DNA of 64,000 bases, taken from IMG/VR virus record IMGVR_UViG_3300043185_000079. One strand, written 5' to 3'. The notes beneath the pieces are model-generated. The model saw only the letters and a list, made by a program, of their open reading frames with translations. It searched no databases and was not told where the DNA came from. The stretch comes from a virus. The translations under genes and the position numbers were made by a program. This document shows positions 1 through 64,000 of this stretch, one piece after another. How positions within the stretch are numbered: the first letter of the stretch is position 1; each line of letters starts with the position of its first letter.

Positions 1-126
1 GACCCGGAGAAGATCGATCAGATCCTGGAACAGCTCGAAACCAAGTACCGCGATCTGGTCGAGGAACTGAAACGAGACACCGACGCAGCCGAACGGGCCC
101 TCGCCCCGTTTGTCGGAGGAATGTGA
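1..126 (+). CDS. 3' end of a coiled-coil protein (partial)
   Basis: Frame 1 is open from the window edge (DPEKIDQILEQLETKYRDLVEELKRDTDAAERAL...) to TGA at 124-126; heptad-like pattern. Confidence 0.6.
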   Translation, partial: DPEKIDQILEQLETKYRDLVEELKRDTDAAERALAPFVGGM

Positions 127-130
127 ACCA

Positions 131-1291
131 ATGAAAATCGAAATCGCCAAGGCAGATCTGGAGGCCGCCCTCGCGGTCGTGTCCCCCGTAGCAAAGACGA
201 GCAACAGCGACCTAACCGCGCATGTCGTCTTCCGTCGCCTCATGAATGATCAGGTCGAGGTGCTCTCCAACAGCGGCAGGATTGGGGCATCGACGATCCT
301 CGTCGGCTGCAAGGTTACTCTCGGCGACGACGATGACGGCAAGTTCACGATCGAGGCCGCACGGCTCGGGAAGTGGATCGCTCCCGAGGAGGCCGGGGTG
401 ATCACGCTGGAGGAGGAGAAACCGGGCGTCGTCGTGGCACGAGGGTCCTTCGGGTTCGTGAAGTTCCTGAGCGATGATCCCGACAAGTTCCCGTTCTGGG
501 ACGACACGTTCGCCGAGGCAACGCAGGCATTGGCCGTCAAGGCCAAGCGCCTGCACTCGGCACTCTCGTACGTGAAGCTGTTTGTCAGCGATAAGGACAC
601 CACGAACCCGAAGCTCGGCGTCACCGAGGCGATCAACGGTGCTCTCCAAGCGACCGACAAGGGAGCGCTCGCGGTCGTGACGTTGCCCGAACTCAAGGAC
701 AGCCACCTCCGACTGCACCGAGAGGATCTTCCGTACGTGCTCTCGTTCATCGCCGGTTCGAGCGACGCGGAGGGGGACATCGAGATCAAGGAGCACGATA
801 GGTGCCTGTTCTTCGTGCGTCCCGGCAGCGTCCTCCTCGTCGCCAAGACGCATCATGCCTTCCCGGCCATCGCTCTCGACAAAAACGCAGAGGATCCCCA
901 CTGGTGGACGCTGCCCGCCGGCAAGCTCCAGGCGGCGATCAACGGAATTGCCGCGGCGGCCTCCAAGGAAGACAACCGGCTCCGTTTCCAGCTCGAGGGG
1001 GAGCGGGTGATGCTCTCCATGACCGCCCCCGACGGGACACGGATGGTGTACCAGCTGGATGCCGCGGAACCGGGCTCCCAGGATAACGCGGCCAGCCTCC
1101 CGGACGAGGGCTTCGATCTCTCCAACAACTATCTCCTCAAGGTGCTCGGTCATCATCAGGGAGAATCCATCCGCTTCGGGATCAACCCGCAGTTCGACAA
1201 GAAGACCAAGAAGCTGCAGGGGGGCTGGGTCCGTTTCCGAGAGGATCGGAATGGAGACGACTACTTGACGTTGCTCGTGTGGCAGCGATGA
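131..1291 (+). CDS. DNA polymerase sliding clamp (DnaN/beta-clamp-like)
   Basis: About 387 aa. MKIEIAKADLEAALAVV N-terminus, DPDKFP and HAFP linkers and FDLSNNYLLKVL resemble DnaN; GGAGGA RBS upstream; DnaX nearby. Confidence 0.7.
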   Translation: MKIEIAKADLEAALAVVSPVAKTSNSDLTAHVVFRRLMNDQVEVLSNSGRIGASTILVGCKVTLGDDDDGKFTIEAARLGKWIAPEEAGVITLEEEKPGVVVARGSFGFVKFLSDDPDKFPFWDDTFAEATQALAVKAKRLHSALSYVKLFVSDKDTTNPKLGVTEAINGALQATDKGALAVVTLPELKDSHLRLHREDLPYVLSFIAGSSDAEGDIEIKEHDRCLFFVRPGSVLLVAKTHHAFPAIALDKNAEDPHWWTLPAGKLQAAINGIAAAASKEDNRLRFQLEGERVMLSMTAPDGTRMVYQLDAAEPGSQDNAASLPDEGFDLSNNYLLKVLGHHQGESIRFGINPQFDKKTKKLQGGWVRFREDRNGDDYLTLLVWQR

Positions 1292-1298
1292 GCACGGA

Positions 1299-1973
1299 GT
1301 GGGCACGGTGGATCTTCCCTCGCTCCCCGACCTGACACATGCACAGGCCCTGGCCAACCGGGCTCTGGGTCTACGAGAGGCCCTGGATGAGCAGATCGCG
1401 GAGAATGCCCGACAGATCAAGGACCTGGAGGACGAGGAACAGATCCTCGACCTCGTGGCCTCCCTGATCCGACAGATCATTGACGCAGAGGTCACCGATG
1501 GCGTGAAGGCGGTGGAGAGGCTTCAAAGCGAGGGCCTCCGGGAGATCTTCTACGACCAGGAGCTATCCGTCAGAGCTGACGTCGAGGAGGCTCGTGGAAA
1601 GATCTCCGTCACGCTCTTGACGAACCAGAAGCGCAAGGACGGCTCCGTTGTCGAAGGCGTGAGTGACCAGTCGTTCGGGGGAAGCGTCCTCACCATGCAG
1701 AGTGTGTTGATGCGGATCACCGTCATCTACCGCCGGAAGATGCGCCCACTCTTGCTCCTGGACGAGACGCTCGTAGCCGTGGCCAACAGGTACGTCGACC
1801 GTGCGGCCCGGTTCCTCTCCACGCTGTGTCGTCGTCTCGGTCTGGACGTTCTCCTGATTACGCACGACGAGGCCCTTGTGAGCGCTGCCCATCGGGCCTA
1901 TCAGGTGACCAACCACAATGACCGGGCCAAGTTCACGCCGATCTCGGCTGCCGACAGCGAGGGCATGAGGTGA
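1299..1973 (+). CDS. SbcC/Rad50-like ABC ATPase, C-terminal half only
   Basis: Coiled coil followed by signature-like SFGG, Walker B LLLLDE and H-loop LLITHD; no Walker A. Confidence 0.75.
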   Translation: MGTVDLPSLPDLTHAQALANRALGLREALDEQIAENARQIKDLEDEEQILDLVASLIRQIIDAEVTDGVKAVERLQSEGLREIFYDQELSVRADVEEARGKISVTLLTNQKRKDGSVVEGVSDQSFGGSVLTMQSVLMRITVIYRRKMRPLLLLDETLVAVANRYVDRAARFLSTLCRRLGLDVLLITHDEALVSAAHRAYQVTNHNDRAKFTPISAADSEGMR

Positions 1974-2461
1974 AGACCGCTGGACAGATTCGGCAGAAGT
2001 TGAAGCAGGTCGTCTACCGGCACCGCAAGGAGCATGTCCGCCGGGGCTTGGCGAGGCGCCCTGAAAACTGCGAGCACAACGGTGTTGTTCATCTCCCGGT
2101 CCACATGGCCAACCGCGAGACGGTTAGGATCTGCCGTTACGTCGACGATAACGGCGCGTGGAGGAATCGAGTTTGCGACCCTGCGTTAGGCGGTGTACAG
2201 CAGGCGCAGGCGTGTCCCCACTTTTCGTGCTGCAACACGCCCGAATCCCTCAAGGAGGATTTTGGACGAGGAATCGGTCTTGACGGCACGCCCGTGGAGA
2301 TCGGACACATCGCCAAGCACTATCCAGACGTCGCCGCGCTCATGTGGGTCCTGGGCCCGGTCGCGGGACCCCAAGCCCCAGAGGATGACCCCATCGACGA
2401 TGGCATACTGGCCTTCTTCGGACCCTCCGAGAGCCTGGAGGACGAGGAGACCGATGAGTAG
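1970..2461 (+). CDS. Cys-rich hypothetical protein
   Basis: GTGA overlap with upstream gene; several Cys/His residues; acidic tail. Confidence 0.6.
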   Translation: MKTAGQIRQKLKQVVYRHRKEHVRRGLARRPENCEHNGVVHLPVHMANRETVRICRYVDDNGAWRNRVCDPALGGVQQAQACPHFSCCNTPESLKEDFGRGIGLDGTPVEIGHIAKHYPDVAALMWVLGPVAGPQAPEDDPIDDGILAFFGPSESLEDEETDE

Positions 2462-2999
2462 CGATCTCATGGAGGTCGTGAACTTCGACGCCATGATCCG
2501 CGACACGCGTCGTGGACGCGCATCGCCGTACATGGTCGAGTTCCAGGTGAACCCTGGTATCGCGCCGTACCTCGTGTCGAGCTTGACGGCGGTGGTCTGG
2601 GTTGACCATGCCTCGCGTTCGTCCACGATCCGCGCGGCCGTCAGAAAGAGACAGGGGATTGAGGCGGACATGGTCGCCGCGATCGCTGACATGGGCGCCA
2701 AGGCAGACTGGGGGAACGTCCACCCCCTGACCAGCGACGGGCTTGCGGCTTGTGTGGCCCATCTTCGCTACTACGGCCTCGAGGCGATCGAGGCCCTCGT
2801 TGCGCCAGATACCGATCTGGCGGGAGTCACTCTCCCGGAGGGCGTGCCCCTCTCCGAGGCGCAGTGGTTACCGAGGAACACCGTCGTCGTCGTCCCCGGA
2901 GATCGGAGCTTCGTCGGCTCGCTGGGTACTATCGGCCAGCACAAGGCGGTCGCCGTGCTGCACAATCCGAGCCGCGGCGTTGGGGTGGCGTGGCGATGA
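2454..2999 (+). CDS. hypothetical protein
   Basis: ATG 2454 with GAGGAG RBS; translationally coupled on both sides. Confidence 0.6.
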   Translation: MSSDLMEVVNFDAMIRDTRRGRASPYMVEFQVNPGIAPYLVSSLTAVVWVDHASRSSTIRAAVRKRQGIEADMVAAIADMGAKADWGNVHPLTSDGLAACVAHLRYYGLEAIEALVAPDTDLAGVTLPEGVPLSEAQWLPRNTVVVVPGDRSFVGSLGTIGQHKAVAVLHNPSRGVGVAWR

Positions 3000-3697
3000 G
3001 GGAGTGGCTCCTTGCCGCACTGGAGGCATGCTCGCTCGACGACGAGGCACTAAATTACCTCGTCGCGCGGGGGGCCACCCCGGAAATCATCGAGCAATGG
3101 GGGATCAAGACATGGGACTGTCCCCTTCAACGGTGCCAGGATACGCAGATGGCCGAGAAGTACGGTCCGTACTTTGAGCACTTGGCTGGACGCGTCGTCT
3201 ATCCGTTGTGGTCTGCTCGAGGCGAGCTTCTCGGGATCGACACCCGCAACGTCGACCGAAAGGATGACGTGCGGGTGCTGCTCGCGGAGAGTCGTTGGAA
3301 CGCGGTGTGGATTGGCATGCCGGTGGCGATGGACGCTATCTGGAACCGTCGCGATGTCTACTTGGTTGAAGGTAGGTTCGACGTGTTCGCCATGCTCCAC
3401 GTCGTCCGAGAGGCCGCCGTCCTCGGTTCTGCCTCTGCTGGGCTCTCGTGGCGGCAGGCAGATTTCCTCGGTCGATGGCTCGGAGGCCGCGTTACCGAGG
3501 AACGGTCTGGCCGTGTCCACATCGTCTATGATATGGACGATGCTGGCCGGGAGGGCTCGTCGAAGGTCCTGCGTGATCTCCAGCGCCGTGGGGTAGAATG
3601 TGACGAGATCCGCTACGGTCGAGCCGGAGATGATCCCGGCGCAATCTGGGACCGCGGAGGCCGGGACGCACTGAGAGCGGCATTCCCTCAAATCTGA
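2996..3697 (+). CDS. DnaG-like primase catalytic (TOPRIM) domain without zinc-binding domain
   Basis: GRVVYPL..ARGELLG, VYLVEGRFD and YDMDDAG (DxD) motifs; ATGA overlap. Confidence 0.8.
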   Translation: MREWLLAALEACSLDDEALNYLVARGATPEIIEQWGIKTWDCPLQRCQDTQMAEKYGPYFEHLAGRVVYPLWSARGELLGIDTRNVDRKDDVRVLLAESRWNAVWIGMPVAMDAIWNRRDVYLVEGRFDVFAMLHVVREAAVLGSASAGLSWRQADFLGRWLGGRVTEERSGRVHIVYDMDDAGREGSSKVLRDLQRRGVECDEIRYGRAGDDPGAIWDRGGRDALRAAFPQI

Positions 3698-3708
3698 AAG
3701 GCAACGCC

Positions 3709-4245
3709 ATGGAAATCTGGAAGGCTGGACCGGACGTTATGAAGATGCTCCGGGATCTGATCAAGAAGCATCACCCTCACCTGCTCCTCGTCGAAGACGA
3801 GATCGGTGTAGTTTTCCGTGAGAAGGCAAAGGAAATTGCCGGTGTGACGATCCTCGGGGCGACACGCAAGGCACCTCCGCTCCTTCCCGTGCTCACCGAC
3901 AAGAAGTTCACGTACAAGTACATCGTCGAACTCGCTGCCGACGCGTGGCAGACCCTGGACGATCGGCAACGCATGGCCTGTCTGGACCACCACCTGTGCT
4001 CCATGCGCGTCGAAGAGGACGCGGAAAGCGGTGAGATGAAGTGTTCGATTCGTCCGCCCGACTTCATCGGCTACAAGGGTGAAGTAGAACGATGGGGCAT
4101 GTGGCGTCCTATGGACGATGAGACGTTGACGGTGATCGAGCAGATGTTCAGCGACAAGGCGGAGTCGAAACCACAGAAGCGGTCCTCTGCCGATGACGAC
4201 ATGGATGAAATCCTCGACGCTCTCAGCGGCAAGCAACCCAACTGA
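3709..4245 (+). CDS. putative phage metallopeptidase-like protein (degenerate HExxH)
   Basis: YIVELAADAW..LDDRQR..LDHHLC..IRPPD..EVERWG pattern typical of this phage family, but the motif reads HHLCS. Confidence 0.55.
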   Translation: MEIWKAGPDVMKMLRDLIKKHHPHLLLVEDEIGVVFREKAKEIAGVTILGATRKAPPLLPVLTDKKFTYKYIVELAADAWQTLDDRQRMACLDHHLCSMRVEEDAESGEMKCSIRPPDFIGYKGEVERWGMWRPMDDETLTVIEQMFSDKAESKPQKRSSADDDMDEILDALSGKQPN

Positions 4246-4281
4246 CCCCGAGACGCCGGGAGGGTAAAAGGCAGACCCGGC

Positions 4282-5751
4282 ATGAGTCTGGACACGAAGT
4301 ACCGACCGACGCGTTACTCGGACGTGCTCGGTCAAGACGCCACGGTCAAGGTTTGTCGCGAGTACGTACGGTCGGGGCACGGTTTTCGGCAGAGCTATGT
4401 TTTCGCTGGTCCTTGGGGCTCCGGCAAGACCACACTCGCCCGGATCCTCGCTCGGGCTTTGCTCTGCGAGAACCCGCGTGAAGGCGAGCCGTGCGATGAG
4501 TGTTACCAGTGTCGCACGATGCTCGACGATCGATCGGAGGTGTTCGTCGAGGTTGACGCGGCCACCAACTCCGGCAAGGAGGACATTCGCCGCATCACGG
4601 ACGAGGTGCGATACGGGACGTTCTCGGGACTCAGGAAGGTCTATCTTCTGGACGAGTCCCATGAACTCAGCCGTCAAGCCATGGACGCGATGCTCAAGCC
4701 CCTAGAGGACAACGTTCGTGGCACCCAGGACAAGCAGCTGGTGTGCATATTCTGCACGACGGAACCGGAGAAAATGCGGAAGGCGATCCTTTCTCGCTGT
4801 GCGCCCGTGTTCAAGATCAGGACGAACACGCCCGAGGAGATCGTCAGCCGCCTCGACTCCATCTGCGAACAAGAGGGCATCGAGCGCGAGCCCGAGGCGC
4901 TGCGTCTCATCGCCGAAGCTACCGAGTGCCATGTGCGGGACGCGATCAAGTCCGTTGAGGGTGTGTCGATGCTCGGAGGCATCACACGGGCCAACGTCGA
5001 GGCGTACCTTCTCCTCGACGCGAACGTGTTGTTCCTCGACCTTCTCGATCTGATCGGAACAGACCTCCCCGGCGCGCTCGAAATCCTGGACCGGCTGGGT
5101 GAGAAAATCTCGCCCGCCTCGTGTTACGAGCGATTGGCAGACGTCTGCATGCTCGCCTATCGCCTGGCGAAAGTCGGAACCACGGCTATCCCCTCCTACT
5201 GGGATAGCCAACGGCTCTCAGCCGTTGGAGTCCGGCACGCGGATTTCCTGGTCGAGTTCGGGCAGCGTTTCGCACAGCGCCCCGGACACCCCACGCCGGC
5301 GATGCTGTGCTGCGACGTTGCCACGCTGCACCAGCAGCGTACGGGGGCCGTAGTTCGGGCGGAGACGGTCGTCGTTTCCGCCCCCACTCTGGTCCAGACT
5401 GTGATTGCGTCATCTCCATCTGTGGATCTCGTCGCCGATCGATCGACGGCACAGGCCGGGCATGCCGAAGTTCCTATCGTGGCCTCCCCGCCAGACGTCG
5501 CGAGCCCAGGGGAGCCGGGTAGTATGCGCCGAGACCCGGCCTTGACCGACGGGACTCGCACTTACATCGATCCACGAGCGCAGCAACATGCGAAATCCTT
5601 CCCCGCCTATCCCGCTCCGAGCAACGGTTCTGCGGGTCCTCTCTCGCTCGCGGCGTTCGAGCAGTACCTTCGGCAGTGGGTCCTTGAGCTGATTGAGGAG
5701 AAAGCGACCGGTGGTAGACCAGCGAGACGGGACGACATGGGTAGCCCTTGA
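4282..5751 (+). CDS. dnaX: DNA polymerase III gamma/tau clamp-loader subunit
   Basis: KYRP, Walker A GPWGSGKTT, Zn module C..PCDECYQC, EVDAA, LLDESH and SRC arginine finger. Confidence 0.9.
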   Translation: MSLDTKYRPTRYSDVLGQDATVKVCREYVRSGHGFRQSYVFAGPWGSGKTTLARILARALLCENPREGEPCDECYQCRTMLDDRSEVFVEVDAATNSGKEDIRRITDEVRYGTFSGLRKVYLLDESHELSRQAMDAMLKPLEDNVRGTQDKQLVCIFCTTEPEKMRKAILSRCAPVFKIRTNTPEEIVSRLDSICEQEGIEREPEALRLIAEATECHVRDAIKSVEGVSMLGGITRANVEAYLLLDANVLFLDLLDLIGTDLPGALEILDRLGEKISPASCYERLADVCMLAYRLAKVGTTAIPSYWDSQRLSAVGVRHADFLVEFGQRFAQRPGHPTPAMLCCDVATLHQQRTGAVVRAETVVVSAPTLVQTVIASSPSVDLVADRSTAQAGHAEVPIVASPPDVASPGEPGSMRRDPALTDGTRTYIDPRAQQHAKSFPAYPAPSNGSAGPLSLAAFEQYLRQWVLELIEEKATGGRPARRDDMGSP

Positions 5752-6241
5752 GCTGACGCGCTACGGAGAAAAGCTGATTGAGGACGGGAGCCTCGCGACC
5801 GACTTGCGGCGGCAGCTGGACGTCGACGAGAACTGGCCCGTGTTCATTCCCGCCCGCATCTACGAGCGTAAGGGGCGAAAGTACACGGTCCACTTGATGG
5901 AGGGCTACGCCTTCGTCGCAACGGGACTCGACGAGGTTCGTTACTTCCGCCTGGAGACTACCAAGCTGGTCCAGCAGGTAATGGCTACGCGCGATCCGCG
6001 CGGAGTTCGGGTCCTGAGGCCCATCGGGGACAGCAAAGTGGCCGATCTTCGGCGCCGGCTAATCGACGAGGTGGCCGCTGACATCATCCCGGGGATGCAG
6101 GTTCTCGTCACGGATGGGATCTACAAGGCACTCGAAGGTATAGTGCTCGACATCGAGGGCGATCACGCGGTCGTCCACTTTGAGCTGCGGTCCCTCAAAG
6201 TCATTTCCAAGGTCCCCAAGATCTTCTTGGATACCGCGTGA
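5693..6241 (+). CDS. NusG/RfaH-family transcription antitermination factor
   Basis: NGN domain (WVALEL..FIPA..LMEGYAFV) plus KOW (PGMQVLVTDGIYKALEGIV). Confidence 0.8.
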   Translation: MRRKRPVVDQRDGTTWVALELTRYGEKLIEDGSLATDLRRQLDVDENWPVFIPARIYERKGRKYTVHLMEGYAFVATGLDEVRYFRLETTKLVQQVMATRDPRGVRVLRPIGDSKVADLRRRLIDEVAADIIPGMQVLVTDGIYKALEGIVLDIEGDHAVVHFELRSLKVISKVPKIFLDTA

Positions 6242-6247
6242 ACCCAA

Positions 6248-6859
6248 ATGCCATCAGCGTGGTCGGACTGCCGGTCGGTAGATCCATCTGAAATTGAGAG
6301 TCGGGTCAGCACCGACGACAACCTGGAGTTCCTCGAACAGATCCTCTCCGAGGAGCCAACCGAGGAATCGCAGCGCAACCTCGAACGGGTGCGCCAGATC
6401 ATGGAGGAGCTGCCGCCCCGGGAGGCGGACTTCGTCGAACTCTACTTCTTCGCCCACAAGACCCAGACCGACATCGCGGAGATCTTCAAGGTGTCGCAGC
6501 CGACGGTGTGCTACCGGTTGCAGCGGGCGACCAAGCGCATTCGGTTCGTCCTCAGTCTCCCAGATGTGGATCCCGATGAGATGCAGAACGAGCTGGACCA
6601 CTTCCTGTCGGATCCAGAAGACGTCCGTATCATGGTGCTCATGTACGCGACCACGTGCCAGAGCGCGGTGGCCAAGGAACTGGGAGTCACACAGGGGAAG
6701 GTGCGGCATCGGTTCATGCGCAGCACCCGACGCATGGCTGACGATCCAGCCATGGAGAAGTACGCCCGAGTCTTCGAGCTGATTTCCCACAACCTCAACA
6801 TCCGGCGCGAGGTGGATCGTCCGGCGTGGGACGAGAAGATAGCCTACGTCGTGGATTAA
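6248..6859 (+). CDS. sigma-70 region-4-like protein with two tandem HTH domains
   Basis: LPPREADFVELYF..TQTDIAEIFKVSQPTV..RL and a second QSAVAKELGVTQGKVRHR; no clear region 2. Confidence 0.7.
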   Translation: MPSAWSDCRSVDPSEIESRVSTDDNLEFLEQILSEEPTEESQRNLERVRQIMEELPPREADFVELYFFAHKTQTDIAEIFKVSQPTVCYRLQRATKRIRFVLSLPDVDPDEMQNELDHFLSDPEDVRIMVLMYATTCQSAVAKELGVTQGKVRHRFMRSTRRMADDPAMEKYARVFELISHNLNIRREVDRPAWDEKIAYVVD

Positions 6860-6862
6860 GGG

Positions 6863-6877
6863 CGGTTTTCGTCCTAT
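6863..6877 (+). promoter_or_regulatory. candidate phage late-promoter motif CGGT-N8-TAT
   Basis: CGGTTTTCGTCCTAT, intergenic, 26 nt before ATG 6903; recurs at 6 other gene starts. Confidence 0.6.
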
Positions 6878-6902
6878 CCGAACGTGCCTCGTAGGAGGCA
6901 CC

Positions 6903-7466
6903 ATGCACCGGATCAGCTCCATCGTTCTCGCGACCGTAGCCCTAACGGCGGCAACGGGATGCAGGCCCAACCGGGGCACTGCGAATCCAGACGACTACTA
7001 CCCGTTGATCCAAGTCGCGTTCGAGGGGGGCGAGGTTGCGGCGATGATCGGCCGCAACGAGGCCATCAAGGCCAAGGATTTTGCCGGGTGCGTCGCCAGC
7101 GACGTGATCGCGTCCGCGCTCGACAGCGCGGGTCAGGCTCTGGCCGGGAAGCTGGCAGACGCACCCGTGATCCCTGGTTTCGACCTCGACCTCGCCGATT
7201 GCATGGCCATCCGAGCGGACAACCCGACGGGAGACCAGGACGCGGCAGTGCTTGTCCAGGGTATCGCTGGGGTGTCTCTTGCCGTCGCCAAGCACTATGC
7301 CGAGAAGATCAAGGGTGCCGACTGCCGTCGCGGCACGGCCGCGCTCGCGGCGGTCGCGTACGTGGGGGGTACGGTTGCCCCCATCACGGAAGAAATCGCC
7401 AACCCCGACGGCAAGCTGTCCGTGAAGGCTTCCGTCATCGACCTCAAGGCATGCGCAGGATCCTGA
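6903..7466 (+). CDS. lipoprotein
   Basis: Signal peptide with lipobox-like LTAATGC; AGGAGG RBS. Confidence 0.65.
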   Translation: MHRISSIVLATVALTAATGCRPNRGTANPDDYYPLIQVAFEGGEVAAMIGRNEAIKAKDFAGCVASDVIASALDSAGQALAGKLADAPVIPGFDLDLADCMAIRADNPTGDQDAAVLVQGIAGVSLAVAKHYAEKIKGADCRRGTAALAAVAYVGGTVAPITEEIANPDGKLSVKASVIDLKACAGS

Positions 7467-7490
7467 ACCATTGGTCGCACGAGGCTACCC

Positions 7491-7793
7491 ATGTCTGACA
7501 CGCCTGCACGTCGCATCGTGATGTCGAAGTCGGTGGCCCGACAGTGGATCCTCCGACACGCGAAGGTCGAGTACAGGTTCCGAGTGTTCAATCCGGCCGT
7601 GAAGGACTACCCATCGGTGCTGCGCGGGTTCCGAGATGGCCGGGTGAAGCTCGCCGGGGTCTCCCCCCTCCCTGATCTCGGGATCCGGGAGGACTTCGGG
7701 GGCTTCTACGTCTGGTCCTCCGACCTGGGGGCCCTCAAGACGCTTGAGCAGTGGCTGACCAAGCGCGGCCTGGAGACGACCTGGATCTGGTGA
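7491..7793 (+). CDS. hypothetical protein with SVARQW/RHA motif
   Basis: GAGG RBS; N-terminal SKSVARQWILRHA. Confidence 0.6.
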   Translation: MSDTPARRIVMSKSVARQWILRHAKVEYRFRVFNPAVKDYPSVLRGFRDGRVKLAGVSPLPDLGIREDFGGFYVWSSDLGALKTLEQWLTKRGLETTWIW

Positions 7794-7794
7794 G

Positions 7795-8238
7795 ATGGCA
7801 GCAGTTAGAACGCGTCTGGAGAGCTGCTTCACCTACGCGGTGCGGATCGACGATCCGTGTAATCCGCAGTGGAGGTTCACGATCGTCGTTAACCAGGATG
7901 GCACGTGTGGCGTCCGCGACATCCGTTCCGGACACGGAGGAATCTGCGACTCACTCGTCCAGGTGCCAGGAGTCATCCTGGACGAGATCAACGCCGCCAA
8001 GGCGGAGGTGATGAACATCTTGGCACAGACGAGCGCTATAAACGGTACGTTGAGCTTCGTCGCACAGACGAGCCAGTCGATCGTCTTCGCCACGCCGATG
8101 GCGAATACCGACTACCGCGTCTATGTGACTCTCCAGGACTTCATCGACTACCGGATCACCAACAAGACCACCGTGGGCTTCGACATTGAGCTGAATGTGA
8201 CCTACACGGGCACCGTGCAATACGACGTGTTCGTCTGA
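7795..8238 (+). CDS. structural protein with fibre-tip-like C-terminal beta module
   Basis: C-terminus IVFATPMANTDYRV..NKTTVGFDI is paralogous to the C-terminus of 8771..10372. Confidence 0.55.
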   Translation: MAAVRTRLESCFTYAVRIDDPCNPQWRFTIVVNQDGTCGVRDIRSGHGGICDSLVQVPGVILDEINAAKAEVMNILAQTSAINGTLSFVAQTSQSIVFATPMANTDYRVYVTLQDFIDYRITNKTTVGFDIELNVTYTGTVQYDVFV

Positions 8239-8247
8239 ACAGGGTAG

Positions 8248-8562
8248 ATGCAGATGACCAGTAACAAGAACCTGCCGGATCGTCGATCGCTGGACCAACA
8301 GAAGGCACGCCAATTCCTCCGAGAAGCCCGAGACATCGTCGCGGCACCACTGTGGGGAATTGAGACTGCTTCGCTCGTGGATCGTCTGTACCGTGCCGCG
8401 GACCTCTACGAGAAGGGTGCAAGGGAGTTGCGACATGAGGCAAACAAGATCACGCGGACTCCCGCCTTCCTGGACCAAGCCATGAAGAATGTCGAACAAG
8501 TTCTGCGGCCCGTTGAGCTGGTGGCTCGAGCAATTCGGGCCGCCGCGGAAAAGGCTAAGTAA
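8248..8562 (+). CDS. hypothetical protein
   Basis: Helical ORF filling the gap in the operon. Confidence 0.5.
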   Translation: MQMTSNKNLPDRRSLDQQKARQFLREARDIVAAPLWGIETASLVDRLYRAADLYEKGARELRHEANKITRTPAFLDQAMKNVEQVLRPVELVARAIRAAAEKAK

Positions 8563-8606
8563 CATGGCCGTTCAACCCTCTAGTACGATGTTCGTCTGAG
8601 GAGCAC

Positions 8607-8717
8607 ATGTCCCGCACGCAGATCGTCCACCGAATCGTCAAGGAGCGACCCGAGATTCGTCGGGAGTTGCAGGCCGAAATACGCCGACACCTCAACGAGA
8701 GGTACGTGTGGGACTGA
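8607..8717 (+). CDS. 36-aa microprotein (MSRTQIVHRIVKERPEIRRELQAEIRRHLNERYVWD)
   Basis: GAGGAG RBS at 8598-8603; below the ORF-track cutoff; aligns with a segment of 41910..43289. Confidence 0.5.
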   Translation: MSRTQIVHRIVKERPEIRRELQAEIRRHLNERYVWD

Positions 8718-8770
8718 CACTAGAACCCGTGATGCGCACGCTCCGTCAACGCGCGGGGTCCAGGTAACCC

Positions 8771-10372
8771 ATGGCCGTCCAACCACCATTTCGCAGCGAC
8801 GCCTACGAGGTCGAGAACGCCGACGCTCCAGTCGGTCCCCGCTTGATCGAGGCGTCTCTGCTCGACGGGTCGATCAGGTTCACGGACCCACGGAATCCCA
8901 CGGGGATCAACCTGGCCGAACTCGCCGGCCTCCAGCGCGCGCACAACGTGATCGTCGTGTCACAGACCGGGGTGGCGGCCAGCAAGGACGTCGACGGCGA
9001 TCCCATCACAACGATTCAGGGAGGCCTCGACAATGTCCCAGACTCTGCCGATGTGAACGATCCGTGGCTTGTCCTCGTGATGCCAGGCCTCTACGTCGAG
9101 GACGTGATCTGGGTGAAGGACGGCACCACCCTCCGTGGACTCGGCGGCGCCACTCTCCGAGAATCGGGAGCCTTCAGCACCATTCGCATGCGGACGGGGC
9201 CTACCACCGTTCCACGTCGGGTCAGGATCGAGGGGCTGAGGATTGAGAATGCCACGGCCGCGGAGGCGTGCGTCGACATCGACAGTTCCACGTTCGCCAC
9301 CGGGACGTTCACCATCGCGTCCGTTCCCAACATCGGCGACGTCGCGGAGGTGGACGGCACGAACCTCACCGCCATCGCCAACGGCAGCGTTCCAGCGCCT
9401 GGTGAATTTGAACTTGGCCTGACGGTCGCCGAAACGGCCGCGAACCTGGCCCTGGCCATCAACGATCCAGTCAACGGCCTGAACACGACAGTCATCGCCT
9501 CTGCCACGGGTGCCGTGGTCTTGATCCGCGCGCTTCAGCCTGGCGTGGCCGGCAACGCGATTACGATCTCGTCGACAGTCCCCCTGATCATCGTCGCGTC
9601 TGGCGCGACGCTCACCGGTGGCACCGCTGCGAGCCCGTTGTCGACCGTCGGAGACGACCTGATCGAGATCATCGACTGCGACCTGGTGGCGACCGGGGCC
9701 TCGGGATTCCAGGTTCGCGCGTCCTCCGTCAACAACATCTCGATCCGTGGCGGAGACTGGCGAGAGAGCAGCACGACGTCCTTCGTCGACGTGCGCGAGT
9801 GTGCGTTCCTCAGCCTCGTCGAGCTGCCCCGCATGTTCCGCGCAGAGCTGCACTACGACAACACGAATCCGAACCTTCCGTCCATCGGCACGTCGCAATA
9901 CATCGTCCAGCGAGTCACGAGCGACTTCACCCTCGCCTCGGCACTCGTGGGGGTCGGCAGCCTGACGGTGAACGACTCAAACTTCCTGACCAGCGCTTCG
10001 TGGAGCGGAGACTCAGCGGCTCGCACTTGGCACTCCACGCGATGTCGTTACGGAGCGGTCACGCTCGGCGGCACCGGCACCGTGACGATGAGCAACTGCA
10101 CGCGGGGAGCCCTCGTCGCCGCAGGTACCGGCACCCTGGCGGAGAGCATGTCGCAGGGCAGCGCGATCTTCGCGGCCGTTCCCGTCGTCACCGTGACGTT
10201 CGCTGAGCCGCAGCCCGACACCAGCTATCGCGTTCTTCTCGAGTCGACGGTCCCGCCCGTGGCGTTCACGGACATCCCGTTCGTGACGCTCAAGACACCG
10301 ACGAGTTTCGACATCGTTTTCGGAGCCCCACAGGTCGCCACGATCGAGTTCGTGGTTACCCGCGATATCTAG
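8771..10372 (+). CDS. tail fibre/spike-like virion protein (pectin-lyase-like start, sheath-like insertion)
   Basis: TTIQGGLD..LVLVMPGLYVEDV beta-helix entry motif; T/A/G-rich composition; C-terminal fibre-tip module. Confidence 0.6.
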   Translation: MAVQPPFRSDAYEVENADAPVGPRLIEASLLDGSIRFTDPRNPTGINLAELAGLQRAHNVIVVSQTGVAASKDVDGDPITTIQGGLDNVPDSADVNDPWLVLVMPGLYVEDVIWVKDGTTLRGLGGATLRESGAFSTIRMRTGPTTVPRRVRIEGLRIENATAAEACVDIDSSTFATGTFTIASVPNIGDVAEVDGTNLTAIANGSVPAPGEFELGLTVAETAANLALAINDPVNGLNTTVIASATGAVVLIRALQPGVAGNAITISSTVPLIIVASGATLTGGTAASPLSTVGDDLIEIIDCDLVATGASGFQVRASSVNNISIRGGDWRESSTTSFVDVRECAFLSLVELPRMFRAELHYDNTNPNLPSIGTSQYIVQRVTSDFTLASALVGVGSLTVNDSNFLTSASWSGDSAARTWHSTRCRYGAVTLGGTGTVTMSNCTRGALVAAGTGTLAESMSQGSAIFAAVPVVTVTFAEPQPDTSYRVLLESTVPPVAFTDIPFVTLKTPTSFDIVFGAPQVATIEFVVTRDI

Positions 10373-10380
10373 GACACACC

Positions 10381-10956
10381 ATGGCAGATGACACCGATTT
10401 CTGGAATGACCTGGTCCTCGGCCAGCAGAGCAAGACGGCCTCCTCTCTCGACGCCTATCTCCAGGCTCGCGAGGCGGAGTCCTGGACCAGCGGTATCCGG
10501 CTCCTCACCGACCGCGGTCGAGAGGCTGCGGCTCTGCAGGTCCCGGTCGAGTCGGGAGCCAGGGTCGCATTCGTCACGAACATCGGCAGCGTGCTCACCT
10601 ACCCGGATCCTCCTGCCCCCGACGCTCTCGGTACCGTGGTGCTGGTGAGGACCGCTGAGGGAGATCAGACGGGGATGGGCGATCTCGTGTTCGTCAAGTT
10701 CGACGACGGGAAATTCCTCGCGATTCACCGCGAACATTTGCGCCGATCCGCGTCCAGCGCCAAGCGAGCGGCTTCGTTTGTGCGCCGAGCGGCGAGCCTG
10801 GGGGACCTCAGCGGTTTCCTCAGGTGGGGTTCCGAGGATTCCACCGATCTCGTTCACAAGGCCACGAGAGACCTGTGGTCGTTCTCGCAGACGGATGACG
10901 GCGATTTCGTGATTACTCGGCTCTTCAACGACACAGGTGCGCCGATCAAGGTCTAG
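10381..10956 (+). CDS. hypothetical (putative virion) protein with KTA/KRA/RRA motifs
   Basis: AGGA RBS; QSKTASS, AKRAAS, RRAAS. Confidence 0.6.
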   Translation: MADDTDFWNDLVLGQQSKTASSLDAYLQAREAESWTSGIRLLTDRGREAAALQVPVESGARVAFVTNIGSVLTYPDPPAPDALGTVVLVRTAEGDQTGMGDLVFVKFDDGKFLAIHREHLRRSASSAKRAASFVRRAASLGDLSGFLRWGSEDSTDLVHKATRDLWSFSQTDDGDFVITRLFNDTGAPIKV

Positions 10957-10985
10957 GGCGCGAAACCCGCCCGGCCCCCTTTCGG

Positions 10986-11000
10986 CGGTGTTTTCGCTAT
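10986..11000 (+). promoter_or_regulatory. CGGT-N8-TAT motif
   Basis: CGGTGTTTTCGCTAT, 24 nt before GTG 11024. Confidence 0.55.
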
Positions 11001-11023
11001 AGGAGGCGGCTGACAAGAACCCC

Positions 11024-11887
11024 GTGTCCTCGCCTGATCCAAAGCGCGTTGCCGAAGCCCATCTTCTCAAGAGGGTCGCGGGCGAGGTCATCTTCAAGAA
11101 AGACCGCGGCGGTGATGTCTCGCAGTGGGCGTACGCCGACCACCATCCGTCAAAACGAGACATTCCTGGCGACTTCAACTACTCGCCATCGCACCAGAAG
11201 CCTCTCGCGAAGGTTCTGCGGTCAACCCTGGCCGCTCTCGGTCATGTGCTCTCCGCCCACAACTCTTTCGCTAAGGTCAAGTCAGCCAGGGTCTCCCCCG
11301 ACGGAAGTCTCGGGGGGCGCGGCTACATCATGAAGATCCACGACATGCGCAAGCAGTACATGAACTGCGTCGAGGCGCTGTCGGCTCTCAGCGACACACT
11401 CTACGACGAGGTCAACGCGCCACACTGGTCTCTCCTGTCGCGTCAAGAGGACACGGTCGACAAGGACACGGTGTCCGCGCTCATTCAGGACTCGGAGAAG
11501 ATCAGGGAGGACCCGCAGGAGTGGGCGGAAGACCAGATCGAGGACGAGTTTGAAGATGACGAGGATGAGAGCAACGAAGAGTTCGACCTTGAGGATGCGG
11601 CGGGACAGGAACTGGATATCGTTGATGACAGCGAGGATGGGTGGACTGTAGACGAGGACGTGGACGAAGAGAACCCGCTGCTTCTCGGTGTGATGGGGAA
11701 GACGGCGAGCGCCCGAGACGTCCGACTCGCACTCCTGCCCCAACGCGTTGCGTTGGACTGGATCGTGGCCCACGAGAACCAGATCCCTGGAGGGGTTTCC
11801 GACAAGAGGCTTCCGACTGACTTCGACCACTTGGTCGAGGACAATCACTACGACAAGCTCGAGACGATCGAGGGAGAGCACACCTGA
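11024..11887 (+). CDS. putative internal head protein with RVA motifs
   Basis: PKRVAEAHLLKRVA at N-terminus; acidic tract; GKTAS and PQRVALDW near C-terminus. Confidence 0.6.
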   Translation: MSSPDPKRVAEAHLLKRVAGEVIFKKDRGGDVSQWAYADHHPSKRDIPGDFNYSPSHQKPLAKVLRSTLAALGHVLSAHNSFAKVKSARVSPDGSLGGRGYIMKIHDMRKQYMNCVEALSALSDTLYDEVNAPHWSLLSRQEDTVDKDTVSALIQDSEKIREDPQEWAEDQIEDEFEDDEDESNEEFDLEDAAGQELDIVDDSEDGWTVDEDVDEENPLLLGVMGKTASARDVRLALLPQRVALDWIVAHENQIPGGVSDKRLPTDFDHLVEDNHYDKLETIEGEHT

Positions 11888-14142
11888 TGCCACGCAAGAA
11901 GGCTGATTCGACTCTCCCCCAAGAGCTGAACGAGAACTGGGGATCCAACTTCATGATGGACGGGTTCTGGCACGACATGGACTACGGGCACGGTCTCCGT
12001 GATTCCATCGGGAAGGACCCAGTGCCACAGCCCTCCACGTCAGGCTTCGCGCACCTCCCCGATGGGGTTATCGTGAGCAACGAGGGACTTGCCGAGTTGG
12101 AGGTTCCGGAGGGTGTCGTGCGCGAAGAAGATGGCGGCATGGATCTCGAGGGGCTCGAGATCGTAGCCAATGTCAATCCAGACCTTGATCGGAGCAACAC
12201 GGGGGTGGTTGATCACTCGTGGTTGGCCGATGCATTTCAAGATCCCGAACGTCTGCCGAATGCCCCGTCCTACAATTCGGTCCTCAACCTCCAGGAAGCA
12301 TGGGGAGATCGAACAGACGGGATCCATCGCGTCGAACTCTATGACCGTGAGGTCACGGACTACGAAGCCGTGACGCAGCGGAAGAAGGACGATGATCCGT
12401 TCCAGGCGGACAAGATTTCGCACATCGTCCGTTCGGCCATGCGGCGCTCGGCAATGGGCCATCCCATCGCTGTCATCCTCGACGATGCCCGAGCACAGGC
12501 CGCGGGTGCGCGCTCCCGGATCGCGCGTTCCCTCCGCGCCGTCGAGCTGGAGCACGGCCTCGTCGGCAACGTCTATGTGCGTGCCTCGGCATACCCGGGT
12601 CTCCATCGCGGACGATGGTCACGAGATCTCGCCAAGGCCGCGAAGAGGGCGCGTTACCTCATCGCGCAGTCCGGTCTCGACTGCACATCGTGCGCCGAGG
12701 CTCTGGGTCTGCGCCTCATCACCGATCCCGCGCAGATCGACTGGAACGCTGCGTACGCGCACTACGCCCCTGGGCTGTCGGCCTCTGGGCGGCTCGACCG
12801 AAACGCCACGATCGATGACAAACGCGAAACCCTGCGTCGCGCTTTTCTTGTCGCCGAAAAGTCGCCGACGATGTACATCGAGCCGGGGAGGGTCCGTCAC
12901 TCGACCCCGAGCGACCGCGTAACCCTGGAAGCTGCTCGTCAAGCTCTGACCGGGCCGGCAGTTCCACGCGCTATCGTGTCGGGCACCTCGAAAGCTCGTC
13001 GAGCGGAGTCGTTGCGCTTGGTTCGGAAACTGGGTGCACTCGTGAAAGGGCGGCTCATCACCCTCGGCGAGGCCGAGGAGCTGGCCCGTTCCCGCGCGCC
13101 CGCCATGGCCAGGATCAGGATGGCGGAGACCCTGGCGGCCCGGACCGCCCGCAGCCAGTACAGTGGGGGCGTCGTGCGGGACTCAAGGGTGGCGATCTCG
13201 GGCGCGGACTTCGCCGCTGACACGGGGAAAGCGCTGAAGCACGAGACACGGGCGAAGGTGGCCTCCGTGTCGGAGGACCGCGAGCGAACCAAGATGCTGG
13301 CGAGGTTTTCGGAGATCGCGGAGGTCTACAGGGGTGCCGAGACCAAGGTGCGCAAGATCGCGGCCGCAGTCAAGGCAGGACGGCGCGGAGCAGACATCAC
13401 GCGCCTCGCCGGGAACCTTCTGAACGAGAACGAGCGTCGGCTCGTTGCCTCGATCCTGGATCCGATTCTCGTCGAGGCTGGGTGCTTCGCCCGAGAGTCC
13501 GCGCAGACCTACCAGGGGCCGACGATTCGTCAAGCAGTCGCGGGCTCGCCGGTGACCGTCGTTTCTCCGGTCGAGGCGCGCGCGGCAGTCCGCTGGGCTG
13601 CCCGCCAGTTGAATGAAGGCGCCGTCGGGAATGATCTCGATCAGCTCCTCGCGCATCGGTTTTCGCCGCCCGTGCTCAAGGCTGCGAGCGCAACCTTGGT
13701 CCAGATCCGCCAGAAGCACGAGGGGCTAGCAGGCCACCTCTACGTCGATGCGAGTGTCTATGCCAGCCCCGCCGGAACGGAGGGGTGTGATGCTGGAGCG
13801 CTCCGTCATCGCACTAACGGTATCCGATACCTGCTGGCGATGGATCGGTGCAAGACATGCGTCTTCAAGAACGCTGACGAGACGTGCCAGAAGTATCGCA
13901 AGCAGATCGTGGCCTCCGTGCCGGTCGAGGATGCGGAAGCGTATCGCCGCAACGTGCTGACCTCCCACGCACGCTCGGATGCCGAAGAAACGGCGGCCCT
14001 GTTCACCGATAGCAGCACGGCCATGTCGAATGTCGTGGCGGAGTTCGGCCTCCACAATGCGTCGCTCGACGAGGTGGAGATTTCGGATACGACGGCTCCT
14101 CCGGCGCTGTCCGATATCCACTTCGGAGGGATCGAACTGTGA
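11887..14142 (+). CDS. large hypothetical (putative virion) protein
   Basis: 751 aa, TGATG coupling; internally duplicated HGLxGxxYVxAS segment (EHGLVGNVYVRASAY / KHEGLAGHLYVDASVY). Confidence 0.65.
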   Translation: MPRKKADSTLPQELNENWGSNFMMDGFWHDMDYGHGLRDSIGKDPVPQPSTSGFAHLPDGVIVSNEGLAELEVPEGVVREEDGGMDLEGLEIVANVNPDLDRSNTGVVDHSWLADAFQDPERLPNAPSYNSVLNLQEAWGDRTDGIHRVELYDREVTDYEAVTQRKKDDDPFQADKISHIVRSAMRRSAMGHPIAVILDDARAQAAGARSRIARSLRAVELEHGLVGNVYVRASAYPGLHRGRWSRDLAKAAKRARYLIAQSGLDCTSCAEALGLRLITDPAQIDWNAAYAHYAPGLSASGRLDRNATIDDKRETLRRAFLVAEKSPTMYIEPGRVRHSTPSDRVTLEAARQALTGPAVPRAIVSGTSKARRAESLRLVRKLGALVKGRLITLGEAEELARSRAPAMARIRMAETLAARTARSQYSGGVVRDSRVAISGADFAADTGKALKHETRAKVASVSEDRERTKMLARFSEIAEVYRGAETKVRKIAAAVKAGRRGADITRLAGNLLNENERRLVASILDPILVEAGCFARESAQTYQGPTIRQAVAGSPVTVVSPVEARAAVRWAARQLNEGAVGNDLDQLLAHRFSPPVLKAASATLVQIRQKHEGLAGHLYVDASVYASPAGTEGCDAGALRHRTNGIRYLLAMDRCKTCVFKNADETCQKYRKQIVASVPVEDAEAYRRNVLTSHARSDAEETAALFTDSSTAMSNVVAEFGLHNASLDEVEISDTTAPPALSDIHFGGIEL

Positions 14143-14693
14143 ACTTGGACACGTGGACCATGAACAAGCCTCCGGCGGTCGTGGAAACTCTCCAATGGCT
14201 ACTGGCGCTCTTGCGGGCGCAGTACTGGATGTACCAGAACCTCCACTGGGAAGTTCAGGGAGACGCGGCCTACGGCAACCATCTCCTGTTCCAGAGGATC
14301 TACGAGGGCGACGACGCCGAGGGAGAGGACGACGACGGTGTCCAAGGGGAGGTCGACGCACTCGCCGAGAAGATGGTCGGGACCTACGGGAACGCGGCCG
14401 TATCCTCCGCGGCCTTGATTGACAAGGTCAACAGGTGGTTGCACACGTGGGATCAGGTCGACTGCCTGTTTCGGCGCGCTCTCTACTCCGAGCGATGCGC
14501 TCGTATCTGCATCCGTCGCACGTACGAGCGTCTCAAGGACCTCGGTGCCATCTCCCTGGGGATGGACGACTTCCTTATGGGACTCGACAGCGGGCACGAG
14601 ACGAACGAGTACCTCCTTCGACAGGTTCTCCGAGCGAAGGAGTCCGCTGAGCGAACCGCCGCAGATTGGGCCGCGTTGAGGAAAGGAACGTAG
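14139..14693 (+). CDS. dps: Dps/ferritin-like protein
   Basis: NLHWEVQG..YGNHLLFQRIYE..EVDALAEK ferroxidase pattern. Confidence 0.75.
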   Translation: MNLDTWTMNKPPAVVETLQWLLALLRAQYWMYQNLHWEVQGDAAYGNHLLFQRIYEGDDAEGEDDDGVQGEVDALAEKMVGTYGNAAVSSAALIDKVNRWLHTWDQVDCLFRRALYSERCARICIRRTYERLKDLGAISLGMDDFLMGLDSGHETNEYLLRQVLRAKESAERTAADWAALRKGT

Positions 14694-14696
14694 TTC

Positions 14697-15320
14697 ATGC
14701 CGACCGCCGCACAGCCATCGTTCCAGCTCCTCGTCGCCAACTTCTCAAGGCCGTACCCGAGCCTGATCACGGGCGCAGATCCGATCACGGCTGGCCCCAC
14801 GAAGACGCGGGGAGGATTCGTGTTCGCCCACGTCAGCCAGCTGGGGTTCTCGCCGGACCTCACGCAGCAGGGAGAGGCGAGTTCGGTCGTCGTGTCGACC
14901 ACGAACGTTGGATGGGACCCGTTCAAGAACAATCCTCCTGATCTCCCAGAGGCCGACATCACGGTAGCGAGTGATGTGTTCGCCGGAACGTCGGCCTCCA
15001 TCTTCCTCGGACCGTTTGAGCTGGTCAGCAACCGCGATTTCACCACGGGGGGAGGTGTCGCGGCCACTGCGACCAACATCGCTAACGCGGTGAACAACCT
15101 CCCTGGATACACCGCCTCCGTGGCTGGTCCGACGGTCACCGTGGAAGGTCCAGCAGGCCAGGGGCCGGAAAGCATCCAGTTCAGGGCCGTCTACCGTGGC
15201 GGCACGGAGAACTTCACGTTCGTATGGCCGCGCAAGGAAGGCTTCCTCGGGTATCCGACCGTCGCTCCGATGGAGATCGAGTTCCTGCCTACCACACCCA
15301 ACCACTATCCGCCTCCGTAG
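14697..15320 (+). CDS. structural hypothetical protein with sheath-like module
   Basis: ATATNIANAVN..YTASVAGPTVTV shared with 8771 and 60336. Confidence 0.55.
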   Translation: MPTAAQPSFQLLVANFSRPYPSLITGADPITAGPTKTRGGFVFAHVSQLGFSPDLTQQGEASSVVVSTTNVGWDPFKNNPPDLPEADITVASDVFAGTSASIFLGPFELVSNRDFTTGGGVAATATNIANAVNNLPGYTASVAGPTVTVEGPAGQGPESIQFRAVYRGGTENFTFVWPRKEGFLGYPTVAPMEIEFLPTTPNHYPPP

Positions 15321-15323
15321 CCC

Positions 15324-16022
15324 ATGGACGCAGCGAAGAACCCATTGAGTCGTGACCAGCTCCTGGCGTTGATCCCTGACGACGCGCAGAGGGTGAAGGT
15401 CGTTGACGAGAAGGGGCAGGAGCGCTGGCGCGACGTAGCTGCGGACGGCCTCGACGCGATCTTGGACAGCGACGAGATTGTCCTTCTCTCTGGTGAGCCG
15501 GTCGTCATGCGCATGCGACCCGGACGCCGTAAGAAGCCTCCGAGGGCCGCACCTCCTCCCGCGGTGAACCAAACAGTCGCACAGCTCCAGGCGTCCAAGT
15601 CACAACATTTTGAAGACGATGCGCTGATCAACAAGATCGATCACGGGATCGACTCCGAGGACGTTCTGTACCTCGTCATGCGGGGATTCGCTGAGGAGGC
15701 AGCGTCGCTGGAGTTCGAGCGTGGGGAAGCCGAGCGCACGGGCAGAGAGACGAGCCAGTTGTCGATCCGGCGCATCAACGCTCTCAAGGCCCTGGCAGAG
15801 ACGTGGATTAAGCGCAAGGAGCAGCTCGCCGGCAAGTCCATCGACATGGAGTCGCCCGCGTTCACCAAACTTTTCGACTTTATCATCGCCACGTTTCGCG
15901 AGGCGATGATGGCAGGGGGAGTTCCGGTGGACCAAGCGGAGATCGTGTTCACGCGCTTGGCCGATCGTCTCAAGGATGAGACGTGGGAGCAGGAGGCGCA
16001 GAACAGGATGAAGGGAGCGTGA
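15324..16022 (+). CDS. hypothetical protein, possible terminase small subunit
   Basis: Helical protein directly upstream of TerL; function inferred from position only. Confidence 0.4.
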   Translation: MDAAKNPLSRDQLLALIPDDAQRVKVVDEKGQERWRDVAADGLDAILDSDEIVLLSGEPVVMRMRPGRRKKPPRAAPPPAVNQTVAQLQASKSQHFEDDALINKIDHGIDSEDVLYLVMRGFAEEAASLEFERGEAERTGRETSQLSIRRINALKALAETWIKRKEQLAGKSIDMESPAFTKLFDFIIATFREAMMAGGVPVDQAEIVFTRLADRLKDETWEQEAQNRMKGA

Positions 16023-16023
16023 C

Positions 16024-17916
16024 GTGGCCAAGGCGGCTGCCAACTTGGCCAGGATGGCCCTCAACGCGGGCCGCCTCCCTGAAGACGCCGGTCGACGCGA
16101 TGTTGTAGACAGCATCACCTTCGTCGAGTCCGAGTGGGGCCTGGGGATGCGGCTCTACCCGGTCCAGAGGGTCATCCTCAAGGCCCATTACGGGATTCCC
16201 CTGGACGATGACCCGGCGAACGCGTTCACGATCACGGACTGGCGCCGACAGAATCCCAAGGACTTCACCGAGGCCGGGTATCTCCGCTATCTGTACGAAC
16301 AGGGCCGGTCCAACATCCGTGAGGTCGTGCCGGGTGTCGAGAGACGTCAGCTCGTGCTTTCCATCGGCCGGCGATCTGGAAAAACCCTGATCGCGTCCTG
16401 CATTTCGGCCTACGAGACGTACAAGCTGATCAACCTTGGCAATCCACAGCGATATTTCGGTCTGAGCCCGTCATCGAACATTCAGCTCATCTCGATCGCC
16501 ACCGGCAAGGACCAGGCGGGACTGCTCTACTCCGAGGTGTCCGGACACTTCTCCAAGTGCAACTTCTTCCGGCGTTACACGGCGAACCATACGATGAGCT
16601 ATGCGCGCTTTCAGACCCCGCGCGACATCGAGGAGTTCGGGTCGTACGATGAGAATCCCAAGGCTCGGGCCAGTCTCAAGGTCACGTTCCACGCCTGCAA
16701 CGCCAAGGGGCTCCGCGGCGCCGGCAACATCGTCGTCATCCTCGACGAGGTTGCACACTTCGTCGAGCAGGGCGGATCCTCGGCCGAAGAGGTCTATCAG
16801 GCGGTGCACGCGTCGACCGGCACGTTCACGCCGAAGGACGACCTCGGTGAGCCGATCGACGGCGCGATGACAGAGTCCGAGGGACGGATGATTCTCATCT
16901 CGTCTCCACTGGGTAAGCAGGGACTGTTCTACAAGAAATTCCAGCAGGGGATGAGTGGCGGAGAATCGGCCGGGCACATGCTGTGCATCCAGGCTCCGAC
17001 ATGGGAAGTCAACCCGACAGTCTCCGCGAGCGTGTTCAAGGACGCCTACGCCGAGGACCCGAGGATCTTCTTCACGGAGTGGGGCGGGGAGTTCACGGAC
17101 CGTACTCTCGGATGGCTGGAGAACCCTGAGGATCTCCTCGCGTGCATTGACAAGGAACTACGCCCACGGACGCGCGGGCAACCACGACGCCAGTACTTCG
17201 TAGGCTTCGACCTCGGGCTCGTCAACGACGCGAGCGCGATCGCAATCACCCACATCGACGAGAACAACAGGATTGTTCTCGACTTCATCGGTCAGATGAT
17301 GGCGGGTGAAGGAGAGTACGCGGACAAGGAGCGACTGGAGTTCGATGATGTGGCGGCGTGGATCTACGGCCTATCGCGTCGGTTCCACTTCCACTCGGGA
17401 CTCTTTGACCAGTGGGGAGCGATCCCACTGGAACAGGCGCTCGCCAAGAAAGGCTTGACGCAGATCGAGGGAAAGTTGTTCTCGCCGCAGGAGAAGTCGC
17501 AGATTTGGCAGAACTTCAAGTCCATGATCTGGGACAAACGTCTCGTCCTCTTCGACATCACACCGGAAGAGAGGCAGAAGTATCTGTCCCGGGAGGAGAT
17601 TCCGCCGGACCACCTCGCGTACATCCAGCAGATGCTCGAGCTGCAGGCGACGTACAAGAGTCGGTACGTCGTCGAGGTCGAAGCGCCGCAGACGGATGGC
17701 AAGCACGACGACTTGGCGGACGCGCTCTCCAGGTCGGTATGGCTCGCGAGTCAGCAGATTGGGAAGCTCAAACACATCGCTCGCAGCGGCCTCAACACTC
17801 CAGCACACGTCGTGCGACCCCAGGTTTCGGCCGCGATTCGCCGGGCCAATCGCAGGCAGTCCCTCCTTGGAGGGTCCGATCCCAAGCGGCAGATCCAGAA
17901 ACGGAGGCGATGGTAG
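16024..17916 (+). CDS. terL: terminase large subunit
   Basis: Walker A GRRSGKT, Walker B VVILDE, ISSP coupling motif, nuclease GFDLG..ND and KHDDLADA. Confidence 0.92.
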   Translation: MAKAAANLARMALNAGRLPEDAGRRDVVDSITFVESEWGLGMRLYPVQRVILKAHYGIPLDDDPANAFTITDWRRQNPKDFTEAGYLRYLYEQGRSNIREVVPGVERRQLVLSIGRRSGKTLIASCISAYETYKLINLGNPQRYFGLSPSSNIQLISIATGKDQAGLLYSEVSGHFSKCNFFRRYTANHTMSYARFQTPRDIEEFGSYDENPKARASLKVTFHACNAKGLRGAGNIVVILDEVAHFVEQGGSSAEEVYQAVHASTGTFTPKDDLGEPIDGAMTESEGRMILISSPLGKQGLFYKKFQQGMSGGESAGHMLCIQAPTWEVNPTVSASVFKDAYAEDPRIFFTEWGGEFTDRTLGWLENPEDLLACIDKELRPRTRGQPRRQYFVGFDLGLVNDASAIAITHIDENNRIVLDFIGQMMAGEGEYADKERLEFDDVAAWIYGLSRRFHFHSGLFDQWGAIPLEQALAKKGLTQIEGKLFSPQEKSQIWQNFKSMIWDKRLVLFDITPEERQKYLSREEIPPDHLAYIQQMLELQATYKSRYVVEVEAPQTDGKHDDLADALSRSVWLASQQIGKLKHIARSGLNTPAHVVRPQVSAAIRRANRRQSLLGGSDPKRQIQKRRRW

Positions 17917-18177
17917 ATGGTGAAGGGTATCTCGCCCGACGATCCTTGTCGGGCCGACCATCGGATCATCCGGTTCTTGCTCGACACGTTCTTCAAGAAG
18001 AAGAACGCACTGCACGACCCGAAGGAATTCGACAAGGTATCGCGAGTATTCGCCAAAGCAGGTGGATCCTGGGAGCGACTGTTCAAGGGGGCGGCCGAGG
18101 ACCTGAATCTCCTTAAGCGCGTCATCAAAATCGCCCTCAAGACGGGCCACATCTCCAAGGCACCGCGTCTCCGGTAG
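17917..18177 (+). CDS. hypothetical protein
   Basis: Starts immediately after the TerL stop. Confidence 0.55.
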   Translation: MVKGISPDDPCRADHRIIRFLLDTFFKKKNALHDPKEFDKVSRVFAKAGGSWERLFKGAAEDLNLLKRVIKIALKTGHISKAPRLR

Positions 18178-18192
18178 GATGAGGACGAGTAG

Positions 18193-18687
18193 ATGCACGA
18201 GGACGACGACATCCAGCCCGAGAATCTCAAGGCTCCCGAGAAAGAGCCCGATGCGAGTCCTGAACTCGCGAAGATCGAGCGGCAGTCGATCCATGAGGCC
18301 ATCGCATCCCTCAATGATGCCCAGCTTCAAGAGCGGATCGACGCGGAACGGGCGGCCCGCCGTCGAGAGCACGAAGAGAAGACTCGGGTCTTCAAGGTAC
18401 GCAGGACGGAAGAGGCCAGGCGTGCCCGTACACAACGAGTCCGGGCCCTCGTCAGTGCCGAGGAGAAGGTGCAGGCGCACGTTGCCGCCGCCTCGCGGTC
18501 CATCCGGGCCGCTATCCGCGAACTCACGGATCTCCCCCTACCGCGCCACTCGCGGGAGGCGAGGGAACAGAGGCGAGCCATCACCACGCTGGGAACAGCA
18601 CTGGGATCTCTCCGGGCAGCCGGTCGCCGCATGTCCGTGTCCGAAGACGCCGACATTGATCCCGATCTCGATCTTGATGTCGGGTGA
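18193..18687 (+). CDS. coiled-coil hypothetical protein
   Basis: GAGGA RBS; charged helical ORF. Confidence 0.5.
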   Translation: MHEDDDIQPENLKAPEKEPDASPELAKIERQSIHEAIASLNDAQLQERIDAERAARRREHEEKTRVFKVRRTEEARRARTQRVRALVSAEEKVQAHVAAASRSIRAAIRELTDLPLPRHSREAREQRRAITTLGTALGSLRAAGRRMSVSEDADIDPDLDLDVG

Positions 18688-18728
18688 ACCTACGATGAAG
18701 ACCATGATCCCACAGACGCGAGGACGCT

Positions 18729-20672
18729 ATGCCGGCTGAGGGCACGAAGAACGCCATCGCTGGGTCGGCAAGCCCCTCGTCTCTCAAGAAGAACGACGAC
18801 GAGGTCGTGGTGGGCACGGTCGAGCAGCGAAGAGGACGGCCCGAACGCGTGGGCGTGGACACCATGAGAACGGCATCGGCCGGGAACGCTCAGGTGGCCG
18901 AGGATAGTCGTCGAGGGGTTCAAGTTGGAAAACCTTCCCGTGTTGTCACGGGAACCATGCGTGGCCGGGCTGGTCCTCCCAGCTTCCGTGACAAGGTAGC
19001 GGCGGCATGTGGCCCTGGATCGGGGAGTTTCGGTGGCCTTGGCGGCGCTGGGGGCGTTGTCGGCGGGGGAGGAGGGAGCGGCGGGGGAGGAGGGTTCTCT
19101 GGCAACTTCGGACCGGGCAGTGTCGCGCAGGCCAGTTCGGGCAACTTCTACAGTCCCGAACTCAGCACGGACTTCCTGGAGCTTCCACAGTCTCTCAACG
19201 AACAGTGGAACTACTACAGGTTTTTCTACAACAACGAGCCGTTCGTCGGACAGGCTATCGATCTACACACGGAGCTGCCGCTGTCGAAGGTCCGGCTGGC
19301 TCGCCCGAGGGCTCAGACCCGCGAACTCGCCGATCAGGCTCTCCGGTTTTGCGAGAAGTGGATCAACCGGATCGGACTCCTGCAGCGGCTTATTGAGATT
19401 GTTCACGAGTACTACCTGATCGGCGAGGTGTTCATCTTCTGCGAGGACGCGAACCCGGACATGCCGCAGGAGGTCCGACAGAAGGTGGTGCGCGAGGTCA
19501 AGCCCGACGGCTCCCTGGTCGAGACATGGGTGGACTACGATGACGCCGACGCGCGAGCGGTGCGGTGGATGAAGAAGAACTACAGGGGCTGGACGGCCAT
19601 CCGCGTGCTGCCACCAGAGCAAGTCCACATCGAGACATTCCCCTTCACGAGCCAGGCTCTCATCGAGCTAATTCCTGACGCCAAGACGAGGCATGTCATT
19701 AACATGGCGGACCAGGGCGACGAAAGGGCCTGGCGCATTGTCGAATCCATGGACTCCGCCGTCGTGGATGCCGTGCGCGGTGGCGCGAACATCCCCCTGA
19801 GCACCGATCCGGACGGGGGCTCTTTTGTCCACTACATGGCGAACAAGAAGTCCCAGTATGAGCCCAGGGGCCACAGTATCCTGCAGCGATGTTTGAGGGT
19901 CTTGGTATTTTCTGACAAACTGAGACAGGCTCAGACTCAAATTGCTTCGCGGCACATGACCCCGATCCGTCTCGTCTACGCTGAGGACATGGACGAGACG
20001 GACACGGAGGCGCTGCGCGACCAGATTGATCTCGCCTTGCAGGACCCCGACTACTCGATCGTGACCAACTTCCAGGTCACGTGGGAGGAGATGAACAGTA
20101 ACGGCCGTTTGCTTGAGCTGTCCTCAGAGTACGACCTCATCAACCGCCAGCTCTACGCGGGTCTCGGCGTCACCGAGGCGCTCCTCAACGGCGAGTCGAG
20201 CTATTCCGGCGACCGCATCAACCTGGAAGTCATCAACACGAGGTACATGCTCCTCCGCGAGAACATCCAGAACCTCGTGGAGGAGAACTTCTTCAAGCCC
20301 ATGTGTCGACGCATGGGGTTCGTCGAGGAGGATGAGGACGGCAACCTGGAAGTCATCTACCCTCGCCTGTCCTTCACGCGGCTCGCTCTCCGGGACAACC
20401 AGGACACCTTCGACGCGCTGTTCCAGCTCTACCAGAAGGGCTCGCTGGACGTGGAGACCATCCTGGATCTACTGAACATCGACCCCGTGACCGTGCGCGA
20501 GCGCCTGGAGCGGGATTTTGCGACGTATAACGACGCGAACTTCAACGAGGTTCTTCGGTCGATGTACGGACGAGTCGGTGACCAGATCGTGGAGGGGTCG
20601 GACCTGGTGGAGAGGATCGCCAAGACCCTCGGGCTCGAGTACAAGAAGCCCGAGCAGGCTGGCCGTTTCTAG
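18729..20672 (+). CDS. portal protein with Gly-rich N-terminal extension
   Basis: FYNNEPFVGQAIDLHTELP, PRGHSILQRCL, GLGVTEALLNGE, PRLSF portal-like segments; downstream of TerL. Confidence 0.8.
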   Translation: MPAEGTKNAIAGSASPSSLKKNDDEVVVGTVEQRRGRPERVGVDTMRTASAGNAQVAEDSRRGVQVGKPSRVVTGTMRGRAGPPSFRDKVAAACGPGSGSFGGLGGAGGVVGGGGGSGGGGGFSGNFGPGSVAQASSGNFYSPELSTDFLELPQSLNEQWNYYRFFYNNEPFVGQAIDLHTELPLSKVRLARPRAQTRELADQALRFCEKWINRIGLLQRLIEIVHEYYLIGEVFIFCEDANPDMPQEVRQKVVREVKPDGSLVETWVDYDDADARAVRWMKKNYRGWTAIRVLPPEQVHIETFPFTSQALIELIPDAKTRHVINMADQGDERAWRIVESMDSAVVDAVRGGANIPLSTDPDGGSFVHYMANKKSQYEPRGHSILQRCLRVLVFSDKLRQAQTQIASRHMTPIRLVYAEDMDETDTEALRDQIDLALQDPDYSIVTNFQVTWEEMNSNGRLLELSSEYDLINRQLYAGLGVTEALLNGESSYSGDRINLEVINTRYMLLRENIQNLVEENFFKPMCRRMGFVEEDEDGNLEVIYPRLSFTRLALRDNQDTFDALFQLYQKGSLDVETILDLLNIDPVTVRERLERDFATYNDANFNEVLRSMYGRVGDQIVEGSDLVERIAKTLGLEYKKPEQAGRF

Positions 20673-20679
20673 CTCACAG

Positions 20680-20694
20680 CGCTACTCGTTCTAT
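20680..20694 (+). promoter_or_regulatory. CGGT-N8-TAT motif variant
   Basis: CGCTACTCGTTCTAT followed by CCG, 21 nt before ATG 20715. Confidence 0.45.
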
Positions 20695-20714
20695 CCGATA
20701 CCGTGGGAGAGACC

Positions 20715-22784
20715 ATGGTGCTCCCATCGATCGATCTCCCGACTCGCGAGAGTATCGGACATCCTGCGGACACCCCGGCCAGGGTCGGAATTCTCGTCCA
20801 CATGGCTCGACCCTCCAGGCGCCGCGAGTACAGCATGTCTCGGTGCATGGGGGAGGGTTGCAAGCGGTCCCCTGAGATCGAGTGCATCTGGGCCGACGGT
20901 CGTGGCCGCGCCTGGTTCTGTGAGCGACACTTCGACGCCTGGGCTGCGAAAGACACGGACGGAGGACTCCCGAAGGCTATCGTCAAGCAGCGCAGGGTTC
21001 CTGACGGTGTGGTGGGCGAAAAGTACGGCGAGTATCCCGAAGCCAAGACGGCTGCGGGGGCCCAGTTCATCGTCGTGTCCGCGAAGGGCCCTGGACAGTG
21101 GCCTACCGACCCCGTCCAAGTCATGTCCCGGGAAAGGGCCCTCGACTACCAGTCCGCGGGTGTCGTGATAGCCGGGTTTCGCACGGAGCGCGAGGCTGAG
21201 GAATTCGCAGACAAGATGCGTGACGCTGCTATCGACGTGACGGCGCCCGACGGGACGATCGTGTTCTCCGGGCGTCTCCTCGACTTCTCCGATCTGGCTC
21301 CGCGCCTCGGACTCAGGTTCGTCGACCGAGGGCGGCTTTTGCAGATCCTGCACCGTCCCACGACGGTGATCGGATCCGGCAGGCGCCAGATGACGGTCAC
21401 GCGCCGCGCGGGCAAGACCGCCAAGGCCACCGGATGCAAGACAGGCGACGGTCACAGCGTTGGGCTGTTCATCCCGCTCCCGCGAGATTTGGCCAAGAAG
21501 TTCCCTTCGCTGGGCGAGAATGACGACTCACCCTCCCATGTGACATTCCTGTACATCGGAGATTTCAAGGGAAAACGGAAGCAGGAGCGGCTCGTCGCCG
21601 TCCTACGAAGCTGCTTGCGTCGTTGGTGGCCCTCCTGTCGGGCGACACTCGGAGACTTGGCCTACTTCGATCACCACGACAAGGATCGCCGCGTGCCTCA
21701 CGTCCAGGTCGACTTCGACAAGGACATGAGTGGATTCAAGCACCGGCTGCGACAGGAACTTCACGAGGCCGGCATTGATGTTGGCGACACGTTCCCCGAG
21801 TACAAGCCCCACGTCACACTCGCTTACATGCCGGGCATGGATAGCGAGTGGGAAGGCCCTGTTCCGAAGGGGTCGTGGGACTTCGACACAGTCGAGATCT
21901 GGGGACTTCCGGAGGTCCACAAGATCAAGCTGGGGCCGTCGATTCACAAGATCTCGGAGGAGTGGGTTCTCCAAGTGATTGCTCGTCGTGTCGCGATGAA
22001 GCATTATGCTGCCGGTTGGCCGGACCGCGGCAGAGTAGCATCGGTATCCGTGAACGCGACGCACAGGCGCAACGTCACCCTCGTCAAGTGGCTATCCGAC
22101 TTGGCGCAACATCTCGGCGTCGCAAGGGACACGTACGTCGTGGGTGGGGCCGTGCGAAATTTCATCCTCGGCGAGCCCATCAAGGACGTGGATGTCGTCA
22201 TCGACACCATCAAGGCCGGCAGGGATTCTGAATGGCTGGCGCAGCAGGTGGCCAAGGCGATCCCGGTCCCGACCAACGTGACAACGAACCAGTACGGAGT
22301 GGCCATTCTCACCGTCAAGGGCGACTGGGTCCTCGACGACGAGAACCTCCGCGGCGAGATCATCGAAATCGCCAACGCGCGCAAGGAGAGCTACGGAGGC
22401 GAGACGGGCAAGGGTTATAAGCCGCACATGGTAGAGCCCGCCACCATCGAGGAGGACCTCAGGCGAAGGGATTTCACGGTTAATACGCTGATGTGGAGGT
22501 TGCTCGACTTGGCACACGGACCCGACCGGGCCGAGGTCGTCGATCTGATGGGATGTGGTCGGCGAGATCTTGAGCAGCGAATACTTCGATGCCCGCAGGA
22601 TCCAGATATCACTTTTTCGGATGATCCGACAAGGATGCTACGTCTGGTGCGGTTCATGTCCAGATACAACATGAAAGTATCTCCCGACGTAGCGGCAGCA
22701 GTGCGTCGCAACGCGCCCAAGCTCAAGAATGCTCCTTGGGAGGCCATCGCTTCGGTCCTGATGCAGACTCTGGAGGGACGGTAG
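20715..22784 (+). CDS. polyprotein: Cys/His module + 2H phosphoesterase + CCA-adding/poly(A) polymerase head
   Basis: Two HxT motifs (SHVTF, PHVTL); YVVGGAVR..KDVD, RRRDFTVN and FSDDPTRMLR; domains separated by KTA/RVA motifs. Confidence 0.85.
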   Translation: MVLPSIDLPTRESIGHPADTPARVGILVHMARPSRRREYSMSRCMGEGCKRSPEIECIWADGRGRAWFCERHFDAWAAKDTDGGLPKAIVKQRRVPDGVVGEKYGEYPEAKTAAGAQFIVVSAKGPGQWPTDPVQVMSRERALDYQSAGVVIAGFRTEREAEEFADKMRDAAIDVTAPDGTIVFSGRLLDFSDLAPRLGLRFVDRGRLLQILHRPTTVIGSGRRQMTVTRRAGKTAKATGCKTGDGHSVGLFIPLPRDLAKKFPSLGENDDSPSHVTFLYIGDFKGKRKQERLVAVLRSCLRRWWPSCRATLGDLAYFDHHDKDRRVPHVQVDFDKDMSGFKHRLRQELHEAGIDVGDTFPEYKPHVTLAYMPGMDSEWEGPVPKGSWDFDTVEIWGLPEVHKIKLGPSIHKISEEWVLQVIARRVAMKHYAAGWPDRGRVASVSVNATHRRNVTLVKWLSDLAQHLGVARDTYVVGGAVRNFILGEPIKDVDVVIDTIKAGRDSEWLAQQVAKAIPVPTNVTTNQYGVAILTVKGDWVLDDENLRGEIIEIANARKESYGGETGKGYKPHMVEPATIEEDLRRRDFTVNTLMWRLLDLAHGPDRAEVVDLMGCGRRDLEQRILRCPQDPDITFSDDPTRMLRLVRFMSRYNMKVSPDVAAAVRRNAPKLKNAPWEAIASVLMQTLEGR

Positions 22785-22835
22785 GCGTGGCGGGCAATTT
22801 CGCGAGATTCAATGAGATGTTCGGCTGCAGAGTCT

Positions 22836-23276
22836 ATGGCTGACCCAAGGAAAGCACTCAAGGAGATGAAGGCACTGGGTCTGCTGGACGTGGTGTCTGA
22901 GATGATCCGGGAACAGAAGCCGTTCGCTACCTACATGGCCAACCAGCTCAGAGCCGACAGGCGCGTCCAGCTCCTTCTCGACATGATGGACCTTGGCGTC
23001 CCGGCCAGTATGCCCCTGTCCTTCCTCGACGCGGCCGGACGACAGCGCCTGCGCGAGCTGACCGTATCGATGTCTGAGGACGAGGCGTCGAGGCTCGTCG
23101 ATCTCCTGATTAAGCCGCCCGTGGACAGCATGCGCGTCATCACAGAGCTTGCCCTGGAGGGGCCGGCGCGGGCCGGGATCCTGCCCGCAGCCAGGCAGCT
23201 GATTCTCGCGCACCCGTGGCTGGCTAACGATTCCCGCCGGCTGACGGAGGAGGTGATCCGGCAGTGGACCAAATGA
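22836..23276 (+). CDS. C-terminal body of the CCA-adding enzyme, in frame after a TAG
   Basis: DPRKALKEMKALGLLD continues the tRNA nucleotidyltransferase fold; same frame as 20715..22784. Confidence 0.65.
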   Translation: MADPRKALKEMKALGLLDVVSEMIREQKPFATYMANQLRADRRVQLLLDMMDLGVPASMPLSFLDAAGRQRLRELTVSMSEDEASRLVDLLIKPPVDSMRVITELALEGPARAGILPAARQLILAHPWLANDSRRLTEEVIRQWTK

Positions 23277-23425
23277 TCACCCGTGTCGCCGCCCGACATG
23301 CCGTGCTCCGTTCGGCAACGGGTTACTTCCGCGAGGGCGAGGACATCCTGTTCGATCGCTACAACAAGGCCGGAAGAGGAACCGGACGATGGGCCTCTTC
23401 AACATCTGGAAGTTGTCTGAGGTGA
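23273..23425 (+). CDS. 50-aa leader ORF (MITRVAARHAVLRSATGYF...), possibly a frameshifted N-terminus of the 1678-aa polyprotein
   Basis: ATGA coupling; begins with the RVAARH motif then RSA; overlaps the next ORF in the -1 frame. Confidence 0.5.
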   Translation: MITRVAARHAVLRSATGYFREGEDILFDRYNKAGRGTGRWASSTSGSCLR

Positions 23426-26400
23426 GAGGCCTGCCTCCAAAAACCGGACGTGGAGTCGCGTTTCATGGTACGCGGTCGAAGAATCTCGATCACCTGCGGC
23501 GTTATGGGCTCGTGCCTGGAGCACGCAGTGCGTACACGGACGCCTATAGTAAGTACGACGACGGGCGTCATCTGTTCTTCACAGACAATGAGGACTTGGC
23601 GCGCCATTACGGAGACCTGATTCTGCGATTCCCTTGGCCAAGCGAAGCCAAGCCTGATGTTAACGAATTCGGACGCTATCTTCCTGGACAGTTCGTCTCC
23701 TTGCGGAAAATCCCGCCAGACGAGATCGATGTTTTGCGTGAGGGTACTTGGGAACCTCTCGTTGGAGGCTTGTCGAAGCAGGCCTGCATCATCGTCGGCA
23801 AGGACTTCGACGGCCACCTCTGTCTCCTCAAGAACCGGGATCGGTCGTACGACGTCAAGCTCCAGATCATGCACATGGAGTTCAACGGCGTCGAGATGGC
23901 GTTCGTACTCGATCTCGAGACCGGCTACCTGGAAGGGGTCAACGAGCACGGGATCGGCGTTGTCAACACGACGCTCATGGTGCTTCATGATGAGGCAGAA
24001 GGGCACTCGACCAAAACCAAGGGCAAGACGACGCTCAAGTCGAAGGATGGCCCGAAGATCTTCCACGCCCTCATACAGGACAATCTCCAAGACGCGGTCG
24101 ATGTTCTCGTGAGTTTCCGGGGAGGGATCCGCGGCCACACGTTCGTGGCCGACGGACAGACGCTGCTCAGTATTGAGTGCACTCGAAAGAACCCGGCCCG
24201 GGTACATCATCTCGATCCGGGGAGGGTCAACACGAGGACCAACCATGGCGTCTCATATCCCGAGGCTGGGTACACGCGCGGCGAGGACTATGTCTCGTCC
24301 ATCGTCCGTCGATGGGAGGCGCAGAAGCGGATTCAAGGGGTGAAGCGGCCAGAGGCCGCTGCTCCGGCCCTCGCAACGCTGATCGACGAGGCCGACAGCC
24401 CGTTCAATCCTGTCCGAGTGACTGACAAGATGCGGACGACGAGCCAGCTCCTCATCGATACGAGCACTCCGTCTCTCTACCTCTACCTTATTCCAGGTCA
24501 CGCGCGCGTCACCAAGATTCTCAATCTCCTTCCCGGAGGCAGAGCACCGAAGATTCCCGTCCGGGTGTTTCGCTACCGCAAGCGGATGGAAGACCGAGAC
24601 TTTGAGGACGACGGCCATGAGATGAAGGATGAAGTGGCAGATCCAGGAGGTGACTTGCTGGAGAAACGAACTGCTCGCTATAAGGACAAGAAGACGGTCA
24701 AGACCAAAGACGGCGACGAGCGAGTCATCTACGAGTACGGCCCGCGACAGGTCCTCAACCGCAACAAGGCCAAGGCGGAGCGTATCGAGAATCTGCGCAA
24801 GCAGATGTCGGCTCTCCGTCGGAAGGTCAAGAAGGACCTGGAGTCGTCCGACGACCAGAAACGCGCTGTTGCTCTCGCCGTCGCGCTGATGGACGAAACC
24901 TATGAGCGGCCCGGCAACGAAGCCAGTGCCAGCGAGGGTCACTACGGCGTGACGACGTGGCAGAACCGGCACGTCAAGTTCCGCAACGGAAAGGCCACGA
25001 TCACATACGTCGGGAAGTCTGGAGTCGAGCACAAGAAGGTCGTCGAGACACCGGCAGTCGTGAAGGCTCTCAAGATGCTCTGCAAGGGCCGAGGGAAGGA
25101 TGATCGCCTCATCGACGTCGAGGCGGCTGACGTCAACGAGTTCCTACGCTCGTTCGAGATTACGGCCAAGGACATCCGAGGGTTCCACGCGAACCGCGAG
25201 ATGAAGGACCGTCTCAAGAGGATCCGCCGTGAGGGGCCGGATCTCCCGCGGCCCCTCAAAGATCGAGACAAGATCCTGAAAGAGGAGTTCAAGCAGGCGC
25301 TGGCCGAAACCGCTGAGGCCGTAGGCCATACCGAATCCACGCTGCGCAGCCAGTACCTCGTCCCCGGGCTCGAGGACGAGTACATGAAGGACGGCACCGT
25401 CAGCGACAGCCACGTGAAGTCCGGGGGGGCGGCCCTTCTAGGCGCTCCTGGGGTCCAGGAGCGCCCAGAAGGCGCGCTGAGGGTCGCCGCCACCCGAGGC
25501 ACACCGACGGAGCGGAGGATCCTGGCGAACGCCCTGCTTGCCCCGGTGCTCGTAGTGCGCGATCGCCGCTGGTGGCTCGACGAGGCGCCGTCCCTCTACC
25601 GCCTGGCCCGTGACCACGAGCGGCCTAGACCTGTCATCGACGGTCTCCGGTTCGACCCCGACCTGTTCGCGATGCTCTGGTACGAGGACGAGGACGGGAA
25701 CAGGTTGCCCGAACCGCCCATTGGGGACCTCGCAATTCCGGAGGACTCCCATACACAGCATTCGAGGTTCCCCAACGTGCTGCGGCACACCATCCTGTTG
25801 CTTAATGACGACGGGACGTCGTCGAGCCTCGCGGCTGGGGAAAGTTCCTTTCCCTCTGATCTCGTGACGCAGATGGTTCGCAGCGGCGACTGGGACACCG
25901 CAGACGCAATCATGGTTGCCGGCCAGGCCTGCGAGCGATGCCTCAACGTCCTGCTCCACCATTACGGGATCGGGGATGGCTACCCGTTCGGGTCCGAGGA
26001 CTATTGGCGGGCGAACACAGTCTGTTCGATGTGCGAGGACATCGGCCGTCGAATGGCGACGAAGTCTCCCGCCGAGAAGGAGGATGAGAACGTCGAGAAG
26101 ATGCTACGGCCGGAACCGAAGAAGAAGCCTCCGCGCTACGACCTCCGCAACAACAGAACGCTGGAGGACCGGGACGAGGACCTGGAGGGTATGGGCGCAG
26201 GAGATCGTGGGGATCGAGACTTGAGTCTCAAGTGGAACAAGGTCGCTCATCGGGTGGCGTTCCGGTGGCTGGCCGTTCCCCTCGCGCCCGCTCCTCTGCG
26301 TGTGGCAATGCGGCGCATCGCCAGGCAGTTCCCCTCCGAGTTCCAGGACGAGGTGGCACACCAGCGGTTCACGCATCCAGAGACGCGCAACTCAGTCGGG

Positions 26401-28425
26401 TTTGGGTCGTTGCCTAGCGAGGAGCAGTCGAAGATCTACAAGCGGTGGAAAAGCAAGGCGCGGGAAGACAAGGCTCCACCAGAGGATGCCGAGAAATCCG
26501 AGAAAGGCAAGGAGGATGACGTCGAGCGTGAACTCGACGAGGCACGCGATCGGGTCGATTCTCTGGAGGATAAGGTTGATAAGGCCAAGGACCAGATCAA
26601 GGAATCGCGCGAAAACATCAAGGGGATCAAGAATCTGCTAGAGAAGGCTGGCGAGACGGCCCGAGGACAGCTCGAAGGAAAGCTGCGCGAGGAGGTCTCC
26701 AAGATGCGGAAGGCCGAGGACGCGCTGGAGGAAGTCACCGACGAATTGGAGGCGGCGCGCAAGCGTGTCGATCAGCTCAAGGCGGAGCGTAAGGCTCCCA
26801 CGAGCCGCGAAGACAAACGACGCGAGGATGAAGAGAAGCGCCGCAAGGAACGTGCCGAGGAGACTCTGGACGAGGTGCGCGATGCGGTGCGGGGGATGGT
26901 GTCGAAGGACTCCGACATCCCCGAGGACGTTCGGGCACAGATTGAGACCGCCTTCGCCAACTTGAGCGAGGAGCAAGTAGAGGATTTTTCCGAGGCATTC
27001 CAGAAGTCGTTGGGGAAGCTCGTCAGAACGGACGCTTCGTCCGAGGAGGCTGCGAACCTGGCCAACGCCTCGGTCCGCGCCGATCTGAGTGAGATTGAGG
27101 ATCCCGCAGAGCTGGCACGCACAGTTGCCGAAGTCGCGTACGCACGCAACGTGGTGACCAATCCTCTCGTCGTGGGTGGGAAGCCGCTCGGACAGACGAA
27201 GATGGACGATGCTGGCTACTCCGGTCGTGCTATGGAATCGTTCCGTCAGTTTCAGCGTCTCAGCCCTGCTCTCCGCGAGAGTGCGGCGGAAAAGATCGCG
27301 GAAGAGCTTCGCGGTCTCGACGAGGACTCCGATAAGGCACAAGAGCTACAGGCGATTCTCACAGGCATCAACACGGCTCATATCGCGGACACAGGCCACG
27401 CTTTGCCGGGTCGACCGCAGCCGAACAAAGGTGCCGCGGCTCTCATCCGTCGCATGGTGGAGAACGGTCAAGCCGAGACGATGTTCAAGCCGGTCGAGGA
27501 CTTCTTCGCCGACGACAGCCGCGCCGCGATGCAAAAGGCGCTCTCGGAAATGGACGACGCGGAGGTTGCTGACTTCGTGATCGGAGACGACGGGGATCAC
27601 CCATTCGGTAAGCTCCGCGAGGCCATGCAGGAGAAGGGCGCCAGTGAGTACAAGCAGCTCATCAAGGACTTCCTGATCCAAGATTTCATGAGTGACATCT
27701 GGGGTGATCGGGCCGTACGCGATTACATGGAGTCCGCTGGTTTCGCCGACTTCGATAATCCGGAGGCCAGGGCGCAGTTGCTTCGGGACACGAGGTACGC
27801 AACTGCACCCGAGGCAGACATGCAGGCGATCGCCAGGGCGCAGGCGGCGATCGCGGCCGGTCAGAAACCTGATCCAGAGGATGAGGAGCGTGCTCGAAAT
27901 TTCCTCGATCCAGAGACGGGGGGCGGGATCCGTGGGAAACTCCGCAAGCTCATGGAGATCTTGCAATCCAAGGTCAAGAAGCGTGTTGTCACCCCCGCGA
28001 CCGCGGTGATCAACCACTTCCTGGAGACGGGCGAGGCCGAGGTCCTCCACCAGGAGACCCTTCCACATCCTGACGAGGGCCGGGGCGGGGACACGGAGGC
28101 CAAGGAAGACGAGGGACACGGGTTGGGCGACGTGTGGAAAACTGACGAGGGGAACTGGCGCGCCAAGAATCTCGACGGAGTGCCCAAGACTTTCGATACG
28201 CGAGAGAAGGCCCAAGCATACGCCAAGGGCGGCAAGGACCGCAGGAAGCCATCGCGCGGCAGCGAGGCCCCTGGCGAGGAATTCTCGGCCGAGTTCACCG
28301 TGCCCGTCGAAGAACGAGGACCGACGAGGTTTGCCAACCATGTCGCGAACGCTTGGCTGGCCCAAGTGCGCAAATGCCACCCAGACGATCCGGGGCGTCC
28401 GCGAGTGGTTTTTGATACGGCTTGA
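23389..28425 (+). CDS. 1678-aa multi-enzyme polyprotein (ART-fold, Ntn-hydrolase, topoisomerase IB, Zn module, coiled coil)
   Basis: FHGT..GL..FFT..A..Y..IPPDEI; CIIV..KNRD..GVNEHG..TNH; RPGN..GKSG..KDIR..GHT..SQY. Confidence 0.85.
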   Translation: MGLFNIWKLSEVRGLPPKTGRGVAFHGTRSKNLDHLRRYGLVPGARSAYTDAYSKYDDGRHLFFTDNEDLARHYGDLILRFPWPSEAKPDVNEFGRYLPGQFVSLRKIPPDEIDVLREGTWEPLVGGLSKQACIIVGKDFDGHLCLLKNRDRSYDVKLQIMHMEFNGVEMAFVLDLETGYLEGVNEHGIGVVNTTLMVLHDEAEGHSTKTKGKTTLKSKDGPKIFHALIQDNLQDAVDVLVSFRGGIRGHTFVADGQTLLSIECTRKNPARVHHLDPGRVNTRTNHGVSYPEAGYTRGEDYVSSIVRRWEAQKRIQGVKRPEAAAPALATLIDEADSPFNPVRVTDKMRTTSQLLIDTSTPSLYLYLIPGHARVTKILNLLPGGRAPKIPVRVFRYRKRMEDRDFEDDGHEMKDEVADPGGDLLEKRTARYKDKKTVKTKDGDERVIYEYGPRQVLNRNKAKAERIENLRKQMSALRRKVKKDLESSDDQKRAVALAVALMDETYERPGNEASASEGHYGVTTWQNRHVKFRNGKATITYVGKSGVEHKKVVETPAVVKALKMLCKGRGKDDRLIDVEAADVNEFLRSFEITAKDIRGFHANREMKDRLKRIRREGPDLPRPLKDRDKILKEEFKQALAETAEAVGHTESTLRSQYLVPGLEDEYMKDGTVSDSHVKSGGAALLGAPGVQERPEGALRVAATRGTPTERRILANALLAPVLVVRDRRWWLDEAPSLYRLARDHERPRPVIDGLRFDPDLFAMLWYEDEDGNRLPEPPIGDLAIPEDSHTQHSRFPNVLRHTILLLNDDGTSSSLAAGESSFPSDLVTQMVRSGDWDTADAIMVAGQACERCLNVLLHHYGIGDGYPFGSEDYWRANTVCSMCEDIGRRMATKSPAEKEDENVEKMLRPEPKKKPPRYDLRNNRTLEDRDEDLEGMGAGDRGDRDLSLKWNKVAHRVAFRWLAVPLAPAPLRVAMRRIARQFPSEFQDEVAHQRFTHPETRNSVGFGSLPSEEQSKIYKRWKSKAREDKAPPEDAEKSEKGKEDDVERELDEARDRVDSLEDKVDKAKDQIKESRENIKGIKNLLEKAGETARGQLEGKLREEVSKMRKAEDALEEVTDELEAARKRVDQLKAERKAPTSREDKRREDEEKRRKERAEETLDEVRDAVRGMVSKDSDIPEDVRAQIETAFANLSEEQVEDFSEAFQKSLGKLVRTDASSEEAANLANASVRADLSEIEDPAELARTVAEVAYARNVVTNPLVVGGKPLGQTKMDDAGYSGRAMESFRQFQRLSPALRESAAEKIAEELRGLDEDSDKAQELQAILTGINTAHIADTGHALPGRPQPNKGAAALIRRMVENGQAETMFKPVEDFFADDSRAAMQKALSEMDDAEVADFVIGDDGDHPFGKLREAMQEKGASEYKQLIKDFLIQDFMSDIWGDRAVRDYMESAGFADFDNPEARAQLLRDTRYATAPEADMQAIARAQAAIAAGQKPDPEDEERARNFLDPETGGGIRGKLRKLMEILQSKVKKRVVTPATAVINHFLETGEAEVLHQETLPHPDEGRGGDTEAKEDEGHGLGDVWKTDEGNWRAKNLDGVPKTFDTREKAQAYAKGGKDRRKPSRGSEAPGEEFSAEFTVPVEERGPTRFANHVANAWLAQVRKCHPDDPGRPRVVFDTA
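23785..24600 (+). other. Ntn-hydrolase domain (C45/C59-like) starting at Cys133
   Basis: KQA|CIIVG..KNRD, EGVNEHGIGVVN, RTNHG. Confidence 0.7.
24676..25420 (+). other. type IB DNA topoisomerase domain
   Basis: Catalytic pentad R (RPGN), K (GKSG), R (KDIR), H (GHT), Y (SQY) is intact. Confidence 0.85.
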
Positions 28426-28647
28426 GGGAGGGCAAACGTCCCTCGCGACGCTGTAAACCGATTTCTTGTCCTGTCTCGGGGGGTTTTCAATCCCTTCAAA
28501 GGCCGTCAGCGAGGAATCAGCACGCGGTTGCGGTAGGCCATCGATCCCAAAGGGGTGGTGAAGGTGGGTTTGTGTTCCTCGCGGAGGGCATTGAGATCTC
28601 GTGGGGATCTCGGGGGTGTTTTTCAGACCCGAAAACCCACGTTAGGT

Positions 28648-28662
28648 CGGTTTTCCCCTTAT
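28648..28662 (+). promoter_or_regulatory. CGGT-N8-TAT motif
   Basis: CGGTTTTCCCCTTAT upstream of the head-morphogenesis operon. Confidence 0.6.
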
Positions 28663-28740
28663 ATGGGGCGCGAATAAGCGAAGGGCTCTGCCCTCCCGTC
28701 CCGAGGACGTTGAAGCCCGCCCGCCAGGAGAACCAATCCA

Positions 28741-29217
28741 ATGTCATCCAAACCGATCACGAAGGAAGCGGCCCTCAAGGTGTCCCGCCTCCTGGACCAA
28801 GCAGCCACCACGTTCCAGAAGCACCACGTTGCTCTCGGGATCAAGCCGAAGATCGCGAATGACTTCGCACTTCGGTGTGACATCCTCTCCGACCACGTGG
28901 AGAAGCAGGCGGGCATCGACCGTCGCGCGCAGATGGATCCCAAGGAAAACTACACCGAGGATGCTCTGGGCCCGGATGACTTCGACCCAGCCGAGATCGG
29001 CGAGCAGACTCCCGGCGCGCTGCTGCGGAACGAGGACGAGCCCTACATGGACACGTTCAACCAGCAGTGGTTCGATCAGCTTCGCGAAGTTCAACAGACG
29101 GGTCAGTTCTCCAACGCGAAGACCGCCGCGCAGCTCATCAAGCACATGGCCGGCCTCCTCCACGCTCACGGCATCCCTCTCGTCGTCCGCAGGAAGAAGA
29201 GCCCGAAGGTCGCCTGA
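28741..29217 (+). CDS. putative head/core protein with KQA/RRA/KTA motifs
   Basis: AGGAG RBS; VEKQAG, DRRAQ, AKTAA. Confidence 0.65.
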   Translation: MSSKPITKEAALKVSRLLDQAATTFQKHHVALGIKPKIANDFALRCDILSDHVEKQAGIDRRAQMDPKENYTEDALGPDDFDPAEIGEQTPGALLRNEDEPYMDTFNQQWFDQLREVQQTGQFSNAKTAAQLIKHMAGLLHAHGIPLVVRRKKSPKVA

Positions 29218-29274
29218 AGATCGCGACGGTCTGGACTTCCTGACCGTCGTCGTGACGCGCCGACGCGACTCGCT

Positions 29275-29904
29275 ATGAAACGTACAGCAGACGCAGGAAA
29301 CTGGCAGGCCCGCGGACAAGAGTTCGCGGTGGGGCAAGCTGTGCGTCTCGTCAATGGCAGCCCAACCGACGAGGGTCGCGTCACCGCTGTCTGGCCTGGA
29401 ATCGGATGCGTCGATGTGCAGTGGCCACACACGTCGTATCGCCACTTGGTTGAGGATCTCCAGATTGTCAACCCGGGCGAGGACGAGTTCGTCGCGCCCA
29501 TGCACGAGGACGTGCCGGGAGGGCCCCCGTCCTCGGCGTGGGTCTCGCAAGGGGCCCCTCAGACGAACGAGATCACGCACGAGGACCCACGAGTCGAGTT
29601 CGTCCACGACATCGCGGGCAAAGTGGCATCTCAACCGTCTGCGCAGCGGGTGGCGATCGCGTTCGTGAAGCATTCTCTTTACTGGCACGCTCGGGACCGG
29701 AAGTACCGCGTCAGCCGGGACGAACACGCAGAGGGCCGGTATAGATGCCCCACCCGTGGGTGCGAACAGATGTTGCGCCGTGCAACCTACAAGATGGAGA
29801 ACGGATCTCCGATCAAGCTGCTCGCCTGCGGCTCGTGCTTGTTCATGATCCGCGAGCATGACGTACTCTCTGACCACTGCACTCCACATGAGGAGACCTG
29901 CTAG
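29275..29904 (+). CDS. hypothetical protein with RVA motif and C-terminal zinc ribbon
   Basis: MKRTA; GKVASQPSAQRVAIAF; CPTRGC..CGSC. Confidence 0.65.
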   Translation: MKRTADAGNWQARGQEFAVGQAVRLVNGSPTDEGRVTAVWPGIGCVDVQWPHTSYRHLVEDLQIVNPGEDEFVAPMHEDVPGGPPSSAWVSQGAPQTNEITHEDPRVEFVHDIAGKVASQPSAQRVAIAFVKHSLYWHARDRKYRVSRDEHAEGRYRCPTRGCEQMLRRATYKMENGSPIKLLACGSCLFMIREHDVLSDHCTPHEETC

Positions 29905-29905
29905 C

Positions 29906-32884
29906 GTGGCGTTCCTCAAGCGAGCCAGCGGGGTCGTCGTTCATCGGGGGTGGTCTCCAGAGAACTGGGGCAACTTCGTCGGCCAGAACAAGGAGCGACT
30001 CGCGAATGGGCCGTACCGAACGGCCGCCGGGGCGCTGAACTTGGTCGCGCAGGCGAGCGAGATCCTCGGCGAAGAGTTCGATCCGAAGAACTTCCTCCTG
30101 ACGCACGCGACGATCGTGGCCTCGGTCGACACGGAGGAGGCCGGGAACGTCAAGCTCGGGTCCGTCGTCGAGGACGGACGCAAGATCCTGCGCAAGTTTG
30201 GCGACTACAGGATCACGCCCGACACCGAGCAGTGGATCAACAACAACCACGACAGCTGGTCTCGCGGGGTCCTGCTCAAGAGCTACCGGACGTTCGTCGG
30301 TGCCCACAACTTCCTCGAGCACTGCCAGCTCGAGCACCTGTCGAAGGGTCGAATCGTCGACGCCGTCGCCCGCGACATCGGACCGTCGATCTACGTCGAC
30401 ATCCTCGTCGCCACCAACCGCAAGCACGCGAGCCTCATCCAGGACATCGAGAACGGCCGGATGGGCACGCTGTCCATGGGGTGCACTTGCGTGCACACGA
30501 CCTGCACGAAGTGCGGGAACGTGGGCCATGATGAGACTGAGCTTTGCTTCCCTCCCGGCACTCGTGTACTGCTTGCCGAAGGCAAGTACCGTCCCATTGA
30601 GGAGATCGTCGAAGGCGATTTCGTGCTCTCTCACACGGGTAGGCGTCGTGCTGTTGTTAGGACCATGCGCCGTGAGTACGAGGGCAACTTGGTGGTCCTC
30701 GACGTAGAGGGCGTTCCGGTCTCGGTGAAGGCAACGCCCAAGCATCCGTTTTGGACGCTGCGACCAGCACAGATCTGTGCTTGCGGCTGCGGTCAACCCC
30801 TTCGACGGACCGTCGAGCACGAACGGGGATCCGCCAAGGCATTCAAGCGTCGATTTTTGCCACACCATGCCGGCTCTCTACACAACGTAGTATCGATGGA
30901 CGCGTACCAGCGCATCTTCGATACCGAGATGGAGTTCGTCGAGGCACAGGATCTCCGTCGAGGAGATTACTTGGCCTTCCCGATTCCGCGCGACGTCGAG
31001 AACAGCGCGGATGCCACAGTCAACCGGGCTCGTTTGATCGGGTTCTTTCTGGCCGAAGGCAGTTTCATTAAGCGAGACGGCAGGAGGGTCGGCATCGCCT
31101 TTTCGTTTGGGTACCACGAGTACGACACCCTTGCGGCCGAGGTCCAGAGGCTTCTGAACCTTGAGTTTGGACGAGACGAGCGTCGGCAAGATTGTCTTGA
31201 CTGGCAGGATTTGGTTGCTCGCAATCACACGCGGGCAATCAAAAGGCGCGCCAACAGCCGCGCCGTCCCTCCAGAGGTGACGTGTCCGACATGTGCTGCG
31301 CCCTCGCAGTACGCCTACAATGCCCGTTTCAAGGCGGGGCACGACGACTGTTATCAGTGCAAGGTATGTGGGCGCTCGTGGATCCACCAAGCGGACAGAT
31401 CCCTTCACGCCACACGATACAAGTGTCCGATTGACAGACCTGAGACTGGGTCCGTCGAAGTCCGGCTCATGGACGAAGAGGCGGCGGATTTTTTCTACAG
31501 CTACTGCGGCGAATACGCGAACGAGAAGGCGCTGGATCCATCGGTCCTGCGTTGGGCTCCTGATGTCCAGAGACACGTTTTGTTCGGGTGGCTCGGAGGA
31601 GATGGGACCCAGAGTGTGGTTGGTATCCGAGGCAACACGGCTTCCTTCCATCTCCAGAATCAGATGCACATTCTCGCCGCGCGGTGCGGTCTGTATGCCT
31701 ACAGAACGGTCGTGTTCGACGGGAGATCAGGGACCATCGATCAAGTGGTGAACGGTGACGGCTCTGTCACGGCGCGAGATTGCAGAGGCTGGCTTCCGAG
31801 CTTTGGTCTCGTGCTATCTGAGCCGAAGGGGTTCAATGGCGAGGTCCGGTTTTCCGATCGGGAGCCGCGGACCACCCTCACCGAGATGACAGATAGTTAC
31901 AAGCGCGTTGGGGACTGGTTCGTCTATCGGATCCGAGATGTTGGCCGCGAGTCGTACTGCGGAACGGTCCACAATCTGGAAATCTCTGAAGACAACTCCT
32001 ACGTGGTGGACGGCCTAGCTGTTCACAACTGTAATCATGTGCGCTACGAGAAGGGCAACGCGTTCTACGACCAGAACGGAGTCCGCAGGAAGGTCGCCGA
32101 GCTGTGTGGCCACGCCAGCGAGGACCCGACCGGCGGGGTGAACTTCATCGAGGCGAGCTGGGTCGCCGTGCCGGCCTTCGCCGGCGCCGTGATGCGGAAC
32201 ATCTTGCAGCCGGAGGCCGTGAACGTCGCCACGAACGAGCAGGTGCGTAAGGTTCTTGCGTCACCGCCCCCCGAGTGGACTGATACTGATGACCACATAC
32301 AGAAGGCAGCTTCAACGGAAGTTGCCAAAGTGGTGACTCCAGCGCGGCAGCCGAGGACCCAGGTCCACGTTGCTCAGTTCGGTCCGTCCGAGGATGAAAG
32401 CAGCGACGACGCTGCGACCGAGAGTACCGACTCTCTTACCGCGTTGGAGGACGAGATCGAGAAGTATCTTCTCGACAAGGTCAAGAAGCGCATCAAGGAC
32501 AAGCTGAAGGCCGACGTCCAGGAGGAGGCGGCCTCTGAGGGTGAGCTGGCGACGTCTACGGGAGACTCCGTGGTCCACCAAGCCGCTCTTCGCATGGCGT
32601 TCGGCACGGACACGCTCCTGCGAATTGCTGGTTCTGACGTCGAGCTGGTCGACGGGCTCGCACGTCTCGCCGCCTCGCTCGGCATCAAAGTTTCGAGGGA
32701 TCTCTATCGCACAGCACTCCGAGTGGGGCCCGCTCGGAGCCAGGAGTCCCTCGATGGGTACCTCTCCCGTTGTGGAGAAGTACTCGGTCGTCATCCGACG
32801 ACAGGAGAAGCCAAGACCCTTGTACGTCTTGGGCGGATCCTTTCGATGCGGGCCCGCCGCTCCTCCGCACGGGGCGGAGATTGA
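29906..32884 (+). CDS. prohead (capsid maturation) protease with intein
   Basis: NFLEH, KGRIVDA, LSMGC and FIEASWVAVPAF HK97/herpes-type protease motifs; position upstream of scaffold and MCP. Confidence 0.8.
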   Translation: MAFLKRASGVVVHRGWSPENWGNFVGQNKERLANGPYRTAAGALNLVAQASEILGEEFDPKNFLLTHATIVASVDTEEAGNVKLGSVVEDGRKILRKFGDYRITPDTEQWINNNHDSWSRGVLLKSYRTFVGAHNFLEHCQLEHLSKGRIVDAVARDIGPSIYVDILVATNRKHASLIQDIENGRMGTLSMGCTCVHTTCTKCGNVGHDETELCFPPGTRVLLAEGKYRPIEEIVEGDFVLSHTGRRRAVVRTMRREYEGNLVVLDVEGVPVSVKATPKHPFWTLRPAQICACGCGQPLRRTVEHERGSAKAFKRRFLPHHAGSLHNVVSMDAYQRIFDTEMEFVEAQDLRRGDYLAFPIPRDVENSADATVNRARLIGFFLAEGSFIKRDGRRVGIAFSFGYHEYDTLAAEVQRLLNLEFGRDERRQDCLDWQDLVARNHTRAIKRRANSRAVPPEVTCPTCAAPSQYAYNARFKAGHDDCYQCKVCGRSWIHQADRSLHATRYKCPIDRPETGSVEVRLMDEEAADFFYSYCGEYANEKALDPSVLRWAPDVQRHVLFGWLGGDGTQSVVGIRGNTASFHLQNQMHILAARCGLYAYRTVVFDGRSGTIDQVVNGDGSVTARDCRGWLPSFGLVLSEPKGFNGEVRFSDREPRTTLTEMTDSYKRVGDWFVYRIRDVGRESYCGTVHNLEISEDNSYVVDGLAVHNCNHVRYEKGNAFYDQNGVRRKVAELCGHASEDPTGGVNFIEASWVAVPAFAGAVMRNILQPEAVNVATNEQVRKVLASPPPEWTDTDDHIQKAASTEVAKVVTPARQPRTQVHVAQFGPSEDESSDDAATESTDSLTALEDEIEKYLLDKVKKRIKDKLKADVQEEAASEGELATSTGDSVVHQAALRMAFGTDTLLRIAGSDVELVDGLARLAASLGIKVSRDLYRTALRVGPARSQESLDGYLSRCGEVLGRHPTTGEAKTLVRLGRILSMRARRSSARGGD
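30545..32029 (+). mobile_element. intein (495 aa) with LAGLIDADG homing endonuclease
   Basis: Starts CFPPGTRV; block B TPKHPF; LIGFFLAEG and LFGWLGGDG; ends VHN followed by Cys+1. Confidence 0.92.
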
Positions 32885-32931
32885 ACGGAATACCCACCCA
32901 AGCACGTCAAGGACTCAAAGGAGAACTCATC

Positions 32932-34365
32932 ATGTCGTCACGCACGCGACTCACCTGGACCAAGGGAGGCACACAGAAGAAGGCTTCGCCCCCACCGCAA
33001 ATGCCCGCTGTCGATCGTACGGAGGGGCCCGATCATCCGGCCTATTACCCCGATCCCGAGGCGGACCAGTACGAGAAGGGGGACACCTCTGCATGGGCCG
33101 AGGACCCGCACATTCCGACGGACCCTGAAAGTCCGCCGCCCGCGATGCCCGGCAACCTCACCACCGAGCCGTTGGATCACCCGGCGACATCGGATTTTCA
33201 GAAGAAGCCTGAGAGTCCCGCGGCCGCGGCCGGTGGCGGGGCGGGCAAGGCTGCTGCCTCGCGGATGACCCTCAGAGAACAGGCTGAGCAACGTGCCACG
33301 CTGTGTGTCCGCATCGCCAGCGCTATGCTGAAGAACGCCTCCGTGCGCGAGATCGAGGACAAGGCATTCCAGCTGATGGATCTCGATGACGCGCAACTCC
33401 GCGCGACCCTCGCCACACTCAAGTTGGTCGCTGGCGAGGAAGGAGACAAGGAATTCGAGGAGGGCGAGGAGTCCGAAGGCACCAAGGACTCCGACGAAGG
33501 CAAGACGGCCACCCTCGATGTCACCGCTCGTGTCGATCGACTGGAGCAGTCGGTCGGTCGTCTCATCCAGGCCATGAGCCACTTCTTTGGCATGGATGAC
33601 GAGCCCCAGGAGACAACAGCGGGAGAGGACATGAGCGACGACGACCTCATGGCCTACCTCATGGCCGAGGACACGGACGGCGACGGCATCGACCAGTCAC
33701 AGAACGACTTCCCGCAAGGCTACGACATCGACAAGCTCTCCCAGGGCGACGAGGAGGAGATGCTCCGCGCCATGCTCGAGGAGATGGAAGTCGAGGAAAA
33801 GATGGCGAGTCACGCCGAAGATGTCGTCGATCCCCTCGCCAAGGGCCCCTCCATCCAGAGCGGTGAGGGCGGCAATGTCGATCCCGCGCCGGAACCCGAG
33901 ACCCCGCAGGTCGCGGGTCCGCAGACGGGCGGCACCGCCGTCACGGCCACCGAACAGGCCAACCCCGCCGACAACGACATCGAGATCACCGCAGGCGCCG
34001 ATCCGATGGGTCTCATGGAGACCGAGAAGGAAGCCAGCGACGATCTGATGGCCCTCTACGCCGACATCGATCTGCCCAAGACGGCCGGTGAAGAAGACGA
34101 GGAGGAAGACGAGGAGGAAGACGAGGAGGAGGAAGAAGACGAGGAGGAAGTCGAGGAGGAGGACAAGGCGGCCGCGAAGAAGAATGCGGCAGCGAAAAAG
34201 GACGAGCCCAAGCTGCGTCCGCAGCCCAAGGCTGCCTCCAAGGGCCCCAAGACCCTCGGCAACGTCCCGCAGACCAAGACTGCCAGCAGCGAGATCGCGG
34301 AACTCCAGAAGCTCTGGGAAACCGCACCCGACGTCTCCGAGTACTTCGGAGTTCCACGGAGCTGA
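32932..34365 (+). CDS. acidic capsid scaffold protein
   Basis: AAGGAG RBS; very acidic and low-complexity; lies between protease and capsid genes; many K-x-A sites. Confidence 0.65.
   Translation: MSSRTRLTWTKGGTQKKASPPPQMPAVDRTEGPDHPAYYPDPEADQYEKGDTSAWAEDPHIPTDPESPPPAMPGNLTTEPLDHPATSDFQKKPESPAAAAGGGAGKAAASRMTLREQAEQRATLCVRIASAMLKNASVREIEDKAFQLMDLDDAQLRATLATLKLVAGEEGDKEFEEGEESEGTKDSDEGKTATLDVTARVDRLEQSVGRLIQAMSHFFGMDDEPQETTAGEDMSDDDLMAYLMAEDTDGDGIDQSQNDFPQGYDIDKLSQGDEEEMLRAMLEEMEVEEKMASHAEDVVDPLAKGPSIQSGEGGNVDPAPEPETPQVAGPQTGGTAVTATEQANPADNDIEITAGADPMGLMETEKEASDDLMALYADIDLPKTAGEEDEEEDEEEDEEEEEDEEEVEEEDKAAAKKNAAAKKDEPKLRPQPKAASKGPKTLGNVPQTKTASSEIAELQKLWETAPDVSEYFGVPRS
34093..34164 (+). repeat. 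GAAGACGAGGAG tandem repeat (poly-E/D tract)
   Basis: Three exact 12-bp units followed by degenerate copies. Confidence 0.8.
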
Positions 34366-34378
34366 ACCACTCTCCTCC

Positions 34379-34421
34379 AGGAGAGCGCGGACTTTAGTTC
34401 GTCTATAGCTCGCGCTCTCCT
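34379..34421 (+). promoter_or_regulatory. 11-bp inverted repeat upstream of the capsid genes
   Basis: AGGAGAGCGCG ... CGCGCTCTCCT; the loop contains CTTTAGTTCGTCTAT. Confidence 0.5.
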
Positions 34422-34552
34422 CGGTAAAACGTAAATACCAGGGAACATAGATGTGACCCAAGGGATCGGAAGCGGAAACCGAACAGAGTTCACGGTGAAC
34501 TCGACCGCCCCGATCACCACCTCACGAAGTCTGTAAACAAGGAGCAAACGAC

Positions 34553-35218
34553 ATGCCGTTGCTTGGACAGGCGAGTGGTGGGTGGACGGAGTCAAGCGCA
34601 GCCCTGCGTATTCTCAACGTGGGGATCAGGAACGCCGTCGGCGTTCTCACTGCGGATGGCTTCACCCAAACCAACCCGCCGATCGTCACCACCGCAGGCA
34701 CGATTTCCACGCAGGTCAACACCGGGGTTCTCGGTGTTCTGAGCGGAAGCGTCGCTTTCACCCGACCCGACCAGGGGTCGAACTTCATCGGAGGTCCGGT
34801 CGAACCGGGTGCCCCCGACAACATCCTCGTGCGTCCGCTCGGCGTGTTCGTGAACACGGCGGTCGGCAACGCGTTCGAGAACCAGCCGGGACCTGCCTCG
34901 GGCAAGAACACCTACGTCAGCGCACAGGGGACCTACGGGAACCAACTGTTCGAGACGCAGGCGCTCGCGGCCTCAGGCGCTATCGCAGCCGGCGATGACC
35001 TGATCTACACCACTGGCCAGGAGTTGATCGCGTCCCGCAACGGGTACCTGATCATGCGTACCACCACGCAGACCGGTGTGGCGATCTCGCTCGACATCGC
35101 CGCCATCGCAGCAGACGTCGCCAACGGGGCGGTTGCTGGAACATCAACCCTCATCGGCATCCTGAAGATGCCCCCGGACTCGGAGCAGTTCGAGCTGGTC
35201 TACGACCAGCGCATCTGA
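34553..35218 (+). CDS. head decoration/cement protein
   Basis: RPLGVFVN..ASGKNTYV..G pattern; immediately upstream of MCP; strong RBS. Confidence 0.6.
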   Translation: MPLLGQASGGWTESSAALRILNVGIRNAVGVLTADGFTQTNPPIVTTAGTISTQVNTGVLGVLSGSVAFTRPDQGSNFIGGPVEPGAPDNILVRPLGVFVNTAVGNAFENQPGPASGKNTYVSAQGTYGNQLFETQALAASGAIAAGDDLIYTTGQELIASRNGYLIMRTTTQTGVAISLDIAAIAADVANGAVAGTSTLIGILKMPPDSEQFELVYDQRI

Positions 35219-35243
35219 TCCAATCAGAAAGGGAGCAAAGACG

Positions 35244-36122
35244 ATGTCGAACGGAATCTCCAACGAGGTCAAGCAAAAGCTGATCAGCGAGTACATCAAG
35301 ACCCCAGCCGGTCGTGCCAAGCTCGCTGCCAGCCTCACCCAGCCTCTCCGCCTGCGGAGAGACTACACATCGGTCGGCCGCAAGACCTTCCTGGTCGAGC
35401 AGCTGCCGGACGGCGCCCTCCCCATCTACGACAAGGACCCGGATGTCACCGCGTTCATCGTCGGCGAGGAAGGGCAGAACATCGTGGCGGTCACCAAGCC
35501 GCGCCGCGTCATCTTCCCGCTGTTCGAGATCGCCTCGAACCCGGAGATCCCGCTCACCCAGATCAAGGAGCGCCGTTTCGACCTCATCGAGCGCGCCCAG
35601 GACCTGGCCCGAGCGCAGATCCAGGCGGCGGAGGATGAGCGCGTTTTCGCGGTCCTCGATGCCATCGCAACCAACGGCTTCGACTCCGTCCCGGGCGGGA
35701 CCAACCCCGACATCCCCGTGGTGGCGCCGATCTCGGGAGCGGTGCTCGCGGATGCCTTCGCCCTGATCGAGCGGCATGATCTCCGGGTCGCACGCGTCTA
35801 CATGAACGCGCGCGATTACGCGGACATCCGCAAGTTCGGGCGAGACATCCTCGACATCGAGAGCCAGGCCACGTTGCTCAAGACCGGCCTCCAGGCGACC
35901 CTCTGGGGCGCCCAGGTCATCACGAGCCGCATCGTGCCGGCGGGCACGGTGTACGTGTGCTGCGAGCCTGAGATGTTCGGTCGCATTCCGGTGCGTACCG
36001 AACTCACCGTGCTCTCGGCGGACGACCCGAAGGCGCGAACCATCGGGTTCTCGGTGTTCGAGAATCTCGGCATCGGGGCCTACAACCCGCGTGGTCTGAC
36101 ACGGCTCACCGTCACCCGCTAG
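35244..36122 (+). CDS. major capsid protein (HK97 fold)
   Basis: 292 aa; EIASNPEIPL..ERAQDLARAQIQAAED, YMNARDYADIRKF, GLQATLWGAQV; strong codon bias; followed by a terminator. Confidence 0.8.
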   Translation: MSNGISNEVKQKLISEYIKTPAGRAKLAASLTQPLRLRRDYTSVGRKTFLVEQLPDGALPIYDKDPDVTAFIVGEEGQNIVAVTKPRRVIFPLFEIASNPEIPLTQIKERRFDLIERAQDLARAQIQAAEDERVFAVLDAIATNGFDSVPGGTNPDIPVVAPISGAVLADAFALIERHDLRVARVYMNARDYADIRKFGRDILDIESQATLLKTGLQATLWGAQVITSRIVPAGTVYVCCEPEMFGRIPVRTELTVLSADDPKARTIGFSVFENLGIGAYNPRGLTRLTVTR

Positions 36123-36136
36123 TCTGCGGGAGACGT

Positions 36137-36176
36137 GAAGAGGCTCGCTCCATCCGGGGCGAGCCTCTTCTTGATT
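36137..36176 (+). terminator. rho-independent terminator
   Basis: GAAGAGGCTCGCTCC-ATCC-GGGGCGAGCCTCTTC 15-bp stem followed by TTGATT. Confidence 0.8.
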
Positions 36177-36219
36177 CCGAGAGTTTTCGTGTGCTTAGAC
36201 TTTCGGGTACTGTGGCGGC

Positions 36220-37203
36220 ATGCGTCCCGTTCCGTGTCCGGTCTCAGAGGAGCGTCTGCGCAGTCTCTACCTCGTCGAGAAGGCCACCGACGCGGAGATC
36301 GCTGTCTGCGTCGGTGGTGGAGCGACGCCGGCACGCGTGGCTTCGTGGAGGAAGCGACTCGGGATCCGCACTCTCCAGAGGTGGGAGAGGAACTTGGTGT
36401 CGTCGATTGAGGGACGCCTGCGCTCCATCCTGCTGGGTTCGATGCTTGGCGATGGAAGGCTCGTCCGTCGTCCCCACTCGACCTACTACAGCGAGTGTCA
36501 CGAAGAGGAGCAGCTTCCCTATCTCAAGTGGAAGATGGAGGAGTGGGGTTCCTGGGTGGCGGTGGAGCCCAAGCTCAACGTCAAGATCAAGGAGGGAAGG
36601 ACCTACCGCTCATGGCGGTTCCACACCAAGGCTCACGCCTCTCTGAATGAGTGGCAGGCCCTGTTCTACGAACGGCAGGACAAGGGGTGGAAGCGGCTGG
36701 TGCCGGACATCGTGGAGATGGTGGACGACCTCGCGCTGGCTGTCTGGTACCTGGACGACGGCTTCTGCGGGTGGTGGCCCGACCTCATTTTCGGGGCAGA
36801 CGCTGGGAGCCGTTCTGTCGCGTGCTCCATCTTTGAGAAGTTCGGCCTGAAGCCCCGGTGGCATTTGGCGAAGGTTGCCCCCTCCGGGCACGAGACGGGG
36901 ACCTTTCACATGGAGCGTGAGGACACCGCGGAGCGGTTCCTTGAGATTGTACGACCGCACGTGCCATCCTGCATGTTGTGGAAAATCGATGGATTCGGGT
37001 ACGCGTCGGGGCGGAACAACACGATCAAGCGACGGCTCGACCGAGGTCTCCTGCGCGAACTTGCATCCGAGGGAGTGTCGCTCCGTCAGATGGCAGAGCG
37101 CCTGGGTGTGGGAAGCTCGACGATAGACCGTCACCTGCGAAGGTACGGCATCGAGCATCCGCGCTTGAAGGGAAACCCTCGATATCGGGAGGTGGGAGCA
37201 TGA
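36220..37203 (+). CDS. free-standing LAGLIDADG endonuclease with terminal HTH domains
   Basis: LLGSMLGDG, LAVWYLDDG; C-terminal SLRQMAERLGVGSSTI. Confidence 0.85.
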   Translation: MRPVPCPVSEERLRSLYLVEKATDAEIAVCVGGGATPARVASWRKRLGIRTLQRWERNLVSSIEGRLRSILLGSMLGDGRLVRRPHSTYYSECHEEEQLPYLKWKMEEWGSWVAVEPKLNVKIKEGRTYRSWRFHTKAHASLNEWQALFYERQDKGWKRLVPDIVEMVDDLALAVWYLDDGFCGWWPDLIFGADAGSRSVACSIFEKFGLKPRWHLAKVAPSGHETGTFHMEREDTAERFLEIVRPHVPSCMLWKIDGFGYASGRNNTIKRRLDRGLLRELASEGVSLRQMAERLGVGSSTIDRHLRRYGIEHPRLKGNPRYREVGA

Positions 37204-38129
37204 GCCTCGACGACCTCACCGTCGAGGAGTTCAAGCGCCTCTACTATGAGGAGCTGTTCACGGAGGCGGAGATCGCCGATCGACTCGGCACTTACCAGGT
37301 TGCCATCAACCGTTTTCGGAATCGACACCAGCTGCCCGCGCTCGGGAAGACAGGCCGTATCGAGCGACAGCTGCCCGATCTCACGGACCTTCAGCGGAAC
37401 ATCCTCGTTGGATCTTTGCTGGGGGACGGCAGCATGGCTGCACCGAGCCCGATCACCGCGAGGTTCTCCGAGGGACACAGCTTGGCGCAGAGATCCTACA
37501 CGGATTGGAAGGCCGAGATCCTGGCTGACTATGTCTCGCAGAGGTACGAGAGCGTCAAGCACAAGGACGGTCGCACTTACGAGTCGTGGAACTTCGCGAC
37601 GAGGACGACGACGAGGCTGCGTCCGTACTTCGACCTCTTCTACGGATCGGGGGTGCGGGTGTTTCCTGACTCGCTGCCTACGCTGATGAATCCTCTCGTG
37701 CTGGCCGTCTGGTACCTTGACGATGGCGGGATCATGCAGAAGTTTCATCCGCGGATCGCCTTCGGCCTCGACGATCTGAGCCTCGAGCGCGCGCTGGCCG
37801 GGCTCCGAGCGCTAGGATTCCGTCCGACAGTGCACGAAGAGCAGAAGTGCCGGACGATCGCCTTCCCGGGCCAGGATCTGCGATTCTACGACATGGTGCG
37901 CCCCCACGTCCCACCCTGCATGGCGTACAAGCTGCCTGTGCTCAGTTCCCGCAAGATCAAGGACGAGAACGCCCGACGGTTGACGGTCGATGTCGCGCAG
38001 CACCTCGCCGCGCAGGGCATCTCCGTCACGGAGATAGCCAGGCATTTCGGTGTCGGGCGCGCCACGGCCAAGCGTCGCCTCGACGGAGAGATTCCGAAGA
38101 GGATGGGACGTCCCGCGAGGAATCGGTGA
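37200..38129 (+). CDS. free-standing LAGLIDADG endonuclease with terminal HTH domains (paralogue)
   Basis: LVGSLLGDG, LAVWYLDDG; SVTEIARHFGVGRATA; ATGA coupling. Confidence 0.85.
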   Translation: MSLDDLTVEEFKRLYYEELFTEAEIADRLGTYQVAINRFRNRHQLPALGKTGRIERQLPDLTDLQRNILVGSLLGDGSMAAPSPITARFSEGHSLAQRSYTDWKAEILADYVSQRYESVKHKDGRTYESWNFATRTTTRLRPYFDLFYGSGVRVFPDSLPTLMNPLVLAVWYLDDGGIMQKFHPRIAFGLDDLSLERALAGLRALGFRPTVHEEQKCRTIAFPGQDLRFYDMVRPHVPPCMAYKLPVLSSRKIKDENARRLTVDVAQHLAAQGISVTEIARHFGVGRATAKRRLDGEIPKRMGRPARNR

Positions 38130-39343
38130 AATCGTACCTCGACGTCGACGTCCATGCCGCCGCCATTGAGAGGCTCCGAGAGGTTTTCGCGAACTTCACG
38201 AAGGTCTACATCGCCTTCAGCGGCGGCAAGGACAGCGGGGTCCTGCTCAACCTGACCGTTGAAGTCGCCAAGGAAGTCGGGAGACTACCGGTCGACGTCC
38301 TCTACGTCGACCTTGAGGCACAGTACGCGCACACGGCCGACTACGTCCAGCGAACGTTATCCAGGCCCGAGGTGCGTCCGCACTGGATCTGCCTTCCCCT
38401 GCATCTTAGGAACGCGGTCAGCCAAGTCCAGCCTCACTGGCTGTGCTGGGACGAGCAGAAGCGCGACGCGTGGGTACGCGCGATGCCCGAGAACACTGGC
38501 GTGGTAAGCGACCCGAGCACGTTCCCGTTCTTCCGACGGGGCATGGAATTTGAAGAGTTCGTCCCGGAGTTTGGCGAGTGGCTCGCAGCGAGCGAGAACA
38601 CCGCCTGTCTCGTAGCGATCCGCAGTGATGAGAGCCTCAACAGGTACAGGACGATCAGGAATGAGGCGAAGGAGACCCTGGAAGGGCGGCCGTGGACGAC
38701 GCGGGTGACAGACCACGTCTGGAGCTGCTACCCAATCTATGACTGGAGGACCGAGGACATCTGGACGGCCAACGGTAAGTTCGGGTGGGACTACAATCGG
38801 ATCTATGACCTGATGCACCTCGCTGGGCTCTCATTGCACCAGATGCGGCTTTGTCAGCCGTATGGCGATGACCAACGGAAGGGGTTGTATCTCTTCAAGA
38901 TGCTCGAGCCGGAAACGTGGTCGAGGGTCGTCGCGAGGGTCGAGGGAGCGAATTTCGGAAACCGCTACAGCAGGACGCAGTCGCACGTGATGGGGAATTT
39001 CAGGGTCTCTCTTCCGCCGGGGCACACCTACGAGAGCTACGCCAAGTTCCTTCTCGACACCATGCCGCCCTACTTGGCAGCCCACTATCGTCGGAAGATC
39101 GACAAGTTCTTGACTTGGTGGTACACGCACGGAGCCGAGCGGGGTTGTCCGTGTCCGGGGAGGATTCCCGACCAAACGGACCCGAGGCTGGAGAGCAGGC
39201 GCGCCGTCCCAAGCTGGCGGAGGATCGCCAAGGTGCTGCTGAAGAACGACTACTGGTGTAAGGGCTTGAGTTTTGCGCAGACGAAGCGGGAGATGGAGCG
39301 ACAACTAGCACTGATCGCCAGTTTCTCGGAGGGGAACGGGTGA
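38126..39343 (+). CDS. PAPS-reductase/DUF3440 family protein (IbrA/YbdN-like)
   Basis: PP-loop FSGGKDS, PIYDW, MRLCQPYG, WRRIAKVLLKNDYWCKGLSF. Confidence 0.85.
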   Translation: MKSYLDVDVHAAAIERLREVFANFTKVYIAFSGGKDSGVLLNLTVEVAKEVGRLPVDVLYVDLEAQYAHTADYVQRTLSRPEVRPHWICLPLHLRNAVSQVQPHWLCWDEQKRDAWVRAMPENTGVVSDPSTFPFFRRGMEFEEFVPEFGEWLAASENTACLVAIRSDESLNRYRTIRNEAKETLEGRPWTTRVTDHVWSCYPIYDWRTEDIWTANGKFGWDYNRIYDLMHLAGLSLHQMRLCQPYGDDQRKGLYLFKMLEPETWSRVVARVEGANFGNRYSRTQSHVMGNFRVSLPPGHTYESYAKFLLDTMPPYLAAHYRRKIDKFLTWWYTHGAERGCPCPGRIPDQTDPRLESRRAVPSWRRIAKVLLKNDYWCKGLSFAQTKREMERQLALIASFSEGNG

Positions 39344-40320
39344 CTTTGAGTCAGGTCGATTTCCTCCGGCGTGCGCAGGCGCGCCATGGCGACCGGTACG
39401 ACTATTCGGAGAGCCGGTATACGAGGAAAGATCTGAAGATCGTGATCCGTTGCCCAACGCATGGCAAGTTTGAGCAGCGCCCTGACAATCATTGGAATGG
39501 CCATGGGTGTCGCAAATGTGTGCATGATGAGTGGGCGGCCCATCGTCGGAAGTCGACGGAGAGGTTTATCAAAGATGCCCACACAGTGCATGGAGATAGG
39601 TACGATTACGGACTGGTGTGCTATCAGAAGAGCAACGAGAAGGTTCAGATAGGCTGTATGGTCCACGGGGTTTTCGAGCAGACGCCAAACCAGCACCTGA
39701 GGGGAGATGGTTGTCCGCGGTGCGGGGGAACCGTGAGGCTCACGACGGACGAATTCGTACGACGAGCCCGCTTGTTGCACCGAGATCGCTACGGGTACGA
39801 TGCAGTCGACTACATCAACATGACCACGAAGGTGACGGTAACGTGCAAGGAGCACCAGGGATTTTTGGTTACTCCAGCCAACCACCTTTTTGCTAAAAAC
39901 GGCTGTCCCCTATGTAGGAAATCTAAGGGGGAGATGGCTGTCGAGGAGTGGCTGGAGGACCATGGCGTTGTGTACCAGTCCCAGAAGAGGTTCTCTGCCT
40001 GTCGACATAAACGGCCCCTCCCTTTCGATTTCTACCTCCCTGTGCTCGGTCTTCTGATCGAGTTCGATGGGGATCAACATCGGGGGAATCTTGCTTCGTG
40101 GTCCGATTTCTCGCGCGAGGAAGTTCAAAGGCGAGATGAGATCAAGACTCGATGGTGTAGATTGAACCGGAAACTGCTTCTGCGAATATCGAGAATCAAC
40201 GCCGTGGCACCGTCTTTGAGGGCGGCGGTTCTGGGCACTGCTTCAACAAAGGTGGGCTACCGTGTGCTGGAGGATTTTGAGGCGCAGCGGCGTACTTTTG
40301 AGAGGCAGGAGAAGGCATGA
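39340..40320 (+). mobile_element. putative homing endonuclease (3 x DUF723-like Zn repeats + PD-(D/E)xK/Vsr-like domain)
   Basis: HGDRYDY..C..HG.F.Q.P..H..G.GC..C three times; LPFDFYLP..IEFDGDQH; more AT-rich codons. Confidence 0.75.
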
Positions 40321-40934
40321 GCGAGATTGTTGACAAGCTGCGAGGGCTACTGGCTGCGGCCGGGGAATTGTCCCTGGATGATCGTGTGGAGATCTTCAAT
40401 GAAGTCTCCCAGACGATGAAGAAATTCCTAGGTCTTCCACATCCGGTGACTGGCGTGAAATTGGTACGGATTGACACGGTTCGCGGCAACGATTACAACC
40501 CGAACGTGGTGGCCCCGCCGGAGATGCGCCTCCTGCAGCACTCGATCCGCAAGGACGGTGTGACGATGCCGGTGGTCGTCGCGCGGGATCCCGAGACTGG
40601 GCAGAACGTAGTGGTGGACGGTTTTCACCGGACGACCGTGATCAAGACGTGCCCCGACGTCCACGAGAGTCTGGGGGGTTATGTACCCGTCGTCGACCTC
40701 GACAAGACCCTGGAAGATAGAATGACGTCGACGGTGCGGCACAACTTGGCCAGAGGGACACATCAGGTGGAATTGAGCGCCAAGCTGGTGACGGCGCTGA
40801 CGAAGCACCACTGGTCCAACGAGAGGATCAGCGAGGAACTCGGCATGGACCCGGACGAGGTATTGAGGCTCAAGCAGATCACCGGGTTGGCCGAGGCGTT
40901 CCGAGATCGCGAGTTTTCCAAGGCATGGGAGTGA
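40317..40934 (+). CDS. ParB/Srx-domain protein (IbrB/YbdM-like)
   Basis: NDYNPNVVAPPEM, VDGFHR, STVRHNLARG, ELGMDPDEVLRLKQITG. Confidence 0.85.
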   Translation: MSEIVDKLRGLLAAAGELSLDDRVEIFNEVSQTMKKFLGLPHPVTGVKLVRIDTVRGNDYNPNVVAPPEMRLLQHSIRKDGVTMPVVVARDPETGQNVVVDGFHRTTVIKTCPDVHESLGGYVPVVDLDKTLEDRMTSTVRHNLARGTHQVELSAKLVTALTKHHWSNERISEELGMDPDEVLRLKQITGLAEAFRDREFSKAWE

Positions 40935-41019
40935 CTTGTGTGTTCCTCCCCCCTCGGACCAAGCTTGGAGCGTTGCGGATCTAGTGTGTTGGGTTCCGAC
41001 CAAGAGAGTAGAAGTGAGG

Positions 41020-41520
41020 ATGCCAGATGCGCTCGCCCAAATCCGAAAGTTCCGACGTGACGCCGAAAACCCCGACCGCGACCACCTCGCGGGCATCGAC
41101 ATGCTTCGGGGGTGGCTTCGCGGGCTGCACATCGACGTCGTGATCGGCCACGACACTGCACAGGACATGACGCAGGACGAGATCGCCGCGCGGCTCGGCG
41201 AACATCCCCGAGGTCACGAGCGGTTCGCGAAGATCGACCCGGCCTGGAGGCCACCGTCGCTCTTCAACCTTCACCGTGATCCGGGAGCGCGATGGGAGCA
41301 CGGAGTTCCGCATGATCCGAGGTCGCTTGAGTTGTTCGAGTCCGTCAGCAGGATCGACTTCTCAATGTGCGCCGACTACTTCCATTGGAAGTGGGGAGGC
41401 GATGGAGACAACGGGGAGACGCTTATGTACCAGCTCGATGAGCACTTTCAGCGTCTCGATGAAAGTGTCTATTCAGTCGGTCTACTTGCCCCAAGCAGAG
41501 ATGGCCATCCTCGTCATTGA
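41020..41520 (+). CDS. hypothetical protein
   Basis: GAGG RBS; WKWGGDGDNGE motif; start uncertain. Confidence 0.5.
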   Translation: MPDALAQIRKFRRDAENPDRDHLAGIDMLRGWLRGLHIDVVIGHDTAQDMTQDEIAARLGEHPRGHERFAKIDPAWRPPSLFNLHRDPGARWEHGVPHDPRSLELFESVSRIDFSMCADYFHWKWGGDGDNGETLMYQLDEHFQRLDESVYSVGLLAPSRDGHPRH

Positions 41521-41698
41521 CCTCATCGACCATGTGAAGGACGTGAAGGAACTCGAGAGGATAATCTCGCGCTGGGTCTTCGATCCCGATGCACCGTCCG
41601 ACGAGGTCCCCGTCGAGGTGGAGACGGCATGGCGGCTCTTGATCTATCTCAAGGGCGGCAACAGCTACCCAAGTACACGGTCGCGAAACCATAGCTAG
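41501..41698 (+). CDS. hypothetical protein
   Basis: Good codon usage; short overlap with upstream gene. Confidence 0.4.
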   Translation: MAILVIDLIDHVKDVKELERIISRWVFDPDAPSDEVPVEVETAWRLLIYLKGGNSYPSTRSRNHS

Positions 41699-41909
41699 GC
41701 CGTCCGGAACACCAATCGCCATCTCGCTTGTCGGCCTGGGTAAGGCGTCGCTCAACGCGGGCCCGGCGAATTGCTGATCCGAACGTGAACTCCTAGCATC
41801 CCCTTCAGCCAGCCGACCGTCTTGAGCACCGCCTCGCGCAGGCCTCTGGAATCGCGGGATGCTGTGAGGCCTTAGTCTCTCTATGGGTTTCCGCCGTGCA
41901 GGAGACCGC

Positions 41910-43289
41910 ATGCGAGAGGCCCGCCAGAAGGCTCGGACGCCGGAAAGAGCCAAGCAGCTTTTCGAGGAGTATCGTCGAGAACACCCGGCGACTGAATTAT
42001 CACCTCGGGACTTCCTGGAGGCCGAGAGGCCCAAGACGCCCTCCGGGGCGCCCAAGACGCCGGAGGACGCCTTGCTCCGAGAGCGCAGGCAGGACATCCG
42101 ACAGAGGCGTCCCACTGACCTGCGCGGATACCCCCCGGACGTCCAGCCCCGCAAGCTCAAGCCCAAACATCGCGAGGAGATCAAGGAATACAACCTTGAG
42201 GTCGTCGGCGATGACGCCGTCCAGGCCGTCGACATTGCGAGGAAGGTCCGCGAGGGTATCGAGAGGGGTGCGGACATCTGCAAGTTGTCTCCACCTGTGT
42301 GCGTGGGCAACAAGGGCCTCACGCGGGACAAGATGCCGCAGATCGAGGGCGGGAAGTCTGTCGCCGAGATGCTGAAATCCGACGATGAGGGCGACAGGGC
42401 GAAGGCTCGCGCGATGGTGGAGGCTGGGGCAGACCCGGATGATGATCGCCCGATCCTCGCGCAGCTCCTCGCGCACTTGGACCGCAACGGGGTCGGGACG
42501 TCCGAGACGAGCGTCTCCGTGGGACGGTTGAAGGCGACGCAGAAGGAGATTAAGGCTGAGAAGACGTTCAAGATGGCCGATGCCCATCTGCGGGGGAGAT
42601 TTCCGGGGATCGGTGACACGGTCGTCATATCGCGCGACGGTTACGTTCTCGACGGCCACCACCGATGGGCGGCCCTGATGACGATCGATCCGTCGCGCAA
42701 GATGCGAGTCAAGGTGATCGACATGGACATGGATGACCTGCTTGCCGAGGCGGCGGCGTTCCCCGGTGTCTACCGGGCTGACTTCGAGGGTGACCCGCTG
42801 GCGAAGGACGAGCAGGAAAAGTACAAGCGAGAGCACGAGTCTCGGTACAAAGGGCGTAAGAAGTCAGCCTTCGTCGAGCGCGTGCTCGGGCTGGCTCGGC
42901 GGAATCCGAAGATCATGGCCGCACTGCATCGCGAGATGAAGAGAGTGGCTCGCGACGGACGAGATCTCAGGTCTCTGCAGTCGAGAGCCGCAGAGTTCTG
43001 GCAGGACCTCCACCACGTGCTCGCGCACAGGTGGGGGATGGCGACGAAGGTCAAGGAGCGGGCTCCGTATCGCTACGTCGTTGTCCGCAGGGACGGGGAG
43101 AGCGTCCTCAGGTACGACCTGGATGGCGACGAGGACGGCAACTTCGACGTGACCGTGCGGCTCCTCGATCCCTCCGACCGCGGCGGCAACAAGTTCGTCA
43201 AGGCTCTGCACGAGGTCCGCATCGGTCCGTCTATCGACGGCCTCGTCGATCTCGTAGAGAAGATGACGGAGAAGGTCGTCGCGGGGTAG
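41910..43289 (+). CDS. ParB/Srx-fold protein with internal-protein motifs
   Basis: LKATQKEI..VVISRDGYVLDGHHRWAA; KKSA|FVERVLGLARRNPKIMAALHREMKRVA. Confidence 0.7.
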   Translation: MREARQKARTPERAKQLFEEYRREHPATELSPRDFLEAERPKTPSGAPKTPEDALLRERRQDIRQRRPTDLRGYPPDVQPRKLKPKHREEIKEYNLEVVGDDAVQAVDIARKVREGIERGADICKLSPPVCVGNKGLTRDKMPQIEGGKSVAEMLKSDDEGDRAKARAMVEAGADPDDDRPILAQLLAHLDRNGVGTSETSVSVGRLKATQKEIKAEKTFKMADAHLRGRFPGIGDTVVISRDGYVLDGHHRWAALMTIDPSRKMRVKVIDMDMDDLLAEAAAFPGVYRADFEGDPLAKDEQEKYKREHESRYKGRKKSAFVERVLGLARRNPKIMAALHREMKRVARDGRDLRSLQSRAAEFWQDLHHVLAHRWGMATKVKERAPYRYVVVRRDGESVLRYDLDGDEDGNFDVTVRLLDPSDRGGNKFVKALHEVRIGPSIDGLVDLVEKMTEKVVAG

Positions 43290-43556
43290 AACGCCCCGAT
43301 GGATAGGCTCAAGGGTCCGGCACTCCTACTCGCGGCTCGCCATACGGCTCCGCGAGATGGCGGCCACGCATGCCGGCTATCGTGTCACGTTCCAGGACGA
43401 GGACACGTGCGTGGGACGGGGGGGTCGGTCGGCCCCCGTTCGCGTCGCCCGCCTGTCCGTGTTCGTCCCGCAGCCGGCCTTCCGCAGGGCTCTGGAGAGC
43501 AATCCAGGCTTCGCCATGGCCCTGGAGCAGGGGCCGTCATCGGACAGGGAGAGCTG

Positions 43557-43574
43557 ACGTTCCACGTGGAACGT
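43557..43574. promoter_or_regulatory. parS: parS-like centromere palindrome
   Basis: Perfect 18-bp palindrome ACGTTCCACGTGGAACGT whose core matches chromosomal parS GTTCCACGTGGAAC. Confidence 0.75.
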
Positions 43575-43615
43575 GTTTCCCCGTGCTGTCCCGTATTTTC
43601 AGGAGAAAGCCTCCG

Positions 43616-43855
43616 ATGAGCTATCGCGTCTGGGACAAGATCAACAGCGATGAGGAGCACGCCGAGGAGGTCGAGGCCAACTCGCCCGAGGAGGCGGCCG
43701 AGCGGTACGCCGAGGACGACGTTGACGGGAACATCGACGGAATCTACGTCAACGGCCACGTCCTCCGCGTCCGCGATCCCGAGGGTGTCCTCCATGAGAT
43801 CGCCGTGACGGTCGAGTTCGACCCTGTCTACTACACAAGGAAGGTAGGGGAATGA
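43616..43855 (+). CDS. acidic hypothetical protein
   Basis: AGGAG RBS; EVEANSPEEAAERYAE. Confidence 0.6.
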   Translation: MSYRVWDKINSDEEHAEEVEANSPEEAAERYAEDDVDGNIDGIYVNGHVLRVRDPEGVLHEIAVTVEFDPVYYTRKVGE

Positions 43856-44235
43856 CTGAGCACGGCGCGAGCGTTTCGGTTTTCCGGCGAGCCGTACAGA
43901 AGGCACAGGAAAAGCCGGAGGTAGGAGGTTCGGCCTTCAGGACGCACTTGGCTTGTGTCTTCGGAGAATGTGCCTCGTCATTCTCGAAGGACTTACTGGA
44001 GCTGCTGTACGACGTATGGCTGTTGGGAGTCAAGATCGGGGAGGGCACCGCATGCGAGGCATGCGGGAACATAGGTGACGTGCAGCCTGAGGATTCCCGC
44101 ACGATGTACGAGTGGAACGGAGACGGCGATAATCCAAACAGCCCAATTCGCCTTTGCCGAGACTGTGCCGCAGACCACCACGCGAATTGGGATGAGACGT
44201 GGCGAGAGTACAAAGCCAGTCTCCTGTGGCGGTAG
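43852..44235 (+). CDS. zinc-finger hypothetical protein
   Basis: CEAC..CRDC; ATGA coupling. Confidence 0.55.
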   Translation: MTEHGASVSVFRRAVQKAQEKPEVGGSAFRTHLACVFGECASSFSKDLLELLYDVWLLGVKIGEGTACEACGNIGDVQPEDSRTMYEWNGDGDNPNSPIRLCRDCAADHHANWDETWREYKASLLWR

Positions 44236-44236
44236 C

Positions 44237-44461
44237 ATGGCAATCGTGGAGCGCCGCGAAGATGTTCTGTCGAGAATTCGCCGAGACGCCGATCTTGGGT
44301 ACTGCTACTGTGGGAGTAGATTCGTCGACCACGACTTTGACTGCCCACCGCTCGGCGAGAGGCGGTGCGGAGCGTGTGAGGGACGGGGAAAGGTTCGGAC
44401 CATTGGGACAGGTCAGCATCCGTGGCGGAGATGTTCGGACTGCGGCGGCCGTGGGTGGTGA
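44237..44461 (+). CDS. small DnaJ-type zinc-finger protein
   Basis: CGACEGRG and CSDCGGRG (CxxCxGxG twice). Confidence 0.55.
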   Translation: MAIVERREDVLSRIRRDADLGYCYCGSRFVDHDFDCPPLGERRCGACEGRGKVRTIGTGQHPWRRCSDCGGRGW

Positions 44462-44580
44462 GCCAGCCTATCGGACATCCTCAGCAAGTCATGGATGACG
44501 AACTTCCACGATCCTTTCCCCATCGACAACCTCAACCGAGCGGCATCCGTGGCATCAGGAGGCGCCGTCGCCCGCGGGAG

Positions 44581-45099
44581 ATGCCCAGCAGCCACTTGGC
44601 CTCCGGATTGGAGGGCAGGAGCGTGGGAGATAGGGGTGGGAAGGGCGTGTTTACCGTGCGTCGTGTCGTAGCCGGGGAGACCGTGGTCATCTTCGGTGGC
44701 ACGGTTCTATTGCTTGAAGATGCGAGGCGAGCCGGTTCTCGGTGGAGGTCCAGGACGATCCAGATTGACGATGACCGCTTTCTCTATTCGGTCGTCGAGG
44801 GTCCGGCCGACTGGATCAACCACTCCTGCAAGCCCAACTGCGGCATGCAGGGGCCCATCACGGTCGTCGCGATGCGCGACATCTCGCCTGGAGAGGAGCT
44901 GACATTCGACTACGCCACGGTCGACGGGGTCGCTTACGACGAGTTCGATTGTCTGTGTAACGAGCCGTCATGTCGAGGGCGGATCACGGGCGACGATTGG
45001 ATGCTTCCTGATTTGCAGGCCCGTTATGCCGGGTGGTTTTCCCCGTATCTCCAGCGGCGCATTGACGCTCTCGGGCGTCTCGGATGCAGCGGCACGTAG
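44581..45099 (+). CDS. SET-domain protein lysine methyltransferase with post-SET
   Basis: GKGVF, INHSCKPNC, GEELTFDY, CLCNEPSCRG. Confidence 0.88.
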   Translation: MPSSHLASGLEGRSVGDRGGKGVFTVRRVVAGETVVIFGGTVLLLEDARRAGSRWRSRTIQIDDDRFLYSVVEGPADWINHSCKPNCGMQGPITVVAMRDISPGEELTFDYATVDGVAYDEFDCLCNEPSCRGRITGDDWMLPDLQARYAGWFSPYLQRRIDALGRLGCSGT

Positions 45100-45107
45100 A
45101 AGGAACA

Positions 45108-45641
45108 ATGGGTCCGCGCGTCTTGACGATCGGCCACAGCAGCCACCCCCTGACGCGGTTCCTGGAACTTCTGCGCATGCACGAGGTCGATCTCCTGCTC
45201 GACGTACGGAGCAATCCGTACAGCAAGTTCTCGCCGCACTTCAACCGAGAGACACTACGCAGAGCCGTTGACGGCGGAATGCTCTTGTACGGCTATGGCG
45301 GCGATCGCCTGGGCGGTCGTCCGTTGGACCCAGCCTTCCTCGACGATCGCGGGAAGCCCTCGTACGCAAAGATCACCGTATCCCGGCCATTTCAAGAGGC
45401 GATTGCGGACCTGATTGCTGGCCTCCAAGAACAGGGTGGCAACCTGTGTCTTATGTGCAGCGAGGAGGATCCGACTGACTGCCACCGAAGGTGTCTCGTG
45501 GGTGCTGCACTGGCTCGGCACGGAGTCGTTGTCTGTCACGTACGGGGTGACGGGACAGTCGAGACCGAGGACGCCGTTGCCCGCAGATCGATCGACGACC
45601 AGACTAGCATCCTTGACGTCCTCGGATGGGATGATCGGTAG
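45108..45641 (+). CDS. DUF488 family protein
   Basis: TIGHS, DVRSNPYS..PHFN, LGGRP, CSEEDPTDCHR. Confidence 0.85.
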   Translation: MGPRVLTIGHSSHPLTRFLELLRMHEVDLLLDVRSNPYSKFSPHFNRETLRRAVDGGMLLYGYGGDRLGGRPLDPAFLDDRGKPSYAKITVSRPFQEAIADLIAGLQEQGGNLCLMCSEEDPTDCHRRCLVGAALARHGVVVCHVRGDGTVETEDAVARRSIDDQTSILDVLGWDDR

Positions 45642-45650
45642 GATCTCCCC

Positions 45651-45839
45651 ATGAACAGGGAAGCGCAGACCGTCTACCGCTATGCGTGGGCCATCATGGC
45701 GATCTTCGTGTGCGTCGTCCTGCTTCTCCAGGTGTTCGGCTTCAAGACGCAGGCCGTGATGTCCTTCGCCAAGGCCGACGTGGTCATATACCTCGGCATT
45801 TTCCTGCTCCTGGTCGAGCGCGTGCTGCCGCGGTCTTGA
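45651..45839 (+). CDS. small membrane protein (2 TM)
   Basis: Two hydrophobic segments. Confidence 0.55.
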   Translation: MNREAQTVYRYAWAIMAIFVCVVLLLQVFGFKTQAVMSFAKADVVIYLGIFLLLVERVLPRS

Positions 45840-45857
45840 TCGTCACTCCGAGGGCGC

Positions 45858-46055
45858 ATGAACCCCGATCATTCCAGAGGACTGCCACGGTGTCCCGCCT
45901 GCAAGGAGGTTCTCGCGAGAGAGGAGGACGGCTCGCTGCGATGTCGGAGAGCTGGGTGTGGCCAGGGATACCTGAAGTCGCACCGCGGAGAGGTGTCGAT
46001 GGCCGTCTCCACCGACGACATCGTCGTCATCTCCGACCGCCTGCCGCGGGCGTAG
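45858..46055 (+). CDS. small zinc-ribbon protein
   Basis: CPAC..CRRAGC; GAGG RBS. Confidence 0.45.
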   Translation: MNPDHSRGLPRCPACKEVLAREEDGSLRCRRAGCGQGYLKSHRGEVSMAVSTDDIVVISDRLPRA

Positions 46056-46062
46056 ATCTGTC

Positions 46063-46296
46063 ATGGAAAGCCCTCCCGTCAATTTCCACGGCACCTCGGA
46101 CACGGTCTCCGTGCAGCGCACTCTCGTCCTGCGGAATGATCTGGTCGCGGCGAGAGAGGAGGAGTCCCGTCGTCGCGCCGCCAGCGCGAGCGAGCTAGAG
46201 CGCACGCGACAGGACCTGGTCTCTTGCGCTGGCCGTCAGATGGAGGCCCTCGGCGACATCAGGATGCGGGAGATCCTCGGGGAGTTCTCGGCCTGA
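46063..46296 (+). CDS. hypothetical protein
   Basis: Coupled to rnhB by TGATG. Confidence 0.45.
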   Translation: MESPPVNFHGTSDTVSVQRTLVLRNDLVAAREEESRRRAASASELERTRQDLVSCAGRQMEALGDIRMREILGEFSA

Positions 46297-46958
46297 TGCG
46301 TCTCGTGGGCATTGACGAGGCAGGCCGGGGTCCCGTTCTGGGGCCCCTGGTCATGGCCGTCGTCGTGCTCCTTCCTGAGCACGAGCGCGATCTGGCGGCG
46401 GCCGGTGTCCGCGACAGCAAGACGTTCGGAAGCGGACCCAAAGCCATGAAAGTCCGAAAGGACCTGAACACGATCATCAAGGGCGCCTGCGTTGCGTGGG
46501 AGATCGTCTCTTTCGACGCCGACGTCGTCGACTCCTACGTGGAGCGAGGTGGGCTCGATGACCTTGAGCGGGAAGGCGTCGAGAAGCTCCTGGAGAGGGT
46601 AGGCGTTCAGCATGATGATCGCGTCGTCTGTGACGGCGAGCCTATCTTCGGGCGTCTGACTCGCAGGTGGCCGAACCTTCTCGCCGAGAACAGGGCCGAT
46701 GCGCACCACGTGTCGGTGGCCGCCGCCTCGGTGATCGCCAAGACTCGTCGAGACGAGGCGATGGACGAGATCCTGCGGAGGTACGAGCCGGAGTTCGGGA
46801 GGATCGCTGGCGGCGGCTACGTGAACGACGGAACGCGGCGATTCCTGGAGGCGTACGAGGCACGGCACGGGAGCCTGCCTCCCGAGGCCCGGAAGTCCTG
46901 GCGCTGGAGACGTCCGGTTGACCAGCCGGACATCACCGCCCTTCTGCGAGGGGAGTAG
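46296..46958 (+). CDS. rnhB: ribonuclease HII
   Basis: GIDEAGRGPVLGP, DSK, VAAASVIAK, GGY..RKSW. Confidence 0.92.
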   Translation: MRLVGIDEAGRGPVLGPLVMAVVVLLPEHERDLAAAGVRDSKTFGSGPKAMKVRKDLNTIIKGACVAWEIVSFDADVVDSYVERGGLDDLEREGVEKLLERVGVQHDDRVVCDGEPIFGRLTRRWPNLLAENRADAHHVSVAAASVIAKTRRDEAMDEILRRYEPEFGRIAGGGYVNDGTRRFLEAYEARHGSLPPEARKSWRWRRPVDQPDITALLRGE

Positions 46959-46960
46959 CC

Positions 46961-47097
46961 GTGACGGACGATGCGATGCGCCTGATCCTCGAGTTCGACT
47001 CGGACGATCCGAGTTCGTACGTGGATTCGAGGCGGGCCAGCTCTACGGGCTTCTGTCTCGGCAACCTTCCGAGGCGGTCGGCACCTACCATGTTTAG
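46961..47097 (+). pseudogene. possible frameshifted gene remnant
   Basis: MRLILEFDSDD continues, after a shift at about 47010, as protein-like EFVRGFEAGQLYGLL... Confidence 0.25.
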
Positions 47098-47118
47098 CAA
47101 GACCATCCTGACATTGAC

Positions 47119-47817
47119 GTGACCGCTATCCTCGTCATTCTCGCTATCCTCGTCGGCGCGCCCATCCGGCACGGCCCGCGAGATCGCCGCGAGATCGCCC
47201 TGACGTTCGATGCTTGCCCCACGAGCGACGCGGACGGGTTCGACGAGGCCGTCGTCGAGGTTCTGCGCCGCGAGGGTGTGGCGGCCACCTTCTTCCTCTC
47301 CGGACGGTGGGTGACGAGACATCCCCACGAGGCCCGCACGCTCTCCGCCTCCTTCGAGATCGCGAATCACGGCCACGTACACGAGGACGGGCGCCAAGCG
47401 AGCATGTCCTACGAGGAGGCCCTTGAAGACCTGTCTCGGGCGCAGCGGGCCATCGAGAAGGTCACGGGTCGTCGGCCGGCTCTCTACCGGCCTCCGGCCG
47501 TGAGCTACAACCACGAGATCCTGCGAGCCGCGTCCGCTCTCGGCCTCACGACAATCCTGTATGACGTAGCGTCTGGCGATCCAGATCCACGGCTTGCAGC
47601 GGACCGCATCGTCCGCTACGTGCTCGGCAGGGCGCGGGCCGGGTCCATCGTGATCTTCCACGTCAACGGTCGAGGGTGGACGACGGCCGAGACGCTCCCG
47701 AAGATCATCGCAGCCCTGCGGGATCGAGGGTATCGCCTCGTCACCGTGTCGGACCTTCTGAGGGACGAGGCTGCGGCTGCTGAGGCTGGACAAGAAGGCG
47801 GTCAAGATCGGCTCTGA
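47119..47817 (+). CDS. polysaccharide deacetylase (NodB/CE4)
   Basis: IALTFDA, ATFFLSG, NHGHVH, YRPP, IVIFH; hydrophobic N-terminus. Confidence 0.88.
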   Translation: MTAILVILAILVGAPIRHGPRDRREIALTFDACPTSDADGFDEAVVEVLRREGVAATFFLSGRWVTRHPHEARTLSASFEIANHGHVHEDGRQASMSYEEALEDLSRAQRAIEKVTGRRPALYRPPAVSYNHEILRAASALGLTTILYDVASGDPDPRLAADRIVRYVLGRARAGSIVIFHVNGRGWTTAETLPKIIAALRDRGYRLVTVSDLLRDEAAAAEAGQEGGQDRL

Positions 47818-47993
47818 CTTGGCCGACGTACTCGTGCACGTCCGTGGCCGCGAGGGCACTGTCCTCTTACCAGGAGGCGACGGAGCGCACCGCGCGGATA
47901 AGGCACATGTGCTGGATCGAAAGGCCCAAGAGGAGCAAGGCCGACACTCCCCCCGACGATCTAGCCTATGTTTCCGCGTTGGCAGGATAGACC

Positions 47994-48335
47994 GTGAGCG
48001 CTGACCGACAGGAAGACGCAGAACGCCAGGACGTGGCTGTTCGGTCGCGCTCGTCGCGAGACACGCGTCGACCCAGGATGTGGAAGGTGATCATCATCAA
48101 CGATGACTTCACGCCCGTCGATTTCGTGATCGCCCTCGTGAGGGCCGTGTTCAGGCGGGACACGGACGAGGCCACCAGGATCACTATGGAGGTCCACCGC
48201 TCGGGCGCGGCCGTGGCAGGCGTCTACACGCGAGAGATCGCCGAGACCAAGTGCGCCGTCGTGGTTGGTTTGGCGAGGGAAGCAGGACATCCGCTCATGG
48301 CCACGATGGAACCCGAAGAGAACGTTGAGGATTGA
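47994..48335 (+). CDS. clpS: ATP-dependent Clp protease adaptor ClpS
   Basis: KVIIINDDFTPVDFV, MEVHRSG.AVAGVYTREIAETK, HPL..MEPE. Confidence 0.92.
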   Translation: MSADRQEDAERQDVAVRSRSSRDTRRPRMWKVIIINDDFTPVDFVIALVRAVFRRDTDEATRITMEVHRSGAAVAGVYTREIAETKCAVVVGLAREAGHPLMATMEPEENVED

Positions 48336-48936
48336 CAGAGCGATCAGGGGCGGACACTCTGCACTGGTGCGCGGCCGTCTACCGGAGGCCATTCTCACAG
48401 CTTGTCCCGAATGCGGTCAGACTTATGATCGTTGGCGTGGGAATCAGCGATTTTGTTCCCGACTGTGCAAGAACAGGTTCTACGATAAACACCGCTCTGT
48501 CCGAACAGAGCGTGCGGCAACTTGTGTTGAGTGTGGTCAAATGTTTCAAACGAGGCGAGGTCGTGCTCGATTCTGCTCTTACTCTTGTTCTGCGAAGAAT
48601 AAGTGGAGAGAAGGCAAATTTCAGCCGGTCTCTGGTGCGGGCCATCCCTTGTGGCGCGGGGGTGGTGGGGTGGCCCTCCTTCGACGACGTTGCCGAAGAT
48701 ATGGCATATCGGTCGAAGAGTATGAGGCTCGGTATGCACTTTGCGGTGGAGTGTGTGAGATCTGCAAGGAACCGTGTTCGACCGGAAGGGCACTCGCTGT
48801 GGATCACGATCATGATTCGGGCGCTGTTCGCGGGCTTTTGTGTTCAGCCTGCAACTTCGGAGTAGGGATCTTTCGCGAGGCGCCAGATCGTCTAGAAGCC
48901 GCGGCCGAGTACCTACGCAAGCACAAGACTCGGTAA
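48325..48936 (+). mobile_element. endonuclease VII-family HNH (putative homing) endonuclease
   Basis: YGISVEEY..CEIC..VDHDH..VRGLLCSACN; N-terminal CxxC..FCS..C repeats; start uncertain. Confidence 0.8.
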
Positions 48937-48960
48937 TTGGGGTATGGCAAAAGGTCAGAC

Positions 48961-49707
48961 ATGACTGAGTCCTTCAGGCTCCGAGACGGCTCAACGGTTC
49001 GTGACTCACGGCTTACACGGCTCAAACAGTTCGACGAACGGTCGCGCAGGTACCCAGTGAAGGCGACGGTCTCGGCCACCAAGCCGAGAAGCTACACATG
49101 GCCCTGCGCGCAGCACCTTGACCAGGGCAAAGAGGGTGCTTGCGTTGGGGCATCTGTCACGCATGAGTTGATTGCCCGGCCTGTCGAGGTCCAGGGACTC
49201 GACATGAAGTTCGCAAAGGAGAAGATCTACTGGGAGGCCCAGAAGATCGACGAGTGGGAGGGTGGCAGCTATCCAAGCGCGAACCCGGTCTACGAGGGCA
49301 CGTCCGTTCTCGCCGGAATGAAGGTTGCGAAGAAACTCGGCTACATCACCGAGTACAGGTGGGCCTTTGGCCTCGACGATCTCGTCATGGCCGTGGGTCA
49401 TCGAGGGCCTGCCGTCCTGGGCCTGGTCTGGTACGACGGGATGTTTGAGCCGTACCCCTGCGGGCACCTCCACGTCGAGGGCGACGTCGCGGGCGGCCAC
49501 GCCATCCTGTGCAAGGGCGTGAACGTGGAGGACCGCTACTTCGTCGTCCACAACTCGTGGGGGCTTGGCTGGGGTCGTGGGGGGGATGCCAGGATCACCT
49601 GGGCCGAGATGGACCGGCTCCTTCACGAGGAGGGCGAAGCTTGCATCCCGACGCAGCGGGGCAAGGGCATCGCGGGCGCCCTCAAGGGTCTCTTCAAGCC
49701 TCGCTGA
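48961..49707 (+). CDS. papain-like cysteine peptidase (C1)
   Basis: DQGKEGACVG, GGHAI, NSWG..WG..G. Confidence 0.88.
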   Translation: MTESFRLRDGSTVRDSRLTRLKQFDERSRRYPVKATVSATKPRSYTWPCAQHLDQGKEGACVGASVTHELIARPVEVQGLDMKFAKEKIYWEAQKIDEWEGGSYPSANPVYEGTSVLAGMKVAKKLGYITEYRWAFGLDDLVMAVGHRGPAVLGLVWYDGMFEPYPCGHLHVEGDVAGGHAILCKGVNVEDRYFVVHNSWGLGWGRGGDARITWAEMDRLLHEEGEACIPTQRGKGIAGALKGLFKPR

Positions 49708-49980
49708 CGACGGTGTGCAATCGGGGCATGCTCCATGACTGGCCATGGGGGATCCGTTCAACCACGGCACGCCGGAGAAGTTCGTCGACCCGGGCCGGCC
49801 TTCTCAGGATGAGTCACGCCGTGCACCTGTCTCCCGACACCGCGATCCCTTGACGGCGGTCTCTGTATCTGGCATGGTCCACACACCGCATCCTCCGTAG
49901 GACCGCGGCTGCTGAATCTTACCGACTCCTGCCGGCCTATCTCCCGCTGCGGAGTGGGACCGCGACGCGGAGATTCAGCG

Positions 49981-50205
49981 ATGTCCGGAACAAGGAAAGT
50001 ACGACTCACGCCACGCGAGGACGAGCTGTTCGCCATCGCTTGGTATCTCATTCAGGCCCAGAACGGCTCCGAGAAGGACCGTCACATTCAGTGGGCGCGC
50101 TACCACCTGTGGCGCGTTACGCAGGGACTCTTCGTTCATCAAGATCTGGTGGGCAACATCCACCATGTTTTCTGCGAGGCGTTCGGGGAGGGCTGTGATG
50201 ACTAG
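49981..50205 (+). CDS. hypothetical protein
   Basis: GGAG RBS; overlaps the rtcB start. Confidence 0.45.
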   Translation: MSGTRKVRLTPREDELFAIAWYLIQAQNGSEKDRHIQWARYHLWRVTQGLFVHQDLVGNIHHVFCEAFGEGCDD

Positions 50206-51592
50206 CCTTGACCGCATCGCCCGCGCGCTCCGACGTGACGGCGTCGAGATCGAGATGGATGGATCAATCTACAGGATCCGGCGAGCAGGGCACGAGGGTC
50301 CGTTCGCCGAGGTCCTGCTCCCTAAGGGCTTCCCGCTCGAGACCAAGGCCGTCGTGCAGCTCGCGGCATTCGCTTCCGCGCGCCATCCAAATGGGGGTCA
50401 CGTGTGCCATGCCTGTGCCACGCCCGACTTCCACCCTGGCAACGGTGTGCCTGTCGGGTCCGTCGTGGCCACCTCGCTCGACTTGGCCATCCCCTCTGCC
50501 ATAGGGACAGACATTAACTGCGGGATGCGGATGCACGCGACGGGACTTTCCGTGGATCGGTTCCTCGCGGAGAAGCGCCGTCTCGTGGACGTGCTGCGCG
50601 GAGACCTGCTCCTCGGTACGCGCGACTTGCCCATGACCGGCGTCTCCATGCGCGCCATGTTCGACGGAGGTGAACCCGATTGGCTGGACGCCGTGCTGGA
50701 CCGTCCCCTCGGAATGCTGGCCCGTTCCGACCTCGGCCAGATCGGGAGAGAGATCGGAAACGGCTATCGAGGCCGGTGGAGCTGGGCCCCCGAGGGACTC
50801 GTCGACGATGGCAGAGAAATCGTGCGCGACGGAGCGCTTGGCACGGTGGGTGGAGGGAACCACTTCGTGGAATTCCAGGTGGTCGATGATGTCGCGGACG
50901 GCGGTCTCGCCCGCGCATGGGGCCTGAAGAACGGCGAAGTGGTCTTTATGGTTCACACCGGATCTCGGACCGTCGGGAAAGCAGTCGGGACTCGGTGGTC
51001 CGAGATCGCGCGGGAGCACTGGCCGTCAACGGTAAGACGACCAGACGTCCTCCCTCTGTACGGGGCTGACGTCGACGGGTACGTCGAGGCCATGAATACC
51101 GCTGCGAACTACGGCGCGGTCAACCGACTCCTGATCGCCGAGATCGTCCGTCTACGGCTGCGGGAGATTCACGGGGACATAGGGGTTACCCTCGTGCACG
51201 ATGCTCCCCACAATCTCGTCTTCCGCGAGGGAGACATGCTCGTCCATCGGAAGGGAGCTACTCCCGCTCACGCCGGACAACCCGTGCTGATCCCTGGATC
51301 CATGGGGCAGCCCTCGTACGTTCTTGTCGGTCGCGGCAACGGGCGATACCTCTCTTCCGCGTCCCACGGGGCTGGTCGCGCGGTCACTCGCTTCGAGATG
51401 GGACGGCGCCAGAGAGCCGGAGACGATCTGGGTCTCGATGGGGTTGATTGCGTGACATTGAGAGAGGAACGGAGGATCGAAGAGGCTCCCTCGGCCTACA
51501 AGGACATTGGGCCCGTCGTTTCGGTGCAGGTCGAGCACGGCCTCGTCGCTCCTGTGGTTCGGACACGGCCGCTGGTGACATTCAAAGCCTAG
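50198..51592 (+). CDS. rtcB: RtcB RNA ligase
   Basis: PDFHPG, DINCG, GGGNHFVE, HTGSR, HRKGAT, PGSMG, SHGAGR, EEAPSAYK. Confidence 0.95.
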   Translation: MTSLDRIARALRRDGVEIEMDGSIYRIRRAGHEGPFAEVLLPKGFPLETKAVVQLAAFASARHPNGGHVCHACATPDFHPGNGVPVGSVVATSLDLAIPSAIGTDINCGMRMHATGLSVDRFLAEKRRLVDVLRGDLLLGTRDLPMTGVSMRAMFDGGEPDWLDAVLDRPLGMLARSDLGQIGREIGNGYRGRWSWAPEGLVDDGREIVRDGALGTVGGGNHFVEFQVVDDVADGGLARAWGLKNGEVVFMVHTGSRTVGKAVGTRWSEIAREHWPSTVRRPDVLPLYGADVDGYVEAMNTAANYGAVNRLLIAEIVRLRLREIHGDIGVTLVHDAPHNLVFREGDMLVHRKGATPAHAGQPVLIPGSMGQPSYVLVGRGNGRYLSSASHGAGRAVTRFEMGRRQRAGDDLGLDGVDCVTLREERRIEEAPSAYKDIGPVVSVQVEHGLVAPVVRTRPLVTFKA

Positions 51593-51595
51593 ACA

Positions 51596-51610
51596 CGGTT
51601 TTCCTTCTAT
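51596..51610 (+). promoter_or_regulatory. CGGT-N8-TAT motif
   Basis: CGGTTTTCCTTCTAT followed by CCG, right after the rtcB stop. Confidence 0.6.
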
Positions 51611-51627
51611 CCGCGAGGTCTTGGGGG

Positions 51628-52176
51628 ATGGGACTCATCATGCTCAGGGATGACGACATCGAGCTGGCATCGTGGACCAGGTTCCATGACGAGGATCTCG
51701 AGAAGTTCGGCAGAAACGCCGCGGCTATGCTCGCGGACGCCGAGAAGTGGGCTCGCGACGCTGGCTACGTCATCAAGCCCAAAACGTCGTTCTTCGGGTC
51801 ACGCTTCTCGAAGATGACGACCACGTACTACAAAGAGATCCGAGTCGGTGACGGATGGGCCGGGTACACCCCCCCGAAGAAGGCAAGCATCCTCAAGCAT
51901 GAGATCGTCCATGCAAAGCAGTGGAGGCACTACGGCAGGGGGACCTTCGGTGCGCGTTACATCTTCAGCGCTCGGTTTCGCTGGGCCATGGAAGTGCAGG
52001 CGTACCGCGAGAGCGTGAGAGCCTATCGTACGTTGGGCGCGAAGGAATCGTGGCTGAGGACGTACGCCACCAAGGACGTCCCCGATATCCTGTGGCAGAA
52101 CTACATGCTCGGCGTGCTCCGCAAGGGAGACGTCTACGAACACACTGCCAAGATCCTGCTGCGCGAAGCAGCTTGA
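51628..52176 (+). CDS. zincin-like metallopeptidase (HExxH)
   Basis: LKHEIVHAKQW..MEVQAY. Confidence 0.7.
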   Translation: MGLIMLRDDDIELASWTRFHDEDLEKFGRNAAAMLADAEKWARDAGYVIKPKTSFFGSRFSKMTTTYYKEIRVGDGWAGYTPPKKASILKHEIVHAKQWRHYGRGTFGARYIFSARFRWAMEVQAYRESVRAYRTLGAKESWLRTYATKDVPDILWQNYMLGVLRKGDVYEHTAKILLREAA

Positions 52177-52184
52177 GGAGTTCC

Positions 52185-52589
52185 ATGTTCGACCGCACAG
52201 CGAAGAAGATGAGCGTCATTGATCTCCTCGACATACCTGCGGCCGGGGAGAAGGTCACGAAACCGTCTGCCCTAACGAAGTCAGGCAGCGCGGTGGCTCG
52301 GACGATTCTCGACCAGATGGGAGGCATGCGGCGCTTGGCCCTGATGCTGGGTATGTCGGCGCATGCCGTGGAGATGGCACCTCGTGGAGTTGCGTTCAAG
52401 TGGCCAAACCGGCAGACGTCGCGGGGGAACAAAGTGCGAATCGACCTGACGCCGGCCGACACCTACACCATGACGTTCCTCAGCTCGACAGCGCATGGCG
52501 AGAAGCCCGTCAAGGTGTACCGGGACGTCTACGCAGAGGACCTAGTTCCGATCTTCGAGAAGCAGACTGGGTGGTACCTGAGGCTGTAA
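52185..52589 (+). CDS. hypothetical phage protein with N-terminal RTA
   Basis: GAGGAG RBS; MFDRTA; TILDQMGG..DTYTMTF..DVYAEDL..FEKQTG. Confidence 0.65.
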   Translation: MFDRTAKKMSVIDLLDIPAAGEKVTKPSALTKSGSAVARTILDQMGGMRRLALMLGMSAHAVEMAPRGVAFKWPNRQTSRGNKVRIDLTPADTYTMTFLSSTAHGEKPVKVYRDVYAEDLVPIFEKQTGWYLRL

Positions 52590-53260
52590 TGGCAACCTTC
52601 GACCCATCCCGCGCGGCACTCGTCGACGGGAGCGGAGAAGCGCCCGTATGGCGAGGGAACCTGCCGATCAACGCGCGGAATCAGATCGCGTATCACGAGC
52701 TGGTCAACACCCTCGGTCTAGATGTCGGAGATTCTCTGATCGACGTCAGCCTCATCGACAATGTGGAAGGGTCGGAGAGGGCGCAGTGGCTTGTCGAGAT
52801 GGCTGCCTTTGGGATCGACGTGGACAGTGAATTCCCCTCGGGTCCGAACGTGCCTCCGCAGTGGAATCAGTCTTCGTGGAATCCAGGCCGTCTCCTCGGT
52901 GATTGTGTGCGGCAGGTAGGGGGGACACCCCCGGGTCACATCGTCTGGTGGCCCATCGAGGGCGGCACGACACCGGATGTTCTCGGGCCAGACCCGCGGA
53001 GCTACAACTTCGTGGGACTCATCGAGTATCTGGGGATTCTTCGGAACAGGAGAGGCTCGATCGTCTACTTCCACTGCATGAACGGCTCGGATCGTACGGG
53101 AGCGGTTGTCGCCGGGTATGCGATGCGATGGATGGGAGCCTCCCTGGCGAAGGCCGTTGTTCTTGCGAATCGGGTCGCAGCCGCGGGTCAGATGAGTCAT
53201 CCATACAGTCAGCTCGTGGAGACGTACGCGAAGTGGATCTCCGAGAATCCTCCAACGTAG
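52589..53260 (+). CDS. protein tyrosine/dual-specificity phosphatase family protein
   Basis: P-loop HCMNGSDRTG (CX5R). Confidence 0.8.
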   Translation: MATFDPSRAALVDGSGEAPVWRGNLPINARNQIAYHELVNTLGLDVGDSLIDVSLIDNVEGSERAQWLVEMAAFGIDVDSEFPSGPNVPPQWNQSSWNPGRLLGDCVRQVGGTPPGHIVWWPIEGGTTPDVLGPDPRSYNFVGLIEYLGILRNRRGSIVYFHCMNGSDRTGAVVAGYAMRWMGASLAKAVVLANRVAAAGQMSHPYSQLVETYAKWISENPPT

Positions 53261-53353
53261 CCCGCGTGGTGGAGCGCTGGATCGACCGGACGCGTCTGGT
53301 CCCAGCCGCGCTACCCGCTAACTGTTGCCCTTACCCGAGGGATAGCGTGGGCG

Positions 53354-53923
53354 ATGAGCAGGATTGTCTCGCGGGCTGATCTCGTGAGGAGGTACCCCGC
53401 CGCGGTGTTGGAGGACTTCGTCCCTACCCATCGCGTCGTGCTCCTCGACACGAGGACCAACTGTGTTCTCTGCGAAGACGTCGTTCGACTCGGGCCCGCA
53501 GACGACCGTGGGGTGAGATTCGCTGAGACTCCAGAAGGGCGAGCCGTGTACGCCGTCATCCCCGGTGGAAAATGGCAGTGTCTCGATCAGCACGGTCACG
53601 TCCAGGAGGAGGCAATCTTGTACCGGCAGGACTACGTGCGACCTGCAGATCGGGATGGCTTCGTCTACTTTGTGCAGGCCGGTCACGAGGGACCGATCAA
53701 GATCGGTTGGTCGCAAGACGTTCCTCGGCGGCTTGGGGAGCTGCAGGTCGCGAACGCAGCGAGGCTTTTTCTGATCGCTGCTGTCCCTGGTAAGAGGAGC
53801 GACGAGGCCGCGACTCACGAGCGCTTCGCGCATCTCAGGCTCGGTGCGGAGTGGTTCCGCGATGATCCAGAGATCCACGAATATCTCCGCGTGCGCGGTG
53901 ATCCTCCAATAAGAGATCCCTGA
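53354..53923 (+). CDS. T5orf172/GIY-YIG-like domain protein
   Basis: VYFVQA..IKIGWS..RRLGELQ..H..F..GAEWF. Confidence 0.75.
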   Translation: MSRIVSRADLVRRYPAAVLEDFVPTHRVVLLDTRTNCVLCEDVVRLGPADDRGVRFAETPEGRAVYAVIPGGKWQCLDQHGHVQEEAILYRQDYVRPADRDGFVYFVQAGHEGPIKIGWSQDVPRRLGELQVANAARLFLIAAVPGKRSDEAATHERFAHLRLGAEWFRDDPEIHEYLRVRGDPPIRDP

Positions 53924-53932
53924 AGACAGGAC

Positions 53933-54271
53933 ATGGCGTCCGAGAGAAACGCGGCGTCTCCGAGCGCTGGATGGGTCCCGAGACTGGTCCTTGCCTACTC
54001 GACGAATCCCGTGCTTGATGCGAAGGATCCCGTCGACGTCGAGTTCGACCCGTATTGTCCGTCCAACGGGTGGTCCGCGAACTGGCTTTGGAGACAGGTC
54101 GAGTTGACGTCGCCTCCTGGCTCACAGGGCAACTTCAAGATTCGTGGAGGCTACGACTACAGGGAGCCGTACCGGAGGCCTTGTCGCGCAGACCCACACA
54201 GTATCTGCCCAGGGGATTGGTTCGTGGATGAGGAGGGCGAGATTCTCATCCGTGGAGAGAAGGGCAGGTAG
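53933..54271 (+). CDS. hypothetical protein
   Basis: AGGA RBS; fills the operon. Confidence 0.5.
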   Translation: MASERNAASPSAGWVPRLVLAYSTNPVLDAKDPVDVEFDPYCPSNGWSANWLWRQVELTSPPGSQGNFKIRGGYDYREPYRRPCRADPHSICPGDWFVDEEGEILIRGEKGR

Positions 54272-54272
54272 A

Positions 54273-54599
54273 ATGCCACCTCAGAGGCTGATGTCTGATC
54301 CACAACACACAACGGTCATGGTCGAGCCCTCCATTCGGTTCGGTTCGTTCGCGAACGCGTTCCGTGTGGTTGACGAGGTTGGGCCGGATTGCTTCTTGGA
54401 TTTCCTCGTGTACTCGGCAGCCGAGCGTGAGGCGACTGTGGTTGCCAGGATTCGCGTGCGCCGGGACTTTCTGGGAGCGATCCGGGAGAGGCTGGCGGAG
54501 GCCATGCTGGAGTTCAACGGCGAGCAGATTGCCGCCGAAACCAGTATTGCCTTCCGCCAGGGCGGAGACAGCGCTGTACGGGACCGATCGTGCGGGTAA
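54273..54599 (+). CDS. hypothetical protein (DUF3467-like)
   Basis: FANAFRV..CFLDF..VVARIRV pattern. Confidence 0.5.
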   Translation: MPPQRLMSDPQHTTVMVEPSIRFGSFANAFRVVDEVGPDCFLDFLVYSAAEREATVVARIRVRRDFLGAIRERLAEAMLEFNGEQIAAETSIAFRQGGDSAVRDRSCG

Positions 54600-54638
54600 T
54601 GTGACGCAGATCGGCTCGCGACGAGCCGGGTGCGAACC

Positions 54639-56240
54639 ATGTCCGAGAACGATTTCCAGGCCAATCAGTTCCGAACGTACCGGGCGGCCATCGATGGCAT
54701 CAGCCTCGGGTTTATCGCGACAGGCACGGGGGGCTACTCTCCACGCAAAGGAGAGGTGCTCCAGTACGACGGCACGACTGTCGTGCTGAGCGATGGGCGT
54801 GAGTTCGCCGATGTGCCCCAGCTGCGAGGTGCCATCCGTGAGAGGTGGTTCGTGCTCGATGACGATGTAGCCCCCGTCCACCGTCCTCGAGCAGCCGGCA
54901 TCAAGGTGCGAGGCACGGAGCACCGCGGCGGCGAGAGGCCCTCGCTCGTGGCTATGGAGACAGAACGCGCGGAGGAGGATGTCGTGGTCACGGTGGAGGC
55001 ACGGCGGCGCCACCGAGAAAAAACGAACGCCGAGGCGACAAGACGAGTTCCGTTGGAGTCGGTCGAGGCGCGTCGAGCATTCGACGGCATCATGGACCCC
55101 GAGGTCCGGGCCATGATCGCGGAAATGGACGCCGAGTTCGCGTCGACGCGCACCGACTTTGTCAAGGCGACCCCGGTGTCGACAGACGCCAACGAAGCAC
55201 AACGTGTGATCGAAGAGGACATCTTGGCACTGCTCTCGTCGATCACCGATGTCCCTAGCAAGCCCGCGCGATCTCGGCGCGCCGAGAAACAGGTCCAGCC
55301 GGCGCCGAGGCAGTATCCCGTCGAACGGCAGGAAGACATGCACGTGACTCTCGGACAACAAACCGTCGACGATTTCGGACAGCCGGGTTCTGTGGTCGGC
55401 ACGGTCGGCACCAAGCGCCAGATGACGGTCGAGCGGCAGCGGGACATCGACATCGCTGGGGTCGCACCTGCGAAGCCTGCCTACGAGAGTCCGCGGCCCA
55501 CACCCCGTCTTGGTGGCTCTGGGACGATCGTCGTCGACGAGGAGCGCGATATGGGAGCGATCACTCTCTCGAACGAACAACCGGCCATCCGCATGGGCGA
55601 GGCTGCGACGGCGCGTACGAACCACGAGTCGATCAGGATGGGAGACGTTGAGGTGGGCCGGCGCGAGGCCCGAGCGGAAGCCTCGGAGAGCGGGCAGGAA
55701 GGCCGCCCGGTCGGACGCGTCCTATCTCCGACACACCGGACGTTCGTGGCCACCGACAGCAACACATCGAGAACGGCCATCGAGCGGACAGAACAGGGGA
55801 CGACTCTCAGGGTCGAGAAATACGCTGTCCACGAAGAGGAGCGAGCGGCCGGGGTTGTTGGTCGGCGGACTTCGGTGGCTACGGGAGACGTACAGGAGGC
55901 GCTGGCAGGGGAGGACCTGCCGGACATCTTGCCGGACGCAGCCACGGGTCCGGCACCGAAGCACGAACTCCCGCCAGACGTCCAGGCCAAGTACGAGGCC
56001 GTGCGTGCCATGCTGCCGAACTTCGAGTGGAACCGGGATCGGCCGATGCGCGAGCGTGTGCAGGAAGCCCTCAAGCACATCAAGGACCCGATGTTCGTCA
56101 AGGGCATCCTCGCCGTCGAGACAGAGATGGCTCGCGAGGAGATCAAGAAGGCCCTCGCAGACGCCTTGGCCGAGGAGTCGAAAAAGAAGGGCGGCGCTTC
56201 GGGTGAGAAAAAGGCCGCGTCAGCAGCCGGAAGCGATTGA
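54639..56240 (+). CDS. large hypothetical protein
   Basis: 533 aa; internal repeats of V/I-x-x-E-R-D-I/M segments. Confidence 0.65.
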   Translation: MSENDFQANQFRTYRAAIDGISLGFIATGTGGYSPRKGEVLQYDGTTVVLSDGREFADVPQLRGAIRERWFVLDDDVAPVHRPRAAGIKVRGTEHRGGERPSLVAMETERAEEDVVVTVEARRRHREKTNAEATRRVPLESVEARRAFDGIMDPEVRAMIAEMDAEFASTRTDFVKATPVSTDANEAQRVIEEDILALLSSITDVPSKPARSRRAEKQVQPAPRQYPVERQEDMHVTLGQQTVDDFGQPGSVVGTVGTKRQMTVERQRDIDIAGVAPAKPAYESPRPTPRLGGSGTIVVDEERDMGAITLSNEQPAIRMGEAATARTNHESIRMGDVEVGRREARAEASESGQEGRPVGRVLSPTHRTFVATDSNTSRTAIERTEQGTTLRVEKYAVHEEERAAGVVGRRTSVATGDVQEALAGEDLPDILPDAATGPAPKHELPPDVQAKYEAVRAMLPNFEWNRDRPMRERVQEALKHIKDPMFVKGILAVETEMAREEIKKALADALAEESKKKGGASGEKKAASAAGSD

Positions 56241-56243
56241 TCT

Positions 56244-56258
56244 CGGTTTTCGCTTGAT
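56244..56258 (+). promoter_or_regulatory. CGGT-N8-TAT motif variant
   Basis: CGGTTTTCGCTTGAT, 22 nt before ATG 56280. Confidence 0.5.
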
Positions 56259-56279
56259 GGCCCCCGCACTGGTGAGGCC

Positions 56280-56690
56280 ATGCCACGTTTGCGAAGAGCT
56301 GGAAGCCAGGCAGGGTGGGCTCTGATCTCCGGCGGGGTGAATGCCGCCAGGGTCGACGTTCACCGCCTCCACCAGATCGTGGGGAAGGTTCTGCGTCTCG
56401 TCGAGCAGAGCAAGGATCGCGAGCACATCTATCAGGTCGCAGGTGACGTCATCCTGGGCATCCCCCAGATTCTCGATCGTCTGGAACAGCAGCTCGACGA
56501 GACCGGCTACGCCTTATCAATCATGGGGAAGGACCATCTCAAGGACCGCCTCCCTCTTTCTCGTCGCACGCGAGTGGACGAGACCGTCGAGGGAGCGCCA
56601 GCGTTCAGCGTGTCAATGTTGAAGGACTCGGCACGTCGAGTGGCGGAACGACACATCGCGCGTCGAGTGGATCGACGCGGGAGGTCGTAG
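56280..56690 (+). CDS. putative internal head protein
   Basis: LRRA|GS N-terminus; C-terminal SARRVAERHIARRV. Confidence 0.65.
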   Translation: MPRLRRAGSQAGWALISGGVNAARVDVHRLHQIVGKVLRLVEQSKDREHIYQVAGDVILGIPQILDRLEQQLDETGYALSIMGKDHLKDRLPLSRRTRVDETVEGAPAFSVSMLKDSARRVAERHIARRVDRRGRS

Positions 56691-58435
56691 TGCCCGACTT
56701 CGGGATCCGCAAGCGAGCAATGGCCCAGGACAGCACGGATCCTGTGCCCGAGGACGTCATCCGCGAGGAGATCCGCGCCGCGGCCGAGATTCTCAGGACG
56801 GCTTACCGATCCGGGTGGCAGGAATGGCCCGGGTGGAAGACCGTTGTCGATGAGAAGAGCGAGAAGGGCATCTTCCCGCGCGACACTGAGGACAGCAGCA
56901 CGGAACGGGGACAGAGCAGGCTCGATCATGCGTGGCCTGTCCAGCTTCCGCAGCCTCGGGAGAAGGAACGCGCGTTGCCACTTCCCTCCGACTTCGACAA
57001 GAAACGCGAGAAGCGAATTGGCCCGACTTACTACAACAAGAACCGAAAGGTCCCGTACCGCACACATCCAGAGAAGGGGGACGAGTACGGCCATCCCGTG
57101 AAACTGGATTACAACTATGACAGGCGACGCCAGGAGGTGACCGCCGGGGATACGCGGGAGGAAGACGGATCTCCGGAGGAGCGAGAGGCCGCCGGGTTGT
57201 TTCCCGCCAAGCATCAGCAAAACCAGCGTGGCCAATCGCGTGTCTACTACAAGCAGTGGTACCTGCGTAACCGCGAGCCCATCAAACGCAGGGAGAGAGT
57301 CAAGTACCAGACTAGGCTCAAGCACGATCCGCGCGACAAGCTCCGTCGGAAGTATCGGCGGCTGTACCCCCACAGATACAAGCGGCGAGGACTCGGGCCG
57401 TCGACGCCCGCCGAGCGATCTCGAGAGTGGCGCGAGGAGAAGGCAAAAGAGCGACAAGCCTCGGTGTATCACGCAGGGCTTAAGGCGCTGGCGAGCGCCA
57501 TGGAGATCCTTGGGATCGACCGAGTTGCTGCGAACTGGCCCGTTGACTGGGGGACACACTACAAGAAGGTCGAGCCGCCCGAACAACTTGACCAGAACCA
57601 TCCACCAGCACAGCCGCGCAGCACGACGCCGCGCAGCGATCCGTCCAAACAGAAGGGGGAATCTCTCCGTGCACCCGATCTCGACCGCAAGCACCAAAAG
57701 GGCTTGAAGTGGCAGATCGAGCCCAGGGCTCCCGGGGGCGCCTACCCGATCCGCGAGGTGAACAACCCGGGGAATGGCTCGGGCAAGGTCATCCCGATGT
57801 GGGGAGACTTCGTCAACAACACGCAACAGATGCCGGACGGGCGGCAGGACCGGTATGTCCGAAACGATAACTTCGATGTGAAGACGGCCGCCACGCTCGG
57901 TGAAATCCTTGCCCGCGTCGACAGGAAAATCCGAGCGCGTGCCGTCGGCCTCGATCCCCAGCTTCAGCGGACCGACACGAAGAATTGGATCTGGACGTGG
58001 CGTGTTGGGAAGCACGCGGTCAAGGTTCAGGCGTTCAAGCGCGGCACCGCGTCGAACTTCGACAAGGTGAATCTCAGGGTCTCGTGTAGCTGCCCGTTCT
58101 GGCAGTGGTGGGGTCCCGAGCATTGGGGGAAACGGGACGACTACCTGCGCGGGGAACCCCGTGGCACGGCAACCCCCCCAATGATTCGCGATCCTTTCCA
58201 CTGGCGGCCGGTGTGCAAGCACGCCTATGCCGTTCTCCGTCGTTCGCAGAAATTCTTCGTGAGGCCGGAGAAGTCGCCTCTACGCCATCTGGCTCGGTTT
58301 TCAGCCGATAGTCCCGAGTCGGTCGTGATCGAGTGTTTGCCCACGCCTTCGCCAGAGCAAGTAGCTCTTGCCGCGGTCACGCGCGAGATCGGTCAGAGGG
58401 TCGCCCGCAGGTATCTTGGCGAGGAGGGGGTCTGA
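56690..58435 (+). CDS. SWIM zinc-finger protein with RVA/KTA motifs
   Basis: VSCSCPFW..VCKH SWIM motif; VKTAA precedes that domain; C-terminal GQRVARRYL. Confidence 0.7.
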   Translation: MPDFGIRKRAMAQDSTDPVPEDVIREEIRAAAEILRTAYRSGWQEWPGWKTVVDEKSEKGIFPRDTEDSSTERGQSRLDHAWPVQLPQPREKERALPLPSDFDKKREKRIGPTYYNKNRKVPYRTHPEKGDEYGHPVKLDYNYDRRRQEVTAGDTREEDGSPEEREAAGLFPAKHQQNQRGQSRVYYKQWYLRNREPIKRRERVKYQTRLKHDPRDKLRRKYRRLYPHRYKRRGLGPSTPAERSREWREEKAKERQASVYHAGLKALASAMEILGIDRVAANWPVDWGTHYKKVEPPEQLDQNHPPAQPRSTTPRSDPSKQKGESLRAPDLDRKHQKGLKWQIEPRAPGGAYPIREVNNPGNGSGKVIPMWGDFVNNTQQMPDGRQDRYVRNDNFDVKTAATLGEILARVDRKIRARAVGLDPQLQRTDTKNWIWTWRVGKHAVKVQAFKRGTASNFDKVNLRVSCSCPFWQWWGPEHWGKRDDYLRGEPRGTATPPMIRDPFHWRPVCKHAYAVLRRSQKFFVRPEKSPLRHLARFSADSPESVVIECLPTPSPEQVALAAVTREIGQRVARRYLGEEGV

Positions 58436-58436
58436 A

Positions 58437-58829
58437 ATGCCGCTCTACTGCTACAGGTGCCCAACTTGCGATCGAGATTTCGACGAGATGGCCCCGCTCG
58501 CTGACTATCAGAAACCACAACTGTGCCCCATCTGTGGAGGCAAGTCTCCGCGAATTCTAGGGACCAAGTTCCCTGGGTTCGTTCTCGTGGGCGACGGGTG
58601 GGCCAGCAAGAACCTGCGTGTGGCCAGTCAGATGCGCCGCAAGAACGAGCGCTTGGGCGCCCGTGAGCGGGAGATGAAAGGTGACGGTACCGTGCCTCAG
58701 CTCGTGCCGAACGTCGGAGGTGAGCGCACTGAATCGTGGTCTGACGCGGCCAAGCTCGCCAAGGATCGGGGTCACGACGCCTCGGGCTACGAACACAGAG
58801 CCCGCGAGGAGAAGGCGAAGTCCGCATGA
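58437..58829 (+). CDS. FmdB-family zinc-ribbon protein
   Basis: MPLYCYRCPTC..F..CPICGG..G.GW. Confidence 0.8.
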   Translation: MPLYCYRCPTCDRDFDEMAPLADYQKPQLCPICGGKSPRILGTKFPGFVLVGDGWASKNLRVASQMRRKNERLGAREREMKGDGTVPQLVPNVGGERTESWSDAAKLAKDRGHDASGYEHRAREEKAKSA

Positions 58830-59569
58830 CTTCCCAGTTCCCCATCCCGAACATCCTGGACAGGGCCGCTGGCTACCTGACGCTCCAATTTCGCAACGAC
58901 TCCAACATCCTTGGATACCGGATTCGCGTCGCCAACTCGCTGGACAACGCGTACGGCCCCTTCAACGGGGTTGTTGGCACGGGGACGACGGCGCTGTTCG
59001 ACGTCAACCGAGGCCAGACGTTTATCTCGCGGCCGATCAGGATTCGTCGCACGGCCATCATGGGGGACACGACTCGTGGTCAGACCCGGGCCACGTATGA
59101 TCCGAACGAGTTTTTTGGCCTCTCTCCCGAAGTCCCGGCCGACTCCCAGATCGCGTTCATGCGTGTCCAGGTGCGCACGGTCGCGTCGCCAACCTTCCCA
59201 GGCGCTGCCACGGCGGCGAACCAGAGTGACATCCTCGTCGTCCAGGACCCGGCCTTCTTCGATGTTCCTCGCCCGGCTATCACACTCGCCGGCACAGCTC
59301 CCGACTTGGCCACTGCTGTAGCCGGCCTCCCAGCCCCGCCCGAGGCGCTGGTCTTTCGCCTGCCAGCCTTCGGTGACGCGATGGTCTTCACGAACACAGG
59401 AGGCTCTCCGCTCTTGTTCGCCACGGGACTCGGCCAGCCGTTGATTTCTGTGCCTGCAGGCGAGGTTGTCCCTCACCAGGGCGGGTTGAAGGATGAACTG
59501 GTGATCTGTGCGTCGGGAGCCAACCCGACGTTCTCCGTCGTGATCGCCTGTGTGTCCGGCATGCGCTAA
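58826..59569 (+). CDS. putative structural protein
   Basis: Beta-rich A/G/T/P composition; ATGA coupling. Confidence 0.55.
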   Translation: MTSQFPIPNILDRAAGYLTLQFRNDSNILGYRIRVANSLDNAYGPFNGVVGTGTTALFDVNRGQTFISRPIRIRRTAIMGDTTRGQTRATYDPNEFFGLSPEVPADSQIAFMRVQVRTVASPTFPGAATAANQSDILVVQDPAFFDVPRPAITLAGTAPDLATAVAGLPAPPEALVFRLPAFGDAMVFTNTGGSPLLFATGLGQPLISVPAGEVVPHQGGLKDELVICASGANPTFSVVIACVSGMR

Positions 59570-59580
59570 AGACGCGCTAT

Positions 59581-59595
59581 CGGTTTTCCCTTTAT
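59581..59595 (+). promoter_or_regulatory. CGGT-N8-TAT motif
   Basis: CGGTTTTCCCTTTAT upstream of the paralogue triplet. Confidence 0.6.
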
Positions 59596-59644
59596 AGGCG
59601 AGCCAGATTAGCGAGCGCCTGCTCCGGGACTCGGAGGAACACAC

Positions 59645-60313
59645 ATGCCGTACATCATCATGCGTCGCGCGGACATCCCGAACGGGGTCCTCCAGATCGA
59701 CGACCTCTGGCCCAATGACAGCCAGCGCAACTACATCTACGATCCTCCAGGTCAGAGCGGGTACGTGCGCCAGGTCCCGGAGAACCAGACCGTGGCGACG
59801 ACGGGCGCGGGCCCGATCTTGACGGTCCGCGACTACTGTGGTCTCGCGGCCTACCTGATCGACAACACCGAGGACCAGGCTGCGGGCCAGGCTTTGACGG
59901 CGGCAATCGTGAATACTGCCTCGGCCGAGATCATCGGACGGACTCGGGGCGGGCAGTCTGTGACGCTCGCTGATATCGGGGCCGCCCTTGTGACTGCTGG
60001 AGCAGGATTGGGTACGAATATCAACGTGGGCACCTCGACGGGCAGCCTCGCCGATGTCCTGGCCATCTTGGCCGGCGCCAAGTACATGCTGCCAGGGGGC
60101 TCCACGATCGAGAATGGAGCCAACGTGTTCGTGCCGGGTCCGCATGGGAGTTTCGAGACGCCACCCCACACGCGGCTTGTGCTTCAGACGGGAGCCTTCA
60201 ACGTCTCCAACGGTGCGGGAGACCTCTTCAACTGCAAGCGTCCCGACTTCATCTGGAACACCGTGCTCGGACCCGCTGTGACCGTGCTCGCTGACGACGG
60301 AACCGTCCTGTAG
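59645..60313 (+). CDS. structural protein, paralogue 1 of 3
   Basis: MPYIIMRRADIPNGVLQ..PNDSQRNYIYDPPGQ ... AVTVLADDGTVL. Confidence 0.7.
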   Translation: MPYIIMRRADIPNGVLQIDDLWPNDSQRNYIYDPPGQSGYVRQVPENQTVATTGAGPILTVRDYCGLAAYLIDNTEDQAAGQALTAAIVNTASAEIIGRTRGGQSVTLADIGAALVTAGAGLGTNINVGTSTGSLADVLAILAGAKYMLPGGSTIENGANVFVPGPHGSFETPPHTRLVLQTGAFNVSNGAGDLFNCKRPDFIWNTVLGPAVTVLADDGTVL

Positions 60314-60335
60314 GCGATCCCAAGGAGACCAAAAG

Positions 60336-61400
60336 ATGCCGTACATCATCCTCAAGCGCGACGACATCCCGGCGGGGACGCTTCAGGTGCTCGATCTTGA
60401 GCCGAACACCTCCCTGCGCAACTACGTGGTCGATCCTCCGGGTCAGACGAAGTACGTTAACCCGGTCATCAACGAGCCGGTCGTCGTCTACACTCCGTCG
60501 GGCCCGGCGGGACCGTCGATTTTCCGAGCTGTCAGCGGCCTTGCCGCGTGGCTCATCACCAACGTCAGTGACGGGACGGGTGCCTTGGCGACGGCGGCAT
60601 TCGTGTTTGGACCCGCGGCCGTGCTCGACGGAGAGACGATCACCGTTGGGACCGGGCCCGTGGGTGGCCCGACCGTGACGTTCACGTTCCGCGATACCCC
60701 GACGCTGCCGACGGAGGTCTTGATTGGGCCAACGAACTCGGCGACGGCAGGCAACTTCAACGTCATCCTGAACAACCCCGCTCTGGGGCTCACGCCGTAC
60801 GTCACGAGCACCGTCGCAGCCGAGATCGTGACGATCACGGCGGTGGAGCCTGGTACGGCGTCCAACGCGATCACCCTCGCCGATACGTCGGCGAACATCA
60901 CTCCCTCCGGCGCGACACTTGCCGGAGGCGCGGACGCCGCGGCTCTCACGGCCGTGCAGGCGAACACGATCGCAGCCGACATCCTGAGCGACATCGTCCG
61001 TTTCGGAGATCTCGCGCTGCCGGCGCTCGCCGCGGACCTGGTTGCCATCAACGTCGTGATCTCGGGGGTCGTCGCCACTGCCTCCATCACCGCTGGCCAG
61101 CTCCCCGATCTCCTTGACGTGCTCGCCGGACGGATTTACCAAGTGCCGAAGGACGTGCAGGTCGAGACGGCTCTCGGCGTGTTCGACGTTGTTCCCAACG
61201 TCGGTGCACCCGATGGTCCCGGATTCGTGGACGGGACCCTTCGCGACATCTTCCAGACCGGTGCCCTCAATCTCTCCGTGGCAGGAGGCGAACTCGCTGG
61301 GTTTCTTGACTCAAAATTCGTCTACGCGGGCGTCGCGGGGAGCCCCAACGGCGAGGCCGTGGTCGTCTACAACGACGACGGAACCATCTTCACCCCGTAA
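60336..61400 (+). CDS. structural protein, paralogue 2 of 3 (with sheath-like insertion)
   Basis: MPYIILKRDDIPAGTLQ..PNTSLRNY..DPPGQ ... AVVVYNDDGTIF; about 115-aa insertion. Confidence 0.7.
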   Translation: MPYIILKRDDIPAGTLQVLDLEPNTSLRNYVVDPPGQTKYVNPVINEPVVVYTPSGPAGPSIFRAVSGLAAWLITNVSDGTGALATAAFVFGPAAVLDGETITVGTGPVGGPTVTFTFRDTPTLPTEVLIGPTNSATAGNFNVILNNPALGLTPYVTSTVAAEIVTITAVEPGTASNAITLADTSANITPSGATLAGGADAAALTAVQANTIAADILSDIVRFGDLALPALAADLVAINVVISGVVATASITAGQLPDLLDVLAGRIYQVPKDVQVETALGVFDVVPNVGAPDGPGFVDGTLRDIFQTGALNLSVAGGELAGFLDSKFVYAGVAGSPNGEAVVVYNDDGTIFTP

Positions 61401-61420
61401 CCCCGTAAGGAGACCGGACC

Positions 61421-62107
61421 ATGCAAGTCTTCCTCGTGATGCGCCGCACCGACATCCCTGACGGGGTGCTCCAGCAAGTTGACCTCAAGCCGAACACGTC
61501 GAACCGCAACTACATCTACACACCGAGCACACAAGGAGGCCAGACGGGCTACATCCGCAACATCGCCCCGTCCCCGGCGATCACGCCTTTTGTCCTCCCT
61601 GGCCCACCGTTCGTTGCGACGGCTGCCCTCACCGGCCTCGCCGCCTACTACATGGGCAATGTCGATCAGGGTCCAGCACCTGGTGGACCGGTGCTGATCC
61701 CGCCTATGGCTGATCTGGCTGCGGCGACGACGATCACTGCGGCGCAAGCTGGGACCATTCTGGATTCTCCCACCATTGCGGCCCTCTTGGTCGCTGCTGG
61801 GGCTATTCCCGGCACGACCATTGACGCAGGCGGATCCACCGGCTCTGTCGCCGAGGTGCTGAGCATTCTCTCCGGGCGTGTCTACGACATCGCGGCTGGC
61901 TCGCTCCTCTCTGATGGTGCGGGAGCATTCGCGGGCCGTGTGGGGACCTTCGATGATACGACGTATCGTCATCTTTACGATAACGACGGGTTCGTCGTGT
62001 CGAATACGTATGGGAACCTCTCGCTCATGAAGAGCGCGGACTTCACGTACGACGGGACGACAGGCGCGGCCATCGTGGTGTACTCGGCGACGGGTACGGT
62101 GATGTAG
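61421..62107 (+). CDS. structural protein, paralogue 3 of 3
   Basis: MRRTDIPDGVLQ..PNTSNRNYIY ... AIVVYSATGTVM. Confidence 0.7.
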   Translation: MQVFLVMRRTDIPDGVLQQVDLKPNTSNRNYIYTPSTQGGQTGYIRNIAPSPAITPFVLPGPPFVATAALTGLAAYYMGNVDQGPAPGGPVLIPPMADLAAATTITAAQAGTILDSPTIAALLVAAGAIPGTTIDAGGSTGSVAEVLSILSGRVYDIAAGSLLSDGAGAFAGRVGTFDDTTYRHLYDNDGFVVSNTYGNLSLMKSADFTYDGTTGAAIVVYSATGTVM

Positions 62108-62172
62108 CATCGCGATTGCCCGCTTCCTCCCCCCTGGGGACGGTCAGAATCCACAGACAAAGGAGACGTGAC

Positions 62173-62430
62173 GTGTCAGACAACAATCTGAGCGGGTACC
62201 GAACATCCGACATGTACTACGCCGCATACCTGAAGGTCGCCGGGATGAAGCTGCTCGGGACTCAGCGAGAGGGCGGCAGGGTGTTTTTCGTCTTCGAGGA
62301 GAACGAGGGAAACGGGATCCGCGATCTTCGAGATCAGTACTACAACCGCTCAAGCAAGGTTCCCGCGCTCACGTACGCCGACGAGATCAAGGTCATGAAG
62401 GCTCTCACGCACGAGGGACGAGGGGACTGA
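62173..62430 (+). CDS. DUF5659-like small protein
   Basis: YRTSDMYYAAYL..G..REGGRVFFVFE. Confidence 0.6.
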   Translation: MSDNNLSGYRTSDMYYAAYLKVAGMKLLGTQREGGRVFFVFEENEGNGIRDLRDQYYNRSSKVPALTYADEIKVMKALTHEGRGD

Positions 62431-62435
62431 AGACG

Positions 62436-63017
62436 TTGCGCCTGGACGAGATTATAGCGGGGAACGACGTCGTTCAGCGCCATCTCGCCCAGGAGAGGCA
62501 GGCGTTGCTCGCCATCTCACCCATGGCTCGCTCCGCCATCGAACGCGAGATTCTGCCCCAGATCGAGAGCGGCGTCACGGGACCCGCGGCGGTGGACAGT
62601 CTGCGCGACTCGACGAAGGCCGAGATCGAGCGTGCTTTCCGGGCCAAGGACCCGGTCTACACGCGTCTGATCAGCTACAAGTCGATCGATCAGAGCGACA
62701 CGCAGTATCTCAGCGATCTCCTCACGGTGATGGACGAGTGGGCGACCAAGACACGGGACACGCTTGGTGACGACGACGCGGTGAAGCTCAAGATCGAGGT
62801 CGAGAGCGAGGTCGAGAGCGAGGTCAAGGTCAAGAGCGATGGCGGAGTCGACGTGGAGGTGAAAGAGATCCAGCGCGAGGTATCGCCGCCCCCTCTCGAC
62901 AGCGTCTCCTTCGAGCCTCCTCTCAATGGTCTTCGCAATCTTGGGGCCCCGTCCGGCGAGGAGGAAATCCCTCTCGCTGACGAGGACGACTTCGACTTCG
63001 GGGACGTGAGGCTGTGA
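62436..63017 (+). CDS. hypothetical protein
   Basis: Acidic C-terminus; GAGGTCGAGAGC duplication. Confidence 0.55.
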   Translation: MRLDEIIAGNDVVQRHLAQERQALLAISPMARSAIEREILPQIESGVTGPAAVDSLRDSTKAEIERAFRAKDPVYTRLISYKSIDQSDTQYLSDLLTVMDEWATKTRDTLGDDDAVKLKIEVESEVESEVKVKSDGGVDVEVKEIQREVSPPPLDSVSFEPPLNGLRNLGAPSGEEEIPLADEDDFDFGDVRL

Positions 63018-63021
63018 AACC

Positions 63022-63528
63022 ATGGCCGTCTGCTTTCCGGTCGGAACCGAACTCGGTCGCAACGACCTGAAGATCTTTCTGGTCGACGAACTCGGTGTTC
63101 CCCTGAACGCCGCGGAGATCTACTACACGATCTTCTTCGTGGACCAGAGCATGGGCCCTCCGGGGGTTGAGGTGCAGATCGGGCCCACCGACCGTATCCC
63201 GGTCAATCCCTCCGTGGGGGAGTACTACGCTTCACTGCTCGTTCCTCCAGGGGCGTCTCCAGGACAGTATCGGATCCGCTGGAGGTTCCGACGGACGCTC
63301 GCCGACGAGTTCCAGGAGGTCGTGCAAGAGTTCGGCGTCGACGATCCCGGGTCATGCGTCGACGGTCAGCCATTGATGTCGACATGCGAGGCCGGTCTCG
63401 TCGACAAGCTCCGCGTGCTGCTCCGGGACAACTGTGTGGGCGCCGAGGAGACCGTCGAGTTGGACGTGGACGGTAAACGGATGGTGGTGCGCATGGACGA
63501 TCTGTGGGAGGCTCTGAAGGATGCGTGA
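63022..63528 (+). CDS. structural protein N-extein fused to a putative 31-aa split-intein N-fragment
   Basis: Ig-like GEYYA..PGQYRIRW segment, then LRDN|CVGAEETVEL..G..VRMDDLWE followed by a stop. Confidence 0.6.
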   Translation: MAVCFPVGTELGRNDLKIFLVDELGVPLNAAEIYYTIFFVDQSMGPPGVEVQIGPTDRIPVNPSVGEYYASLLVPPGASPGQYRIRWRFRRTLADEFQEVVQEFGVDDPGSCVDGQPLMSTCEAGLVDKLRVLLRDNCVGAEETVELDVDGKRMVVRMDDLWEALKDA

Positions 63529-64000
63529 CTTCGACCCTGTAAAGGCCACACTCGGGACGTTGTGTCGTAATGGGCATGACTACGACGGTACTGGTCAGAG
63601 CTTGCGTCGACTGAAGGAAAGGCGTGGGGTTGTTGTTCCTGCGGATTGTCTGCAATGTCAGCGCGAAGACAGAAAGAGACGATACGCCAGTGATCCCGAG
63701 CAGGCAAAGGCGTCTGCCAAACAGTGGTATGCCCAGAATCGGGAGCGAGTAGCAGATACCTTTCGCTCCTACTACCGGGAACACCGGCAAAAGCTACTCG
63801 AGTATCAGACCAGATACCGAGAAGAGAACGCGGACCTCGTAAAGACCAGGAGATCTGTTTACTATCTTCGCGAGCGCGAGCAGATCAGGGCCAAGAGTCG
63901 TGCGTGGTATGTACTGAACAAACTGCGGGCGAAGGAATCCAGAGCAGCGTGGCGGCTCAGAAATCTCGTCAAAGTACGGGCATGGAACAGGTGGTATTCC
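63521..64000 (+). mobile_element. putative HNH-type homing endonuclease (5' part, runs off the window)
   Basis: Open from ATG 63521 to the end: LCRNGH..CLQC then W/Y..N basic helical repeats; lower GC; not in the ORF track; the nuclease domain itself is not visible. Confidence 0.55.

Follow-up and report, generated by a model that had tools for sequence, protein, structure and literature searches.

Polyvalent proteins of phages and conjugative elements were described by Iyer, Burroughs, Anand, de Souza and Aravind in 2017, and the analogy with viral polyproteins has already been drawn for those of phages (PMC5512222). The head proteins of T4 carry N-terminal targeting propeptides of 10-20 residues, and the head proteases of T4-type and giant phages cleave after x-x-E (PMC5694885); the processing of ejected proteins by the head protease at a motif also has a precedent (PMC10052503). 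The general concept is known, both from the polyvalent proteins and from the head cargo of T4 and phiKZ. As for the enzymes that concern us here, C45 enzymes are capable of self-processing and the vaccinia virion packages a type IB topoisomerase (TopoIB), while no TopoIB of a phage virion was found in the literature searched.

In the locus described here, a giant ORF joins several enzymes in a single chain. The head protease of the phage probably cuts this chain into capsid-carried enzymes, because the conserved sites between its modules also stud the scaffold-like protein encoded nearby.

Results

The giant ORF and its gene neighbourhood

The window analysed was a stretch of 64,000 nucleotides of IMG/VR virus record IMGVR_UViG_3300043185_000079, and all the features described below lie on its + strand. 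The giant multidomain ORF (P0001, 23389..28425) is open for 1678 aa and has known homologues; the comparison set consisted of about 40 giant homologues and 15 IMG/VR loci. The first-pass annotation had proposed that three enzymes and a CxxC...CxxC module were concatenated in this ORF, between the portal and the protease genes. The ORF itself is real, and profile, alignment and structural matches located all of the parts named. The position was also correct, with four further ORFs sharing the interval between the portal gene (18729..20672; phrog_16240, E 3e-34) and the gene of the head maturation protease (29858..32884). The latter contains a LAGLIDADG intein, and its intein-free orthologue in locus L004 matched phrog_18299 (E 2.7e-13); Pfam and PDB searches with the protease gave nothing, so that its family is indicated by PHROG matches only. 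An acidic scaffold-like protein (32932..34365) and the major head protein (35244..36122; phrog_2522, E 1e-50) are encoded downstream. The order portal, 2H/nucleotidyltransferase, giant, small ORFs, protease, scaffold, 219-aa ORF and major head protein was common to three loci. A PHROGs search of the giant led to an unnamed family only and no relatives were found in the GTDB genome contigs searched; the lineage, as represented here, consists of uncultured phages known from genome pieces of 36-618 kb.

State of the giant ORF in this genome

Giant homologues start with a module of about 80 aa, which is cut off here by a frameshifting deletion of 76 nt relative to the closest homologue. This deletion parts the giant ORF from a 50-codon ORF in another frame (23273..23425), which encodes the start of the family N-terminal module (M-I-T-R-V-A-A-R-H...) and whose ATG is overlapped by the stop codon of the upstream ORF (ATGA). 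Fusion of the 50-codon ORF to the giant by a -1 frameshift was considered, and is not proposed because direct reading revealed no slippery heptamer at the overlap. The gene immediately upstream, encoding a 2H phosphoesterase and a PolyA_pol/CCA-type nucleotidyltransferase (20703..23276), is an undivided ORF of 1006 aa in the closest homologue and is split here by an in-frame TAG (22782-22784). As the N-terminal module has been lost by deletion and the upstream gene is interrupted by a stop, this copy of the giant may be partly degraded. The same two lesions would be expected if the whole genome were defective and the giant ORF out of use, but the 1678-codon frame is open and has kept all the catalytic and invariant family residues, a conserved internal Met has the sequence A-A-G-A-G-G-A eight bases upstream (direct reading), and N-terminal parts are naturally missing in several homologues. 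We consider decay of this kind hardly probable at all.

Modules of the giant protein

Compared with the closest homologue of the giant, the first module, residues 14-128 (23428..23772), has been inserted behind R-G-L-P. Residues 23-126 belong to a family of 67 relatives, in which Pfam PARP was matched by 7/43 and the triad (H26, F63 and D114 in this protein) was represented by His in 42/43, by F, Y or W in 43/43 and by E, D or Q in 40/43. When the AF2 model of the domain (pLDDT 85) was compared with VIA-align, Tpt1/KptA gave the best match (Z 9.9, rmsd 2.1-2.5 Å over 81-86 residues, about 20% identity), followed by ART toxins (Z 7-9), and the Foldseek matches listed from the top 50 were ART-fold proteins throughout. 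The model indicates that residues 14-128 have an ART fold of the H-Y-[EDQ] type, whose nearest structural counterpart is the NAD lobe of Tpt1/KptA. The domain is not a Tpt1 orthologue, since the N-terminal RNA-binding lobe is missing; it matched positions 91-122 of the 182 of the Tpt1/KptA family profile. It had previously been likened to Alt of T4, and of this likeness the ART fold stands, but an Alt-type (R-S-E) assignment was rejected because the first NAD-binding motif reads Y-H-G-T and contains no Arg but an almost invariant His.

Residues 133-404 (23785..24600) correspond to a C45/AAT-like Ntn hydrolase with C133 as the nucleophile and N-R-D-R at 150-153. The NCBIfam model C45_proenzyme (NF040521) matched with an E-value of 1e-9 and 38 bits, below its cut-off of 85, and Pfam AAT with 16 bits, also below its cut-off (23.2); the 56% identical Ntn module of locus L010 scored 25.2 with Pfam AAT, above that cut-off. 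A profile of the module gave no match when searched against solved structures. Among 32 Ntn relatives the module invariably begins with Cys, and the first-pass observation that Cys133 directly follows K-Q-A was confirmed. Forty Ntn relatives begin with M-C, and the remaining ones have leaders that we consider removable.

The third enzyme, residues 430-683 (24676..25437), is by sequence a complete type IB topoisomerase. It matched Pfam PF01028 (Topoisom_I) at residues 457-651 with 94.7 bits (cut-off 23.7), and the best E-value against solved structures was 3e-11. The catalytic R-K-R-H-Y set is intact: all five residues were kept in alignments to the variola and vaccinia enzymes, the aligned motifs being F-I-R-F-G, V-G-K-D, D-L-R-T-Y, V-G-H-T and R-A-Y, and the columns of the pentad were at least 90% conserved across 24 homologues.

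The topoisomerase is followed by a module (residues 701-887, 25489..26049) that ends in a four-Cys motif, CxxC...CxxC (C848, C851, C879 and C882; nt 25930-26034), whose four Cys are all nearly invariant in homologues. The AF2 model of segment 693-1040 (pLDDT 71) had no usable structural match (best Foldseek E 0.3 against the PDB, best VIA-align Z 3.8) and the TM in the ESM Atlas was at most 0.26, which is not proof of a new fold. Next comes a highly conserved peptide region (26059..26343) with invariant columns in homologues, comprising in this order T-K-S..., an invariant E-P-K-K-K-P-P-R-Y-D-L-R, an acidic stretch and K-W-N-K-V-A-H-R-V-A-F-R-W-L. The same peptide was found behind TopoIB in a protein (508 aa) encoded by a phage of 485 kb and in a giant with an HD domain, and it is a candidate targeting or docking element. 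The long coiled coil claimed for the chain is probable at residues ~1036-1240 (26494..27108), but it is indicated by weak SMC/XhlA-type matches and composition only. Residues 1241-1564 (27109..28080), probably helical, are kept to 22-30% identity in distant giants and yielded no family or Atlas lead. The conserved C-terminal part (28126..28422) contains G-D-V-W...G-N-W-R-A-K-N and R-F-A-N-H-V-A-N-A-W-L, its R-F-A being present in 19/19 homologues; for residues 1230-1678 as a whole, no feature match was found in the Atlas and Pfam and NCBIfam gave coiled-coil noise only.

The [KR]-x-A motif at module borders

According to the first-pass annotation each module was delimited by K/R-x-A. Taken as a whole the giant is not enriched in this tripeptide (22 observed, 25.5 expected from composition), and plain enrichment was discarded as evidence. 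The motif is nevertheless present at four module borders (130, 427, 698 and 888). Conservation of these border sites among homologues is 83-100%, against under 25% for most other [KR]-x-A of the giant. At border 1 (23776..23787; K-Q-A/C133, the slash marking the proposed cut) [KR]-x-[AG] was found in 27/27 aligned giants, and in some homologues this border is the start of the protein (M-K-[KR]-E-A/C). Border 2 (24667..24678) reads R-T-A/R430-Y-K, and its register differs from that of the other borders because most homologues have R-V-A-A/R-Y-K-S-K-K-K, with the basic residue at P4. Border 3 (25480..25491; R-V-A/A701) keeps [KR]-x-[AG] in 83% of the homologues aligned, and a conserved A-E-x-G-T-x-T-E-R-R follows. 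At border 4 (26050..26061; R-M-A/T891) the figure is 89% of homologues, and T-K-S-x-A-E-K-E-D-E follows. No [KR]-x-A was seen at a sixth border (residues ~1564-1580). Conserved [KR]-x-A also occur at 635 and 738, inside folded domains, so the tripeptide alone is insufficient to define a site.

Domain shuffling at the motif junctions, for which a comparison of orthologues had been suggested, was indeed observed. In homologues, extra or exchanged modules lie between the conserved sites (NUDIX, GGACT/AIG2, PolyA_pol, LigD 3'-phosphoesterase, cREC, HD and GNAT, the last from source annotation only) and the extra ones are bounded by [KR]-x-A. In several homologues an insert of about 150 aa just ahead of border 4 starts with [KR]-x-A-[AT]-P and ends with K-T-A/T-K-S.

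The nature of these modules bears on whether the giant is virion cargo at all. It could instead be an intracellular factor for morphogenesis or DNA handling, with TopoIB, for instance, easing torsional stress during packaging and the head operon serving for timing only. The place of the gene beside terminase and portal suits a packaging role, and Pfam and PHROGs profile searches of the giant detected no domain of known head-internal role, such as MuF. On the other hand, the variable modules (ART, NUDIX, 2H, LigD 3'-phosphoesterase, HD and GNAT) resemble host-directed or repair enzymes more than factors of assembly, and the leaders, together with a motif that also occurs in the scaffold-like protein (both described below), resemble those of capsid-targeted, protease-processed proteins (PMC5694885). 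A purely intracellular role seems to us distinctly improbable.

The motif in the scaffold-like protein and in leaders

The scaffold-like protein contains 12 [KR]-x-A-[SAGT] sites where 1.8 were expected (z 8), and its counterparts in L002 (15 against 2.1) and L004 (8 against 1.7) showed the same. In 12 further IMG/VR loci, an acidic ORF of 430-553 aa downstream of the giant was the most enriched in nine and the second in two more. Among 83 Ntn relatives, [KR]-x-[AGS] stands ahead of the Cys whether the leader has 5 or more than 80 residues, and many of these leaders have the form R-[VI]-A-x-x-[HY]-x-x-[KR]-x-A/C. Proteins that begin with TopoIB in L015 and L021 have a comparable leader, with [KR]-x-A directly ahead of [RK]-Y-K. 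The motif is common to the scaffold-like protein and to the borders of modules and propeptides, as in processed head cargo of the T4/phiKZ type.

Another 18 Ntn relatives have [LIVM]-x-E/C instead, and the mixed P3/P1 type was absent. The Chryseobacterium jumbo phage MA9V-1, which has the [LIVM]-x-E/C type, encodes a T4-type Peptidase_S77 head protease; this match between leader and protease was checked in one genome and rests on few independent events, because leaders of the [KR]-x-[AGS]/C type belong in essence to a single clade.

These leaders allow a different origin of the free Cys to be weighed, in which the Ntn module cleaves itself at A132/C133 in the way of C45 proenzymes, the remainder goes into the capsid and out of it uncut, as a single polyvalent protein, and the conserved [KR]-x-A sites reflect linkers or helix caps peculiar to the lineage. 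The C45 family is autoproteolytic by its NCBIfam name, some polyvalent proteins are transferred in full length (PMC5512222), and the absence of overall enrichment in the giant is as this explanation would have it. However, the tripeptides ahead of the Cys are of two strict, lineage-specific kinds that match protease codes rather than a single pattern belonging to the enzyme. The leader of the Ntn modules is also found ahead of TopoIB modules, for which no chemistry of self-processing exists, and the enrichment in the scaffold-like protein shows that the motif matters outside the giant. Self-cleavage appears rather unlikely to us. Processing by the prohead protease is well backed by comparison, because border conservation, inserted modules, scaffold enrichment, shared leaders and the [LIV]-x-E relatives all point to it.

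Discussion

The explanation that we favour, giving it slightly better than an even chance, is that the giant would be a cargo precursor of the head module which is cut by the head maturation protease and whose enzymes are packaged and ejected. From the comparisons made above we infer the cleavage, the packaging and the ejection, as well as all the substrates. The architecture of the protein would be best explained, with equally guarded confidence, by a conserved chassis formed by TopoIB, the T-K-S/K-K-K-P-P-R-Y-D-L-R/R-V-A-F-R-W peptide, the coiled coil and the C-terminal part, on which the ART-fold domain, the C45-like Ntn hydrolase and the four-Cys module would be, a little more probably than not, the exchangeable modules of this phage.

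The giant precursor would enter the prohead, where the adjoining head maturation protease would cleave behind [KR]-x-A, after residues 132, 429, 700 and 890, releasing fragments of about 15, 33, 31, 21 and 88 kDa. The cut after 132 would free Cys133, which has to be N-terminal to serve as the nucleophile of the Ntn hydrolase, and the enzyme is therefore proposed to become active only upon capsid maturation. The enzymes would then accompany the DNA out of the capsid and act at an early stage of infection, the TopoIB fragment on DNA topology and the ART fragment on a protein or nucleic-acid target, using NAD+.

A wider proposal, which we put forward tentatively and rate at somewhat less than an even chance, is that a hitherto undescribed cleavage code of the head protease, [KR]-x-A/, combined with a helix tag of the form R-V-A-x-x-[HWFY], serves this lineage as the basis of a general system by which enzyme cassettes built around a virion TopoIB are loaded and released. 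The Ntn hydrolase would be a zymogen unmasked by the prohead protease, and where phages have a T4-type protease its leader would have been changed to [LIV]-x-E.

Should the cleavage code prove right, the capsid cargo of a large group of uncultured phages would be predictable from sequence alone (leader plus motif), type IB topoisomerase would join the enzymes that phages may deliver with their DNA, and the Ntn nucleophile bared by a head protease would illustrate clearly how the activation of an enzyme can be tied to capsid maturation. The modules of the relatives (2H, CCA-type nucleotidyltransferase, LigD 3'-phosphoesterase, cREC, NUDIX, HD and a Tpt1-like ART lobe) suggest an early counter-defence by pre-packaged RNA repair or by the elimination of signalling nucleotides, an idea that can be tested.

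The individual enzymes differ from their closest known counterparts mainly in setting. Like the poxvirus-type topoisomerases (vaccinia/variola, mimivirus, Deinococcus), the phage TopoIB has the Pfam core and an intact R-K-R-H-Y set, but it is embedded in a protein of 1678 aa. The ART-fold domain shares the NAD-binding lobe of the RNA 2'-phosphotransferase Tpt1/KptA and has an H-G-T motif, whereas it has only ~105 aa and aligns to chain residues ~85-182 alone. The Ntn module starts with an invariant Cys, as in C45/AAT (isopenicillin-N acyltransferase type) and in the PVA/BSH Cys-Ntn enzymes, and its distant Ntn relatives begin with M-C as BSH/PVA do. The offset of Asp19 from the Cys is equal to that of BSH Asp21 from Cys2, and Arg18 lies two residues off BSH Arg18. 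Unlike C45/AAT, the phage copy scores below the curated cut-offs and its leader looks suited to cutting by a foreign protease and not by the module itself.

As in polyvalent proteins, unrelated effector-type enzymes are joined among the virion genes of a portal-terminase phage, with an ART domain in the giant and 2H, GNAT and nucleotide-directed domains in its relatives. In contrast to them, TopoIB, which is mentioned only once in PMC5512222, is the hub here, profile searches found neither MuF nor an embedded metallopeptidase in the giant, and release is proposed to depend on the prohead protease, which would act in trans at a defined tripeptide, and not on an embedded peptidase.

With Alt and the internal proteins of T4 (processed by gp21) and the ejection proteins of phiKZ and SPN3US, the giant family shares a short N-terminal leader and a tripeptide motif (PMC5694885, PMC10052503), the recurrence of the cleavage motif in core or scaffold-type proteins and, as proposed here, the packaging of enzymes for ejection. 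Cleavage by the proteases of those phages follows Glu (x-x-E); in the present case P1 would be Ala and P3 Lys or Arg, and the protease of this phage matches PHROG families only. Finally, the cargo of T4, phiKZ and SPN3US sheds propeptides, while in the phage described here several enzymes would come from one chain.

Organisation of the head gene region

The 1678-codon frame of the giant ORF (23389-28425, + strand) is uninterrupted in a window of about 62% G+C and is part of the phage head module. It is preceded by the large terminase (16024-17916), the portal (18729-20672) and a gene that joins a 2H phosphoesterase to a PolyA_pol/CCA-type nucleotidyltransferase (20703-22784 and 22812-23276), and followed by small ORFs (including 28422-28862 and 29275-29904), the head maturation protease with a LAGLIDADG intein (29858-32884), an acidic scaffold-like protein (32932-34365), a 221-aa ORF and the major head protein (35244-36122). 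Two homologues from metagenome contigs (L002/L003 and L004) have this order of neighbouring genes, and the L004 protease orthologue (18014-19627), which lacks the intein, matched phrog_18299 'head maturation protease' (E 2.7e-13). The intein with its endonuclease occupies about residues 230-724 of the window protease; the L002 orthologue, at 1414 aa, is even longer. The structural region is unusually rich in selfish or accessory genes at 36220-40934, directly 3' of the major head protein gene: two LAGLIDADG/HTH homing-endonuclease-like ORFs, a PAPS-reductase-like gene (phrog_2302), an HNH endonuclease and a ParB-like gene.

Homologues begin with an N-terminal module of about 80 aa (M...R-V-A-A-R-H..., Y-F-x-V-G-D-E-I-L-F-G-K-Y-K, ...G-R-K-Q-N-x-x-M-G-L-Y-x-I-W). 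In the window as assembled, a 50-codon ORF in a different frame (23273-23425) holds its first 30 residues; compared with L002, 76 nt are deleted, which fuses the two frames out of register. The giant's start codon is a conserved internal Met, and A-A-G-A-G-G-A lies eight bases before it. The 2H/nucleotidyltransferase gene is a single 1006-aa ORF in L002 (2735-5755), the closest relative. In the window it has an in-frame TAG (22782-22784) inside a short insertion (region 22741-22830), which leaves two ORFs of 693 and 154 aa, and it is without a 163-aa internal module of the L002 gene.

Domains of the giant protein

The first-pass annotation had described a multi-enzyme ORF, and this was confirmed by the open frame together with a TopoIB, an Ntn hydrolase, an ART-fold domain and a 4-Cys motif. 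Residues 457-651 scored 94.7 bits against Pfam Topoisom_I (cut-off 23.7); the catalytic Arg, Lys, Arg, His and Tyr were retained in a residue-by-residue alignment with the variola and vaccinia enzymes, and these columns were near-invariant in 24 homologues. Residues 133-404 matched NCBIfam C45_proenzyme with an E value of 1e-9, under the family cut-off; this module has 249 shorter relatives, several of which carry the Pfam AAT annotation, and its counterpart in locus L010 (56% identical) scored above the AAT cut-off. Besides Cys133, its first residue, K16, R18, D19 and R20 of the module are invariant.

Residues 23-126 fall in a family whose 67 members are small or embedded domains; its motifs are Y-H-G-T, F-F-[ST]-D, L-R-F-P-W-P and I-[EDQ]-V, and Pfam PARP was matched by 7 of 43 members and Tpt1 and ART-PolyVal by one each. 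Compared with the closest homologue, this ART domain is itself inserted behind R-G-L-P. The structure model (pLDDT 85) matched only ART-fold proteins among the matches listed, the best being the NAD lobe of Tpt1/KptA (Z 9.9, rmsd 2.1-2.5 A over 81-86 residues). Within the ART fold it belongs to the H/aromatic/[EDQ] type and not to the Alt-type R-S-E enzymes; a Tpt1 orthologue was rejected because the RNA lobe is absent.

The 4-Cys motif (C848, C851, C879 and C882) is conserved across homologues, and model and structure comparisons detected no known fold for the module that it terminates. There is weak evidence for a coiled coil in the protein. A motif of about 35 residues (G-x-V-W-x-T-x-x-G-x-W-x-A-K-N...F...A-x-x-[YF]-A-x-G; window 28126-28250) was also observed, in one or several copies, in the C-terminal parts of the homologous proteins P0031, P0034, P0035, P0036 and P0038; it was assigned to no family.

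Module exchange and conservation of the borders

The TopoIB and the C-terminal two-fifths of the giant are shared by about 40 proteins with lengths of 1100-2600 aa, and IMG/VR loci contribute further ORFs of 1337-3133 aa. Relatives were present on 15 IMG/VR viral contigs (36-618 kb), and none was found in representative bacterial and archaeal genomes. BLAST breakpoints placed borders at about residues 128-133, 404-429, 683-697, 885-888, 1030-1045 and 1564-1580. The orthologue comparison proposed in the first-pass annotation did reveal domain shuffling: NUDIX, GGACT/AIG2, PolyA_pol, LigD 3'-phosphoesterase, cREC, HD, DUF5661 and GNAT modules are added or swapped between borders. Those of P0012, P0033, P0036, P0038, P0042 and locus L017 (NUDIX, GGACT, CCA-type nucleotidyltransferase, cREC, LigD 3'-phosphoesterase, HD) and the 2H domain of the adjoining gene have an RNA-end-repair or nucleotide-signal theme in common.

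The same annotation had proposed that the giant is matured at K/R-x-A during head assembly into injected enzymes. Four borders carry the motif, K-Q-A/C133, R-T-A/R430, R-V-A/A701 and R-M-A/T891 (borders 1-4; the slash marks the proposed cut). The motif count is uninformative by itself, because 22 [KR]-x-A were seen against 25.5 expected, and the evidence lies in placement and conservation. This part of the claim stood at borders 1, 3 and 4, where [KR]-x-[AG] was retained in 27/27 aligned giants and in 83% and 89% of aligned homologues, respectively, while most other [KR]-x-A sites were retained in fewer than 25%. At border 2 the register is shifted: homologues mostly have R-V-A-A/R-Y-K, so that the P1 Ala is retained and the basic residue moves to P4. 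An insert of about 150 aa upstream of border 4 begins with [KR]-x-A-[AT]-P and terminates in K-T-A/T-K-S. The conserved sites 635 and 738 are within folded domains, and context must therefore matter.

TopoIB aside, conservation is highest in the peptide after border 4 (T-K-S-x-A-E-K-E-D-E, then an E-P-K-K-K-P-P-R-Y-D-L-R that is invariant, an acidic run and an R-V-A-F-R-W tag). The peptide recurs after an HD domain in L017 and, in a 485-kb uncultured phage, after the TopoIB of a HAD-TopoIB protein of 508 aa, and might be a docking or targeting element. The latter protein (LR745208.1; locus L006, 8461-9987) has a HAD-like N-terminus (D-F-D-G-T), the borders R-N-V-A-A/K-Y-Q and L-K-Q-A/T-K-T and a terminal V-A-S-R-W, and resembles a stripped-down version of the family chassis.

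Motif enrichment in the scaffold and leader sequences

The scaffold-like ORF, between protease and major head protein, contained 12 [KR]-x-A-[SAGT] against 1.8 expected (z 8), the majority isolated amid acidic residues and several conserved in position in L004; its L002 and L004 orthologues had 15 against 2.1 and 8 against 1.7. Of 12 further IMG/VR loci, 9 had an acidic ORF of 430-553 aa downstream of the giant as their most enriched ORF, and two more had it in second place. This enrichment would support the motif independently of the giant. Small ORFs just 3' of the giant gene (28741-29217 and 29275-29904; L002 11305-11790; L004 15641-16213) were also enriched (for example 6 against 2.4, 8 against 3.4 and 9 against 2.6 expected), and may encode additional protease substrates or core proteins.

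Among 142 Ntn modules surveyed, 40 start with M-C, 83 have [KR]-x-[AGS] immediately before the Cys, with leaders of 5, about 20 or more than 80 residues, and 18 have [LIVM]-x-E; no mixed leader type was found. Several homologues of the giant begin directly with M-K-[KR]-E-A/C. Many of the leaders of about 20 residues read R-[VI]-A-x-x-[HY]-x-x-[KR]-x-A/C, and an equivalent one precedes the TopoIB in TopoIB-first proteins (for example M-A-R-R-V-A-I-Q-H-L-L-R-S-A/K-Y-K in locus L015). The stand-alone Ntn protein of Chryseobacterium phage MA9V-1 has L-N-E/C, and that genome encodes a T4-type Peptidase_S77 protease, a class that cleaves after Glu (PMC5694885). The [KR]-x-[AGS] leaders form essentially one clade, so few independent events, and a single verified genome, underlie the match of leader to protease.

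R-V-A-x-x-[HWFY] occurred 9 times in the window ORFs, where shuffling predicted 1.35 (at most 6 in any of 300 shuffles), in those at 11024, 20703, 23389, 29275, 35244, 56280 and 56690. The tag is helix-like and frequently close to termini or module borders; the giant has it twice, as K-V-A-H-R-V-A-F-R-W-L and the near variant H-V-A-N-A-W-L.

These sequence patterns best support the reading, on balance probable, that the giant would be a precursor from which the head protease releases packaged enzymes. Its main rival is self-cleavage at Cys133 alone, with the remainder in one piece.

Comparison with known systems

The polyprotein analogy for phage 'polyvalent proteins' (PMC5512222) and head-protease processing of ejected proteins (PMC10052503, PMC5694885) have already been published. 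Literature searches found no phage virion TopoIB, and the TopoIB-centred family appears to be new. The putative protease code with P1 Ala and P3 Lys/Arg, together with the R-V-A tag, also appears to be new, as does the likely dependence of Ntn nucleophile unmasking on the protease. The density of [KR]-x-A in the scaffold-like protein parallels T4-type and giant phages, in which the scaffold is dense in x-x-E protease motifs (PMC5694885, PMC10052503).
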